In this document: piece after piece, positions 1 through 64,000 of the stretch
How positions within the stretch are numbered: the stretch's first letter is position 1
Layout of the letters: each line of letters starts with the position of its first letter
Assembly (NCBI GenBank): GCA_963716725.1
Contig: CAVQUB010000007.1
Span: forward strand, 96,001 to 160,000
DNA length: 64,000 nt
Direction of reading: 5' to 3'
Source of the DNA: an uncultured delta proteobacterium
GTDB taxonomy: Bacteria > Myxococcota_A > Polyangia > Polyangiales > Polyangiaceae
Made by a program: the position numbers and the translations under genes
Notes under the pieces: generated by a model
Seen by the model: the letters and a program-made list of their open reading frames with translations, nothing else
Database searches by the model: none
Told to the model about the DNA's origin: nothing

Positions 1-143
1 GGATCGAGCAGCAATTCGATGCGCTCGCGGGCCGTGAGCTTGCCGGCGGCGTGCTGCTTGTCCACCCGGGCCTTGCCGCCGCCTTCGAGAGCCTTCGTGT
101 TCAGCTCGTCGAGCCGAGCCAGCGCGTCTTTACCGTTCGACAT
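1..143 (-). CDS. Acyl-CoA carboxylase beta (carboxyltransferase) subunit, 5' part only
   Basis: Manual translation [47 protein letters not shown], typical PccB/AccD N-terminus; runs off the window. Confidence 0.85.
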
Positions 144-254
144 GGCGCGCCCTCGCTAGCATGAGCGCTCGGCTGCGTCACTCGCTCGTCGAATCCATTT
201 ACAGCGCCGTGACGCCAGTACATTCTCTCCTTCGGACCAAGGGTGGAGGGTCGA

Positions 255-1694
255 ATGAACGAGCGAGTCGCGATCGTGTGCGCCGTAGCGTGTCTCGTCG
301 TTGCGTGCCCACTGGCGTGCGACGGATCCGATGACGGCGGGGGTGGTCCGGCGGGTGGATCGAGCGGGGCGGCGACTGGCGGGTCGAGCACCACGGGTGG
401 CGCCGGTGGCTTTGGTGGCGCCGGTGGCGCCGGTGGCGCCGGCGGCGTTGGTGGCGCCGGTGGCGCCAGTGGCACGGGCGGGGCGCCGGATGCGTCCGAC
501 GCATCGACGGGCGGCGTGGGCGGCGTCGATGCCTCGCTCGACGGCTCGGGCGGCGAAGACGCGAACACCGAGGACGTCATCCCCTCGCCGGACGCGCCGC
601 AGTTCCCCGATGTCATGCCACCTCCGATCACTTGCACTCCCGTCGATGGCGGGACGCTGGACGGAGGCGCGCCGTGCGTTCCGAAGTACACGCTTCATCT
701 GGCGCCATTCCAGATCGCCGAGACGCGCGGCGTGCGCGCCATCAACGAATCCGGACAACTCGCCGGAAGCACGTTGACTAGCGCCTACCGCTACACTCCG
801 GGAAAACCCCTGGAGACCACCTTCGGCGGCAAGACCTACGGCGGCGCGGACGACATCGACGACAACGGGTCGATCGTCGGAGGCTACGACGCTTTCCGAT
901 GGGATCCGCCGGGCAGCACCCCCTCGGGCGGCTGGCAGCCTGGGCTTCATCCCCTACCCCAGGGGAACGCCGCGTACGGAATGGCCAATAGCGGCCTGGT
1001 CGTTGGGTATTCGTACACCCCCGGGCCCGCATTGTGGACGGCCTCGGGCGCGCCGACCCAGCCCGCCGCGCCGGCCACGTGCTTGCCCAAACCCTACCCG
1101 ACGCCCTACGACGTGAATGACGATCAGTACGTGGTGGGCGAGTGCTCGGTTTGGTCGGGAACGGATTGGTCGCCTCGCGCGGTTCGCTTCGCCGCTGGGA
1201 CGCACTCGGCGCTCGTACTCGGCAGTCAGGCGAGTAGCGCATCCCGAGTCAACGCGCTCAATCAGGCCGTCGGCTTTGCCTGGACCTCCAACATGAGGGC
1301 GATGCTGTGGGACGCCAATGGGACAGCGAAGGACCTCGGCGCGCTCGATAACGCGGACCCCACCCACAGCTTCGCCTACGACATCAGCGACTCGGGGCGT
1401 GTGGTCGGCAAGAGTCGCGCCATGGCTTGCGTCGGTGGCTGGCCCTCCCTCGGCGAATACGCCGTCGTGTGGGAGCCTGGCGGAACCATCCAAGACCTGA
1501 ACAACCTCGCGTGCACCCGCCTGAAAGGCAGCGCGGCGTCGGTGGCTCCGCTCAAGAGTTCGAGTTGCAACGCCGATTGGTCGAGCGTTCAACTCGTCAG
1601 CGCCGATGCCGTCAACGAGAAGGGCCAGATCGCCGGCACAGCGTGGAACTGCACGACGCAGCAGTACCAACCCTTCATCCTCACGCCGATCTGA
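255..1694 (+). CDS. Lipoprotein with Gly-rich linker and HAF-type extracellular repeats
   Basis: Signal peptide/lipobox (PLAC), Gly-rich linker, repeats such as AINESGQLAG, DVNDDQYVVG, DISDSGRVVG, AVNEKGQIAG. Confidence 0.75.
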   Translation: MNERVAIVCAVACLVVACPLACDGSDDGGGGPAGGSSGAATGGSSTTGGAGGFGGAGGAGGAGGVGGAGGASGTGGAPDASDASTGGVGGVDASLDGSGGEDANTEDVIPSPDAPQFPDVMPPPITCTPVDGGTLDGGAPCVPKYTLHLAPFQIAETRGVRAINESGQLAGSTLTSAYRYTPGKPLETTFGGKTYGGADDIDDNGSIVGGYDAFRWDPPGSTPSGGWQPGLHPLPQGNAAYGMANSGLVVGYSYTPGPALWTASGAPTQPAAPATCLPKPYPTPYDVNDDQYVVGECSVWSGTDWSPRAVRFAAGTHSALVLGSQASSASRVNALNQAVGFAWTSNMRAMLWDANGTAKDLGALDNADPTHSFAYDISDSGRVVGKSRAMACVGGWPSLGEYAVVWEPGGTIQDLNNLACTRLKGSAASVAPLKSSSCNADWSSVQLVSADAVNEKGQIAGTAWNCTTQQYQPFILTPI

Positions 1695-1726
1695 AGGTCA
1701 GCGGGAGCGCGCCGCGCTCCACCGCG

Positions 1727-2881
1727 TCACTCGCGGGGCGGGTCGAAGTAATCGACCTCGACACCCCTCGGCGTACGAAAACGCGTCACGCCCGGCCGCC
1801 GCCCGATCACGTAGTCCGGCCCGATCGGAACCTTGCCGAAGCCGCCAGGTGTGTCCACGATCAGCTTTGGCAGCGCTATCCCGCTGAGCCGACCCCAGAG
1901 CTGCTCCATGATCGCGACGCCGGCGGCGATGGGCGTGCGCAGGTGTCCCGTGCCTCGCGCCGGATCGGCTTGCAGCAAATAGTATGGACGTGCCCGCACC
2001 CGCACGAGCCCGCGAAACAGCTCGGCAAGCACGCCAGCGTCGTCGTTCACCCCTCTCAAGAGCACCGTCTGGTTCATCACCGGAAAGCCGGCGTTGGCCA
2101 GGCGCTCGAGCCCGCGGCAGGCGATCGGCGTCAGCTCCTTGGGGTGATTGAAGTGCGTCATCACCCAGAGCGGATGCAGGGGAGCCAGCGCACGCAAGAG
2201 CTCCCCGGTGATCCGCTGCGGCAATACCACCGGCACCCGGGTCGCGAGCCGAATGGTCTCGATGCTCTCGATGGCTCGCAAGCCCGCGACCACCTGCACC
2301 AGGCGCTCGGTGGCCAGCGTCAGTGGGTCACCGCCGCTCACGATCACGTCTCGGATTTCGGGGTGGGCCGCCAAGTAGTCGAAAGCGGGTCCAAGATGCT
2401 CGAGGGACCGCGTGCCGCTGCCGCCGCCCACCATGCGACTGCGCGTGCAGAACCGGCAGTAGACAGCGCAGCGATCGGTCGCGAGCACCAGCGCGCGATC
2501 CGGGTAGCGCTGCACCAGATCGGGCGCGACCTCGTGGGCTTCTTCGCCCAGCGGATCGACCAGGTCTCCGCGCGTGGTCTCGCCCTCGAGCCGGTGCGGG
2601 ACGACCTGACGTCGGATCGGGCAGGCGGCGTCGAGCGGATCGACCAGCGACAAGTAGTAGGGCGTGATCCCGAAGGGAAACCCCTGGCGCTCGGAGCGTT
2701 CGGCCCCGGCAAGCTCCTCGGGCGTGAGCTGGACGCGAGCCGAAAGTTCGCTGGCCGATCGCACGGCGTTTGCCAGCTGCCACTTCCACGGCGCAGAGCG
2801 GCGACGCTCGCTACCGCCTGAACCGCCCGGGTCGGGCGACGGCAAGACCACGAGCGCGCTACTTGGGCGCGGCTCCAGCAT
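1727..2881 (-). CDS. KamA/EpmB-family radical SAM lysine 2,3-aminomutase
   Basis: CAVYCRFC radical SAM motif, SGGDPL, THFNHP, NQTVLLRGVND; start uncertain. Confidence 0.9.
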   Translation of the reverse strand: MLEPRPSSALVVLPSPDPGGSGGSERRRSAPWKWQLANAVRSASELSARVQLTPEELAGAERSERQGFPFGITPYYLSLVDPLDAACPIRRQVVPHRLEGETTRGDLVDPLGEEAHEVAPDLVQRYPDRALVLATDRCAVYCRFCTRSRMVGGGSGTRSLEHLGPAFDYLAAHPEIRDVIVSGGDPLTLATERLVQVVAGLRAIESIETIRLATRVPVVLPQRITGELLRALAPLHPLWVMTHFNHPKELTPIACRGLERLANAGFPVMNQTVLLRGVNDDAGVLAELFRGLVRVRARPYYLLQADPARGTGHLRTPIAAGVAIMEQLWGRLSGIALPKLIVDTPGGFGKVPIGPDYVIGRRPGVTRFRTPRGVEVDYFDPPRE

Positions 2882-3866
2882 CGAGCTTTTCCAAGGGTGA
2901 CTTCGGCAGCTCGATCTTCTCGAGGGCTTTTTCGTCGATCTTGACCGGATAGCGCTCGCGAAGCTCCTTCTCGATGCGAGCCTCCGCAGCGCGCACGCGC
3001 TCTTGGAGGATCGCCACGCGGATGGTGCGCTCAGCCTCTGCGAGCGTGCGATCGCGCGCGTCGGTCTTGCCGGTCATGCGAACGACGTGGAACTTGCCGC
3101 CGTCGGCCACGAGCTCCCCGTGGATGCCACCCACCGCCGCGATCTTGAACACCGCCTCGCGGAGCGGCTCGGGCACCCGGGGGTTGTCGCCCTTGGACGA
3201 CCCCGGTGGACCGATGATGCCCAGATCCCCAGACAGTTCCACCGGACCCGTCGCCGCGCCTTGCGGCGGTTTCTCCAGCGAGTGATCCCGGACCAGCTTG
3301 CCCCACTCCGCAGGCGACGCCTTCTTGGCCTGCTCGAGCACCTGCTTGGCTTTGGCCTCGTCCGCCAGCACGATGTGCGCGACGCGCCGGCGCTCCGGAT
3401 CGCGAAACTCCTCGCGCTTCTTGTCGTAGTACGCGCGCACCTCGCTCTCCGGGATGTCCGCGGGAGCGGTGACCTCAGTGCGCGTCTGACGCATCACATC
3501 CTCACGCAGGATCTGACGCACGCGCTCCTTGACCTCGGGCTTCTGGTCGAGACCGCGTCGTTTGGCTTCGATCGCCAACAGCTCGGCCTTGATGATCTCG
3601 TCGAGCAGCTGACGGCGTCGATCGACGGACTGGTAGCGCAGCCGCTCGAACTGATCCATGCGGTCGATGGTCGCGGCGAACTCGCCGAGGGTGATCACCC
3701 GGTCACCCACCGTTGCCAGCGGCTTCTGCGCCAGCTCGGGCGAGAGCCCGGTCGACGCGGGCGCGGCGCTCCCGGTGGGAGGCGGCCCTTTGTCGATGGC
3801 CTTCTCGTTGCAAGCCAGCACGACGAGCCCGGAAAGGAGCAGGACGGTGGCGGTGGGCCTCGGCAT
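2859..3866 (-). CDS. PpiC/parvulin-type peptidyl-prolyl isomerase lipoprotein
   Basis: Lipobox VLAC, SurA-like helices, RRVAHIV...GDLG...FHVVR rotamase motifs. Confidence 0.85.
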
Positions 3867-3960
3867 GGTCGGCACCGAATACTACGACCCCGCCCACGGT
3901 GCCAGGCGCCGAAGGCGCCGGCGTTGCGGGGCAGCCCCATCACGGCTAGGTCTCCGCCTC

Positions 3961-4695
3961 GTGACGGATCAAGCCGCGACTCTCAGGTACCGCCGGGTGG
4001 TCATCAAGCTGAGCGGCGAGGCGCTTTCGGGCGCCACGGGCGGCTCCGGCATCGACACCGCGACGCTGAAGGCCACCGCGGCCGAGCTCGGCGAGGTCCA
4101 TGGCGCCGGGATCCAGATCGGCTTGGTGGTGGGCGGCGGCAACATCTTCCGCGGGCTCAAGGGCGCGAGCGAAGGCATGGACCGCGCGCAGAGCGACTAC
4201 ATGGGCATGCTCGCGACGATCATCAACTCGCTGGCGCTCCAGGACGCCCTCGAGCGGCGCGGCATCCCGACGCGAGTGATGACGGCCATCGAGATCCGTC
4301 AGGTCGCCGAGCCCTACATCCGGCGCCGTGCCATCCGCCACCTCGATCGGGGACACATCGTGATCTTCGCTGCCGGCACCGGGAACCCCTATTTTTCAAC
4401 GGACACTGCGGCGGCGCTGCGCGCCATGGAAATCCGGGGAGAGGCGCTGCTCAAGGCGACCAAGGTGGACGGCATTTACGATCGCGACCCGGTCCGCCAC
4501 GAGGGAGCCACCTTGCTCAAGACGGTCGCCTACGAGCGCTTCCTGAGCGAGAACCTCAAGGTCATGGATGCCACCGCGGTGGCCCTCTGCCGAGAGAACG
4601 GTCTGCCCATTCGCGTCTTCAAGATGGCGCCCGGCAACATCAAGCGCGTCTGCTTGGGCGAAGACGTGGGCACCCTCGTCTCGGACGAAGGCTGA
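3961..4695 (+). CDS. pyrH: Uridylate kinase
   Basis: [44 protein letters not shown] start at 3961 inferred. Confidence 0.97.
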
Positions 4696-4752
4696 GTCCC
4701 GTCGAGGAGGCCTTTGCGTCTCTCGATCGCGTGTTACGCTTCGCTCCCCGCC

Positions 4753-7038
<2,286 letters not shown>

Positions 7039-7071
7039 CTGCCTGGTCCCGAAGCTGATAACCGGTGTTTC

Positions 7072-7701
7072 GTGCCTGTCCCGCTGAACGAACACCTCGC
7101 TCGCGCACGCCGCTTCGCGCCCCTGCTGCTGGCGGCCACCGTGATCGCGGCGCTCTTCGCCCGCGGGCTCGGCTTTGCGCTGTTGGTGATCGCGGCGGGC
7201 ATGTTGCTCTACGCGATCGCGAGCTTGTGGGCGAGCGTGCAGAGCCTGAGCGACGATGCCGAGCTCAGCCTGGACGAAGCCTTGGCGCTGGCCGCACCCT
7301 CCGCGGAAGAAGAGAAGAAGCGTTCGGTGCTGCGTGCGCTCAAAGATCTCGAGTACGAGCGCAGCGTCGGGAAGATCGGCGAAGACGACTACAACAAGTT
7401 GACGACTCGCTATCGGGACGAAGCTCGACGGTTGCTCCGCGAGCTCGACGAGGCGGAGATGCCGGCCCGCGCCCGCGTCGAGCAACGCCTGGCCAAGCGC
7501 CTCGAGAAAGAAGCGCTGATCGCCAAGGAAGTACCTCCCGACGACGACGACGACGACGACAACGACGACGCGCAGCAGGCCGCGGACGATGTTCAGGAGG
7601 GCGAGGAGCAGCCAAGCAGCGCATCGCCCTGCGCCGGCTGCGGCACGGACAACGATTCGGACGCACGCTTCTGCAAGCAGTGCGGGAAGGGCCTTTCATG
7701 A
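7072..7701 (+). CDS. Membrane protein with C-terminal zinc ribbon (CcmI-like accessory protein)
   Basis: Two TM helices, LRALKDLEYERSVGKIGEDDY motif, poly-Asp tract, CAGC...FCKQCG ribbon; follows ccmF. Confidence 0.7.
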   Translation: MPVPLNEHLARARRFAPLLLAATVIAALFARGLGFALLVIAAGMLLYAIASLWASVQSLSDDAELSLDEALALAAPSAEEEKKRSVLRALKDLEYERSVGKIGEDDYNKLTTRYRDEARRLLRELDEAEMPARARVEQRLAKRLEKEALIAKEVPPDDDDDDDNDDAQQAADDVQEGEEQPSSASPCAGCGTDNDSDARFCKQCGKGLS

Positions 7702-9047
7702 CACGAGCGCTGCGGATCGGAGCCGTGGTTTGCTTGCTGTGCGGAGCCGCCGCTGCCCAGGCGCCGCTGCCCCCCGGCGCGCCCGGAGAATTGCCGGCGG
7801 GACACCCGCCCGTGGACGCTCCGGCCGCTCCGCCCGAAGGCGCGGTGCCGCCCGGACACCCGCCTGCTGGCGAGGCCGGCCCCACTGGGCGCCCGAGTCC
7901 ACGCGAGGACACCAGCGCCCCGTCGCCCGATCTGCCTGCAGGCGTCATCGAAGCCCTGATCAACGATGCCGGAGGCAAGCCGCTGCCCGGCATCGGGGTT
8001 CGCCTGGGCATCCTCCGACAGAGCGTCTCGGAGGGCGACGCACGTGAGTTCAAGAGCGCCACGACCAACGCCGCAGGCAAGGTGCGCTTCGAAGGCATGG
8101 CCACCGGTGGCAGGACTGGCTACCGCCTCACCGTGAAGCAGGACGCGGCGGAGTACGCCTCAGCGTCCTTCAATCTGCGCGAGGACAGCGGGCAGTCCCT
8201 CGTCCTGCACGTCTATCCGGTGACCGGCGACATCCAGCGCGCGATGGTGGGCATGCGCGGGTTCGTGATGGTGGAGCCGCGGGACGACGTCTTTCAGTTC
8301 GAGGTCTTGTTTCGCATCTTCAACGTCGGAACCGTGACGTGGGTCCCGGACGACTTGGTCATCGACCTTCCGCGGGGTTGGAAGGGGTTCAAAGCCCAAG
8401 ACTCCATGGCCGACACCCGCGCCGTCGCGGAGGGGGACCGTGGCGTTCGCCTCCTGGGAACCTACGCTCCGGGTCAGCACGACGTCGTGTTCCGCTTTCA
8501 GGTGCCGAACGGGAACGACGAGACCGTCGAGTTCAACCTCGCGCTGCCCCCGCACATGGCCGAAGTTCAGGTCATGGCCGAGTCGGCGAAGGGCATGGGC
8601 TTCGAGGTCTCGGGCATGAGTCCCGCGCGTCCGTCTGCGCGGGAAGACGGCCGACGTTTGTTGGTCACCGGACGTCAGCTCAAGCCGGGCGAACCCGAAA
8701 TGCGAGAGCTCGCCATCCGCCTCACGGGGATCCCGACCCCGGGTTCCGCGCGCTGGATCGCGGCGGCCATCGCTCTGGTGTTTCTCGCGGCGGGGCTCTC
8801 GATCGGGCTTGGCAACGACAAAACAAAGCCCGGGGCCGAGTCGATGTCACGGGAAGACCTGGCGCGGGCACGCAAGCTCCTCCTCGACGAGCTCGTCGAG
8901 GTCGAGAAGGCGCGGGCGGCCGAAAAGATCGGTCCGCGCACCTACGAAGCCGCGCGCCGGTCGCTCATCGACGCCCTCACCCGGCTCGAGGCCGTGGAGC
9001 CCGAGCAGCCGGCGAAACCCAAGAAAAAGCGGGCGCGGGCTACCTGA
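7698..9047 (+). CDS. Exported protein with LPAGHPP motifs, Ig/carboxypeptidase-regulatory-like domain and C-terminal TM (ccm cluster associated)
   Basis: ATGA coupling to upstream gene; signal peptide; two P-x-GHPP motifs; TM near C-terminus. Confidence 0.65.
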   Translation: MTRALRIGAVVCLLCGAAAAQAPLPPGAPGELPAGHPPVDAPAAPPEGAVPPGHPPAGEAGPTGRPSPREDTSAPSPDLPAGVIEALINDAGGKPLPGIGVRLGILRQSVSEGDAREFKSATTNAAGKVRFEGMATGGRTGYRLTVKQDAAEYASASFNLREDSGQSLVLHVYPVTGDIQRAMVGMRGFVMVEPRDDVFQFEVLFRIFNVGTVTWVPDDLVIDLPRGWKGFKAQDSMADTRAVAEGDRGVRLLGTYAPGQHDVVFRFQVPNGNDETVEFNLALPPHMAEVQVMAESAKGMGFEVSGMSPARPSAREDGRRLLVTGRQLKPGEPEMRELAIRLTGIPTPGSARWIAAAIALVFLAAGLSIGLGNDKTKPGAESMSREDLARARKLLLDELVEVEKARAAEKIGPRTYEAARRSLIDALTRLEAVEPEQPAKPKKKRARAT

Positions 9048-9059
9048 TCGGATTGGAGG

Positions 9060-9340
9060 CAGCAGTTTCCACAGGGTGGGGAAAACCTCCTGAAAACCCT
9101 GAGGAAGACATCCGTGTCGATCCTGGACATCTGCTCGTCCCCTCGGGTTATCCACACCAACCTACATCGCCCTTCATGGGTGGTTCCCCAGCCCGGGCAG
9201 AGCATTTCTTCTTAATTTCCAATATTTACTGAGTTACCCCCAGAACCCACAGGCCATACGAAGACTACTTCTCAAATCTATTTACTTAAGAGAGAGAGAA
9301 GAAGTCTCCTGATCCCCCCTGTGGAGAACTTGGGTAAAGA
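9060..9340. other. Probable replication origin oriC
   Basis: Non-coding, AT-rich; perfect DnaA box TTATCCACA 9148-9156; near boxes at 9065, 9077, 9234, 9243, 9320; tandem boxes-GGCC-trio-like TACGAAGACTACTTC at 9234-9271; directly upstream of dnaN. Confidence 0.8.
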
Positions 9341-9406
9341 AATCGCTCGGTTTGGCATCCATCCTGCCTAGCGCTCTCGCGAGGACGCGGCTAGGACCGC
9401 CCGACC

Positions 9407-10561
9407 ATGCAGGTCGTGGTCAGCAAAAAGGATCTCCTGCGCGTCCTCGGGCGTTGCCAGGGCGTTGCGGACAAAAAGAGCACCATGCCGGTTCTCGGCA
9501 ACGTGCTGCTCGAAGTGTCGGGACCGGATCAGCTGCGGCTCGCAGCGACCGACCTGTACTTGGCGGTCAGTGGCACCATCAAGGCTCGGGTCGACAAGGG
9601 CGGCTCCATTGCCCTTGGTGCCCGCGACCTGTTCGAGCGCGTGAAGATGATGCCCGAGGGTCAGGTCTCCATCACGACCACCGAAGGCGCCGCCACGACG
9701 ATCCGCTCAGTCGGCACCGCTCGTCGCTACACCGTGCACGGGATCCCTGGCGAAGAGTTCCCCGCGCTGCCGCAGCTCGATGACCAGAGCCAGCTCTTGT
9801 CACTCGACGTCGAGACGCTCTCGCAACTCATCTCGGCCACGCAGTTCTCCGTGTCGACGGACGAGACGCGCCTGCACCTGAACAGCGCCCTCTTCGAGTG
9901 GGAAGGAGATCGCGTGCGCATGGTCTCCACCGACGGGCATCGCCTGAGCAAGATGGAGATCCAAGTTCCGGGCAAGCAGGCCTCGGCGACGATGCTGATC
10001 CCGCTCAAGGGCGTGCTCGAGCTGCGCCGCCTGTGCGACGAAGCAAAGGCAGAAGCAGGCAAGGGTGAGGACGCCGCGGAAGCCACCAGCATCAAGCTGG
10101 GCACCAGCGGACCCAATGCCTTCTTCCAGCTGGCCGGCTTTCGCTTCAGCGTGAAGCTGGTCGACGCGCAGTTCCCGCCCTACTCGCAGGTCATCCCCGA
10201 CGCGACCGAGCGGGCCGTGCGCGTCCCGCGGCTGCCATTCATGGACTCGCTCAAAGCCGTGCACCTCGCAGCCAGCGATCGCACCGGTGGCGTCAAGCTC
10301 ACCCTCGACAACGGCAAGGTCCGACTCGAGAGCGAGAGCCCGGAGAGCGGCGAGGGCTTCGACGAGATCCCCATCGATTACGATGGCGGTCCGATGACCA
10401 TCGGCTTCAACGCGCGTTACTTCCTCGACGTGCTCGGCTCCATCGAAGAAGACGAAATCATTCTCGGGATGAGCGGCGAGCTCGACCCCGCGACGGTCAA
10501 GCCGGCGAGCGAGAGCACCAAGAAGAACTACCTCGCCGTGATCATGCCGATGCGGATCTGA
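9407..10561 (+). CDS. dnaN: DNA polymerase III beta sliding clamp
   Basis: MPVLGNVLL, ATDL, STDGHRL, IGFNARYFLDVL, VIMPMRI. Confidence 0.98.
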   Translation: MQVVVSKKDLLRVLGRCQGVADKKSTMPVLGNVLLEVSGPDQLRLAATDLYLAVSGTIKARVDKGGSIALGARDLFERVKMMPEGQVSITTTEGAATTIRSVGTARRYTVHGIPGEEFPALPQLDDQSQLLSLDVETLSQLISATQFSVSTDETRLHLNSALFEWEGDRVRMVSTDGHRLSKMEIQVPGKQASATMLIPLKGVLELRRLCDEAKAEAGKGEDAAEATSIKLGTSGPNAFFQLAGFRFSVKLVDAQFPPYSQVIPDATERAVRVPRLPFMDSLKAVHLAASDRTGGVKLTLDNGKVRLESESPESGEGFDEIPIDYDGGPMTIGFNARYFLDVLGSIEEDEIILGMSGELDPATVKPASESTKKNYLAVIMPMRI

Positions 10562-11665
10562 GTGCCGGCCCAGCTCGTCTTCGAGCGGATCGCAATTCGG
10601 GCGTTTCGCAACCTCGCTGTTGCCGAGCTCGACCCCGCGCCCCGCCTCAACGTCGTCTTTGGCGACAATGGTCACGGCAAGACCAGCCTGCTCGAGGCGC
10701 TGTACCTGCTCGCCACGAGCAAGAGCTTCAGAGCCGAAAAGACCGCCGAGATGCTGCAAACCGGCGCCGAGGCAGCGCTCGTCAGCGCGCGCATCTCCGA
10801 AGCTGGGCTCGTCCGCGAACAGCGCGCCGTGCTGGGCCCCAAGACGCGCAGCTTTTCTGCCGACGGAAAACGCGTCGCCCGGTTCGCGGCCTACGCGGTC
10901 AAGACCCCGGTGGTGGTCTTCCACCCCGGAGATCTCATCCTCGCGAGCGGTCCGGCACAGGGGCGCCGCACCTTGCTCGATCGCGTCGCGCTGTTTCTGG
11001 AGCCCGCGAGCGCCGATCATCGCCTGCGCTACGTCACGGCGCTGCGCGAGCGGCAGCGGTCCTTGGAAGATCGCGGGCCGCGAGCCGCCGATCTCGACGC
11101 CTACGAGGCGCTGCTGGTCGAGCACGGAGTGGCGCTGTGCCAGATCCGCGAGCGCACCGCGACGCGGGTCGGCGAGGCGCTGGCGCCAGCCTTCGCCAAC
11201 ATGGCCCCGCCGGGCCTGCTGCTCGAGGTCGCGCTGAAGAGCGCAGGCAGCACCGACGCCGAGGCGTTTCGACGTGCCCTGATCGACGCTCGTCCCGTGG
11301 ATCTGCGCCGCGGCAGCGCGTCCTTCGGTCCGCAGCGCGACGACCTCGAGCTCAGCGTCGAAGGGCGCTCCGCCCGCCGGCACGCCTCCCAGGGCCAGCA
11401 GCGCATGCTCTCCCTGGCGCTGAAGGTCGCTGAGCTCGACTGCGTGCGCCAGGCCCGCGGCGCCCACCCCATCTTGCTGCTCGATGACGTATCCAGCGAG
11501 CTCGACGCCCAGCGTTTCGAGGCCGTGTTCACCATGCTCCGGGACGTTCCGAGCCAGGTCTTCGTGACGACCCCGCGTCCGGAGCTGTTTGTCATGCCCG
11601 AGGTCAGCGCCGTCGATCGAGCCGATTTCTCGGTCCGTTCCGGGGTGGTCGCGCGGGCGCGCTGA
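10562..11665 (+). CDS. recF: DNA replication/repair protein RecF
   Basis: FRNL, GDNGHGKTSLLEA, GPQRDDL, SQGQQR, LLLDDVSSELD. Confidence 0.97.
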   Translation: MPAQLVFERIAIRAFRNLAVAELDPAPRLNVVFGDNGHGKTSLLEALYLLATSKSFRAEKTAEMLQTGAEAALVSARISEAGLVREQRAVLGPKTRSFSADGKRVARFAAYAVKTPVVVFHPGDLILASGPAQGRRTLLDRVALFLEPASADHRLRYVTALRERQRSLEDRGPRAADLDAYEALLVEHGVALCQIRERTATRVGEALAPAFANMAPPGLLLEVALKSAGSTDAEAFRRALIDARPVDLRRGSASFGPQRDDLELSVEGRSARRHASQGQQRMLSLALKVAELDCVRQARGAHPILLLDDVSSELDAQRFEAVFTMLRDVPSQVFVTTPRPELFVMPEVSAVDRADFSVRSGVVARAR

Positions 11666-11855
11666 AAGCGACCCGATCGGGGCCGGATTCGGGGCTGATT
11701 TCTCGGCCGGCGCCGACGCGAAATCCAGCAGGATTTCCCCGGCCTTCGCCTTGCCGGAGCCCCTCGAAACGGGTATACCAACGCAGGTAAATTTGGCGCC
11801 CGCCGATCACCCTCCGGAACCAGCCCTCGCGAGCCCGCCACGTTCGCTGAGCTAG

Positions 11856-14423
<2,568 letters not shown>

Positions 14424-14571
14424 GGGGCCCGCTCGAAACGCGCCCAGCGGCCCGTTCCCCGGAGCTGTGCTAGAACGCCGGCACCTTCCGCATTATTGGG
14501 GAGGACACATTCCTTTTCACATCGGCCAAAGTTGTGCTTTATTCCGCGGCCGAATTCTAACGAGGTGGATT

Positions 14572-15261
14572 ATGCGTGGTTCTTTGAAGCTGGTTCTGGG
14601 GTTGGGTCTGATTTCTGTCGTGGCCTTCGGCACCGCTGCTTGCGGCGATGACGACGAAGGTGGCGGCGGTTCCGGTGGCGGCAAGGGCGGCACGGGCGGC
14701 AGCGGTGGCACGACCACCGGTGGCACCGGCGGCGGCACGGCCGGCAGCGGCGGCACCTCCGGCAGCGGCGGCGGCACGGCTGGCAGCGGCGGCGGCACGG
14801 GCGACGCGGGCCTGACCTGCGGCACCAACACCTGTGACGGCTGGAAGATCCAGGGAGCAATTGCCGTCCCAGCGTGCTGCGCGGGTGCAAACAAGGACAA
14901 GTGCGGCGCCGATGTCTCCGCGACGACCGGGGGCCTGATCGGCGTGGCAGCGGGCTGCTACGAAGTCAACCAGCCGGGCAACGTGGACTGCACCGCGTGC
15001 CCGCAGTACGCCTTCCTCAACCCGCTCACCAAAGCGATGTCGTATTGGGACGGCTGCTGCCTGCCCGACAACACCTGCGGCTACAACGTGGACACCACGT
15101 CGGTGCAGGGCCCGAAGATCGGCTGTGTCGCTCCGAAGACGTTCAGCGCGGACGCTGGTGCGGGCCCGGCCTGCACCCCCGGCACCTCGCCGGACGGCGG
15201 CTGCCCGGATCCGGTTTCGGACGCCGGCACGGATGCCAGCTCGGACGCAAAGGCCGACTGA
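14572..15261 (+). CDS. Gly-rich, 14-Cys lipoprotein (paralog 1)
   Basis: GAGG RBS then ATG 14572; lipobox TAAC; Gly/Ser/Thr linker; Cys-rich domain shared with next gene. Confidence 0.8.
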   Translation: MRGSLKLVLGLGLISVVAFGTAACGDDDEGGGGSGGGKGGTGGSGGTTTGGTGGGTAGSGGTSGSGGGTAGSGGGTGDAGLTCGTNTCDGWKIQGAIAVPACCAGANKDKCGADVSATTGGLIGVAAGCYEVNQPGNVDCTACPQYAFLNPLTKAMSYWDGCCLPDNTCGYNVDTTSVQGPKIGCVAPKTFSADAGAGPACTPGTSPDGGCPDPVSDAGTDASSDAKAD

Positions 15262-15283
15262 GCCGAGCGCTCACCAAACGCGG

Positions 15284-15318
15284 AAGAGCCGCGGGGCAGA
15301 TGCCTCGCGGCTTTTTTG
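15284..15318 (+). terminator. Intrinsic terminator
   Basis: AGCCGCGGGGCA-GA-TGCCTCGCGGCT hairpin followed by a T run. Confidence 0.8.
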
Positions 15319-15402
15319 CGTCGCGCGTGCGAGCGCGATGCGATCCGAGCCGTCGCGGGCTCGCTGCTCGACCGAAGGGCGAGGGTCGCGTAAAGTTCGT
15401 GC

Positions 15403-16104
15403 ATGCTTCGGCGACTCGTGGCGGTGGGTGGATTGGGGCTGCTGGTGGTGTGGGGCTGCAGCAGCAGCACGACGATTCAGGGTTCCGGAGGCGCCTCGAC
15501 CGGCGGCGCGTCGGGAAGCGGCGGCGCGTCGGGAAGCGGCGGCGCGTCGGGAAGCGGCGGCACGTCGACCGGCGGCACGTCGACCGGCGGCACGTCGACC
15601 GGCGGCACGTCGACCGGCGGCACGTCGGGTAGCGGTGGCACGTCGGGTAGCGGCGGCGGCACGAGCGACGCGGGCCTGACCTGCGGCGGCATCGCCTGTG
15701 ACGGATGGAACCTCAGTGGAATCGCGATTCCGGCCTGCTGCGCGGGCCCGGGCAAGGAGAAGTGCGGCGCTGAGCTGAGCACGAAGAACGCTCCCCTCTT
15801 CTACCTGCCCGCGGCCTGCTACGAGCTCAACCAGCCCGGCAACGTGGACTGCACCAGCTGCCCACAGAAGAAGGTCAAGGACCTGCAGGGCAAGGATGCC
15901 TATCTCGATGGCTGCTGCATGCCGGACAGCACGTGTGGCTACAACGTCGACGCTACGTTGGTGCAGGGCCCGAAAATCGGCTGCGTTCCGCCAAAGTTCT
16001 TCAATCCGACCGCTGGCACGGGCCCGGCCTGCACCCCCAGCGGCCAACCGAGCGCCAACTGCCCCGATCCGCCACAGGACGGCGGGTCGCCACCGACCGA
16101 CTGA
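15403..16104 (+). CDS. Gly-rich, 14-Cys lipoprotein (paralog 2)
   Basis: Lipobox VWGC; tandem-repeat linker; same Cys scaffold as 14572-15261. Confidence 0.8.
   Translation: MLRRLVAVGGLGLLVVWGCSSSTTIQGSGGASTGGASGSGGASGSGGASGSGGTSTGGTSTGGTSTGGTSTGGTSGSGGTSGSGGGTSDAGLTCGGIACDGWNLSGIAIPACCAGPGKEKCGAELSTKNAPLFYLPAACYELNQPGNVDCTSCPQKKVKDLQGKDAYLDGCCMPDSTCGYNVDATLVQGPKIGCVPPKFFNPTAGTGPACTPSGQPSANCPDPPQDGGSPPTD
15502..15651 (+). repeat. Coding tandem repeats: 3 x 18 bp (GGASGS), 4 x 15 bp (GGTST), 2 x 18 bp (GGTSGS)
   Basis: GGCGGCGCGTCGGGAAGC x3 and GGCGGCACGTCGACC x4 read directly. Confidence 0.9.
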
Positions 16105-16266
16105 GGCGATCGCTCACGACCGCGGTGGGCGGGCCCCTTGATCTGCGGGTCTGCGGCCTTAGCTTGGCCTGAGCTTCGTGCTGGAGGACGCCTCGGGGCA
16201 CAGCCGTGAGCCTCCGAATCAAAGACCTGCCCCCGCGCTGCGGAGGCCCATGACACAGGTGTAGCC

Positions 16267-18902
<2,636 letters not shown>

Positions 18903-18918
<16 letters not shown>

Positions 18919-19466
18919 CCCAAGGCCCAGGTCGCGACGATCTGGTAGCGGCTGCCCGCGGGCGTGAGCTCGGACTGATAGAGACAGACCTCGCGGAACG
19001 AGACCGTGACGGACGCGAACCGCGCGGCGTCGATCACGGTGCGGGGATCGCCCGGCTGCTTGAAGCGCGCGAGGGTCACATGGGCGTGAAAGTCACGCGT
19101 CTCCCGCTCGACGCCGAGATCCGCGACGTCGTCCTCGAGACCCCGCGCCAGATCGCCGAGGACGGGGGACGGCGTTTCGACGTGCACGACCAACACGCGA
19201 GCGCGTTCCCCGCCGAAGGCCGAGACCCGCGAGAGCGTGGCCTCGAAGGGCGTCGCCGCACGAGCGCGCGTCACCAGCATTTCGGTCAGCCGAGGCAGCA
19301 CCGCCTCGGGCTGGCCACCGACGAACTTTAGCGTGACATGCATTTGCTCGGGACGTGTCCAACGCGGTTCGAGCTGCGTTGCCAGCGACTTGGCCCGCGT
19401 CTGCGCCGCAGCCAGGGCCACGAGCGACGCTTCCGGCAGCGGCAGGCCGAAGAACACCCGGATCAT
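18903..19466 (-). CDS. thpR: RNA 2',3'-cyclic phosphodiesterase (2H family)
   Basis: Two HxT motifs (HVTLKF, HVTLAR), LYQSELTPAGSRY; coupled to cinA. Confidence 0.9.
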
Positions 19467-20707
19467 TCGTCGTGGCCGCGCAGCAGGACCTTGCGCACCA
19501 GGGCGAGGCCTGCAAACGCCGCCAAATCGCGGATTTGAGCCCGTGATCCGGGGAAGACCATCTGGCGATCGCTGATGCCCTCTCGAGTCGCCACCGCGTA
19601 GTGCACCAGACCGACGGGCCTGTCCGCGCTGCCGCCGGTGGGCCCGGCGACTCCGGTGAGCGCGAGGGCGAGGTCGCTGCCGAGCGCCGTTCGTGCGCCG
19701 TCGGCCATGGCGCGGGCGACCGGCGCGCAGACGGCACCCTGCTCTTCGAGCAGCGCCGCCGGCACACCGAGTAATGTTTGCTTGGCGCTGTTGGCGTAGC
19801 TGATCACGCCCCCCAAGAAGAACGCGCTGGACCCGCTGCGCTCGGTGAGCAAGCGGCCCACCGCTCCTCCGGTGCACGACTCGGCGACCGCCAGAGTCTG
19901 CTTGTGTTCGACCAGGAGCTGGCCCAGCGCCTGCGCGAAGGTCACGTCGCCTTCGCCGTAGACGACGTCCGGACCGAGGCGCGAGATCACCTCGTCCGCG
20001 GCGCGGCGCGCCCGATCGCGGGCAACATCTCCCTCGGGGGCGCGCGCCAAGATCTTGACCTCGATCTCGGGAAAGTGCGCTCGATAACCCAGCGTGACCT
20101 CGAAGGCCTGCTCGATACCCGAGAGCTTGTCGTTCACGCCGGACTCGGTCATGCCGAAGGTCCCGAGGCGCACCTGGTGCATGGCGCCGCGCACGAAGGG
20201 TGCGAGGGAAGGCACGACGTGCTCGCGAAACATCGTCTTCATTTCACGAGGCACCCCGGGCATGAAGAACGCCTGAGCGTGGCCCAGCGCCACCGAAAAT
20301 CCCGGCGCCGTGCCCTTTGCGTTGGCGAGCACCGCGGCGCCGCGGGGAAAGTCCGCCTGCTTGGCGTTCGAGGTCGCCATCACCCGGCCGAACTTCTCCA
20401 TCCGAGAGCGGATCGTGTCGAGCGAAGCGTGGTCGCGCTCCAGGGGAACGCCCAGGAGATCTGCGACACATTCGCTGGTGATGTCGTCGGTGGTCGGGCC
20501 GAGCCCACCCGTGCACACGATTGCCAGGTGCCCGGCGCTCAGGCGACGCAGCGTCTCGATGATGATCGCGCGGTCGTCGGGGACGGTCTCGATGGCCGTC
20601 ACCTCGATCCCGCGATCGGTGAGCGCCTCCGAAAGCCACGGGGCGTTGGTATTGACGAGCTCACCGCGCGTGAGCTCGGTGCCGATGCAGAGGACGGCGG
20701 CCGACAT
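19463..20707 (-). CDS. cinA: Competence/damage-inducible protein CinA (MocF + NMN deamidase)
   Basis: IGTEL, TGGLGPTTDD, PGVPREM, AESCTGG, TGVAGP. Confidence 0.95.
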   Translation of the reverse strand: MSAAVLCIGTELTRGELVNTNAPWLSEALTDRGIEVTAIETVPDDRAIIIETLRRLSAGHLAIVCTGGLGPTTDDITSECVADLLGVPLERDHASLDTIRSRMEKFGRVMATSNAKQADFPRGAAVLANAKGTAPGFSVALGHAQAFFMPGVPREMKTMFREHVVPSLAPFVRGAMHQVRLGTFGMTESGVNDKLSGIEQAFEVTLGYRAHFPEIEVKILARAPEGDVARDRARRAADEVISRLGPDVVYGEGDVTFAQALGQLLVEHKQTLAVAESCTGGAVGRLLTERSGSSAFFLGGVISYANSAKQTLLGVPAALLEEQGAVCAPVARAMADGARTALGSDLALALTGVAGPTGGSADRPVGLVHYAVATREGISDRQMVFPGSRAQIRDLAAFAGLALVRKVLLRGHDE

Positions 20708-20717
20708 CGCGCATAGC

Positions 20718-21545
20718 TTAGTGCGGCGTCGGGGAGTAGGCACAGCGGAAGCCGACGTGATCGGCGGCGGACTCGCCCCCTTCGACGGACCATGATTTCA
20801 GCTCACCGGCCACGCGTGAGCGGAAGCTACCGCCATGGGCGTGCGCCGAAGCGTTGGGTTCACGCGCCCACTCCGCGACGTTTCCCGCCAGATCGAGGAC
20901 TCCATCGGGGCTCTTGCCGTCGGGACGCGCGCCCGCCAGCTCGGGTCCCGTGGCGCCGGTACCGCAGGGACCTTCCACCAGGCCAAATGTAGCGCGCCGG
21001 CACACCAGGCCCGTGGGTCCCCAGGGAAATCGACGGGCGGAGATGCCCGTGGCCGCGAACAACCACTCGTCGGCGCTCGGCAAGCGCCCGCCCTGCGCCC
21101 GACAGAATGCCTCAGCAGCCTCGGCGCTCAGCGACGTCACTGGCAGCCCAGGTTCCGGAGCACCGACACTGCCGAAGCGGTCGTGGGTGACCTCGAAGGC
21201 GTCGATTTCGAACTCGGTGACGGTGATGGTGCGCCGGGCAATGCCTTCGGCTTCCCAGTCGTTCGGCGAGAGGGTGAGCGTGCCGCCGAGGATGCGCACG
21301 CGACGCGGGACCGCGACACATCCGCGCGCTCTCGGAGCAAGACCGTCGGGACACCGAATCGGCACGCCCGAGCAGGCGCCGCCGGCCAATGACTGTCCCT
21401 CCCCGCAGCAGCGAGGGCCGCGCGCCCTGAGGCCCGCGGGGCAACGCGCGGGATCCGTCCGCTCGCGGCGCGCGACAAAGAGCACGATCGCGAGGGCGAC
21501 AATCGCCGCCAGAATTCCGGTGCCCAAGACCACCTGCCGGCGCAT
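20718..21545 (-). CDS. FGE/SUMF1-like (formylglycine-generating enzyme family) membrane-anchored protein
   Basis: IDAFEVT, RLPSADEW, FPWG, DLAGNVAEW, GFRC. Confidence 0.85.
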   Translation of the reverse strand: MRRQVVLGTGILAAIVALAIVLFVARRERTDPARCPAGLRARGPRCCGEGQSLAGGACSGVPIRCPDGLAPRARGCVAVPRRVRILGGTLTLSPNDWEAEGIARRTITVTEFEIDAFEVTHDRFGSVGAPEPGLPVTSLSAEAAEAFCRAQGGRLPSADEWLFAATGISARRFPWGPTGLVCRRATFGLVEGPCGTGATGPELAGARPDGKSPDGVLDLAGNVAEWAREPNASAHAHGGSFRSRVAGELKSWSVEGGESAADHVGFRCAYSPTPH

Positions 21546-21601
21546 CCGGCAGCAGCATCGCACTCCCCGGCGGTCTTGGCATAGACTCTGCGCACCCTCT
21601 C

Positions 21602-22423
21602 ATGGCCGACTTCAATCACAAGATCGTGCTCGGTCGCACCGGGCTCCACGTTGGGCGGCTGGGTGTTGCGTCGGGCTACGGCGTGCCCTGCGCGGCCCTG
21701 GAGGAAGCCTACGAGCGCGGGGTGAACTACTTCTATTGGGGCTCGCGCCGCACCCGGGAGATGGGCGAGGCGATCCGTCACCTCGCCAAGAAGGACCGCG
21801 CAGGCTTGGTGGTCTGCGTGCAGAGCTACGCCCGCATGGGGTTCTGGTTGAAGCGCTCCTTCGAGAAGGGGCTGCGCGAGCTCGGGCTCGACTACGCGGA
21901 TGTGCTCCTGCTCGGGTGGTACAACGACCCGCCCTCGGCGCGCATCATGGACGCGGCGACGGAGCTGGTTGCGTCGGGCCGTGCGCGGCACCTGGCCGTC
22001 TCGAGCCACCAGCGAACGATGTTTCCCACGCTGCTCGACGATCAGCGCATCGGGCTCTGGCAAGTTCGTTACAACGCCGTGCATCGCGGCGCCGAGCGCG
22101 AGGTGTTTTCGGCGCTCGACGGCCTCGACCTGACGAAGCGTCCGGGCGTCATCACCTACACGACCACGCGCTGGGGGCACCTGGTCGACCCCAAGCGCAC
22201 GCCCCAGGGCGAGACGACGCCGACCGGCGCGGACTGCTATCGCTTTGCCATGTCGCATCCTCACGTGGACGTGGTGATGAGCGGGCCCGCAAACGCCGAG
22301 CAGATGCGCGAGGCGCTGCGCGCCCTCGAGCTCGGACCGATGAGCGATGACGAGCTCGCTCGCATGCGGCGCATCGGTGACGCGCTCTACGGCAAGGATC
22401 GCACCTCGAAGATCCGGGACTGA
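21602..22423 (+). CDS. Aldo/keto reductase
   Basis: LGRTGLHVGRLG, LRELGLDYADVLLL, QVRYN, VVMSGP. Confidence 0.85.
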   Translation: MADFNHKIVLGRTGLHVGRLGVASGYGVPCAALEEAYERGVNYFYWGSRRTREMGEAIRHLAKKDRAGLVVCVQSYARMGFWLKRSFEKGLRELGLDYADVLLLGWYNDPPSARIMDAATELVASGRARHLAVSSHQRTMFPTLLDDQRIGLWQVRYNAVHRGAEREVFSALDGLDLTKRPGVITYTTTRWGHLVDPKRTPQGETTPTGADCYRFAMSHPHVDVVMSGPANAEQMREALRALELGPMSDDELARMRRIGDALYGKDRTSKIRD

Positions 22424-24193
22424 GCTCAGGAGCCTTCGTCCTGCCCGCCGCGGCGATCCGCCAGCGTGGCGGTATTTCCCGTCGAGGGCGGGCCGCCGGA
22501 GAGCGTCGCCGCAGCCAGCTCGAGGATGGGACCACTCCCCGTGGATTTTCCGCGCTTCCGATCCCGCTCCACGAGGTCGACCAGCTCGCTGAGCGCGCGG
22601 CGCCCAGCCTCGGACCGTGGCACCGCCTTCAGGATGGCGCCCTCGAGCTCCTCGGCGCTCTGCCAGCGCCGCTTTGGGTCGATGTGCATCGCGCGCTCGA
22701 TGGCGGCCGCGAGGGGTTCGGCGTCCGGACGCGCCTCGGTCAGCTGCTTGCGGCGCCCCTCCAAAATGGCTGTGACCATCGCGGACTCGCTGTCTCCAGC
22801 AAACGGTCGGGCGAGCGCGGTCGCCTCGAAGAGCAGTACGCCGAGTGCAAATACGTCGGTGCGCGCGTCGACGCCGGCGCCCGTGAGCTGCTCCGGGGCG
22901 GCGTAGGCGAGCTTGCCGCGCATGTGGCCGGTCTTGGTGTGCGTGGCGTGCGTCGCGGCCCGCGCGATGCCAAAGTCGATCAGCTTGACCTCGCCGCCGC
23001 GTGAGATCAGCACGTTGTGCGGAGACACGTCGCGGTGCACCACGTGCAGCAACGTACCGTCGTGATCGCGCAGGGTGTGAGCGTGGTGGAGGGCCGAAGC
23101 CAGGGCGGCGCCGATCTCGGCGACGGCCGCCAGCGGCAGCTCGCGCCGGGAGAGCGCGGAGTGCCGCAGCAAGATCGCGAGCGGCAGGCCGTCGACGAGC
23201 TCCATGGCGATGTAGGGCCGAACATGCGAGCCGGGCCCGCCCGTGCCGAAGCTCAGCACTTCGACGATGTTCGGGTGATGAAGCTGGGCGGCCAGCCGCG
23301 CCTCTTCCAGAAACATCGAGCAGAGCTCCGCGTTGTCGACCAGATCTCGTCGCACGCGCTTGACCGCGGCGACACGCTTCGATCCGAGCAGCCCCACCGC
23401 CTCGGCCACGAAGACCTCGGCCATGCCGCCGGCGCCGAGGAAGCGCTGGAGCGCGAAGCCAGGCACCCGCCCCTCTGCGCCCTCGAGCGCGACGCGAAAC
23501 TGCAACAGCATGCGCGACGCGATGAACGCGCTGGCGATGGCCGCGGCCGTGACCGCGCCCACCAGCGGAGCGGGCTTTCCGATCAGCGCGGCCACGTCGA
23601 CGAAGCCAGCGCAGAACACCAGGAGGACCGCCGGTAGCGAGGAACGGATCTGGCTCTTGGGCCAGAACGCGGCGATGGCCAGCGCCTCACACAGCTGGAA
23701 TGCCCCGCAGACCAGCGCGAAGATCAGCGCCGAGCTCCAGGGCAAGACGCGACTCGGGGCGCCGATGGCAACGCCGACCCCGGGCAGCGTCTCGACGGCG
23801 AGGGCGACCGCTAGGGGAACGGGCAGGGCCGCGAGTCCGAGCCAAGTTCGATAGCGTTTGGCCCGACGATCGTCCGACGGAATGACCGCAGCCGTGCCGG
23901 CGATGAAGGCGACGATGCAGAGCGCGATGAACGCGCGGATCGACCACTCGGGAGCGATCCCGGCCATCAGCAGCGCCGCCGCGATGGAGGTCAAGCCCGC
24001 CAGCATCATGGCGATGGCCGTGAGCCGAGTCCCCAGCGGCCAGAGCTCGCCGCGCGGCCAACCCCAGCACAGCGCCGCGACGGCGAAGTCGAAGCCCGCG
24101 ACGACGAGCGCGAAGGCGGTGGGCAGCAACACGGCTAGCGCACGCCAGCGCCGCGCGGACGCCGCACCCCTCGCGGACTGCCCGCGAGGACCA

Positions 24194-28019
<3,826 letters not shown>

Positions 28020-28099
28020 GGCGCCCGAGACTAGCCCGGATCACGCGATCTTGGGATGGTCGCGCCGACCGCCCACAATGGGCTAAGGTCCCGCACCCG

Positions 28100-29107
28100 A
28101 TGGCGGACGCGCCGCGCGAAGACCCAGCCGACACCCAGGCGCGCGACTCGAGGCCCGAGGAGCCGCCGGAGGTGAGCGTGGCCCCGGCGGAGGCCCCGCG
28201 CAGCGCCGGTGATTTTGGCTGGCGAGTCGGCGGCATCATCAAGACCATCCGCCCGCATCAGTGGGTGAAGAACGTCTTCGTCCTCGCGCCGGTGGTCTTC
28301 GCCAAAGAGATCTTCGATCCGCTCCTGCTCTGGCGCGCGGCAGCGGCCTTCTTTGCGTTCTGTCTGCTCGCCGGCGCGGTCTACACGATGAACGACCTCG
28401 CCGACGTCGATGCTGACCGTCAGCATCCGGTGAAGCGCTTTCGCCCCATCGCCTCGGGCCGGGTGCCCATCTCCATCGCGCGGGCGCTCGCGGTGGTGCT
28501 CGTGCTCGGAGCCCTGACCGGATCCGCCTTCCGCTCGTGGCAGTTCTTTGCGGCCGCGGCGGCGTACTTCACGCTCAACGTCGCCTACTCCTTCAAGCTG
28601 AAGCACGTCGCGTACGTCGACGTCGGCTGCATCGCCGCGGGCTTCGTGCTGCGGGTGATGGGCGGAGGCTTCGCGACGCAGATCACGGTCTCGTACTACC
28701 TCTTGCTCTGCACCGCGCTCTTGGCGCTCTTCCTGGGCTTCGGCAAGCGCCGCCACGAGCTGGCGCTGGCGGCCATTGGCGGAGCGGGCAAGACGCGGGC
28801 GGCGCTCGAGTCGTACACCGTCCGTGGGATCGACGTGGCGCTGAGCGTGACCGCGCTGGCGACCATCGCGACCTACCTGGCGTACACCCTCGATCCGCAC
28901 ACGCAGGCGTTTTTCAAGACGAAATGGCTGTGGGTGAGCACCGCCTTCGTCGTGCTCGGCGTCTGGCGCTTCCTGTTCCTGGTCCGAAGCCGGCCCCGGG
29001 CCGAGAGCCCGACGCAAGAGATGCTGAAAGATGGTCCCTTCGTCGGCATCGTGCTGCTCTGGGTCGTGCTCGTGATGTGGGTCGTCTACCACCTCCGGCC
29101 AGGCTGA
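28100..29107 (+). CDS. UbiA-family decaprenyl-phosphate phosphoribosyltransferase-like protein
   Basis: RPHQWVKN, NDLADVDADRQHPVKRFRPIASG, KRRHEL. Confidence 0.9.
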   Translation: MADAPREDPADTQARDSRPEEPPEVSVAPAEAPRSAGDFGWRVGGIIKTIRPHQWVKNVFVLAPVVFAKEIFDPLLLWRAAAAFFAFCLLAGAVYTMNDLADVDADRQHPVKRFRPIASGRVPISIARALAVVLVLGALTGSAFRSWQFFAAAAAYFTLNVAYSFKLKHVAYVDVGCIAAGFVLRVMGGGFATQITVSYYLLLCTALLALFLGFGKRRHELALAAIGGAGKTRAALESYTVRGIDVALSVTALATIATYLAYTLDPHTQAFFKTKWLWVSTAFVVLGVWRFLFLVRSRPRAESPTQEMLKDGPFVGIVLLWVVLVMWVVYHLRPG

Positions 29108-29108
29108 G

Positions 29109-29837
29109 ATGTCCGAACCCGAGAAGAAACCCGCGGAAGAGAGGCCTGGGTTCTTCGCCAAGGCGAGCGACGCCTGGTCGGATCTCGTGCTCACGCTGCC
29201 GATTTTCATCCTCTACCACCTCGGCGTCGTGCTCTTGCCGGTGCGCAATGCGGCCGACGTCGTCACCAGCGAGCTGATCGCCCTCGCGGACAACAACATG
29301 GTCGCCTACGCCGGCCTCACCCTGCTGATCGGTGGCGTGTTCGTCGGCGTGCTCGTGATGCTCGGTCGGGGCAAGGCCCTCGAGTGGGATCGCTTCGCGT
29401 TGCTCGCGGTCGAGTCCACGATCTACGCCGTCGCCATGCGCTTCGTCGCCGGCTGGGTCGTGGGCAAGCTGACGCTGGCGGGCTCGCCGATCGGCGGCGG
29501 CTTCACCGGGGCGGTCATGAGCGCCGGCGCCGGCCTCTACGAAGAGATCGCGTTTCGGGTGATCCTCTTCGGCCTCGGGCTGCGCGTGCTCAGCCTGATG
29601 TTCCCGATGATCGATCCGGTGCGTCCGCGCCTGCTCGCTGTCGGCTGGGCGTTGGTCGCCGCGGCGGTGTTCAGCGGGTGGCACTACGTCGGCGCCTACG
29701 GCGATCCCTTCGAGCTCCGGTCCTTCGTCTTCCGCTGGACCTGCGGCGTGGTGTTCACGGTCATCTACCGCTTCCGCGGCTTCGCACCGGCGGTTTGGAC
29801 GCACACGCTCTACGACGTCTGGGTACTGGTGCTCTGA
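29109..29837 (+). CDS. CPBP (Abi/CAAX) intramembrane metalloprotease
   Basis: EEIAFR, FSGWH, HTLYD motifs in a TM protein. Confidence 0.85.
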   Translation: MSEPEKKPAEERPGFFAKASDAWSDLVLTLPIFILYHLGVVLLPVRNAADVVTSELIALADNNMVAYAGLTLLIGGVFVGVLVMLGRGKALEWDRFALLAVESTIYAVAMRFVAGWVVGKLTLAGSPIGGGFTGAVMSAGAGLYEEIAFRVILFGLGLRVLSLMFPMIDPVRPRLLAVGWALVAAAVFSGWHYVGAYGDPFELRSFVFRWTCGVVFTVIYRFRGFAPAVWTHTLYDVWVLVL

Positions 29838-30571
29838 GCGTCGCAGCGCCTGGCCAGCACGAAGCGCTCCACGTTGCCTTTTGGCCCCGGCACCCGTGAG
29901 TCGCACTCGCCCAGGATTTCGAAGCCGGCGCCCGCGATGGCGGCCTTTGCTGCGCTGATGGCCGAACTCCGAACTTCGGGGTCTCGGATCACGCCCCGGG
30001 CACGCCGCGCGGCGTCGCGGCCGGCCTCGAACTGCGGCTTGACCAGCGCGAGCAAGTGCCCCGTCGGCGGCAAGATGGCCGCGATGGCCGGCATGAGCTT
30101 GTCGATTCCGATGAACGAAGCGTCGACGACGACGAGATCGATGCGCTGGGGGAACGACGCGCCCGTCAGGTGGCGAGCATTCGTGCGCTCCAACACCACC
30201 ACCCTCGCATCCTGCCGCAGCTGGTGAGCGAGCTGACCGTGTCCCACGTCGACCGCGTAGACGGCGACCGCTCCGTGCTGGAGCACGCAGTCCGTGAAAC
30301 CGCCCGTCGAGGCGCCGATGTCCACGACGACGGCGCCCCGCACATCGATCGGGAGCTCCGTCAGCGCAGCGTCGAGTTTGTCACCGCCGCGTGAGACGAA
30401 GCGCGGTCCGCCCCGCACCGTGAGTTCGGCGTCGGCGAGCAAGCTCTCCCCCGATTTGTCGATGCGTCGCTCACCCGAGAACACGCGGCCCGACAAAATC
30501 AGGGCCTGGGCCTGCGTCCGCGAAGTGGCCAGCTCACGCTCGACCAAGAGCACATCGGCGCGGAGCTTCAT
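29810..30571 (-). CDS. tlyA: TlyA-family rRNA methyltransferase
   Basis: S4 domain, VSRGGDKL, DIGASTGGFTD, LVKPQFE, GPKGNVE. Confidence 0.93.
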   Translation of the reverse strand: MKLRADVLLVERELATSRTQAQALILSGRVFSGERRIDKSGESLLADAELTVRGGPRFVSRGGDKLDAALTELPIDVRGAVVVDIGASTGGFTDCVLQHGAVAVYAVDVGHGQLAHQLRQDARVVVLERTNARHLTGASFPQRIDLVVVDASFIGIDKLMPAIAAILPPTGHLLALVKPQFEAGRDAARRARGVIRDPEVRSSAISAAKAAIAGAGFEILGECDSRVPGPKGNVERFVLARRCDAQSTSTQTS

Positions 30572-31419
30572 GGCACGACCACCCCCGGATGTAGAGCGCG
30601 GACCAGGACCGCGACGCCTTGGCCCACGCGCGGTCCCGGTCGGAGCACGCGGTCGTCCGACACGACGACTAGCCGTCCCTCTTTCACCGCGCGCACCTCG
30701 CTCCAGCCCGGGAGATCTTTACTGATGCTGATGCCCTCGCGGGCCACGCCGCCGGTGGCGTCGATCACCACCTCGGGATCCAGCGAGAGGACGCGCTCGA
30801 TGCCCAGCGTCGGGAAACGATGCTTCTCTCCGGACACGACGTTGTCCGCACCGGCCAGCCGCAGCATCTCGTCGGGGAAGCTGCCGGGGCCTGCCGCCAC
30901 GACGGGCCTCAGCCCGAAGACGAAGAGCGCGCGTGGGCGGTGGCGACCCGCGAGCGTCCGCGCGATGGCGACGCGCTCGCGCTCGAGAGCCGCTCTTTGG
31001 GCCAGCCCCCGCTGCTCGTCGCCCAACAGGCGCGCGAGCTCCACCAGCATCGCCCCGATCTCGGTCAGGCTCTGCGTGGGCGGGAAGAAGGTGGAGATCC
31101 CCCGAGCGTCGAGCCGCGCGGCGAAGTCCTCGAGCCCCGGCCCCTGCACGCCGATCACGAGGTCGGGCTTCACGCCCAGGATGGCTTCGAGGCTGGGATC
31201 GACGAAGCCGCCGACGGGCCGGACCGCTTTCACTTCCGGAGGGAAATCGCAGTACCGCGACCGGCCCACCAACCGATCGCCGTAGCCGAGGGCAAAGAGG
31301 GCTTCGGTGGTGGCCGGCGACAGCGAGACCACACGCATCGCGATGCCGCCAGCGTGTCGGGTGCGCCCGCAGGCAGAAAGCCCGAAAACCGTTAGAAATG
31401 CGCGCCGGCCGAGGACCAC
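30568..31419 (-). CDS. BtuF-like helical-backbone metal/cobalamin-binding protein
   Basis: RVVSLSPATTEALFALG, YCDFP, RPGPR. Confidence 0.85.
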   Translation of the reverse strand: MVLGRRAFLTVFGLSACGRTRHAGGIAMRVVSLSPATTEALFALGYGDRLVGRSRYCDFPPEVKAVRPVGGFVDPSLEAILGVKPDLVIGVQGPGLEDFAARLDARGISTFFPPTQSLTEIGAMLVELARLLGDEQRGLAQRAALERERVAIARTLAGRHRPRALFVFGLRPVVAAGPGSFPDEMLRLAGADNVVSGEKHRFPTLGIERVLSLDPEVVIDATGGVAREGISISKDLPGWSEVRAVKEGRLVVVSDDRVLRPGPRVGQGVAVLVRALHPGVVVP

Positions 31420-31617
31420 CCGGCTGTTCTAGCGCTCGGCGGGGAAGATGGGCAGCACTCGCCTCGTAGAAGCAGCCCGAGCGACCAATTCCGGCGTCTG
31501 GCGTCGGACGCCGGGTTTGTTGACGTCGTCGTCGACCTCGGGCAAGCATGCGCCCGGCCCAGCAGGGCTCTCTTGTTAGTTTCCGGGCCAAAGCGGCCCT
31601 CATCGGAGGATCAGTAG

Positions 31618-32397
31618 ATGCGGATCTCGAAGCTCAGTGTTGGAGCAGCTGTGGTGTTGGCGACGGTTTCTTTCGCGGCGAGCGCCTTGGCGCAAGAAGC
31701 GGGAGCCAGCGGCGAGGTGGGCATGACCCTGCCCGGCGGCGGGCCGAAGGCACAGGCGACGGAGGGCGAGACCGACCACGATCAGATGGTGGGGCGCTTT
31801 GCGGTGGGCTACCTCGGCGCGCGCTCCGTGCCGATGGCTGGGCTCGCGGGCACCACGCTCGTCGCCGCGGACCAGCAGGCGCCGGTCATCGGCATGCGCT
31901 ACTGGCTCGACCAGGGCATGGGCCTCGACGTGGGCTTGGGCTTCTTGAGCACGAGCGGCAGCACGAAGAACGGCAACGTGTCGTCCGACAAGGCCGGCGT
32001 CAACGCCGTGTTGCTGCACGCGGGCGTTCCGCTGGCCCTGGCAAACCACAAACACTTCAGCTGGCAGCTCGTGCCGGAAGTGAACATCGGATTTGCCCAG
32101 CAGACGCAGAAGGATTTTCAGGCCGCCAACGACGAACTCAAACTCAGCGGCCTCTTGGTCGAGGTGGGTGTGCGTGTAGGTGGTGAGCTCCACTTCGGAT
32201 TCATGGGCGTGCCCGAGCTGAGCCTGCAGGGCAGCGTCGGCGCGGTGTTCCAGACCACCACCCGCTCCGGCGAGTACACCCCCCCCGCGGGGGCGAGCAC
32301 GTCGTTCGAGGACAAAAACACGGTCATCGGCACCACCGTGTACGACAACCCGTGGAACATCTTCACGAGCAACGTCGCCGCCCTCTACTATTTCTGA
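31618..32397 (+). CDS. Probable outer-membrane beta-barrel protein
   Basis: Signal peptide, alternating beta strands, C-terminal ...ALYYF. Confidence 0.7.
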   Translation: MRISKLSVGAAVVLATVSFAASALAQEAGASGEVGMTLPGGGPKAQATEGETDHDQMVGRFAVGYLGARSVPMAGLAGTTLVAADQQAPVIGMRYWLDQGMGLDVGLGFLSTSGSTKNGNVSSDKAGVNAVLLHAGVPLALANHKHFSWQLVPEVNIGFAQQTQKDFQAANDELKLSGLLVEVGVRVGGELHFGFMGVPELSLQGSVGAVFQTTTRSGEYTPPAGASTSFEDKNTVIGTTVYDNPWNIFTSNVAALYYF

Positions 32398-32428
32398 TAC
32401 ATTCGAAGCTCGAAGGGAATTCGCCCCC

Positions 32429-32875
32429 ATGAAAAACCGCGCTTTGCTTTGGTTGGGTACCGCCGTCTTGTTGCTCGGTTGCGCAAGCACCGGCAACGGT
32501 GGCGACGCCTCGGGACTCGATGACGACTACGGTGCGCCCGGCAACTCGAGGAACCCACTGCCCGGCGGCGGCATCGGCACGCCCGGCGGCGGCGAAGGCG
32601 GCGGCGGCGGCCAAGGTGCTCAGGGCGGCGGCGGATCCGGCGGCGGCATGGGCGGCGAAGGCGGCGGCATGGGCGGCGAAGGCGGCGGCATGGGCGGCGA
32701 AGGCGGCGGCATGGGCGGCGAAGGCGGCGGCATCGGCGGCGAAGGCGGCGGCGGCATGGGCGGCGGCACCGGAGCCTGCGAGTACCCCAACTGCGGGGGC
32801 TGCACCGACACATGCGAGTCGTGCTTGTGCATTTACCAAGGGAACGGCGAGGCGTGCGGCTCGGTCTGCGGCTAG
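32429..32875 (+). CDS. Small lipoprotein with GGEGGGM repeats and 8-Cys C-terminal domain
   Basis: Lipobox LLGC; C-terminus CEYPNCGGCTDTCESCLCIYQGNGEACGSVCG. Confidence 0.7.
   Translation: MKNRALLWLGTAVLLLGCASTGNGGDASGLDDDYGAPGNSRNPLPGGGIGTPGGGEGGGGGQGAQGGGGSGGGMGGEGGGMGGEGGGMGGEGGGMGGEGGGIGGEGGGGMGGGTGACEYPNCGGCTDTCESCLCIYQGNGEACGSVCG
32651..32758 (+). repeat. 21-bp coding tandem repeat (about 5 copies)
   Basis: GGCGGCGAAGGCGGCGGCATG units read directly. Confidence 0.9.
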
Positions 32876-32990
32876 CGGCGATCGCCACACGTGACCGGCG
32901 CTTCGCCGGTCGCTGAAGACGAGGCGCTCGGGTTTCCCGGGCGCCTTCGTCGTTTGTGGTTCTGGCCTGCGGATTGCTGGAGTTGGCGGC

Positions 32991-35351
32991 GTGCGCGCCG
33001 ACTCTCTCTTGTTGATCGCGTTGTCTCTCGCGGCGGGTCCGCTGGCGGCGGTCGCACCCGCGGCCGCGGGACTCAGCTTTGCGTTCGGGCTGGTCGTGGC
33101 GAGGAAGCGGACCTCGACCCGCGTGCTGGTGCTCGCGGCCCTGGCCTTCGCGCTGGGCGCCGTCGGTGCACGGGCCCGGGTGGCGTCTTGGTCGAGTGAT
33201 TGGCAACGGACTCGCGCCGCGCTGCCCGAGCCTCAGCGCTGCGCGGCCAGCGCGCGGGTCGTCGTCTCTCCCACGCGTCGCGGCGACAGCACCTCGTTTC
33301 TGGCGGAATTGCGCGCCATCGACTGCGAGGGCCGCGCCGTGCCGCCGCTGACGGCGCGGCTCTACGGTGAGAGCCACGATCTCGCACGCGGGGACGAGCT
33401 CGTGATCGTGGCGCAGATCGCGCCGGTTCAGCTATTTCAGAACCGCGATCTGCCCGATCCAAAGCCGGGTTCGGCTCGCCGGCGTGCGACCGCCAGCGGC
33501 ATGATGCTCTCGGCAGACCGCGTGGCGCGAGGCTCTTCGCTCAGCGCCGCCATCGACGCTGCTCGCAGCCACGCGCGCGCGGCCATCGAGCGCTCGTTCG
33601 TGCCCGCGGCCGCGCCGCTGGCGCGCGCCCTCGTGCTCGGTGAGAGTGACCTGGCTCCCGAAGACGATCAGGCCTTTCGCGAGAGCGGGCTCTCGCATCT
33701 GTTGGCGGTGAGCGGCACGCACCTCGTGTTTGCGGTGGCGGCCCTGGTCAGCGCGCTTTCGGCGCTCCTGGTGCGCGTCGAGTGCATCGCGTGCCGGATG
33801 GACGCGGGGCGTATCGCGGCCGCGCTCGGCGTGCCCATTGCCCTCGGCTACGCGGACTTTGCTGGTGGCAGCGGATCGGCCTGGCGCGCCGCTTGGATGC
33901 TCTCGGCAGCGTACCTCGTGCGCGCGCTCGGTCGACACGCTCGGCCGGAGCGCACCCTCGGCCTCTCGCTGATCGTCGGTGTGTGCGTCGATCCACTGCT
34001 TCCGTTCGACGTCTCGTTCCTGCTGTCGGCAGCGGCGACCGTCGGGCTGATCGTGCTCGGGCGTCCGTTCACCCGCCTGACCGCCCGCGTTGGCAATCGC
34101 GCGCTTCGCTTCGTGGCCGGGTCGGTCGCGACGACGCTGTCCGCGATGATCCCCTGCGCGCCGCTGTTGGCGCTGATGTCACCGGAGCAGACCCTCGCTG
34201 GGATCGCCGCCAACACGCTGGCTGCGCCCATCGGTGAGGCGGTCGCGCTGCCGCTCTGTCTGCTTCACCCGGTCGTCAGCGGAGTCGCCGGGCTCGAGCG
34301 CGGCATCGCCTTGGTCGGGTCCGGCGCGTTGCTCTGGGTGCGAGCCGTGGCGCATCTCGGAGCCTCCGCCAAATGGGCTACGTTTGCCGTGCCCGCGCCC
34401 ACCGAGTGGCATTTCGCCGTGCTCGCGGCCGCGGCGCTTGGCGCGTGGCTCCGGCGCCCGCGCTGGGCGTCGCTCAGCCTCGGTGCTCTGTTGCTAGTGC
34501 TGGTCGAGGGCGCCGCGATCCGCGCAGGCCACCCGAAGGGCCTCCTGCGGATCTCCATGCTCGACGTCGGGCAGGGAGACGCGCTGCTGGTCGATCTTCC
34601 CGACGGAACGCTGATGTTGGTCGACGGCGGCGGAACCGTCGGCAGTCCCGTCGATCCAGGAGCGCGGGTGATCGCGCCCGTACTGCGCGCGAGGCGCCGG
34701 GATCGCGTGGACATCGTGGTGCTCTCCCACCCGCACCCGGATCATTTCGGTGGCCTGAGCGCGGCCCTCGCGCGAGTCAACGTCGGCGAATTTTGGGACA
34801 GCGGACAGGGCGAACGCGAGGGCGCGGGACCAGCTTATCGTGCGCTGCTCACCAGCCTCCGAGCTCGGGGCACTCGCGTGATCCGCCCGGCGCAGCTCTG
34901 CGGGCGGCCGCGGATCTTCGGCGCTGCGGGGGTGTCCGTGCTCGCACCGTGTCCGAGCTTCGTTCCGGGTCGCGACGCGAACGACAACTCGATCGTGCTC
35001 GCGCTCGAGCTCGGAGGGCGGCGCGCGCTCTTGCTCGGTGACGCGGAGCAAGCGGAAGAGCGCGAGCTGGTCCAACACTGGGGGCATGCCTTGCGCTCTG
35101 ACTTCCTGAAGTTGGGACACCACGGCAGCCGGACCTCGAGCAGCGCGGCCTTCCTCGACGTCGTGAGTCCAACCCACGTGGGGATTTCCTGTGGACTGCG
35201 AAACCGCTTCGGTCACCCCCACCCGGAGACGCTCAGGGCCCTCCGCGAGCGAGGTGTCCACAGCTTGCGCACAGACCGACATGGGGCCGGATTCTGGCTG
35301 ACGGACGGCGCGAGCGTGCGCGTCGCCGTGAGCGAACCAAGCACCGATTGA
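32991..35351 (+). CDS. comEC: ComEC/Rec2 DNA uptake channel
   Basis: [43 protein letters not shown]. Confidence 0.93.
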
Positions 35352-35382
35352 CGGGCGGCTCCGGCATCGTTACCCGCGAGCC

Positions 35383-35931
35383 ATGGGCAACGCCTGGTAT
35401 CGAGAGAAGGTCACGACGCTGTACTCCGCCGAGCAGATCCAAGCGCGCGTCCGGGAGCTCGGCGCCGAGATCGCCCGAGACTACCGCGGCAAGCCCTTGG
35501 TCATCCTGTGTGTGCTCAAGGGCAGCTTCGTCTTCGCGGCGGATCTCGCGCGGGCCATCGACCTGCCCTTGCGGGTCGAGTTTCTCGGCGTGCAGAGCTA
35601 CGGTGACGACACCAATTCGAGCGGTGTGGTGAGGATCACTCTGGATCTCGCACGCCCCGTCGATGGCGAAGACGTGCTGATCGTCGAAGACATCGTCGAT
35701 ACCGGGCTCACGCTCGATTACCTGATGCACCAGGTGCAGTCGCGCAACGCCGCGAGCGTCAAGGTCTGCGCCCTCTTGCACAAGCCGGCGCGCACCCAGA
35801 AGAAGGTCTCCATCGACTACCTCGGATTCACCATCGACGACGTGTTCGTCGTTGGCTACGGGCTCGACTGGGCTCAGACCTACCGCAACATGCCGGAGAT
35901 CGGCGTGGTCATTTCTCCGAACGACGGCTGA
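35383..35931 (+). CDS. hpt: Hypoxanthine phosphoribosyltransferase
   Basis: [27 protein letters not shown]. Confidence 0.96.
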
Positions 35932-37253
35932 GTCGCTCGAGGCGCTCGCGGATCTGCTTCTCCAGACCCTCGTCGGACGGCTGGTAGAAGCGCCGTTCCG
36001 CGATCTCGTCCGGCAGGTAGGTCTCCCCGGGGACGTGGCTGCCCTCGAAGTCGTGGGCGTATTGGTAGCCCTTGCCGTAGCCCTCGTCCTTCATCAGCCG
36101 GCTCACCGCGTTGCGCAGCTTCATCGGTACTGGCAGCGCCCCCCTCTCCTGCAGAGTCGCGCGCGTGGCCTCGATGGCCCGCTTGACCGCGTTGGACTTG
36201 GGGCAGCTGGCCAAATACAGGCAGGCGTGAGCGAGGGGGTAGACGCCTTCGGGCAGGCCGATCCGTCGATACGCTTCGTCGGCGGCCACCGCCACGGTCA
36301 GCGCGCGCGGGTCCGCATTGCCGACGTCTTCGCTCGCAAAAATGATCAAGCGTCGCGAGAGGAAGAGCGGATCGTCTCCGGCGTCGAGCATGCGGAGCAG
36401 CCAATAGATCGCGGCGTCGGGATCGCTGCCGCGCATGGCTTTGATCAGCGCGCTGGAGACGTTGTAGTGCTCTTCTCCGGATTTGTCGTAGAGCAGCGTG
36501 CGCTCCTCGGCGCCGCGCCGCACGTCGTCGATCTCGAGCTGTGTGGCCTCGTCCGGCAACAGGCTCACCGCGGTCTCCAGCAGGCCCAGCGCTCGCCGCG
36601 CATCTCCGCTGCTCGTCTCGGCGATGGCCCGCAGGGCTTCGGGGGAGGCCTCGAGGCCGCGCGCGCCGAGGCCGCGCTCGCGATTTTCCAGGGCGCGCCC
36701 CAGCAAGCCCACCAGCGCCTCGTCCTCCAGGGCGTGGAGGCGCAGCACCTTGCAGCGCGACAGCACCGCCGCGTTCACCGAGAACGAGGGGTTCTCGGTG
36801 GTGGCGCCGATCAAGGTGATGGTGCCCGCCTCGACGTGGGGCAAGAAGGCGTCTTGTTGGCTCTTGTTGAAGCGATGGATCTCGTCGACGAAGAGCGTGG
36901 TGCGCTGTCCCTGGTACGAGAGGCGCTCACGGGCGGCGGCGATGATTTCCCTGAGTTCTGCCACCCCGCCGAGAACCGCCGAAAAGGGAACGAAATGGGA
37001 GCGCGTTGAACCCGCGATCACGTGGGCGAGGCTGGTCTTGCCGGATCCGGGTGGCCCCCACAAGACCAACGAGGGCACGCGGTCCTTCTGGATCGCGTCG
37101 GCCAGCCACTTCTCGTCGCCGATCAGGTGACGCTGTCCCGACCAGGTCGTCGAGCTTCCGCGGACGCATGCGGTCGGCCAGCGGGGCGTTCCCGGTCGCC
37201 TTGGCCGCCAGCAGCGTCGGCTGCTCCGGCACGTCCCGGCGCCGCTGCGCCAT
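35909..37253 (-). CDS. rarA: Replication-associated recombination AAA+ ATPase RarA/MgsA (frameshift near 37135)
   Basis: PLADRMRP in one frame, then [40 protein letters not shown] in the next. Confidence 0.92.
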
Positions 37254-37943
37254 CAGCCGCGGTCTCCGAAGATCGCGGTCCCGACCCGCACCCAGGTGGC
37301 GCCTGCCGCGACAGCGTGCTCCAGATCGTGAGTCATGCCCATGCTGAGTTCCGGCAGGCGCCCGGCGCCGCCGTGGGCGTCGCGGAGCGTCACCAGGCGA
37401 TCGAAGAAGGGGCGCGCGCCGACCGGATCGTCGGTGTGGGGCGGCACCGTCATCAGTCCGGTGAGCTGCAAGCTCTGGTGCGCGCTCGACCGCTCCGAGC
37501 ACCTCGCCCAGCTCAGCCGGCGAGCAACCGCTCTTCTGCGCCTCGCCGCCCACGTTGACCTCGACCAGCACGACCATGGGTTCGCGTCTCAAATCTGCTG
37601 CCCGCTTGCCCAGCTCCTCAGCCAGGCGGACCGAGTCCACGGTGTGGATCGTGCAGGCGAGCTCGGCGACGAGCTTGGCCTTGTTGCGCTGCAGATGCCC
37701 GATCATGTGCCAGCGCAGGCCGTCGAGATCCGCGAGCAAACCGGCTTTCTCGGCCAGTTCTTGCACGTAGCTTTCGCCGAAGTCGCGCTGACCGGCCGCG
37801 TAGGCGGCGCGCACGTCGTCGGCGGGCTTCGTCTTCGATACCGCGAGCAAGCGCACGGTTCTGGGTTCGCGGCCGGCGTTCAAGGCGGCGTGGGCGATGC
37901 GTTCGTTCAGCGCCTCGAGACGTGCGACGATGCTGTCACTCAA
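37253..37943 (-). CDS. yggS: PLP homeostasis protein YggS (frameshift near 37470)
   Basis: LAVSKTKP, FGESYVQE, WHMIGHLQRNK; then GLMTVPP, LSMGMTHD, VRVGTAIFG in another frame. Confidence 0.92.
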
Positions 37944-39141
37944 GCACCCCTCCGCGTCTGCGCGATGACATCGCGGTAGACCGCCATCGTGGCCTCGGCC
38001 ATGCGGTCGAGGCTGAAGCGCCGCGCGCGAGCCGTACCTCGCGCACTCGATCGCTCGCGCTCCCCCGAGCTACTGAGCAGCGTTCGGATCGCGTCTGCGA
38101 TGGCGTCGGCGTCTTCGGGGTCGACCTGATAGGCCGCGTCGCCGGCGATCTCGGCCAGGCTCGAGCGATCGCTGGTGATCACCGGGCAACCGCAGGCCAT
38201 GGCCTCGACCACGGGATATCCGAAACCCTCGGCGCGCGACGGGAAGAGCTGCGCCACCGCGCCGCGGTACAGTGCGGCGAGCTCGGCGTCGGACACGTAC
38301 CCAACCAGCCGCAGCGCGCCCGAAACGCCGTGTTCCAACGCGGTGCGACGGAGCTCGAGTTGCATTCCGAGATCCAGGCGCGCCGCCCAGACCATGACCA
38401 CGTCGGAGTCGGGAGACCGGCGGCGCACGTTGGAGAGCGCAGCCAGCATGCGCTCGTGGTTCTTGCGAAAGTCTGCTGAGCCGACGCAGAGCACGTAGTG
38501 CGATTCGCCGAGGCCGAAGCGAGCGCGCACCGCGGCGTCGTGCTCGCCCGGTTCGCTGGACCACCGCGACGAGATCGACGCCGTTGTAGACGACGCTGAT
38601 CTTCTTCGGTGACACGCCGAGCAGCGTGGTCAGATCGTTGGCGGTGGACTCGCTGACGGCGATGACGTGGGCGGCGGAGTGAAATCTGCCGCTGATCCAG
38701 CCGCTCCCGGCTAGCCCGAGTCCCGTCGCGCCACCCCACGTAGTGCCGGGGAAAGCGCAGTGGGATCAGATCGTGGCAGGTGGTGACGCGGGGGCAGCCC
38801 GGGGCGCCGAGGGGCGTCGCGCCCGGGTGTCCCGTGTGCAGCAGATCCGGTGACAGCGCCCGGGCCGCGGCCGACATCGCCACGCGGACACGGTAGGCCC
38901 AGGTCATGTGGGCCTGCGTCGCTCGGCCCTTTGCCGTGAGTCGTCCGACTGCGCCGGCCAGATCTTCGGTGACCGACGCGCCGCCCGCCCAGCCGAGGTC
39001 TTCGACACCGAGCACCCGGAGGTCCTCCGCGTTCGCGCTGGCGCGCCCGAGTCCGACGGCCAGGTCAGCGACGTAGCGCCCGATGCCGCGCGTGCGTGCG
39101 TTGGTCGTGAGCACGGTCAGATCGAGCAGGGCCGTGGTCAC
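37940..39141 (-). CDS. GT4 (group 1) glycosyltransferase with two frameshifts (about 38690 and 38570)
   Basis: TRGIGRY, HDLIP, VVYNGVD, EGFGYPVVEAMACG spread over three frames. Confidence 0.85.
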
Positions 39142-39163
39142 GGCGACGATCTAGCACGAAACC

Positions 39164-39739
39164 TCAGCCCGAAGACGAGGGAGCAGGGCTCGGGGCGGCG
39201 CTCGCGCCCCCGCGACTGACGCTGATCAGCGCGTCGCGCACGGTCTTGCTGTCGCCGGTCGAGCCTTGAAGGCGGCCCTTCAGCGCATCGCCGTCGAGCG
39301 TCAGGATGGCAAACCCGCCGAAGACACGCTCGCCCGGTTCTTTGGGCACGAAGCGGACTCGATACGAATCGCCGTCCACCTCGCCGACGACCAGGTGCTC
39401 GCCCAAGGCGCCGCTCGCGGATCCTCGGATGGCGCCAGAGGCGCTGATCGTGAACGTCACGCTGCCTCTCCCCTCGAGCGCGCCGCCGTCGTCCGCGGTC
39501 CACTCCCGCGGCCCTTCGTTCTTCGGAACTTCGATGGCGTACGCTTGCGCGTCGTAGTTGCCTTGCCAGGTCTGACTCTTGGCGGGGGCGGCGCTCGCCG
39601 ATGCGCTGGGGGCAGCGCTGGCGGCCATGGGCGCGGAAGGAAGTGCGGAGGAGCTGGCTGCGGGAGTCGGGGGTGCCGGTTGATCGCATCCCACGAACAG
39701 GACCAACGCCAACGCGGTCACCCCGAGGCGCAGGCTCAC
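39164..39739 (-). CDS. Hypothetical lipoprotein
   Basis: Lipobox FVGC, Ala/Pro/Ser linker, beta-rich domain. Confidence 0.65.
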   Translation of the reverse strand: MSLRLGVTALALVLFVGCDQPAPPTPAASSSALPSAPMAASAAPSASASAAPAKSQTWQGNYDAQAYAIEVPKNEGPREWTADDGGALEGRGSVTFTISASGAIRGSASGALGEHLVVGEVDGDSYRVRFVPKEPGERVFGGFAILTLDGDALKGRLQGSTGDSKTVRDALISVSRGGASAAPSPAPSSSG

Positions 39740-40800
39740 CTCGGACCCCCGCTCAGGATCTCGCGGATCCGCACGCCGAGCTCACCTTCGACCTCCACCA
39801 ACTCACCGCGGGCGACCTCGCGGCCCGCGACCCGCAATACGACGGGCTCGTTGATGCGCCGACCCGTCTCGATCACGTCGCCGGGCGCCAGCGCTGCCCA
39901 CTCCGCTGCGGTCAGCGAAATCGTCCCGACCTCGACGCGCACCACCACGGGCGCGTCCAGCACCGCTTCGGCGAGCGCCCCCTCCACGCCTTCCCGTTCC
40001 GAACTCATCTCGCCTTCCACGTCGAGCCCCAGCTCGACCACGCAGTCCCCTACCACGACCCCACCGTCCGGCGCCAAGTCCAGCGCGACGCCGCGCTCGC
40101 TCCGCGGCGCCGCCAGAGCGGCTCTGCCCGCACCACGCGGGTCGAGAAGCCAGCCCGCGCCGGGAAGCCAGGCGTCACCCGGAGTCAGCGACCCAAGCTC
40201 GCTCGGACTCGCGACGCAGACGGCCACGACCACGCCGAGACCGATTCGAGCTCACCCAGGGAGGCCAAGCTGACCGGCGGCGCCGGTCGCGCGCTGGCGC
40301 GGATCCACGCGCGCGCCGAATAGGGCCGTCCGTCGAACACGACCGTCGCCGAGACGTTCACGCAGGCCTCCCCGGGTCGCGCGCGACTCGAAGTCACCGA
40401 ACGCCTCCGGCGCCCCGCTCCGCCGCGCGATCTCACCGAGCAACGCGGCGAGGGCACCGGCAACGGTCGCGTCCAGCGGCGTCCCCGGCGCGGTGAGCCC
40501 GACCGGCCGCCCGAGCACGCGTCCGAGCAACCCGGAGATCAACGCAGCGTCGAGGGCGACCATCACCAGGGATCCGTCCGAGGTCTCGAAGGCAACGGTG
40601 TCGGCGTTGGTCGGGAACACATCGACGCTCACGTCTCCAAGCACGAGCGCCGTCTCGACCGACAGCACCTCGGAAGCCGCGCGCCCGAGCGCGTCTACCG
40701 TGATCGCCCGCGCGAGCGCGCGACGAGCGCGCCCCGCTTCGCGCCAGGCCGCTCTCGGGAGGCGCTCCAGCGACGCCCACGGGTAGGCGGAGACCCGCAT
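39736..40800 (-). CDS. FliM/FliN-SctQ (SPOA domain) C-ring-like protein, two frameshifts (about 40380 and 40240)
   Basis: C-terminal APVVVRVEVG...LAPGDVIET...VARGELVEVEGELGVRI SPOA signature; N-terminal part in other frames. Confidence 0.75.
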
Positions 40801-40903
40801 CGGCACCACTCATAACACGGCGACCGGCAATAACCCCTGAATTTCCCGGCGAATTCCCGGGCAATGTCGCGCTGTCGAATCTGACCGTGTTAGCGTTTGA
40901 GGC

Positions 40904-41509
40904 ATGAAGAGCAGGTTGTGGGTGCTGCCCCTCGCGTCAATCGTGTTTGCGCTGCCCGCGACCGCGAAGGACGACGCCGGACCGCGCAAGGATCCCCAAG
41001 GCATCAAGGGCATCAGCCCGTTTTGGGAGCAGATCAAGAAGGGCGACGACCTGTACGTGGCGCGGGACTTCGATGGTTCCATCGCGGCGTTCAAAGACGC
41101 CATCACCAAAGAGCCGCAGAACGCCCTGGGGCACTACCGCATCGGCGAGGCCCACCTCGCCAAGGGCGATACTCAAGAGGCCGAGACCGCCTGGGTCGCG
41201 GCGCTGCGCTTCGTCGGCAACGATCACCCCTTGAAGGCGAAGATCTTGTTCGTGCTCGCCGATCTGCGCGAACGCCAGAAGTCCTACGACGACGCCACGG
41301 ATCGCTGGAACGCCTACGCGCAGTTCGCCCAGCAGCAACCGGCGGCCAAGGCCTTCCCGAAGAGCGCCGAAGATCGCAAGGGCAAGATTGCGACCTGGAC
41401 CAAGCTCGTCACGGAGTACGCTGCGGTGAAGAAGCGCATCGAGACGCGTTTGAACGAGGCGGACGCCAAGGCCAAGGCCGACGCGATCAACTCCAAAAAA
41501 GACAAGTGA
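40904..41509 (+). CDS. Exported TPR protein
   Basis: Signal peptide; TPR-like helices (ALGHYRIGEAHLAKGD). Confidence 0.75.
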   Translation: MKSRLWVLPLASIVFALPATAKDDAGPRKDPQGIKGISPFWEQIKKGDDLYVARDFDGSIAAFKDAITKEPQNALGHYRIGEAHLAKGDTQEAETAWVAALRFVGNDHPLKAKILFVLADLRERQKSYDDATDRWNAYAQFAQQQPAAKAFPKSAEDRKGKIATWTKLVTEYAAVKKRIETRLNEADAKAKADAINSKKDK

Positions 41510-41512
41510 GCG

Positions 41513-44500
41513 TCAGCGCCCGAGGCGCAGGCGCACGTCCCGTCCGAGTGCCGCGTCGGCGCGACGGGCAAAGTCGAGGAACGCGGGGTAGGCCTCCGGC
41601 GTGACGCGTCCGGCCGGAATGTCCAGCACGCGATCGAGCAGGAGGACGCTGCCATCCAGACGATCGGCGATGGTCACGGAGCGATCCGCGTCCTTGATGG
41701 TGACGCCGGCCAACACGTCGCGGGGTGCGGCACCTTTCGGCGGCTGAATGCGCAGGCGGATCTCTTGATGCGTCGCTTCGCCGATCATGAGCGGCGTCTG
41801 GCGTGCCGGGAGCGTCGCGAGTTGGGCGACCCGCGGAGAAAATGGGGGTGAGATCGACAAGTCGCCGCCCACGCTCTGGGCAAACCCCGGCATCTCGGCC
41901 TTCATCTTCAAGAGCAGCGGGTGGTCCAGGTCGTCGAGATGGGTGATCTCGTGGCTCAGCAAGCGGGCGCCTCGGAGCGCCCGGCCCAGGAGCTTCGACT
42001 CCACGAGATCCCGCAGTTGGCTCTCGGGCAGTTGAATGAACGCGCTGCGCACGGCCATGGCGTACTTGCCGGAGAAGCTCTGGACCAGATCGAGCTTCGC
42101 GGATCCGTCCGCGGCCAGATCCACCGTGCCCTCGTAGGTCACGGAGTCTTCGGTGCCGCCCGCCGGCGTCACGATCTTCTTGGGTCCCGCCTCGGTCAAG
42201 ACGAAGGCCTCCACGCCGCGGATCTCAGCCGGAACGTAGCCGAAGGGAGCGAACTTGCTGGCGACGGTGAGCCAGATCGGTCCCTGTCCGGTCGATACGC
42301 GCACCAGCGGTTCCACGTATTGCGTGGCCTGCGTGATCTGGCCCGGAGCCGCCGGCGACAGGCGGTTCTTCGCCACCGCGTATTCGGTTTTGATCCCGAG
42401 CGAGCGGCACAAGGTCATGAACGCCCGCCAACGGTTGCCGCGCTTGCCGACGATGACGCGCCGTCCGTCGGCCTCGGGACCTTCTTCGACGTTCGATAGC
42501 ACCCAGCGGTAGAGCTTGCGGGTGCGTTCTCGCGTCTCGGTCCGCGGCAGCGGCGACACGATCTTGGTCGCGATGCGCCGGATGCGCGGATCGACCGGCG
42601 CGGCTTCGGCCAGTGAGTCGCCCAAGACAGCGACGCGTTCTTCCAAGCTGATACCCCAGCCGACGCGCACGCTCGGGAGGAACTCGGTGATGGGCGGGCT
42701 ACCCGGCTCGACCTCGGCCGCGGGGCTCTTGTCCACGCGCCAGCGCCGGCTCACGATGCCGTCCTTCTTCTCGATGGCAGGCGGCGGCACGTTGCCGTGA
42801 GTCTCGATGGCCAGGTCCTTGCTGTCCGGCACGATCATCACGAACTCGCTGCGCGCGTAGGCGATGTTCTCCTCACGGAAGAACCAGTGCGGGCTCACGT
42901 ACTGCTTGCCGCGGCCGTCGCCGGCCTTGCTCATCACGTGCTCGGTCTCGATGTAGTCGCCCACCTCGAGATGGGGGAAGGTGATGGTCGGCTTGCCGAC
43001 GACCTCCTCCGGCTCCAGTACTCGGCCGTCCTTCTTGATCACGCGGGCGTGCAGCACCACGCCTTCGAGCTTGGGGTGTTCCGCCAGCTTCCCGATGGCC
43101 TCGGGGCTCTGAATGCGGATGACCTCGTGCTCGAGCATGCGGCTCGAGCCGTCGTCATGAACCCAGATCGCGGCGTAGTCGAGCACGCGCGCCGCGGTGC
43201 CCTGCAGCGCGATCCCGCTCGCCTCGTAGTCGCGAATGATGGCCCGTGCGTCGAGCCGATAGTGCTCGAGCTCCGTCGTGCCCTCGACCAGATCCAACGC
43301 CTCCTCGAGGGCGCCAGTTCCCGCGCCGCTTGCCAGGGCGTCCACCAGCGCTTTGCGAAGCGAGTCGCGCTTGCCTGCGCCGTAGCGCGCGTCGGCCAGG
43401 GCGAGTCGCGCGGCGCCGTCCAGCGGGCTCTTGTCGATGGCGGCCTCGAGCTTCTTCCAGGTCTCCGAGGTATTGCCCGCGCGCACCATCACGTCGAAGA
43501 TCCGCTCCGCGAGGTCTTTGCGCTCCGGGTGCCGAGCCCCGATTCGGCGCAGCTCAGTCAGCGCCGCAGCGTAGTCTTCCCGGGCCAGCGCCCGGGTCAG
43601 ACCGACCTCGCTGTCCGGATCGAGGCGCCGGATGCGGGCCGCCAGGGCATCGGCCCGCGCCCGATCGCCCTGCACCTCGTGGACGGAGAGCGCCGCCGAG
43701 AGCGCCTCGACGTCGTCGGGGAAGCGCTCCGCGAGCTTCTTCGCCGCCTCGGTGTATTCCGCGGACCAGCCGAGCTCGCCGTAGAGACGCGCGAGCGCAA
43801 ACAGGAGCCCGGACACCTCGGGGTAAGCTTCCGTGAGCCCACGCAAGCGGCGCACGGCCTCCGTCGGGCCTGCGCGCTCGCCTTCCCAGAGCGCCAGGCT
43901 CAGCTCCGACTGCCAGAGCTTGGGATCCTTCTTGATAGCGCGCCCGTGGAGCTCGCGGGCGAGGTCACGCACGCTGGTGGGATCGAAGAGCGGATCCTTG
44001 TCTGCGAAGGTCGCCGACGCGCCCAGCACGAGACCAGTGGCCTTGGCGTTGTCCTTGATCAAGGGCTCGGTGAGCACCGCCGCGACGTCGCCTTGTCCCT
44101 CGGCGTAAGCCAGGTACGCCAACAAGAAGCGCGACACGTCGTCGCCCGGATCCACGACGCCGCTGGCTGCGATGTGTCGGCTCACGACGTTCGGATCGCC
44201 GACCACCTTCGGAGGCACGACGCTGTACGGTGCCGCGGCGTCGCTGGACGCCTTCACGTCCGCCGGGCGGCCGTCGGCCCGGAGTACGCGCAGGCTGGTC
44301 TGCGGATCCGCGAGACGCGCCACCACGCGGTGCCGACCAGCGTCGAGCCAGACCTGCACGCCGAAGCGCGGCCACACGCCCCAGATACGTGGATCGCGAT
44401 CCAAGAGCTTGGCATCGTCGATGAACAAAGCGAGGGCGCCTTGGGCCGCGATGATCACCTCCATCGATGACTCGAGCTCGAGGAAGGTCTCCGCGTAAAA

Positions 44501-45265
44501 TACCCCGGAGCTGACCGGCTCGTTCACCCGCAAGAAGCACCCCTCCTGCTTGGTGTCGAGGACTCGTGGAGGCACGAAGGCGCCCGGCGTCGCGCTCCAG
44601 CGAGCCGGCCAGGGTCCGGGCCGCTCCGCGTCGAAGCCTCGATACGAGTCCGGTGCCGCGCCGCGGCCGAAGGGTCCGGCCAGTCGCAGGTGATCGACAC
44701 AGCCGTACTCACGGGCCGAGAGCTGCTCGACGTTCTTGGTCGCGCCCGCGTAGGCCTCGTCTGCCCACCACTCGACCAGCTCGGCGCGCGCTCGCCAGCC
44801 CATGGCCAGCGGTTCCTTCATCGCGTCCGAAACGAACGAGCGCCAACGCGGCCAGAGATCCTTGCCATGGTTGCGCAGCGCGACCGCGCGGTTCGCCGCG
44901 AACCAGGCCACGATGGGCGCCCGCGGATCGCTCGACGCCCGTGCCGCGCGGGTGGCGTTCAAATAGTGATCCGGTGCCTGCTGCATCTTGCCGTGGATGG
45001 CGTCGTCGAGCCCGCGAGCGAGGTGCGCGAGCATGCCGCCGCCTCCGATCTCCTCGAGCCGAGTTCGTGCTCGCGCGGCCGTGCGGGCGTCGCCGCCGGG
45101 CGAGATCATTTCGAGCAGCAGCCACTCGCCCGCGAGCTCGGCGCTGGTCGTGGTGGGGCCGACGCGCCGCAGCTCGCCCAGGGGCGTCTGCGCGTGCTCT
45201 GCGCCACGGCCGCCCGTGCAGGCGGCGAGCACGGAGAGCAGAACCAAGAAGAACCAATGCTTCAC
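41513..45265 (-). CDS. Giant TPR + DUF3857/transglutaminase-like lipoprotein, catalytic residues apparently lost
   Basis: Lipobox LAAC; LEVGDYIE DUF3857-like motif; GNRWRA where the paralog has GDCKDKA. Confidence 0.75.
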   Translation of the reverse strand: MKHWFFLVLLSVLAACTGGRGAEHAQTPLGELRRVGPTTTSAELAGEWLLLEMISPGGDARTAARARTRLEEIGGGGMLAHLARGLDDAIHGKMQQAPDHYLNATRAARASSDPRAPIVAWFAANRAVALRNHGKDLWPRWRSFVSDAMKEPLAMGWRARAELVEWWADEAYAGATKNVEQLSAREYGCVDHLRLAGPFGRGAAPDSYRGFDAERPGPWPARWSATPGAFVPPRVLDTKQEGCFLRVNEPVSSGVFYAETFLELESSMEVIIAAQGALALFIDDAKLLDRDPRIWGVWPRFGVQVWLDAGRHRVVARLADPQTSLRVLRADGRPADVKASSDAAAPYSVVPPKVVGDPNVVSRHIAASGVVDPGDDVSRFLLAYLAYAEGQGDVAAVLTEPLIKDNAKATGLVLGASATFADKDPLFDPTSVRDLARELHGRAIKKDPKLWQSELSLALWEGERAGPTEAVRRLRGLTEAYPEVSGLLFALARLYGELGWSAEYTEAAKKLAERFPDDVEALSAALSVHEVQGDRARADALAARIRRLDPDSEVGLTRALAREDYAAALTELRRIGARHPERKDLAERIFDVMVRAGNTSETWKKLEAAIDKSPLDGAARLALADARYGAGKRDSLRKALVDALASGAGTGALEEALDLVEGTTELEHYRLDARAIIRDYEASGIALQGTAARVLDYAAIWVHDDGSSRMLEHEVIRIQSPEAIGKLAEHPKLEGVVLHARVIKKDGRVLEPEEVVGKPTITFPHLEVGDYIETEHVMSKAGDGRGKQYVSPHWFFREENIAYARSEFVMIVPDSKDLAIETHGNVPPPAIEKKDGIVSRRWRVDKSPAAEVEPGSPPITEFLPSVRVGWGISLEERVAVLGDSLAEAAPVDPRIRRIATKIVSPLPRTETRERTRKLYRWVLSNVEEGPEADGRRVIVGKRGNRWRAFMTLCRSLGIKTEYAVAKNRLSPAAPGQITQATQYVEPLVRVSTGQGPIWLTVASKFAPFGYVPAEIRGVEAFVLTEAGPKKIVTPAGGTEDSVTYEGTVDLAADGSAKLDLVQSFSGKYAMAVRSAFIQLPESQLRDLVESKLLGRALRGARLLSHEITHLDDLDHPLLLKMKAEMPGFAQSVGGDLSISPPFSPRVAQLATLPARQTPLMIGEATHQEIRLRIQPPKGAAPRDVLAGVTIKDADRSVTIADRLDGSVLLLDRVLDIPAGRVTPEAYPAFLDFARRADAALGRDVRLRLGR

Positions 45266-48200
45266 GGCGTCACCACCAAGCGTGCGCCAATGGCGCGGTC
45301 CACGTCTTCGCAGAACTTCTTGAACGCCGGGTATTGGGCCGGCGTGACTCGAGTCGCGCTCACCTCGATTCGGGTCTTCACCGTCACCTGGGCGCCCTGG
45401 ACCGTGACCTCCACCGCAAACGATCCGAAGGCGGACTTGCCCGAGCTGCTGACCGGTGACGATTTGACCTTGGTGCCCGCGGGAAGCTTCACGACAATGG
45501 TGTCATCGATGGTCGAGAACGACGGGATCCGCACGTCTTGCTTGCGCTGGGAGAGCGCCGCGTAGTTGGTCGTCAAGCGAACGCTCGGCGTGACGGACAT
45601 GCTCGAGACGTCGCCCTCCTTCCGGGCAAAGCCGCGCGCCGTGCCGCGCACCGTGAGCTTGGGGCTGACCTCGAGGTTCTCGAGATCTCCGGCCACGATG
45701 CCGGCGGCGCCCGGGTTGATCTCGAAGCCAGGGAACTCGCGGCCGAGATCCGTGTTCACGCGCGTGCGCCGCGTCGACTCGGCGTGATAGCGGCGCCGCC
45801 AGTCCGCCGCCTCGGCGCCCCGGGCTTCGTAGTCGAGCTCGAGCTTCGCGTCCCCGGTCGGGCTGAGCGCTGCGGTCACCGTGCGCGCGAGCACGCTCTT
45901 CTTCGCGTCGCGCTCCGGCACGCGAACCAGCTTCGAGTCCCCTTTGTTCACCAAGAGCGCCAGCGCGCCGGCGTCCATGTCGGGGAGTTCGGAGGAGCCG
46001 GTGTACTCAGCGGTTCCGTCCAGGTAGAGATCGAGGGACGGCACGTAGGCGATAGCGTGATCGAAGGCCGCCAGGCTCGGGACCTTCGAGCGGAAGTCGC
46101 CGCGCATCTGGGTGCGCAAGATCACGATGGTCGACGGCACGCCGAGCTCCTCGAGCAGGGTGACGATCACCGTCGCCTTGTCTTTGCAGTCGCCCCACCC
46201 CCGGGTGACGGTCTGCACGCAGCGTCGGGGTTTGTAGCCGTAGATGCCGAACTCGAGGGCAACATAGCGGGTGTTCTTGACCACCCAGTTGTAGACCGCC
46301 TTGACCTTGTCGAGGTCGGTCTTGGCTCCCTTGGCCACCTCGTGCGCCAGCTTCTTGGTCTCGGCGTCGAGGTCGAACTGCTCCTTGACCAGTCCCCAGT
46401 ACCAGCGCCCCAGATCCTTCCAGTCTTTGTAGGTCGAGACGTGCACGAAGCCGAGCACCTCGGACCACGGAGGCATGGCGCCCTCGGGATTCAGGGCCGG
46501 CACCTTGGCGGCGCTGAAGCGATATACGCGCTGATCGCCGCGATCGAGGGTCTCGCGCTTCAGACCCGGGACCTGCTCGTCGATGTAAAACGTGCGTTTC
46601 TTCGGGGTGATCAGCACGTATTCCGCGTTCTGCACCGGCTCGCTCGACTGGAGGTAGACCACCTCGCCGAAGTAGTCGGCGTAGTCGTTGCGCGACGTGA
46701 CCTCGTCGATGCGGTATCTGAGCTCGACGACGTCGCCGGGGTCGAGGCGTGGGAACTGCACGTAGAAGTTCCGCGCCGAGGTGTACATGCTGATCGAGGG
46801 ATCGTCCGCGGCCCCCTCGCCGTATTCGACGGCTTCGTCCGTGCGTCCATCGCCTCGGTAGACGCGCGCGCCGCGGAGCTGAACCACCTCCCGATCCGAC
46901 TCGTACTGGAAAGCGTACTGTCGGGCCAAGGCAGCGCCTGCGTCGTTGAGGGGCTGGAACACGACCTGACGGAACTTGCCGCTGAGGCCGTTCTCGTAGA
47001 CCGTGGTCACGGTCAGGTCGCGGAGCACACGCTTGTTCTGCCCGGCCGCCGGCGCGTGCCGCAGCTTCAGGAACTTCTCGCTCTTCCAGGCCCACGCCTC
47101 GTCGGGTCGCGGCTTCTGGGGCTCGATGTGCTCGACGTACTCCCGCACGTCCTTGTCCTGCGGTCGGATCTTCAAAATGCTCCGAAGCAAGGTCAGCTGT
47201 TCGTCGCGTCGCCCCAGCTCGCCCTGCAAATCTGCCAGTGCGCGCAGGGTGCCGACGTCCTCCGGAGCGAGGGCCAGCGCGCGCTGATAGGTGGCGATGG
47301 CGCGCTCCGCCTGGCCCTGAGCCCGGAACGCTCGGGCGGCGACCCCATGGGACCACTGGCTGTCCGGATCGATCTCCAGCAAGCGTTCGACCCAGCGTGT
47401 GGTCGCCGCGCGGTCCCCACGGGACAGCGCTAGATCGATCTGCCCGTTCAGGAACGCCGGATCGTCGAAGCGCAACGCAGCGTAGCGTGCCTCGCTCTCG
47501 TTGGCCTCGGTGGCGCGCCCCAGCGATCGCAGCTGAGAGGCGTGCATGTTGAGCAGGGAGAGCGCCCTCGGGTTGCGGTCGATGGCGGCTTCCAACGTCG
47601 CCAGCGCCGTTCGCTTGAGCCCCGCGATGTTGTAGGTCGCGACACGGCCGGCGATGGCGTCCACCTGATCGGGATCGATGGCGAGCACCCGGTCGAAGTA
47701 GCGCGTTGCGGTCTGCCAGCTCAGCCCCGTGCGCGCCAGATCGGCCCGTGCGAGCAACACGTCCACGTCCTCTTTGCCACGCTTCTTTGCCAGCGCCTCC
47801 GCCTTGTCGACCCAATCGCGGCGCTGATTGCGATCTTCGCTGAGCTCACCCGCGAGCAGCAGGCGGTCCACGGTGGGCTCCAGCTCGGCCGCGCGTCGCG
47901 CGGCGTCGCGCGCTTCGTGTTTGTTCTGGTCGTCGCCGCTGGTCGCCGCCAGGTAGCGCGCCCAAGCCTCGAGGTCCGATGCTCGCGGCGCCTTGCCGCC
48001 CACCACCGCTGCGAAGGCCTGCACCGGTCCCAGGGGGCCGCGAGCCGGCGCGGCTTTCATCGGGGCCTTCTTGTCTGTCTTGTTGGGCGCGAGCTTGGCC
48101 GCCTCGGCGCTCGCTGCCAGATCGTTGCTGGTCTCTAGTGCCGTGTCCGGCGCGCCCTTCGCGTCCGCGAGCCGCACGGAAACTGCGGGCGGAGCGTCGT

Positions 48201-48966
48201 CGCTGCACACCTTGACGGTCAGATCGTTGTACCCCGGCGCGAGCGTCAGCTGGGTCGCGAAGCGATCCGCGTCGTGGCCCCGGTAGGCCGGGTCTTCGAG
48301 GGCCGCGCGCCCATTCCAGTAGAGCCTGAAGCTGCCGCTCGCTCCGACCCAAGCGCTGATGGTTCGCGGCGCCTTCGAGCCGGCCTTGGCCCGGACGAAG
48401 GTCGTGGCAAACGCGCACACCTTCCGGTCCGGTCTCAGGAGCGATCCGAAGTCGACGTACCCAAATGGAAAGGCGTCGGGCGCGACGCGCCACCGCACGG
48501 GTCGCTCCTTGCCCGAGTAGGCGCGGCCCGGCACGATGGCCTGCGCGAAGTCCGCCTCCGGTCCGTGCTCGACACCGAGGCCACCGCGATCTTCGTTGTC
48601 GAAAGGCCCCACCACCAACCAACGCCTGACGAATCCCAGGGAGTCGACCTTCGATCGCGCCGCCGCGACGTCACCACGACGCATGCGCGCGTAGGCGCCG
48701 AGCAAACCGGCGTAGGCGCGCACCGGGGCGTCGAGCCTGCCGCTTTGCTCCGCCGCCGCGAGCGCCTCCTCGACGTGGGTAGGATCGGCGCGGTCCCAGG
48801 TGTTCCACACCCCCCGCAGCGCCTCGTAGGCCTGCGCGCCGCGGGCGCCGTCGAGTCGCGAGAGCTCCTTTTTCAGCGCCGGATGAAACTGGCCCAGGTT
48901 CGCGTCCGAATGCGAAGCGAGGCAGCACGTCGCCAGCGCGAAAAGCCAGAAAGCACAGCGTTTCAC
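45262..48966 (-). CDS. Giant TPR + DUF3857 + transglutaminase-like protein
   Basis: RYVALEFG, GDCKDKA, FDHAIAY, YLDGT triad; TPRs; GTG start 48966 with signal peptide inferred. Confidence 0.85.
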   Translation of the reverse strand: MKRCAFWLFALATCCLASHSDANLGQFHPALKKELSRLDGARGAQAYEALRGVWNTWDRADPTHVEEALAAAEQSGRLDAPVRAYAGLLGAYARMRRGDVAAARSKVDSLGFVRRWLVVGPFDNEDRGGLGVEHGPEADFAQAIVPGRAYSGKERPVRWRVAPDAFPFGYVDFGSLLRPDRKVCAFATTFVRAKAGSKAPRTISAWVGASGSFRLYWNGRAALEDPAYRGHDADRFATQLTLAPGYNDLTVKVCSDDAPPAVSVRLADAKGAPDTALETSNDLAASAEAAKLAPNKTDKKAPMKAAPARGPLGPVQAFAAVVGGKAPRASDLEAWARYLAATSGDDQNKHEARDAARRAAELEPTVDRLLLAGELSEDRNQRRDWVDKAEALAKKRGKEDVDVLLARADLARTGLSWQTATRYFDRVLAIDPDQVDAIAGRVATYNIAGLKRTALATLEAAIDRNPRALSLLNMHASQLRSLGRATEANESEARYAALRFDDPAFLNGQIDLALSRGDRAATTRWVERLLEIDPDSQWSHGVAARAFRAQGQAERAIATYQRALALAPEDVGTLRALADLQGELGRRDEQLTLLRSILKIRPQDKDVREYVEHIEPQKPRPDEAWAWKSEKFLKLRHAPAAGQNKRVLRDLTVTTVYENGLSGKFRQVVFQPLNDAGAALARQYAFQYESDREVVQLRGARVYRGDGRTDEAVEYGEGAADDPSISMYTSARNFYVQFPRLDPGDVVELRYRIDEVTSRNDYADYFGEVVYLQSSEPVQNAEYVLITPKKRTFYIDEQVPGLKRETLDRGDQRVYRFSAAKVPALNPEGAMPPWSEVLGFVHVSTYKDWKDLGRWYWGLVKEQFDLDAETKKLAHEVAKGAKTDLDKVKAVYNWVVKNTRYVALEFGIYGYKPRRCVQTVTRGWGDCKDKATVIVTLLEELGVPSTIVILRTQMRGDFRSKVPSLAAFDHAIAYVPSLDLYLDGTAEYTGSSELPDMDAGALALLVNKGDSKLVRVPERDAKKSVLARTVTAALSPTGDAKLELDYEARGAEAADWRRRYHAESTRRTRVNTDLGREFPGFEINPGAAGIVAGDLENLEVSPKLTVRGTARGFARKEGDVSSMSVTPSVRLTTNYAALSQRKQDVRIPSFSTIDDTIVVKLPAGTKVKSSPVSSSGKSAFGSFAVEVTVQGAQVTVKTRIEVSATRVTPAQYPAFKKFCEDVDRAIGARLVVTP

Positions 48967-49268
48967 GGCCGGACCATAAGCACCGGTCCGAGGGACCTGC
49001 AATTCTCTCCGCCCGAGCGCGAGCCCCGGGGCCGGACCGCGCAGAAATCCGCAGGTTTCCCCGGCTCGTGAGCCACCCCGCGAGGCGGTGCTTGCTGGCC
49101 CGTAGGGTGTTCGGTAGAAGGGTGGAACGCTATCAGGCTCGAACCCTTCGTTCTCCGGCGGTTTTCGTCGAAGCGCGGGGGGAACAACTGGGACGGCACT
49201 TAGCAAGCCGTTTCGGTGCCGCGTAGGCGGCGCTCGTGAGTGAGCACGAGCGGCTTGCGGAGGTTCGG

Positions 49269-49751
49269 ATGGTTAACCCGCAGATGGTGATGTACGAAGA
49301 GGAGTTCAACCAGATCCAGACGGTCGTAGACCGCCTGGTGAAGGAAGCGAACGCCAGAGTCGTCTTCATCGTCGACAAGAATGGGCAGCTCATCGCAGCA
49401 GCTGGCGACATCGACAACTTGGATACGACGTCGCTCGCCTCGCTGACGGCGGGCAACATCGCCGCTACCGGCGGCATCGCAAAGCTCCTACGTGAGAACG
49501 AGTTCGCAGCTCAGTTCCACGAAGGGGAGAAGGCGAACATCCACATTCAGCTCGTCGGCAACCGCGTGATTCTCGTGGTGATCTTCGACGCCAAATCGAG
49601 CCTCGGGCTGGTACGCCTGCGGGTGCGCAAGGCGACGGACGAGCTGAATCGGATCTTCGAGGCCTTACTCTCGAAGGTGGCGGCGCCCGGCGCAGACTCG
49701 CCGTTCGCCGAAATCACCGACGAAGACATCGACAACCTCTTCAACGACTGA
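49269..49751 (+). CDS. mglB: Roadblock/LC7 GAP MglB
   Basis: VMYEEEF, DKNGQLIA, LASLTAGNIAATGG, ITDEDIDNLF. Confidence 0.96.
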   Translation: MVNPQMVMYEEEFNQIQTVVDRLVKEANARVVFIVDKNGQLIAAAGDIDNLDTTSLASLTAGNIAATGGIAKLLRENEFAAQFHEGEKANIHIQLVGNRVILVVIFDAKSSLGLVRLRVRKATDELNRIFEALLSKVAAPGADSPFAEITDEDIDNLFND

Positions 49752-49766
49752 GGAGAGGTCCGGGCG

Positions 49767-50354
49767 ATGAGCTTCATCAACTACATGGCCCGGGAGATCA
49801 ACTGCAAGATCGTCTACTACGGGCCCGGGCTCTGCGGGAAAACGACGAACCTGCAGTACATCTACGAGCGCACGAACCCCGACGCGAAGGGCAAGATGAT
49901 CAGCCTCGCGACGGAGACGGAGCGCACGCTCTTCTTCGACTTCCTGCCGCTCTCGCTCGGTGAGATCCGCGGATTCAAGACGCGCTTCCACCTCTACACG
50001 GTGCCCGGTCAGGTGTTCTACGACGCCAGCCGCAAGCTCATCCTCAAGGGTGTGGACGGCGTCGTCTTCGTGGCCGACTCGCAGATCGAGCGCCTCGAAG
50101 CCAACCAAGAGAGTTTGGACAACCTTCGCACCAACCTGGCGGAGCAGGGCTACTCTCTCGAGAAGCTCCCCTACGTGATCCAGTACAACAAGCGCGATCT
50201 GCCCAACGCCGTCGAAGTCGCCGAGCTTCGCGAGCTTCTGAATCCCACCGGCGTGCCCGACTACGAGGCCAACGCGCGCTCCGGCATGGGCGTGTTCGAC
50301 ACGCTGAAGGCCGTGAGCAAGCTGGTGCTCACCGAGCTGAAGCGCGGCGGCTGA
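49767..50354 (+). CDS. mglA: Small GTPase MglA
   Basis: [29 protein letters not shown]. Confidence 0.98.
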
Positions 50355-50382
50355 GCGCGTTGTTGCGGCGCGCACGCGGCAG

Positions 50383-50862
50383 TCAGACGACGAGCGTCGA
50401 CTGCAGCTGACGATGTGCCTCGAAGAGTACGATCGCCAAGGCCACCGCGAGGTTCAGGCTTCGAGTCTGACCTAGAGACGGCACCGTCACGATCGCCGTC
50501 GCGGCGTCGAGCTCGGCCTGAGGGAGGCCTTGGCTTTCGGAGCCAAAGAGGAGCAGATCCGTCGGCGCGAATCGAAACCGCGTGAGGTCGGTCGCCTGGG
50601 ATTGTGCCGCGGTTGCGATGACTCGGCCAGGGTGGCTTCGGAGGACTCGCTCAGGTTCCTCGACCCGTATCCAGTGGATCTTGCTGAACGCTCCGGCCGA
50701 AACGACGCGCATCTCCCGCGACCGGGACTTGCCATAGCGATCGCGAATCAGCCGCCGTGGATCGAAGACATGGCACTCGGACAGGCCGAAGACTTCGAGG
50801 GTTCGAGCGAGCACGCAGAGATTGCGAAAGTCCTGCGGTGCGTACAGAAACACGTTCGCCAT
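50383..50862 (-). CDS. SpoU/TrmH-family RNA methyltransferase
   Basis: LLFGSESQGL, SLNLAVALAIVLFE SPOUT motifs. Confidence 0.85.
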   Translation of the reverse strand: MANVFLYAPQDFRNLCVLARTLEVFGLSECHVFDPRRLIRDRYGKSRSREMRVVSAGAFSKIHWIRVEEPERVLRSHPGRVIATAAQSQATDLTRFRFAPTDLLLFGSESQGLPQAELDAATAIVTVPSLGQTRSLNLAVALAIVLFEAHRQLQSTLVV

Positions 50863-50870
50863 CTGTCTCG

Positions 50871-51251
50871 TCAGCCCACCCTTCTCGGCAGCCGCCCGAC
50901 CTCCTTCACTCGAAACTTCACGATCTTCGCGATCAACGCCAGGGGCATCGGCTCATCGAGGGGGAACTGAACGGAGCCTTTCGCGCTCTTGTATCCGGCC
51001 AGCTCCTTCTTGAATGCGGCGATACCGGACGGAGAGGGATAGAACCCGATGTGCCTCGCGAAGGCGGCGAAGTGCACCAGATTCTCGTGGAGGACGAAGG
51101 TCGGAATGCCGTACTTGATGGTCTCGGTGGCGGCGGGCGCCGACTTCTGCACGGTCGCCCTCAGCTGCTCCAGCAACGCTCGCACCTCCGGCCGACAGCC
51201 TGCGATGTAGGCGTCGACATTCTTGGGCTTTGACTTCGCGCCGACGCTCAC
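50871..51251 (-). CDS. DUF1801/YdhG-like protein
   Basis: VDAYIA, ETIKYGIPTF, HIGFYP, KGSVQFP. Confidence 0.85.
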   Translation of the reverse strand: MSVGAKSKPKNVDAYIAGCRPEVRALLEQLRATVQKSAPAATETIKYGIPTFVLHENLVHFAAFARHIGFYPSPSGIAAFKKELAGYKSAKGSVQFPLDEPMPLALIAKIVKFRVKEVGRLPRRVG

Positions 51252-51361
51252 TTGCCCGCAGCATAGCGTAGAAGCGCAAGACCTCCGCCGAAAGGCCGCG
51301 CTCACCCGGGCGGCGCGCCTTCGACCTGGTCATCAGGCTTCGTCGACCGCAGTCCACACCG

Positions 51362-52045
51362 CTACCATGGCGCCGAAGCGCCCGGCATCGCGAAGTAGCC
51401 GGCTTCGATCGCCATCACGGCGAGCAGCCACAGCGTCGCTTCTTCGTCGAGCGCTGGCGCGAGCCACGCGCAGAACGGCTCTGGCACCGTCGGCAACGCT
51501 GACTCGGGCTCGGTGGCGTGTCTGACGCGGGCCAGGTCGCGACCGCGCAAGAACAGGCGCCCCCCGTCGGAGCCTCTTTGGTAGGCGCCCAGTTCGCCAC
51601 CGTGCGGATCGGAGATGCGGCCCGTCGCGAGGCCGAGCACGCCAAACTCGGATCGATTCACCCAGATCCGACAGTCCGACGGCGTGAAGCTGATGTCGAG
51701 CCGAGTCCAGTGGGTGAGCACGGTGATCTCGCCGCCCTTGCTGCGCTTCTCTGCGCTGAAGCGCGCCAGCTCGCCGCGAGTGCGACAGGAGTGCATGCCA
51801 GCCGTCATGCGGAACACCCGTCTCCCGCCCATCGGCCGGTAGAAGTGCCAGCTGCCGACGCTGTTTCGGGAGACCTCGGCGAGGGTCTGGCTGGTCCAGT
51901 CTTCGAGCCCGTCCGCGCTGCCCGAGGCGATCTGGGCAGCCGTCACGTCGGACTCCTGTTTGTTGAAGAGCACGCCGAGCATCGCGGCAAGGACCACGAC
52001 GAACGCGCCACAGCCGATGAGCCCGCCGATCAGTCCGAGGATCAA
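51362..52045 (-). CDS. Hypothetical membrane-anchored protein
   Basis: Open frame with N-terminal TM helix; TTG start inferred. Confidence 0.55.
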   Translation of the reverse strand: MILGLIGGLIGCGAFVVVLAAMLGVLFNKQESDVTAAQIASGSADGLEDWTSQTLAEVSRNSVGSWHFYRPMGGRRVFRMTAGMHSCRTRGELARFSAEKRSKGGEITVLTHWTRLDISFTPSDCRIWVNRSEFGVLGLATGRISDPHGGELGAYQRGSDGGRLFLRGRDLARVRHATEPESALPTVPEPFCAWLAPALDEEATLWLLAVMAIEAGYFAMPGASAPW

Positions 52046-52207
52046 CGGCTCCGCCTTCCTGTCGCGACTTGACGCGCGTCTTTGGTGCAACGAAGAGCCG
52101 TCGCCTTGGCGGCGTCGGTCCCGATTTGGGCTGCGAGCGGACGGAGCCTCACGGTCTCTGTCTAGCGGAGTCCGCTCCGGTTGCCAAAGGCCAGGCTCCA
52201 GACCGTC

Positions 52208-52290
52208 GCACAACAACCTGGCGTTCACCCGCGAACGCCGCGCATCATCGTAACGGACGGCGTGGCGCTTTTTGAGGCCGCTCGCTCGCC
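52208..52290 (-). repeat. Half attC (family A; only the L'/R' arm remains)
   Basis: gcacaac-aacctggc-gttcacccgcgaacgccg matches family A; partner arm absent. Confidence 0.75.
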
Positions 52291-52401
52291 CGAGCCGTCA
52301 TCGCGCCAGAAGTCGCGGCGTTGTTCCTCGGTGTGCCGCGACCGATAGCTGGCGCGGAAGCTAGCCTCAGCCCTTCGACGCCAACGCTGCGGCCGGCAGT
52401 G

Positions 52402-53250
52402 TCACCGCTCGAGCGGCCGGTACAGTGGGCTGTTGCACCTGGGGTCGAGCCCGAGATCGCGCACCCGGCAACGCCCGCCAACGCAGGCCGCCTGCAACGA
52501 ATCATCAATGCCCTCGGAGAGGCAATCTGGACAGCCGCCCTTGGTCTTGCAACGAGCATTCTTGCGGCGATCAACGGCGATCACCTGGTCTCCGGACGCG
52601 ACGCCGCAGTAGCAGCAGTCCTCGGCCATCAGCGCGCAGTGGGCATCTGCCGAGCAACTGGCCAGCGCTGCCGGCATCACGCGGCGCAAGAGCTTTGGGG
52701 GTCGGACTCTTGGGCACGACGACTTGGTCGTGACGTCGCAACGCGTCTCGACCACGACGCAGCGACGGTTCACACATTCGGCGCTCAAGCCCGACGGAAA
52801 TCCCGAGGCGCACGCCGGGCAGTTGGAGGTGCAGAGCACGTCGTCACCGGAGTCGACGGCCCGCACCTGCTGTGCGCTCAGGGCACCGCAAGGCGGGCAA
52901 CACGCGGCGGGGCGCAGCAGGCATTGATCGTTGCGCGTACAGGAGGCGCGGCGCGCGCTCTGTCCGAGCACGCTGCGCTTGCACTCCGGTCGCGCGGCAT
53001 CGACACCAGCAGCGCGACCGGAATCAGCGTCAGGGACCGAGGTGGAATCGCGCGACGCATCGGGACTGGAAGCGTCGACCGCATCCTGCGCATCCGCCTC
53101 CGGAGCCCAGGTGGCGCTGGCGCCCGGTCCGTCAGCCGCCTCGCCGCCGGCATCCCCAGGCATCAGGGGTTGCGGGGCTTTGGGCGCCCGACAATGCGTG
53201 AGCGCGAGGGCCACGCCGAAGCTCGTCAGGGCGAAGCGAGTGCGACTCAT
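52402..53250 (-). CDS. Cys-rich lipoprotein with two tandem ~10-Cys domains
   Basis: Lipobox-like LTHC, D-A rich linker, duplicated SC..C..CC..C..AV..C..CP.C..AEC/AAC..RC pattern. Confidence 0.7.
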   Translation of the reverse strand: MSRTRFALTSFGVALALTHCRAPKAPQPLMPGDAGGEAADGPGASATWAPEADAQDAVDASSPDASRDSTSVPDADSGRAAGVDAARPECKRSVLGQSARRASCTRNDQCLLRPAACCPPCGALSAQQVRAVDSGDDVLCTSNCPACASGFPSGLSAECVNRRCVVVETRCDVTTKSSCPRVRPPKLLRRVMPAALASCSADAHCALMAEDCCYCGVASGDQVIAVDRRKNARCKTKGGCPDCLSEGIDDSLQAACVGGRCRVRDLGLDPRCNSPLYRPLER

Positions 53251-53449
53251 CGGCCTCGCCTCGAGCTTACGCCAAAGCCGCGACTTTGCGGCGCGAGAGC
53301 TGAGGAGGCAGGCTACGCTCTTTCGCGTTCGTGGATGGACAGATCGTGTTGGCGATCACTGGGACGTGTGGCATCCCGCCGATCGCCGCGAGCCCGGGCG
53401 AGTTCAAGTCGTTCAAAGAGCTGGTCGTCCAGAACTGGGTGCGTGGACG

Positions 53450-53560
53450 CTAGGAGGTCTGGATCAAACGATCGTGGAGCCAGAACACCTCCGTCGGCGA
53501 GAGGTGCCTCATGCCAGGGGTCGATAGAGCTCTGCGTTCCTGCGGAGCATCTGTTCGGCG
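53450..53560 (-). pseudogene. Remnant of antitoxin/Doc (Fic-family) toxin junction
   Basis: ...AEQMLRRNAELYRPLA* overlaps (ATGA) MRHLSPTEVFWLHDRLIQTS*; resembles antitoxin C-terminus and Doc N-terminus. Confidence 0.6.
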
Positions 53561-53683
53561 CGCGTCGGGCGCGCCGACCGGTGCGATCCGGGCGGGGGAT
53601 CACGAGCGGAAGCGAGGCCCTACAACCGCTGTGTGGCACGGCGGTCGGGGCGCCGGGCCCCCGCTGTAACGTGGCGGAGTCTG

Positions 53684-53849
53684 TATCAACGATCCGGCGT
53701 TCACCCGCGAACGCCGAGACCAAGAGATACCAGAGAGCGCGGCGCTGCACACGCGGGCGAGTGCCGCAGACAGGGCGAGCGCCCGCGACGCGCGACGGAC
53801 GGAGAAGTCGGCAAGGCCGGCGTTCGTCGGGTGGAACGGCCAGTTATGC
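53684..53849 (-). repeat. attC10 (family A, 166 bp)
   Basis: Minus strand GCATAAC-TGGCC-GTTCCACCCGACGAACGCCG...CGGCGTTCGCGGGTGAAC-GCCGGATC-GTTGATA. Confidence 0.9.
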
Positions 53850-53886
53850 GGCTGTCGGCAGGGCGCAATCGAGCTATGCTTCAGGC

Positions 53887-54129
53887 ATGGCGCAGTCACA
53901 CCCCGACGAGTTGCTTTGGCGGCGCGCGTTGGCGCTTCCACCGGACAAGCGCCTGGCGCTTGCTACCGAGCTGCTGAACAGTGTGGAAGAGCGCCACGAC
54001 GAACGCTGGGAGCGCGAGTGGCTCGCGGAATTGGACCGACGAAGCGCAGCGATCGACCGCGGGGAAGACAAGCTCGAGGACTGGGAGACGGTGAAGGCCA
54101 GGTTGCGGGCCGAGCTGCGCGCAAGGTGA
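53887..54129 (+). CDS. Addiction-module antitoxin (ParE-associated family)
   Basis: ALALPPDKRLALATELLNSV...WLAELDRRSAAIDRGE..DWETVKARL. Confidence 0.85.
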   Translation: MAQSHPDELLWRRALALPPDKRLALATELLNSVEERHDERWEREWLAELDRRSAAIDRGEDKLEDWETVKARLRAELRAR

Positions 54130-54265
54130 AGACGCGGTTTTCCGACGGCTCCACAGGTTCCCGTTCGTCATCCACTTTCGTCTCGGCGAAAACGAGGTCT
54201 TCGTCCTGGCCGTTGCCCACGGGAAGCGCAAACCAGGCTACTGGGTCTCGCGCGACGAACCTTAG
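54126..54265 (+). pseudogene. ParE/RelE toxin, internally deleted and frameshifted
   Basis: GTGA-coupled MKTRF start joined out of frame to RRLHRFPFVIHFRLGENEVFVLAVAHGKRKPGYW*. Confidence 0.85.
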
Positions 54266-54268
54266 GCC

Positions 54269-54423
54269 GAATAGCGATTGAGGCGTTCAGCAGCGAACGC
54301 CAGAAACAACATCACCAGATTCTACCCCGCGCGAGACCCTGGGGAACAGCCGAAGGGGTGCAGGGCGCCACGACATCACCAGTCAGAAAGCCAGCGCTCG
54401 TCTGCTGCAACCTCCTGTTAGGC
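54269..54423 (-). repeat. attC9 (family B, 155 bp; R' GTT mutated to GCT)
   Basis: GCCTAAC-AGGAG-GTTGCAGCAGACGAGCGCTGG...TGGCGTTCGCTGCTGAAC-GCCTCAATC-GCTATTC. Confidence 0.85.
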
Positions 54424-54436
54424 GGTCCGTCGAGAA

Positions 54437-54820
54437 CTAGCGCCACTCGCCCACCATGCCCGCCTTTCGATAGTCCAGTCCGCGCGAGCGTACCGCCAAT
54501 CCATTCGCATACGGCACGGCCCACGCGAACGCCGCGGCCTCGCGCCCTGTACGCAGACGGACCACGCCGTCCGCTCCGAGTTTGCGGGCATGGTCGGCCA
54601 ACTCGTCGAGAAGAGGATCCATCGAGCCGTACGTCCCACGCTTCAGTTTGATTTCACCGAGGTACTCCAACGGAGCGCCCGGCGGCGGCACATCCTTCGT
54701 GAAGAACACGGGACCTGCGTGCGGCGGGTATCGAGACTCGGGCATCTCGGTGCTTGTGCCGCACGCTGCAACGCTGCCGAGGACGGCGGCGAGAACAAGC
54801 GGGGACACACACCTAGCCAT
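54437..54820 (-). CDS. Cassette lipoprotein, YbjQ/heavy-metal-binding-like fold
   Basis: Lipobox VAAC; YLGEI...LADHARKLGADGVV...GLAVR pattern. Confidence 0.7.
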   Translation of the reverse strand: MARCVSPLVLAAVLGSVAACGTSTEMPESRYPPHAGPVFFTKDVPPPGAPLEYLGEIKLKRGTYGSMDPLLDELADHARKLGADGVVRLRTGREAAAFAWAVPYANGLAVRSRGLDYRKAGMVGEWR

Positions 54821-54830
54821 TATGCAATCC

Positions 54831-54996
54831 GCCTAACGAAACGGCGTTCACCCGCGAACGCCGAGACTCAAGATAACAGACGGCACAGCGCTGCACACGC
54901 GGGCGAGTGCCGCATCAGAGTGGTCATCCGCGGCCGCAGAATGGACGGTGAAACTCGGCATGGCCGGCGTTCGGCGGGTGCAACGGCCAGATATGC
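54831..54996 (-). repeat. attC8 (family A, 166 bp; R'' AAC mutated to ATC)
   Basis: GCATATC-TGGCC-GTTGCACCCGCCGAACGCCG...GGGTGAAC-GCCGTTTC-GTTAGGC; close to attC2. Confidence 0.85.
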
Positions 54997-55005
54997 GGTG
55001 CCTGG

Positions 55006-55314
55006 TCACCTGACCCCTTCGAGTCGATCAATCCAGTACAGCGGCGCCTGGTTGCCCAAGAACGCGACGACCACTACCCGGGGATCGGTGATGTAGATGA
55101 TCGACACGGGGAACGTGCGCAGAACGACGTGCCGAACGCCCGGAGGGACGCCCTCGAGCACCCACGGAGCGCCGAGGTGGGGAGATTCGTCGATCAGCCC
55201 GAAGATTTCCTGGGCTTCGTCGACGAAGCGGGAACCGTAGCCGGACCGCTTCTCTTCGTACCAGAGCGCGTTTGCGGCGAGTTCACGCGGGGCAGCGTCC
55301 AGAACCTCAGGCAC
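55006..55314 (-). CDS. ParE/RelE-family toxin
   Basis: WYEEKRSGYGSRF...SPHLG...RHVVLRTFPVSIIY...VVVVAF...YW; overlaps antitoxin stop. Confidence 0.85.
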   Translation of the reverse strand: MPEVLDAAPRELAANALWYEEKRSGYGSRFVDEAQEIFGLIDESPHLGAPWVLEGVPPGVRHVVLRTFPVSIIYITDPRVVVVAFLGNQAPLYWIDRLEGVR

Positions 55315-55546
55315 GGCGAGAAGCCACTGCGGCTCGAGCCCTGGACAGCGCGTCTTGCGCAGAAACGGTCTTCGCCGTGCCGTCGCGAAGGCGCTCCACT
55401 CTGCGCGCGATCTCACCAACCCAAGCGTCGTGCGCAGATGGCGCCGGCGTTGGAGTCAAGCTCTCCGCCAGCCGGAGCGCGAGCTGAGCGCGCTCGTCGT
55501 CGGGAAGCTCAAGTGCCTCTGCAAGAATGAGGTCGATGCGAGACAT
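55307..55546 (-). CDS. Addiction-module antitoxin (ParE-associated family)
   Basis: ALELPDDERAQLALRLAESL...AWVGEIARRVERLRDG. Confidence 0.88.
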   Translation of the reverse strand: MSRIDLILAEALELPDDERAQLALRLAESLTPTPAPSAHDAWVGEIARRVERLRDGTAKTVSAQDALSRARAAVASRRA

Positions 55547-55629
55547 CGCGCCAAGCGTACCACGTCGTGTGGGGGGGCGAATCGGGCGTCGACGGTCCAG
55601 TTGAAAGCGCGCGCCATCTCCTCGCGGCC

Positions 55630-55713
55630 GGATAACGTATCGGCGTTCTGCGGCGAATGCCAGACCGAGCGCAGCGAGGGAGGGCAGTCGTCCGCAGCAA
55701 CGCCTTGTTAGCC
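55630..55713 (-). repeat. attC7 (short type, 84 bp)
   Basis: GGCTAAC-AAGGC-GTTGCTGCGGACGACTGCC...GGCATTCGCCGCAGAAC-GCCGATAC-GTTATCC; vapC stop lies in R''. Confidence 0.88.
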
Positions 55714-56109
55714 AGCCTCAGCAGACCAGTTCACGACCCTGAGCCCCTTCACCTTGGAGAAGTGCTTGAGGTTGTTGCTTACCAGCGTGAAGTTCAGCGC
55801 GAGCGCATGGGACGCGATCAACGTGTCCAGGGTGCCAATGGGTGTGCCCTTCGTCTCGAGGGCTGCCTGAACGCGACCGAAGGCGGCGGCAGCGGCGTCG
55901 TCAAAGGGCACGACAGCAACCGTGCGACTGAACGCGTCGATGATGCCGTGGAGTTTCCGAGAGCGCCGACGCTCGGCCCCGAATCGCAGTTCCGCCAGGG
56001 TGAGTGCGCTTATGGACACCTCCGACGGCTGATGGTCGGTGAGCCGGGCGGCAGCGGGGCCTTGGCCGCGCAGGATGTAGCTGACGGTGTCGGTATCGAG
56101 GAGAAACAT
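55708..56109 (-). CDS. vapC: VapC PIN-domain toxin
   Basis: LLDTDTVSY, LAELRFG, IGTLDTLIASHA, LVSNNLKHF. Confidence 0.93.
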   Translation of the reverse strand: MFLLDTDTVSYILRGQGPAAARLTDHQPSEVSISALTLAELRFGAERRRSRKLHGIIDAFSRTVAVVPFDDAAAAAFGRVQAALETKGTPIGTLDTLIASHALALNFTLVSNNLKHFSKVKGLRVVNWSAEAG

Positions 56110-56113
56110 GGCC

Positions 56114-56353
56114 CTAATCCCCGAATGGATCGCGCGGAGCGGAGGCGTCACGCGCTGGCCGAGGAATCTCGCCGGACCACGCCCCAATGCACGCCAAGAA
56201 ATCCTCCGGCCACGCGTCCACGGGCTCGAGGATGATGCGACGTCCCTCGCGGCGAACGACCACTTCCGCCTGGGTGTCGGGGAAGCGGCAGTCCTTCGGA
56301 AGTCGGACGGCCTGGCTTCCACCATTCCTGAAAAGCTTGGCTCGAGCGCTCAC
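56114..56353 (-). CDS. vapB: VapB (AbrB/MazE-type) antitoxin
   Basis: AKLFRNGGSQAVRLPKDCRF. Confidence 0.93.
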   Translation of the reverse strand: MSARAKLFRNGGSQAVRLPKDCRFPDTQAEVVVRREGRRIILEPVDAWPEDFLACIGAWSGEIPRPARDASAPRDPFGD

Positions 56354-56359
56354 TTGGGA

Positions 56360-56389
56360 AAGTATAGACGCATGTCTATACTTCGTCAA
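56360..56389 (-). promoter_or_regulatory. Sigma70-type promoter of vapBC with overlapping operator palindrome
   Basis: TTGACG-N17-TATACT on the minus strand; AAGTATAGAC-GCAT-GTCTATACTT perfect 10-bp inverted repeat 56360-56383. Confidence 0.85.
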
Positions 56390-56419
56390 GCAGCGCCGGC
56401 GCGTGTGTTTCTGCGGTCT

Positions 56420-56459
56420 GGCTAGCCTACCGACGTTCAGCAGCGACGTCTTGTTAGCC
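56420..56459 (-). repeat. attC6, collapsed 40-bp remnant (L'' arm and loop deleted, R' GCT)
   Basis: GGCTAAC-AAGAC-GTCGCTGCTGAAC-GTCGGTAG-GCTAGCC. Confidence 0.75.
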
Positions 56460-57038
56460 GGCCGTCGGAGGTCGAGCGGTCGCCAGTATGTCTTGAGCGG
56501 TCATCGAGGATGCTTCGTTCGGGTGCAGGGCGGTAAGGCGCCAGTCCGCCGCGGCCTGGTCGTCGATCAAGATGTCGGGCTTCGCCAAGAAGTCGACGAA
56601 GCAATCCGCAATGCCCAGCTCGACTGCGGATCGGTGGGCGTATGGCGCGCCTCCGACGCTCCAGCAATAGAGAACGGCGTTGGCCGCGTGAAGGTCACGA
56701 ACACGTTGTACGACGCTGCTCATCGGGATGCGCTTCGAACCGAAGGAGCGAACGAGCGTGTCATCGACGTCGACGAAGATGATAGGCGTGTTGGGCGCGG
56801 TGCGGTCGCCAGGCGCCTGCTGCAGACGTTGTCTGGCAGCGTCGAGCATCTCCGGATAGTTGGTGCTGAGGGGCTCCACCAGCGTGGTCTCGAGCTGGCA
56901 CTCGATCTGCCAGAGCACGTGCTGCTCAGCCGAATCGAGCACCCGGACGGCGCCGCCTGAACCGGCTCGGTGGAGCATCTCGAACAGAAGGAGAGCCGCG
57001 TCTGGCTCAAGTTCGAGCTTGTGGCTTGGCGGGCTCAT
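56454..57038 (-). CDS. Two-domain cassette protein: small helical domain + HAD-superfamily phosphatase-like domain
   Basis: IIFVDVDDTL (HAD motif I), WS, KPD..IDD; stop in R'' box. Confidence 0.75.
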   Translation of the reverse strand: MSPPSHKLELEPDAALLLFEMLHRAGSGGAVRVLDSAEQHVLWQIECQLETTLVEPLSTNYPEMLDAARQRLQQAPGDRTAPNTPIIFVDVDDTLVRSFGSKRIPMSSVVQRVRDLHAANAVLYCWSVGGAPYAHRSAVELGIADCFVDFLAKPDILIDDQAAADWRLTALHPNEASSMTAQDILATARPPTAG

Positions 57039-57047
57039 CTCGGGTCC

Positions 57048-57212
57048 GCCCAACGAGACACACGTTCACCCGCGAACGCGCGAGGTGATCGTAACAGAGC
57101 GCGGGGCATTTTCGAGGCCGGCGCGTGCCGTTGAAAATTGGGCGCCGGCCGCCGCGGGACGGACGGTGAAGTCGGCAAGGCGCGCGTTCGGCGGGTGCAA
57201 CGTCCGTTATGC
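57048..57212 (-). repeat. attC5 (family A, 165 bp)
   Basis: GCATAAC-GGAC-GTTGCACCCGCCGAACGCGCG...CGCGCGTTCGCGGGTGAAC-GTGTGTCTC-GTTGGGC. Confidence 0.88.
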
Positions 57213-57560
57213 GGCATCTCGCGGCGTCACCGCCCCGGGCGCCCGCACGAACATCACCAACGCGACCATGCTGGGGACGAAGAAGCCCAGCACTCCGAGT
57301 GCGGTGAAATTCATGGCCTCGGCGATGCCCTCGCCGAGCAGTCGTGCCTTTTGTGACGGATCCACAGCCTCACCACCGACGGCAACAGAAGCCTTGAACG
57401 CGCCGAGCGCAATACCGGTCGCAGGTGCAAGGAAGAGGCACAGGAGGCTGAGAAGAAGGACGCGGCGAAGGGTCTTGCGGGGCTGGGACGACCAGCGCGC
57501 AACTATGGACGCGGCGACGAACCCAAAGCTGGTGAGGCCGATCAGAACCCACCAGTGCAC
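57207..57560 (-). CDS. Small 3-TM protein with MotA/TolQ/ExbB-like C-terminal hairpin
   Basis: GGGGAG RBS + GTG; AVGGEAVDPSQKARLLGEGIAEAMNFTALG; stop in R''. Confidence 0.7.
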   Translation of the reverse strand: MHWWVLIGLTSFGFVAASIVARWSSQPRKTLRRVLLLSLLCLFLAPATGIALGAFKASVAVGGEAVDPSQKARLLGEGIAEAMNFTALGVLGFFVPSMVALVMFVRAPGAVTPRDAA

Positions 57561-57569
57561 GATCTCCCC

Positions 57570-57735
57570 TGCCAACGATCCGGCGTTCACCCGCGAACGC
57601 CGAGACCAAGAGATACCAGAGTGCGCGGCGCTGCACACGCGGGCGCGTACCGCTTGATGATGGGCACCGGCGCATTCGGCGAGGCGCCAAGGCAAGGCAC
57701 GACCGGCCTTCGGCGGGTTCATCGCCTTGTTAGCC
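57570..57735 (-). repeat. attC4 (family A, 166 bp)
   Basis: GGCTAAC-AAGGC-GATGAACCCGCCGAAGGCCG...CGGCGTTCGCGGGTGAAC-GCCGGATC-GTTGGCA. Confidence 0.85.
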
Positions 57736-57754
57736 AGGCCTCTGCCGCAGCGAC

Positions 57755-57783
57755 TTGACATAGTTATCGTTTCGGATAACTAT
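57755..57783 (+). promoter_or_regulatory. Promoter and operator of the toxin-first TA pair
   Basis: TTGACA at 57755-57760; ATAGTTATC-N6-GATAACTAT perfect inverted repeat 57760-57783; -10 element weak. Confidence 0.75.
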
Positions 57784-57789
57784 TGGCTT

Positions 57790-58128
57790 GTGAGTTTCGT
57801 CGTCCGCGAGTACGTCGATGAAAGCGGACGCATCCCCTTCCGGGATTGGCTAGGAGAGCTAGACACGTCGGTCCGCGCTCGCGTGCAGGCGAGAGTTTTG
57901 CGATTTGAAACCGGCAACCTCGGCGACCACAAGGAGGTCGGAGAAGGGGTCTGGGAGGCGCGGCTAGACTTCGGTCCCGGGTACCGCTTGTACTTCGGGA
58001 GAAGCGGCCGCGAGGTCGTTCTGCTCTTGCTGGGTGGCGACAAGACGTCTCAAAGGAAGGACATCCGGCGAGCTCGAGAGTTTTGGGCGACGTACGTGAA
58101 GGAACTGAAGCATGGCAAGACGCAGTAG
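57790..58128 (+). CDS. HigB-like RelE/ParE addiction-module killer protein
   Basis: GRIPFRDWL, GNLGDHKEVGEGVWEARLDFGPGYRLYF, LLLLGGDKTSQRKDI. Confidence 0.92.
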   Translation: MSFVVREYVDESGRIPFRDWLGELDTSVRARVQARVLRFETGNLGDHKEVGEGVWEARLDFGPGYRLYFGRSGREVVLLLLGGDKTSQRKDIRRAREFWATYVKELKHGKTQ

Positions 58129-58423
58129 AGACTGGAACGAAGGACTGGCCGAAGACCTTCAGGACCCGGAGTTCGCGCGACAGTTCTTGACGGCTGCCGT
58201 GGAAGACGGCGTGCCCCTGAAGATTGCTCTTGCGAAGGTCATTCGTGCCACAGGTGTGAAGGAGTTCGCGGAGAGCGTCGGGATGCTGAGCCCGAATGTG
58301 CTGAGGGCGATTGACCCGAAGCACAACCCAACGCAGGAAACACTCGAACGTCTACTGAAGCCATTCGGGCTTCGAATTGGCCTCGCCCAGATCAAGCCTA
58401 GGACGAAGGGTCGCGCGGCATAG
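58112..58423 (+). CDS. HTH antitoxin (HigA-like addiction-module antidote)
   Basis: LQDPEFARQFL, C-terminal HTH, NPTQETLERLLKPFGLRI; overlaps toxin. Confidence 0.88.
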   Translation: MARRSRDWNEGLAEDLQDPEFARQFLTAAVEDGVPLKIALAKVIRATGVKEFAESVGMLSPNVLRAIDPKHNPTQETLERLLKPFGLRIGLAQIKPRTKGRAA

Positions 58424-58437
58424 CGTCCGCCTCTCCA

Positions 58438-58600
58438 GCTCAACGATCCGGCGTTCACCCGCGAACGCCGGAGATCATCGTAGCAGACGGCGGGGCGCAT
58501 CAGAGCGGGCGCGTGCCGCAGACAGTGAAGGCGCCCGTGACGCGCGACGTGCGGTGAAACTCGCCTGGCCGGCGTTCGGCGGGCGGAACGTGAGTTATGA
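58438..58600 (-). repeat. attC3 (family A, 163 bp)
   Basis: TCATAAC-TCAC-GTTCCGCCCGCCGAACGCCGG...CCGGCGTTCGCGGGTGAAC-GCCGGATC-GTTGAGC. Confidence 0.87.
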
Positions 58601-58622
58601 GGCGGGCTTGCTCACTGGCTTG

Positions 58623-58734
58623 TCACTCAACCGCGGCGTCGTCCGTGGACGAATCGCCCTCAGAACCGTCGTCGAGCGACGAGTCAAGCGCAGCGTCCGG
58701 AAGCTGTGTGTCCGTAGGGCTGTCGGGCTTGGTA
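58623..58734 (-). pseudogene. 3' remnant of a cassette gene (Asp/Ser/Ala-rich tail) cut by the IS
   Basis: TKPDSPTDTQLPDAALDSSLDDGSEGDSSTDDAAVE* directly after the IS end. Confidence 0.55.
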
Positions 58735-58765
58735 TGAAGTTCCCCCGCTTCCGTGGACAGCATGA

Positions 58766-59646
58766 TTATGCCGCAGCCTTCACTGTTCGTGAACGCAATT
58801 CGAACTCGATCGGGTTGAGGTAGCCGAGGTGAGAGTGGCGCCGCTCGATGTTGTAGAAGTTCTCGATGTAGTCGCCGATGGAGGTCTCGGCCTGGACGGT
58901 ATCGACGTACAGCTCATGGTCTACGAGTTCGGCGCGCAAGGTGGCGAAGAAGCTCTCCGCGACTGCGTTGTCCCAGCAGTCGCCCTTGCGGCTCATGCTC
59001 GCCACCAGACCGTGCGCGGCCAGCTCCGCTCGGTATGCGTCGCTGGCGTAGGGGCTTCCGCGATCGGAGTGGTGCACGAGGCCTGCGGCAGGGCGACGCG
59101 ACAGAAGGCCCTTTCGGAGCGCTTCGAGAGCCAGCAAGCTGTGTCGTTGTTCTGGCTCGCGGCCCACGCAACAACCCGACGGGAGATAGAGGTCGAGCAT
59201 CACGGCAAGAAACAGCCAGCCCTCGAGAGTCCAGATCGCAGTCACGTCGGTGACCCAGACGCGATCGGGAGCGGCGACTTCGAACTTCCGAGCGAGCACG
59301 TTGGGCGCGATCGGGTTCGAGTGTTTCGAATCGGTCGTCTTCCTGAAGCGGCGCTTCCGCCGCGCTTCGAGGCCGTTTTCCTGCATGAGCCGCTCCACTC
59401 GCTTCTTGCCGACGCGGATCCCCTGGGCTCGCAGTTCCGCATGCACGCGCGGGCTACCGTAGGTGCTTGCGGCTGCGCGTGTGGACCGCAGCGACCTGGA
59501 CCGCGAGCTGTGCGTCGGCGCGTAACACGAGGCGCCTGGGGCCGCTTACGCCATGCATGGAACCCGCTGCAAGAGACCTCGAGAACGCGGCACAGCATCG
59601 TGATTGGGTAGAAGGCCTTCTCGGCGAGGATGAACACGAACTTCAT
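58766..59646 (-). pseudogene. IS3 OrfB DDE transposase with several indels
   Basis: WVTDVT, HHSDRGSPY, CWDNAVAESFF; frame breaks near 59520, 59465 and a pair at about 59185/59140. Confidence 0.9.
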
Positions 59647-59954
59647 GTGCTCTCCTTCGCGAAGAAGGCCGCCGCTTTTTTCAGGATTTCGCGCTCCATT
59701 TGCAGGCGCTTGTTGTCCCGCCGCAGTTGCGCGAGTTCCGCCCGCTCGTCACTCGTGAGCGCACCTGGCGGTCCGTTGCCGGCGTCGATGTCGGCCCGTT
59801 TCACCCACTCGCGCAAGGCCGTCTCGGTCAGGTCCAGGTCCCCGGCCACCTGCGTGACGGTCCGATCTCCGACCTTGCAGAGCCGCACTGCCCCGGCCTT
59901 GAACTCGGGGGTGAATGCTCGTCGCTTCCTACGCTGCTTCTTTCGCTTGTCCAT
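59643..59954 (-). CDS. IS3 OrfA (HTH + leucine zipper)
   Basis: RRAFTPEFKAGAVRL...EREILKKAAAFFAKE. Confidence 0.93.
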   Translation of the reverse strand: MDKRKKQRRKRRAFTPEFKAGAVRLCKVGDRTVTQVAGDLDLTETALREWVKRADIDAGNGPPGALTSDERAELAQLRRDNKRLQMEREILKKAAAFFAKEST

Positions 59955-60011
59955 GGATCACTCCAGGCGCATTGTCGCGCGAGTTGGGGTGTCCACGAAA
60001 CCGGGGGAAGA

Positions 60012-60413
60012 TCACTCGGGCGCTCCCCCGTTCGCCAGACGGCGATTCTCCTCATCCAGGTACTCATCGAAGTGCTCAAGAGAGTTGCGCACTTTGGAGT
60101 TGAGGAGCTCATCCATTGGCACGCCGTCGAGAATGGAACGCAAGGTCTTGGCGCGCCGTTGCCGGAAGCTGTGCGAGACAGCGGTTTCCGATTTGCGGCG
60201 CTGCGAGGGTTCGACGAGCTTTCTCAAATTCGCGCTCGCGATTAGCGCCACTGAGATATTCGTATGGAGTTTCAAGGATACTTGGAGCGTGAATCCCGTG
60301 TCGGGAACGGCGGCTTCGTTGAAGACGGCGTCACATGCGTCGACGATCGCATGAGCGAGCCACACGATCTCGTGAAGGCAAACACCGAAGAGTGGCGTGT
60401 TGGTGATGTCCAC
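60012..60413 (-). pseudogene. Cassette gene with R-X4-H (HEPN-like) motif, truncated by the IS
   Basis: VRNSLEHFDEYLD; its stop TGA is the first three bases of the IS. Confidence 0.65.
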
Positions 60414-60430
60414 GATTCGATCCTGCGTCG

Positions 60431-60595
60431 GTCTAACGCTCTGGCGTTCACCCGCGAACGCCGAGACTCAAGGTAGCAGACGGCACGGCGCTGCACACGC
60501 GGGCGAGTGCCGCATCAGAGTGGTCGTCCGCGGTTGCGGAACGGACGGTGAAGACCGGAAGACCGGCGGTCGGCGGGTGAAACGCCTTGTTATGC
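60431..60595 (-). repeat. attC2 (family A, 165 bp)
   Basis: GCATAAC-AAGGC-GTTTCACCCGCCGACCGCCG...CGGCGTTCGCGGGTGAAC-GCCAGAGC-GTTAGAC. Confidence 0.9.
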
Positions 60596-60900
60596 CGTGA
60601 CAGAATCACGGTGATTCTCGGGTCGGAGACTTTCGGCGCCGCCCGACGCGTCGACGCCGTGGTCTTGGATCTTCTCGACATCTGCGACCGCAACTGTCGC
60701 TGCTGCTTCTGCGGGCACAGTCGGCAAGACATCGGTGGTCTTGGTGCAGCGCTGTCGTTCAACCGCCGGAACTTTTTCCCGCCGCGACGACGCTCGGGGC
60801 TCGCCTCGCGCGACCGGATGCGTCGGAGACTTTCGGCGCTGCCCACGGCAAGACCGTGAAGTCTCGCCAGCGCTGCCCGCTGCATAAGAAATGAACAGCG
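60596..60900. other. Cassette 2 cargo: repeat- and hairpin-rich, probably non-coding
   Basis: 23-bp direct repeat at 60622 and 60822, several inverted repeats, no recognisable protein. Confidence 0.55.
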
Positions 60901-61084
60901 GCATAACGATTGAGGCGTTCAGCAGCGAACGCCAGGAACAACACTACCCAACAATACCACGCCGACAGGCGCGGGGGTGGCGCCGAGGTTCGCAAGAACC
61001 GAGGCGCTAAGCCCCGCGCGCAGGGCGCCACGACATCAGCCAGTCGGAAAGCCAGCGATCGTCTGCTGCAACGTCCTGTTAGGC
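60901..61084 (-). repeat. attC1 (family B, 184 bp)
   Basis: GCCTAAC-AGGAC-GTTGCAGCAGACGATCGCTGG...CTGGCGTTCGCTGCTGAAC-GCCTCAATC-GTTATGC. Confidence 0.9.
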
Positions 61085-61495
61085 AGTACTCCATGAGTCG
61101 AGATCTGTGACCGGACTGGGAAGTCGGCCTTCGAGCCATTTCGCACAATCAGCCGGCGTGAACTCGGTGTCGGTTGACTCGATGACCCACGAAAGGAACT
61201 CAACGCCGCCGTTCATGTAGGGTGGTGGGGACACCGGCATGAACACTGTGGGAAGGCGCTCGTCAATCGACATGTAGTTGAGCACGTGGCCCAGTTCCTG
61301 GACAACTCGCCACGCGAGGCCGTGTGTCGTGTCGAGGGAGAACTTCACCCACCAGAGGCCACCATCAGATCCACACCCGATGGACCGACGCCCTGCCGGA
61401 AGCTCGATTGCAGGCAGCTGCTCAAGAAAACGCAGGAGCGGCTCGAACGATTCTTCCTCCCCCAAATGACACCACCAAATCTGCCTAACCTCCAT
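61079..61495 (-). CDS. Cassette 1 hypothetical protein (ATG supplied by the attI region; also in frame with intI)
   Basis: WWVKFSLD...[14 protein letters not shown]...[14 protein letters not shown] in R'' of attC1. Confidence 0.7.
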
Positions 61496-61520
61496 TCTAC
61501 CTCGGACGCTTCCGCGAAGC
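61483..61520 (-). other. Putative attI (core GTTAGGC at 61489-61483)
   Basis: GTTAGGCAG is the exact complement of the CTGCCTAAC end of cassette 1; no attC hairpin upstream. Confidence 0.75.
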
Positions 61521-61645
61521 ACCGGGGCTCGGCTCGTGCCGTCCCCCATGATCTTCAGCGCTTGCGCCCGACGTGGCGCGTCCGGGGTCGCGTTATGCGG
61601 TTCCGCATAGCCTGATAGGTGGTGCCCGAGGGGGAGGTTGATTGC

Positions 61646-62219
61646 GAGCTGGTCGAGGGGGCTCCGAACGCCATGTCCGACGCGGTTCAGGACGTGCGTG
61701 TAGATCATGGTCGTGGTGACGTCCGCGTGGCCGAGCAGCTCTTGGATGGTACGGATGTCGTACCCGGCTTCGAGCAAGTGGGTGGCGAACGAGTGCCGGA
61801 GCGCGTGGCAGCTGGCCGGCTTGGGGAGGCCCGGGCCGGCTTCCAGTGCGGCCCGCCGTACCGCGCGTTGCAGCACAGTTTGGTGGGTGTGGTGGCGCCG
61901 GCGCTCGCCGGTGACGCGATCCCTGTAGTGACGTTCCGCGGGGAACACCCACTGCCACGCCCACTCACGCGGGGCATCCGGATACTTGCGCGCGAGCGCG
62001 TGAGGCAGCTCGACGCTGCCCACGCCGTTCCGCAAGTCGATGTCGTGCTGGGATCGGACGGTTGCGAGGTGACGCATCAGGGGCTCGAGCATCGAGGCGG
62101 GGAGTGGGGTCACGCGGTCCTTCTTCCCCTTCCCGCAGCGGACCGTGATCTCGTGGCGATGCAGGTCGATGTCCTCGACGCGCAAGCTCGCGCACTCCAT
62201 CAGGCGCAAGCCTCCGCAG
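61646..62219 (-). pseudogene. intI: Integron integrase, catalytic half only (N-terminal domain missing, no stop codon)
   Basis: [14 protein letters not shown], IntI-specific [54 protein letters not shown]. Confidence 0.93.
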
Positions 62220-62288
62220 GATGTCGGAGACGTGCCCGGCGAAAGCAATCTTCGTCGCCGGCGATCGCCACCCTGCCGCGCCCGCGGC

Positions 62289-63710
62289 TCAGGCGGCCTT
62301 CGCACCGGGAGCGTTGCGGAGCTCACCCAGGATGGCGTCAATGGTCTTCTTGGCGTCGCCGAAGAGCATCTGGGTGTGCTCTTTGAAGAAGAGCGGGTTC
62401 TCGACGCCCGCGTAGCCGCTGGCCATGCTCCGCTTCATCACCACGCAGGCCTTGGCCTTCCACACCTGGAGCACGGGCATGCCGTAGATGGGGCTCGACC
62501 GATCGTCGAGTGCGCCCGGGTTCACGATGTCGTTGGCTCCGATCACCAGCACCGCGTCGGTCTCGGGGAAGTCCTCGTTGATCTCGTCCATCTCGAGCAC
62601 GATGTCGTACGGGACCTTCGCTTCGGCCAAGAGCACGTTCATGTGGCCGGGAAGTCGGCCCGCGACCGGGTGAATCGCGAAGCGCACCTTCACGCCGCGC
62701 TCGCGCAAGAGGGCCGCCACCTCCCACAGCGGGTACTGCGCTTGGGCAACGGCCATGCCGTAGCCCGGCACGACCACCACGCTCTTGGCGTTGGCGAGCA
62801 GCGCTGCCGTGTCGGTCGCGGTGACGCTGACCACCTCGCCCTGGGGTTCGCCGGAGGTCTTGGCCGGGGCTGCGCCTTCTTCGGCGCCAAAGCCGCCGAA
62901 GATCACGCTGACGATGGATCGGTTCATCGCCTTGCACATGATGTAGCTGAGAATGGCGCCGCTCGATCCGACCAGCGCGCCAGTGATGATCAAGAGATCG
63001 TTGGCGAGCATGAAGCCCGCCGCGGCAGCCGCCCAGCCAGAGTAACTGTTGAGCATCGACACGACCACCGGCATGTCGGCGCCGCCGATGGCCATCACCA
63101 GGTGCACGCCGAGCACTCCGGCGATCGCCGTCATGATCAGCAGCGGCTGCAGGCCTCCGTGCTCCGGCGCCGAAAGGAACTGCGCTCCGAGCCAGAGGCA
63201 AGCCGCGACCATGGTGAGGTTCGCGAGGTGGCGTCCTGGGAGCAGCAGCGGCTTGCTGCGGATCAGACCTTGGAGCTTTCCGTAGGCGACGATTGAGCCG
63301 GTGAAGGTGATGGCGCCGATGAACACGCCGATGAACACCTCGATCTCGTGGATCACCGCCTCGGCGCCGCTCAGATCGGAGGGAGGCGCCAGGAAACTCG
63401 CGATGCCCACCAGCACCGCGGCCGCGCCCACGAAGCTGTGCAAGATGGCGACGAGCTGGGGCATGTTGGTCATGGCCACGCGCGCGGCGAGAAGCGCGCC
63501 GATCACTGCGCCGACGCCGATGGCGCCCGCCAAGACGGGGTAGCCGGTGACCGAGGGGTGCGCGGCGGTGGCGACCAGCGCGATGATCATGCCGACGATG
63601 CCGAAGACGTTGCCGCGTCCTGCGGATTGCTGCTTCGACAGCCCGCCGAGGCTCGAGATGAAGAGCACGCCGGCGACGAGGTACGCGATGTTCTGAAGGC
63701 TCTGCGGCAT
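62289..63710 (-). CDS. pntB: NAD(P) transhydrogenase subunit beta
   Basis: [48 protein letters not shown]. Confidence 0.98.
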
Positions 63711-63716
63711 GGTCGA

Positions 63717-64000
63717 TCACCTCTGGAACATGCGCAGCATGCGCTGCGTGACCAGGAAGCCTCCCGAGATATTGATGGTGGCGATCAGCACAGCGATGGC
63801 GCCGAGCGCTGTCACCGGGGCGGTGACGGGGCCGGAGACCTGAAGCATGCCGCCGATCAGGATGATGCCGCTGATGGCGTTGGTGACGCTCATCAGTGGC
63901 GTGTGCAGCGCGGGCGTGACGTTCCAGACCACCTGCCAACCGATGAAACAGGCCAGCACGAACACCGTGAAGTGCGCGAGGAAGCTGGGCGGTGCTACCA
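63717..64000 (-). CDS. pntA: NAD(P) transhydrogenase subunit alpha, membrane part (5' end outside window)
   Basis: [35 protein letters not shown]. Confidence 0.95.

Follow-up and report, generated by a model that had tools for sequence, protein, structure and literature searches.

The classic example of an inverted-integrase integron is that of Treponema denticola. In integrons of this layout, the integrase gene intI and the top strand of the attC sites share one strand, the cassette array and attI lie 3' of intI, and most cassette ORFs are co-oriented with the integrase gene. The layout is described as a type in PMC3575428 and PMC13323075, the former citing Boucher et al. (2007) for inverted-integrase integrons as a third broad integrase group. 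Integrons of Myxococcota are likewise already catalogued, a 2026 preprint giving 192 complete integrons among 3,229 myxobacterial genomes (10.64898/2026.09.14.751636). Here we describe a locus of this published layout in a 64,000-nt stretch of DNA (hereafter the window; contig CAVQUB010000007.1, positions 96,001 to 160,000) from an uncultured delta proteobacterium (assembly GCA_963716725.1). With a probability of roughly 0.85, the locus is an inverted-integrase integron of the sedentary chromosomal kind, placed between pntB and mglBA, whose own intI has been inactivated. In its present state, it amounts to attC sites grouped next to what is left of intI rather than to a complete integron, and its IntegronFinder-style label is that of an attC-site cluster adjoining an intI pseudogene. 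The mglBA genes, a G+C content of 65-70% and a genome of ~8 Mb are compatible with Myxococcota. The assembly (7.9 Mb) is 84% complete with 3.9% contamination and is divided into 35 contigs, and the numbers of arrays and integrases given below are therefore minimum values.

On the minus strand, the order is intI, attI and cassette array, and the interval 52208-61489 is divided by attC sites into ~11 cassettes. The initial annotation had proposed an integron cassette array placed 3' of intI in the same orientation, with ten attC hairpins and the minus strand as top strand. The attC architecture and an IntI-type remnant on one strand bear this out, and the count was about right: nine sites are complete, one is collapsed and one is a 3' remnant, the minus strand being the top strand in all. 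Measured from the start of R'' to the end of R', eight of the complete sites are long (61084-60901, 60595-60431, 58600-58438, 57735-57570, 57212-57048, 54996-54831, 54423-54269 and 53849-53684) and one is short (55713-55630, 84 nt). The collapsed site spans 40 nt (56459-56420, R' GCTAGCC), and only the 3' half of the last site is left (52271-52208, R' GTTGTGC). In all nine complete sites, the 5' arm on the minus strand has two more bases than the 3' arm, inserted singly, following the pattern GTT-N-hexamer-N-CGA versus TCG-hexamer-AAC, and this is what identifies the top strand. Across the 7.9-Mb genome, this asymmetry combined with a perfectly complementary hexamer is seen at 18 places, always inside one of three arrays and always on one strand. 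Three hexamer sequences are used, and the partner is compensated for each of them. The sites classified as type A have a mean pairwise identity of 70%. Class 1 integrons share the logic of the attC boxes (R'', L'', L' and R'), the '' arm again being the one that holds the extra bases, and their integrase is of the same family: the window IntI is 51.6% identical to IntI1 over 82% of the protein. In class 1 integrons, in contrast, intI is divergent from the array (for example at locus L121), attC sites measure 60-110 nt, and the elements move on transposons and plasmids with resistance cassettes as cargo; none of these features holds for the window.

Several detection methods were applied to these sites. 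A covariance model (R1) built solely from attC sites of seven other organisms recovered four of the ten two-armed window sites with E values no higher than 0.027, each on the minus strand: the short site at exactly 55713-55630 (38 bits, E 2.7e-8), the attC sites of cassettes 9 (E 6e-4) and 8 (E 0.003), and 57201-57064 in cassette 5 (E 0.027). The long centres of the 165-nt attC sites are penalised by this proxy model. A family-independent detector, which combines the R''/R' boxes with arm complementarity, returned 34 matches in 7.9 Mb, 14 of them in the ~47 kb that the three arrays occupy; it is blind to short attC sites, since, of the six in a textbook class 1 integron, it found none at the threshold used here and one at a lower threshold. 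Folding energy alone is weak evidence for attC sites, with z -1.94 for a long site, which 4 of 200 shuffles matched, and z -3.29 for the short one. The length of the sites (~165 nt), their conserved centres and the small palindrome formed by each single arm of the commonest type would also suit an unrelated family of intergenic palindromes (REP or MITE-like) whose position next to a recombinase fragment is fortuitous. Such repeats do not account for R'' and R' boxes that fit RYYYAAC and GTTRRRY, for two extra bases that always lie in one arm and on one strand, or for ORFs that lie between the sites and stop in R'', five of them, as initially reported, at its TAA (61079, 60590, 57207, 56454 and 55708). 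The clusters are moreover confined to three loci, one of them beside an intact intI, homology between the intI paralogues ends at a GTT core and whole units have been exchanged at such cores (see below), and the same attC architecture is found 3' of IntI genes in other phyla. We regard a chance association of repeats as the least credible of the alternatives.

What the initial annotation had read as an IntI-motif gene is indeed IntI-type coding sequence (61497-62217, minus strand; TIGR02249 positions 128-315 of 315, 279.1 bits, cut-off 265), but it is a remnant that has lost its N-terminal half and its stop codon. Among solved structures, it is closest to the Vibrio cholerae integron integrase 2a3v (E 3.8e-81), with Xer proteins at ~1e-28. 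A full-length paralogue (TIGR02249, 443.8 bits over positions 1-315) is present on another contig, C8, and its comparison with the remnant allows the damage to be read in detail. The catalytic C-terminal half, including the IntI-specific segment, is kept at 91% protein identity, and nucleotide identity (93.3% to C8 394735-394006) starts abruptly at 62217, at ~codon 148. The start codon and ~147 N-terminal codons are missing, in a loss of ~475 nt that includes the N-terminal domain. Of the sequence that precedes the intI start, 30 nt are still present at 62234-62263 (minus strand), where 26 of 29 aligned positions equal C8 ~395211-395240, with a 17-nt exact run shared with the stretch upstream of the intact intI start; the loss is therefore an internal deletion. 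At the other end, a 1-nt deletion near 61536 abolishes the stop codon, leaving the TAG triplet at 61497-61499 out of frame. In this genome, an internal deletion of ~475 nt took away the start of intI with its N-terminal DNA-binding domain, a 1-nt deletion then took the stop, and attI, ~11 cassettes and the intI remnant are what is left in the window.

The good preservation of the catalytic half and a frame that stays open for 420 codons could be taken to indicate that the integron is complete and relies on a working intI of its own. The open frame, however, enters cassette 1 at its 3' end, and its portion 5' of the intI homology is unrelated sequence that overlaps the end of pntB, while a profile search for TIGR02249 positions 1-127 found no match in the window intI or elsewhere on the contig. 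The same junction is present in a contig from an independent study, which covers 62183-62352 with zero differences, and we consider a working intI extremely unlikely. This contig also bears on the very unlikely case of an assembly artefact, in which repeats were mis-joined or strains mixed in this metagenome-derived genome. The fragmentation, completeness and contamination of the assembly would allow for such errors, arrays of similar repeats are difficult to assemble, and related contigs often end just 3' of intI (22 of 80). Two further contigs from other studies nevertheless bridge attI and cassette 1 (61272-61815 and 61359-61782), the contigs from runs of three other studies together matching the junctions with 0 or 1 difference, and the two intI loci sit in different surroundings (pntB in the window, an RCC1-like gene on C8) and differ at 7% of positions.

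The attI region (61483-61640, minus strand) overlaps the 3' end of the intI frame and has its crossover core, GTTAGGC, at 61483-61489. The alignment of the C7 and C8 paralogues (62217-61483, 93.3% over 736 nt) ends exactly at this core, the motif GGTAGAATG-N3-GTTA of the attI region is also kept in a same-genus genome (G028), and the R'' box of cassette 1 is complementary to GTTAGGCAG in 9 of 9 positions. Unlike in other inverted-integrase integrons, the intI frame in this genus reads on across attI and comes within 11 nt of the crossover. A search of 60800-62500 gave no promoter-like site. Any transcription of the first cassettes would need read-through from pntAB or promoters inside the cassettes, since the promoter region of intI appears to be mostly gone, with ~70 nt between the pntB stop and the remnant.

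The cassettes, all read on the minus strand, are as follows. Cassette 1 (60907-61488, 582 nt) has an ORF ending at 61079, which matched no family in profile searches, and a type B site of 184 nt (attC1), and cassette 2 (60437-60906, 470 nt) is closed by attC2. Cassette 3 (58444-60436) contains an ORF (60012-60413), an IS3-family insertion sequence and attC3, and is probably a chimera; its start mismatches its own R'' (5/9). The insertion sequence (58736-60014, minus strand), with orfA at 59643-59954 and orfB (rve) at 58766-59545 (Pfam HTH_Tnp_1 and rve), ends in TG...CA with readable inverted repeats; a matching 3-nt target duplication was not seen at its ends. A full copy lies on contig C11 (98.2%) and a partial one inside the C8 array. 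Cassette 4 (57576-58443, attC4) encodes, on the plus strand, a RelE/ParE-family toxin (within 57661-58128; TIGR02683, 107.2 bits, cut-off 62.85; Pfam Gp49) and its antidote (58112-58423; TIGR02684, 34.7 bits, below its cut-off). Cassette 5 (57054-57575, attC5) has an ORF (57207-57761) that stops in R''.

Cassettes 6 and 7 (55636-57053) hold an ORF at 56454-57053, the collapsed attC6, a palindrome (56353-56390), a vapB gene (56114-56389; MazE-type 24.1 bits; VapB NF040493, 58.9 bits versus a cut-off of 60), a vapC gene (55708-56118; PIN, 51.1 bits), both on the minus strand, and the short attC7. Cassettes 8 (54837-55635, ORF 55006-55419, attC8) and 9 (54275-54836, ORF 54437-54820) follow, the latter with a type B attC9 whose R' is degenerate (GCTATTC). 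Cassette 10 (53690-54274, attC10) carries a toxin-antitoxin remnant on the plus strand, namely an Unstab_antitox antitoxin (~53935-54093; PF09720, 38.6 bits) and a C-terminal ParE fragment (54095-54265; PF05016, 18.2 bits, below its cut-off). The last cassette, 11 (52208-53689), has an ORF (52402-53250) for a Cys-rich protein of 282 aa with a lipoprotein-like N-terminus, which matched no family in Pfam and other profile searches; attC11 comprises the 3' arm and R' and matches positions 106-167 only of the nhmmer profile. Toxin-antitoxin pairs are thus present in three cassettes, and these would help to keep the array in place; toxin-antitoxin cassettes are described as enriched in sedentary integrons in PMC13108822.

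The flanks indicate that the position of the integron is fixed. The pntB gene (62289-63710, minus strand; NAD(P) transhydrogenase beta subunit; Pfam PNTB, 652.7 bits; NF006974, 693 bits) is a conserved flank, with 85% nucleotide identity to G028:C12 that ends at 62293. In G028, pntB is followed at the same place by a full-length intI and attI, mglBA adjoins four type A attC sites, and the only cassette in common with the window is cassette 8 (55105-55637 versus G028:C217:3162-3693, 85%). Because the same pntB site is occupied by intI and a single cassette is shared, the site is fixed while its content turns over, as the initial annotation had suggested in calling the integron sedentary and proposing to compare the mglA-pntB interval. 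On the mglA side, homology to G028 ends at 50356. The stretch between the last attC and mglA (50357-52207, minus strand) contains a SpoU-type methylase gene (50383-50862), a DUF1801 gene (50871-51305) and an ORF (51362-52228), which might represent decayed cassettes. G028 lacks the stretch at this locus, a search for orthologs in G028 gave none, and searches with the nhmmer profile and the covariance model found no attC in it. The rule given for sedentary integrons in PMC4889954 is more than 19 attC sites or presence in 100% of the species' genomes. Among sedentary chromosomal integrons (PMC13108822, PMC11023631), the Vibrio cholerae superintegron shares with the window a chromosomal site fixed across species of a genus, a homogeneous, long and array-specific attC family, cassettes mostly without known function, a content that turns over between close relatives and several toxin-antitoxin cassettes (two in the window lying on the opposite strand). 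In contrast, the window array is small (~11 cassettes) and inverted, its integrase is inactivated and its host is not a gammaproteobacterium.

The genome contains further arrays. The C8 intI has its own co-oriented array, and a third array, without intI, lies on contig C34. Cassette 2 of the window has a near-identical counterpart in the C8 array, where it is the second cassette, with one indel over the unit, and the identity starts and stops at the R' GTT cores, beyond which the flanks are unrelated. Because it is bounded by crossover cores between unrelated flanks, this identity is a signature of site-specific exchange and not of segmental duplication. The intact C8 twin probably services the window array: supplied in trans, the C8 integrase would act on attI and on attC sites folded from their bottom (plus) strand, and so excise and insert window cassettes, now or until recently. 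A move before the deletion, or homologous exchange via the similar attC arms, could also explain the common cassette. The array might instead be a fossil in which no integrase mobilises the cassettes and the common cassette is an old duplication or a gene conversion between paralogous arrays, a reading that we consider unlikely but one to be taken seriously. It would fit the condition of the array, in which attC6 is collapsed, half of attC11 is gone, the R' of attC9 is degenerate, the IS disrupts cassette 3 without a target duplication, and one cassette has been retained since the divergence from G028, its 85% identity being close to that of the flanks. Complementarity between a cassette start and its own R'' points both ways: the initially reported 9-nt matches in cassettes 1, 2 and 9 were rescored at 9/9 each, and the other six scorable cassettes are degraded to 5-7/9. 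A fossil array is, however, difficult to combine with a near-identical common cassette, set against only 93% identity in the adjacent intI/attI segments, with identity ending at the crossover cores, and with an intact integrase in the genome.

The locus is also comparable to CALIN (clusters of attC sites lacking an integron integrase), of which 15 of 279 have a neighbouring intI pseudogene according to Cury et al. (2016; PMC4889954). The window resembles these in having at least two attC sites but no functional intI within reach, an IntI C-terminal remnant adjoining the array, a complete integron elsewhere in the genome and an IS inside the array. It differs in that attI is kept, that the deletion can be reconstructed exactly from a 93%-identical paralogue and that the ortholog of its intI is intact in a sister species.

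The term myxobacterial-type in the initial annotation is only partly apt. In a quick tree, the IntIs of the host family form one clade (SH-aLRT 98), and IntI1 nests among the relatives of the window IntI. The layout is common to the closest relatives, which include many other phyla: around the 80 closest IntI loci, drawn from many soil phyla and counted by long-armed sites only, 48 sites lie downstream of intI (25 loci) and 3 upstream (3 loci). On a plasmid of Gemmatirosa kalamazoonensis, all seven sites lie downstream of intI.

The interval between pntB and mglBA holds a genuine integron cassette array of about eleven minus-strand cassettes (52208-61489), with a known layout and a tidy natural history. 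Downstream of intI, repeats on the minus strand are bounded by RYYYAAC and GTTRRRY, and comprise eight complete long attC sites of 155-184 nt, a short but likewise complete site of 84 nt (55713-55630, minus strand), one collapsed site of 40 nt (56459-56420, minus strand) and the 3' half of a further site (52271-52208, minus strand). A homogeneous family, type A, comprises six of the long sites (mean pairwise identity 70%, range 58-85%, 15 pairs), and the other two, type B, are 70% identical to each other. Alignment of each 5' arm to the reverse-complemented 3' arm of the same site showed two single-base insertions, separated by six paired bases, in the minus-strand 5' arm of all nine complete sites. 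The extra bases of attC sites reside on the R''-L'' arm, and the minus strand is therefore the top strand, as the initial annotation had proposed. A role of extrahelical bases in attC strand choice is described in extracts of PMC12614218.

The pattern GTT-N-hexamer-N-CGA ... TCG-complementary hexamer-AAC, searched on both strands of the 7.9-Mb genome, matched 18 times, and all 18 matches fall into three clusters, all on one strand; the hexamers with perfectly compensated partners are CACCCG (15 times), CAGCAG (twice) and CTGCGG (once). The attC array stands well above chance. A family-independent detector, which combines the boxes with 30-nt arm complementarity, gave 34 matches in the genome, 14 of them in the ~47 kb of the three clusters. 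Two further detectors were dropped, one based on duplex energy for being unspecific and a loose box detector for its 3,562 matches.

Rfam contains no attC family, and scanning 48000-64000 against it with E values of up to 10 allowed returned three chance-level matches only. A proxy covariance model, R1, was made from 28 sites that follow intI in seven other organisms and served as a stand-in for the attC model of IntegronFinder; its training set has 95.1% paired cells and compensatory change in 16 of 22 pairs, figures in which the pairing is partly by construction, since sites were picked for arm complementarity. Run over the whole window on both strands with filters off, R1 recovered the short site at 55713-55630 with 38 bits (E 2.7e-8) and with ends identical to those called beforehand. 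Three other sites of the array followed with E values of 6e-4, 0.003 and 0.027, and a fifth reached E 0.56 only. All five lie on the minus strand, and five matches outside the array had E values of at least 0.13. Folding energy was unimpressive for a long site (z -1.94, matched or bettered by 4 of 200 shuffles) and reached z -3.29 for the short one. The type-A arm is itself a small palindrome, GCGTTC-N6-GAACGC (e.g. 60444-60461 and 54844-54861), so that, in addition to the R and L boxes, the long stem contains a third GTT/AAC pair, and any type-A arm could also fold on itself.

The integrase gene of the window is a truncated, frameshifted copy. In this stretch of 60-70% G+C, pntB (62289-63710, minus strand; Pfam PNTB, 652.7 bits) is followed by an open frame at 61079-62341 (minus strand), of which only residues 43-232 match the integron integrase family. 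The match covers positions 128-315 of the 315 of TIGR02249 at 279.1 bits (cut-off 265) and retains the IntI-specific segment. Identity as a XerC or XerD dimer-resolution recombinase is rejected, as both scores are far below the family cut-offs (XerC TIGR02224, 106.2 bits against 335.15; XerD TIGR02225, 98.6 bits against 329.6). The working integrase of the initial annotation has nevertheless to be given up: a complete integron has an intact intI, whereas this copy has lost its start and N-terminal domain to a deletion and no longer has its stop. A whole-genome search with TIGR02249 found no N-terminal intI piece elsewhere on the window's contig.

The same search found a full-length intI on another contig of this genome, C8 (394170-395114; TIGR02249 positions 1-315, 443.8 bits). 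Among solved structures, the Vibrio cholerae integron integrase 2a3v comes closest to the full-length C8 protein, with an end-to-end alignment at E 3.8e-81. Window 62217-61483 is 93.3% identical to C8 over 736 nt. The alignment begins abruptly at the GGLRLMEC codons, at about residue 148 of the C8 protein, and a box of 30 nt at 62234-62263, with 17 nt of it in one exact run, matches C8 immediately ahead of the intI start; this abrupt start and the surviving upstream box show an internal deletion of ~475 nt. One base is missing near 61536 relative to C8, as a consequence of which the frame misses its TAG and reads on into cassette 1. A short contig from another study's run spans the deletion junction and the pntB stop (62183-62352) with 0 differences, and other-study contigs cross attI and cassette 1 with 1 difference (61272-61815) and 0 differences (61359-61782). 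In extracts of PMC4889954, a cluster of attC sites lacking an integron integrase (CALIN) with pseudogene is defined by at least two attC sites, no functional intI nearby and an IntI C-terminal remnant within 10 kb. The window, with attC sites beside such a remnant and no functional intI nearby, fits this class. Clusters beside intI pseudogenes, insertion sequences in arrays and complete integrons alongside such clusters are already described in the same extracts (PMC4889954).

Homology between the window and C8 stops exactly at GTTAGGC (61483-61489), beyond which the first cassettes are unrelated. The TAG stop of the C8 intI stands 11 nt ahead of this core, the GGTAGAATG-N3-GTTA arrangement is common to C8 and to the same-genus genome G028, and the R'' of cassette 1 is complementary to the motif at nine of nine positions. 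The homology end and the position of the stop codon, also seen in G028, place the predicted attI at the 3' end of intI, with the array next on the same strand, and we infer that the window attI has the function of a recombination site. The proposed arrangement of the array, 3' of intI and co-oriented with it, is borne out by the attI position and the attC strand: intI and the attC top strand share one strand, with the array 3', in the window, in the intact C8 integron and in relatives. This is the inverted-integrase layout. A scan of 60800-62500 for a cassette promoter Pc, which covered one promoter type, found no sigma-70-like site.

In this genus, the IntI frame continues ~50 residues past its usual end, through attI (window 61497-61640; C8 394023-394180; ~170-330 in L107, the pntB-intI locus of G028), and the stop codon of this tail lies inside a conserved sequence, GGTAGAATG, at a distance of 11 nt from the crossover that follows. 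In most relatives the end comes 1-15 residues after the SPL motif, and tails of at least 40 residues occur in 3 of the 61 other relatives listed. The tail contains a hairpin, CTATGCGGAACCGCATAAC, made of R'-like and R''-like boxes.

To our knowledge, integrons outside the Proteobacteria feature in surveys and are rarely dissected. The novelty of the locus was nonetheless overstated at first, as its layout is published and myxobacterial integrons have been catalogued. Extracts of the relevant papers present inverted-integrase as one of three broad integrase groups (PMC3575428), mention Myxococcota genomes with attC sites (PMC9668308) and include a Myxococcota integron integrase (PMC12772301), and a preprint, likewise in extract, counts 192 complete integrons across 3,229 genomes of myxobacteria (10.64898/2026.09.14.751636). 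No published dissection of a myxobacterial integron was found in the literature searched; supplements of the cited surveys may list the integrons of this genome.

The comparison with G028 (same genus, 98% complete) speaks for a fixed site with changing content. Here, pntB (90.8% protein identity) is followed by ~520 nt, a full-length intI and attI, and the contig ends 171 nt past attI. The ~520 nt between pntB and intI (~1300-1800 in L107) consist largely of ~66-70-nt tandem repeats, which are absent from the window. On a second G028 contig, homology to the mglBA side of the window (84%) ends at window 50356, and no more than 3.4 kb from this end there are four type-A attC sites. Across window 50355-62292, matches to G028 comprise attC sites, IS pieces and the intI remnant (74%), with short matches of ~60-130 nt at 73-88% identity (53326-53454, 53566-53624 and 57295-57406). 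The only whole cassette in common (window 55105-55637 and G028:C217:3162-3693, 85%) is the eighth in the window and the last in G028. The mglA-pntB interval thus favours the proposal of a sedentary site with cassette turnover, in that G028 has intI at the same pntB site and shares one whole cassette. The published rule for sedentary integrons, as given in extracts of PMC4889954, asks for over 19 attC sites or for an occurrence in 100% of a species' genomes. With its 11 sites the window falls short of the size part of this rule, and the same site is occupied in one congeneric genome. The homogeneous attC family and the toxin-antitoxin cassettes are traits of sedentary integrons, in which such cassettes are enriched (PMC13108822, in extract).

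Between the last attC and mglA, 50383-52228 holds three co-oriented genes, encoding a SpoU-type methylase, a DUF1801 protein and a 288-aa product without family match. There is no attC between them, and none of the three has a counterpart at the G028 locus; they may be decayed cassettes. No orthologue of the ORF at 51362-52228 was found in the genomes G028, G058 and G038, and the search for the SpoU gene gave weak paralogues only.

Five cassette ORFs end in the TAA of R'', as the initial annotation had stated. The complementarity of cassette ends, put forward for cassettes 1, 2 and 9, holds as well: in each of the three, the first nine bases are the exact complement of the cassette's own R'' region, and the six other scorable cassettes reach 5-7 of 9. 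With four R/Y and two free positions taken as random, the odds of a full match are ~1 in 256 each, so that three among nine cassettes are not a matter of chance.

Three cassettes of the window array encode toxin-antitoxin systems: a RelE/ParE-family toxin (TIGR02683, 107 bits) with its antidote in cassette 4 (plus strand), vapB and vapC behind a palindrome in cassette 7 (minus strand), and an Unstab_antitox antitoxin with a ParE fragment in cassette 10 (plus strand). The palindrome, a 17-nt inverted repeat with a 4-nt spacer (56353-56390), lies where the listed vapB frame begins (start 56389) and looks like an autoregulatory operator. At the thresholds applied, the families of Pfam, NCBIfam and PADLOC gave no match for the other cassette ORFs, except for a sub-threshold DUF705 match; PADLOC, run on 16 cassette ORFs, matched none, and no drug-resistance cassette was seen. 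Cassette 3 contains an IS3-family element (58736-60014), which has a full copy on another contig, C11, and a partial copy within the C8 array. No target duplication was seen flanking it, and the mismatch between the cassette start and R'' suggests a deletion adjoining the element.

The C8 copy belongs to a second, complete integron (~385325-395177), with its full-length intI, a GTTAGGC core ~11 nt after the stop and at least ten type-A attC sites downstream in the same orientation. A third attC cluster of at least eight sites lies at ~138750-160197 of contig C34, on which TIGR02249 matched no integron integrase. Isolated attC-like sites were noted on three other contigs (C9 ~53908-54072 and 44379-44469; C20 10015-10179; C33 4166-4266).

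Cassette 2 of the window (60906-60437, 470 nt) differs by a single indel from the cassette in second place on C8. Their identity starts at GTTATGCC and ends at GCGTTAG, and the preceding attC arms and following cassettes are unrelated. The adjoining intI/attI segments of the two contigs differ at 7% of positions, and a cassette this similar must therefore have been moved or copied after the two platforms diverged. Cassette 2 was transferred as a unit bounded by crossover cores, and it is the best evidence for recent integrase action on the window array. The exchange may have preceded the loss of the window intI or followed it.

Several sequencing runs contain joints in or near the sites. One joint in run X1 (60908 to 61491; side 28, depth 3.5) sets C8-type attI directly on cassette 2, skipping exactly one cassette length (582 nt); with a flank of only 28 letters it is weak, and if real it would hint at a first cassette polymorphic in the X1 population. 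Other joints lead from attC3 onto attC2 in register (58479 to 60473 in X5; 58487 to 60488 in X7) or lie inside attC sites (53802 to 58560 and 53807 to 54961, both in X6). The genome contains over 30 similar attC copies, and every one of these joints may therefore stem from other copies or strains.

That one integrase acts on several arrays, whose first cassettes are transcribed by read-through, strikes us as unlikely. Were it so, the single intact IntI of C8 would serve its own array, the pntB array with its dead integrase and the C34 array without one, and first-position cassettes would be transcribed from upstream, given that attI lies inside the 3' end of intI. The intact copy would then couple cassette expression to integrase induction, and the window copy would couple the proximal cassettes to the pntAB operon, ~70 nt upstream on the same strand, a form of domestication. 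Within one genus, there is a natural series of an intact integron at a fixed site in one species and a reconstructable intI deletion at the same site in another, with an intact paralogue in the latter genome and one cassette exchanged at crossover cores. This series makes the origin of integrase-less attC clusters testable in a non-model host, as well as the question of whether such clusters stay active through an integrase encoded elsewhere.

The best 80 IntI loci in a species-level genome collection, 55-69% identical, come from Acidobacteriota, Gemmatimonadota, Eisenbacteria, Rokubacteria, Planctomycetota, 'delta proteobacteria' and others. At these loci, the detector found 48 attC sites downstream of intI and 3 upstream (25 and 3 loci with at least one site, respectively; sites of one array are non-independent), in 301 kb of downstream and 524 kb of upstream sequence, with 22 contigs ending within 500 nt of intI downstream and 5 upstream. 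On plasmid 1 of Gemmatirosa kalamazoonensis (IntI 60% identical), all seven sites lie downstream. Relatives of the window integrase from soil phyla thus have their arrays downstream of intI, which adds a data point on this layout. The count is valid for long-armed sites only, since the detector is poor on short ones: of the six sites of a textbook class 1 integron, it recovered none at threshold 12 and one at threshold 9. A first control locus had been discarded as too rearranged. Of 60 other genomes sampled from the family of the host, 17 contain an IntI match with an E value of 1e-40 or better.

A quick, effectively unrooted IntI tree of 79 rows, from which 17 rows were left out (16 with an internal stop in the matched stretch, and locus L108 with a stop and a short match), misplaced its two Xer outgroup rows, at branch lengths of 10. 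The ten host-family rows form one clade (SH-aLRT 98), which also took in one misplaced Xer row, and class 1 IntI1 nests elsewhere among the relatives. On six loci of the IntI1 subclade, the detector at a lower threshold gave nothing usable. In the same tree, IntI1 groups (SH-aLRT 98) with the integrases of Povalibacter, Pyrinomonadaceae, a 'delta proteobacterium' and two Verrucomicrobia, and this subclade sits within relatives that mostly show downstream arrays.

Follow-up and report, generated by a model that had tools for sequence, protein, structure and literature searches.

A decayed integrase gene as the probable origin of an open reading frame crossing attI in a reverse chromosomal integron

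The element described here, located in a window of 64,000 nucleotides of a contig from an uncultured delta proteobacterium, is a decayed 'reverse' chromosomal integron, in which a single open reading frame of 420 codons (61079..62341, minus strand, as found in the list of open reading frames and their translation) extends from the remainder of the integrase gene intI through attI into the first gene cassette. We assign a probability of about 0.88 to the interpretation that this frame reflects the read-through of a decayed pseudogene and not a protein tail that is switched by cassettes. In the course of events that we propose, the locus would be the ancestral pntB-linked reverse integron of the genus with intI transcribed toward attI and the cassettes, and the intact intI of the genus would end in a tail of 49–54 codons that covers the accessory region of attI and stops at a TAG before the crossover point. 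The copy in the window would have been inactivated by a deletion of about 0.46 kb, which took its start together with about 147 codons of the N-terminus, and a deletion of one nucleotide in the tail (at about 61537/61538) would carry the frame past the TAG. The shifted frame would then meet the ATG of attI and the phase of cassette 1 by chance, thus producing one frame of 420 codons, terminated by the TAA of attC1. Cassette 1 itself would be translated from its own TTG at 61465, and the full-length IntI of a second contig of the genome, C8, probably continues to act on the array in trans.

The part of the frame that resembles IntI ends with the sequence GVRSPLDQL at 61646 and is followed by a further 50 open codons, after which the frame passes the attI core, continues as the protein of cassette 1 and terminates at the TAA 61081-61079 within the R'' box of attC1 (61084-61078), a course that had been described, with about 52 open codons, in the first-pass annotation. 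On the minus strand, the junction reads GAGG (61503-61500), an out-of-frame TAG (61499-61497), a single A (61496), ATG (61495-61493), GAG (61492-61490) and the core GTTAGGC (61489-61483), so that the TAG precedes the ATG by 1 nt and the core by 7 nt. The presence of an ATG behind GAGG, 6 nt before the core and on its non-cassette side, is thus equally confirmed. Statistically, an open frame of this extent is unremarkable: at 66–70% G+C, a random stretch of 50 codons is open with a probability of 0.30–0.38 and a stretch of 15 codons with a probability of 0.70–0.75, only about 14 stop-free codons are needed to reach the ATG of attI after the frameshift, and a cassette gene would be in phase by chance in 1/3 of the cases.

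The assignment as a reverse integron is manifested in the arrangement of its parts. intI and the cassettes reside on the same strand with attI located at the 3' end of intI, and it is the minus strand that holds the open reading frames of cassettes 1 and 3 as well as the bulged '' arms of the attC sites. The attI core (61483..61489, minus strand), with crossover between its G and the following TT, conforms to the pattern GTTRRRY beside intI and marks the position where the homology between the platforms of contigs C7 and C8 ends and where both contigs carry different cassettes. Directly upstream of the platform we find a complete pntB encoding the beta subunit of NAD(P) transhydrogenase (62289..63710, minus strand; PF02233, E 4.3e-196), which together with the four-TM part of pntA occupies 62289-64000. 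In three of four relatives from the same genus, pntA and pntB are likewise located directly upstream of a full-length intI on the same strand (L010, L011 and L013; not L012), and this synteny indicates that the locus in the window is the syntenic and probably ancestral integron and the one on C8 a second copy. No terminator-like site was detected when the interval from pntB to the intI remnant was scanned, and pntAB transcripts may therefore run into the array.

What is left of intI encodes the catalytic domain (61646..62215, minus strand, residues 43-232 of the 420-codon frame) and matches the IntI-specific model TIGR02249, which includes the insertion specific to IntI, with 279.1 bits (cut-off 265, E 5e-83) and PF00589 with an E-value of 3.5e-30. 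The match to TIGR02249 covers positions 128-315 of 315, equivalent to the C-terminal 60% of the gene only, and the N-terminal core-binding domain and the start codon are both absent. Lacking its 5' part, the copy is classified as a remnant or pseudogene and not as an integrase gene. By DNA alignment and blastn, the region 61480-62217 is 93.2% identical to the full-length copy on C8; this identity breaks at the joint of an internal deletion (62217..62218, unstranded) and again exactly at the attI core. Since the homology to C8 stops at 62217 and a match to its upstream region resumes at 62234-62254, an internal segment of about 0.46 kb has been lost, and with it the start codon and about 147 codons of the N-terminus. 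The retained upstream piece (62234..62254, minus strand; blastn 21/22 to L009 2689-2710) is near-palindromic and corresponds to a 22-nt motif located 34-55 nt upstream of the GTG start of the full-length C8 paralog (L009). The motif possibly acts as an operator or promoter; among nine loci checked, L009 was the only one with its exact 15-nt core, which was not found in the loci of the orthologs. In comparison to the C8 paralog, the remnant displays 16 synonymous and 16 non-synonymous changes (dN/dS 0.32, and not 1) and has kept its frame open over 190 codons, which suggests that the decay is recent or that part of the divergence predates it.

A second lesion is located in the 3' tail of intI, which overlaps the accessory region of attI (61500..61645, minus strand, frameshifted). 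In alignment A1, one base is missing from the window copy (GGCA-CGAG vs GGCGCCGAG) at about 61537/61538, 38 nt upstream of the TAG, as a consequence of which the TAG at 61499-61497 is out of frame and skipped. The tails of the orthologs are too diverged for a base-by-base alignment of their DNA, and that the change is a loss in the window copy is concluded from the TAG being in frame in all five intact genes. The first-pass annotation had proposed to search 61480-61660 for an indel or a lost stop, and this deletion is what the region contains.

The intact genes against which this polarity was judged are the C8 paralog and the full-length orthologs of four genomes of the same genus (G001, G002, G004 and G005). 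Within the assembly of 7.9 Mb in 35 contigs, which is 84% complete, contig C8 carries a full-length intI (443.8 bits, model positions 1-315) in an open reading frame of 385 codons that ends with PKRPR and TAG, followed by A, ATG, GAC and GTTAGGC. In each of the five genes, translation stops at the TAG of an invariant block, GGTAGAATGnnnGTTA, following tails of 49, 50, 50, 54 and 51 codons after SPLDxL (the locus L015 of G020 and the fragmentary G003 loci L018, L022, L024 and L025 are not part of this count). In the window, the block GGTAGAATG (61493..61501, minus strand) contains the ancestral stop TAG of intI, one A and the ATG of attI; it is identical in six out of six loci (window, C8, G001, G005, G002 and G004) and occurs exactly twice in the 7.9-Mb genome. 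As the crossover point lies between the TAG and the cassettes, the insertion of a cassette cannot change an intact IntI. The claim of the first-pass annotation that IntI has no stop codon and a C-terminus that is switched by each integration is thus not supported, and the read-through is confined to the window copy with its lost start and N-terminal codons and its deletion upstream of the TAG. A stop in orthologs, which had been named beforehand as evidence against that claim, is present, although 49–54 codons past SPLDQL and not directly after it. The related proposal that attI resides within the intI frame survives in part, in the sense that the intact open reading frame of the genus covers the whole accessory region of attI and ends 7 nt before the core.

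The G+C content by codon position is 0.68/0.65/0.72 in the tail compared to 0.72/0.46/0.86 in the body of the gene, and this flat profile makes the tail look shaped more by a function of the DNA than of the protein. Since the TAG has remained in frame in all five genes despite changes in the length of the tail, we argue that selection keeps the stop in place. Among 80 IntI loci of other species, 66 of which could be scored, the stop is found within 11 codons of SPxD in 57, after 13–17 codons in three and after 27–64 codons in six, and in many of these loci the first GTTRRRY is located about 180–200 nt past the stop, in agreement with the distance of about 198 nt given for the reverse integrons of Treponema (PMC7691350). 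The long tails of 27–64 codons are found in the unrelated loci L079, L093, L077, L055, L058 and L103, with the stop in L079 and L093 being placed about 17–24 nt before a core-like GTTAGCC or GTTATCC. Such tails in unrelated genes suggest that intI frames may have been extended over attI on more than one occasion.

The gene of cassette 1 comprises 128 codons and a stop and extends from a TTG to the TAA in the R'' box of attC1 (61079..61465, minus strand). Its protein has at least 3072 homologs at E <= 0.001 across many phyla, which, among the matches listed, are mostly 127–135 residues long and 70–85% identical, and thus standalone proteins of about 130 residues. The gene boundaries 61465..61079 follow from the N-termini of these homologs: in an alignment of 19, the initial methionine falls on the TTG of the window (61465-61463) in 17, and the remaining two contain 6–7 extra residues. 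The start of cassette 1 at an internal TTG or GTG, which the first-pass annotation had set against its own proposal, is in this way borne out in part. The family is characterized by the invariant motifs WWxKF, AWRxVQELG and PxSPPxYxNGG. We found no match of the protein in Pfam or NCBIfam, and the Atlas returned unnamed clusters only; with an AlphaFold model (pLDDT 78.9) as query, no fold in the PDB was detected at E <= 0.001, the best Foldseek E-value being 0.075.

Downstream of this gene, the array shows the features of attC sites, with R''/L'' and L'/R' boxes folding as imperfect hairpins, as apparent from the fold of attC1 and from the L-arm motifs. attC1 (184 nt, 60901..61084, minus strand) is delimited by the R'' box GCCTAAC and the R' box GTTATGC, its L arms are paired, the '' arm carrying the bulged bases, and its single-strand fold, in which R and L boxes are paired, has a predicted energy of –45.7 kcal/mol (z –3.81). 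A hairpin motif beside its R' box is common to other attC sites of the genome, and ten conserved L-arm motifs are found between 52220 and 60914 (60914, 60443, 58450, 57582, 54966, 54843, 54282, 53819, 53696 and 52220). Cassette 2 (60431..60900, minus strand, delimited by R-box positions, with attC2 at 60431-60595) is also part of the C8 array and is probably gene-less; the region 60796-60940 is 94% identical to positions 1-146 of L009, where an indel breaks the frame in C8. It is followed by the 133-residue open reading frame of cassette 3 (60012..60413, minus strand, from the list of open reading frames), which shows a G+C content by codon position of 0.62/0.40/0.72 and no match in Pfam, and then by an IS element within the array (58400-60010), whose first open reading frame (59643-59954, minus strand) matches HTH_Tnp_1 and precedes one of 226 residues. 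The C8 array contains a near-identical copy of this first open reading frame, located downstream of its R' site at C8:386850. In total, the genome contains three clusters of attC sites, the array in the window (52200-60940, at least 8 R' sites), C8:385300-394012 (at least 8) and C34:138800-156100, which share a 20-nt L-arm hairpin; no match to intI above the cut-off was found near the cluster on C34. In the C8 array and at L001 141-830 (minus strand), several C8 cassettes resemble, as judged by eye, toxin-antitoxin pairs of PemK/MazF-like, Doc-like and ParE/RelE-like type, and two presumably encode lipoprotein-like signal peptides.

An addition that would be compatible with the decay of the window copy concerns the block with the stop of intI and the ATG of attI. 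In all six loci, the ATG of attI is invariant, with GAGG, AAGG or GGGG found 4 nt before it and a stop 1 nt upstream, and the open reading frame starting from it always crosses the crossover point (with lengths of 24, at least 49, 62, 138, 149 and 181 codons). A Shine-Dalgarno-like run and an ATG within attI that open a frame spanning the crossover recall ORF-11 of attI1, and the arrangement of GAGG, TAG, A and ATG might thus constitute a device for translational coupling like ORF-11 or ORF-18, the former of which works in this manner according to excerpts of the literature (PMC8876359, section 3.1). Ribosomes terminating intI at the TAG or initiating at the ATG of attI would then enter the first cassette and raise its translation. 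We regard this as improbable, since the block may as well be kept for reasons at the level of DNA, either for the binding of IntI or as a –10-like TAGAAT. A full sigma-70 promoter at the block was rejected, as a consensus scan of 60800-62500 found no promoter-like site. For the reverse integrons of Treponema, excerpts of PMC7691350 assign the start of transcription to the 3' end of attI, and with such a start the ATG of attI would be outside of the cassette mRNA. Coupling is also not reflected in the cassettes: about 5 of 11 are in frame, the first cassette gene of L013 is in another frame, and cassette 1 and the first C8 cassette each have a start of their own. The idea that cassettes are built to borrow the ATG of attI as a general rule was rejected, with about 5 of 11 first genes being in phase with the GTT, which is no better than chance, and one of these five containing an intervening stop. 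This survey encompassed the C7 and C8 arrays, L012 and L013, with genes assigned by eye from the length of open reading frames and G+C by codon position, and its list of cassettes is incomplete, as those whose attC does not contain the common L-arm motif were missed. The first cassettes found at the attI of C7 and C8 are both in phase with its ATG with no stop in between, which is mildly above chance.

A broader reading, which joins these observations and which we consider quite doubtful, holds that intI grew over its own attI and that GGTAGAATG, 3 nt before the core, would simultaneously serve as stop of intI, as start codon of the first cassette (or –10-like TAGAAT) and as part of the binding site of IntI. 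The newest cassette would then be tied, in its translation or transcription, to the expression of the integrase, and the in-frame TAG would act as a firewall against cassettes altering IntI. If so, the window copy would show the result of losing this firewall. The combination TAnnnT plus core within 420 nt after YTHV was found in five of the 80 other loci, in one case inside the gene, and is a lead only.

Returning to the decay of the window copy, its frameshift could in principle be an error of sequencing or assembly with the TAG being in frame in the real sequence, as two copies of about 93% identity in one genome can confuse assemblers and some contigs in X2 and X7 contain an extra C behind 61537. 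We find this highly unlikely. The site is not a homopolymer run. It was checked in assembled Logan contigs, where one of the runs possibly represents the very sample that yielded the genome. Three contigs, from runs belonging to three studies, extend across both the indel and the junction at attI without gaps, with one other letter in X1 record 2 (61272-61815) and none in X2 record 10 (61373-61587) and X5 record 18 (61359-61782). Those contigs that have the extra base show differences at 8–19 other positions and carry other cassettes, and thus originate from other copies or strains. Restoring the base would moreover still leave intI without its 5' part: X1 record 6 and X2 record 14 run across the joint of the deletion and on into pntB without differences (62183-62424 and beyond), and other contigs depart at 62217 into full-length intI sequence. 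Gaps in the coverage by mapped contigs, such as the one in X7 at 61116-61439, carry no weight. The same data confirm the crossover point, since in X2 record 11 and X7 records 26 and 27 (61481-61820) a closely related attI is joined to other first cassettes between G and TT, which in case of X2 record 11 is the start of cassette 2 of the window, and they suggest a turnover of cassettes in natural populations. That IntI would be stop-less by design, its frame crossing attI so that each inserted cassette provides a new C-terminal tail or fusion protein, is consistent with a frame free of stops between the IntI domain and cassette 1 and with the uninterrupted catalytic part, but is extremely improbable given that all five intact genes stop at the invariant TAG before the crossover, that the window copy lacks a start and model positions 1-127, that its read-through requires a one-nucleotide deletion unique to this copy, and that the homologs of cassette 1 are standalone proteins.

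Several components of the system have already been described, namely reverse integrons (in excerpts of PMC3607928, PMC7691350 and PMC9668308), intI pseudogenes beside arrays, and small open reading frames carried by attI (in excerpts of PMC8876359). The locus resembles reverse integrons of the Treponema denticola type, as portrayed in such excerpts, by the transcription of intI toward attI, by cassettes oriented in the same direction and by an attI region 3' of the catalytic domain of IntI, of about 150 nt in our case; about 198 nt separate the stop of intI from cassette 1 in Treponema (excerpts of PMC7691350), and a position of attI 'immediately downstream of intI' is reported for archaeal integrons. 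It differs from them in the intI frame of the genus, which runs 49–54 codons through attI to a TAG located 7 nt from the core. With CALINs or degenerate integrons that have an intI pseudogene it shares an attC array beside a non-functional intI remnant, an IS element inside the array and a complete integron elsewhere in the same genome; excerpts of Cury et al., 2016 (PMC4889954) list intI pseudogenes near 15 of 279 CALINs. Unlike in these, the remnant has kept attI, and a frameshift fuses its frame with the first cassette gene. The invariant stop and start block resembles in its layout ORF-11, ORF-17 and ORF-18 of attI1, where, by the excerpted description (PMC8876359, section 3.1), a Shine-Dalgarno-like run and an ATG are found inside attI on the non-cassette side and where the frame likewise crosses the crossover point, with the cassette setting its end. 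In contrast to attI1 of class 1, the attI described here belongs to another integron class and is in reverse orientation; its ATG is located 1 nt after the stop of intI and opens a frame that reads the GTT as a codon, with the core supplying no stop. A full-text search of openly accessible papers returned no account of reverse integrons in which the intI frame overlaps attI, nor of the invariant stop and start block.

For annotation, the long frame is to be treated as an intI pseudogene and a separate cassette gene, and not as a fusion protein, and fused frames of this kind are an expected artefact in reverse integrons of high G+C content. The biological point is a small one: in one genus, the frame of the intact intI covers the attI region, with its stop placed in an invariant stop and start block 7 nt ahead of the crossover core. 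If this block couples the expression of the first cassette to intI, the concept of ORF-11 would no longer be limited to clinical class 1 integrons but would apply to environmental reverse integrons as well.
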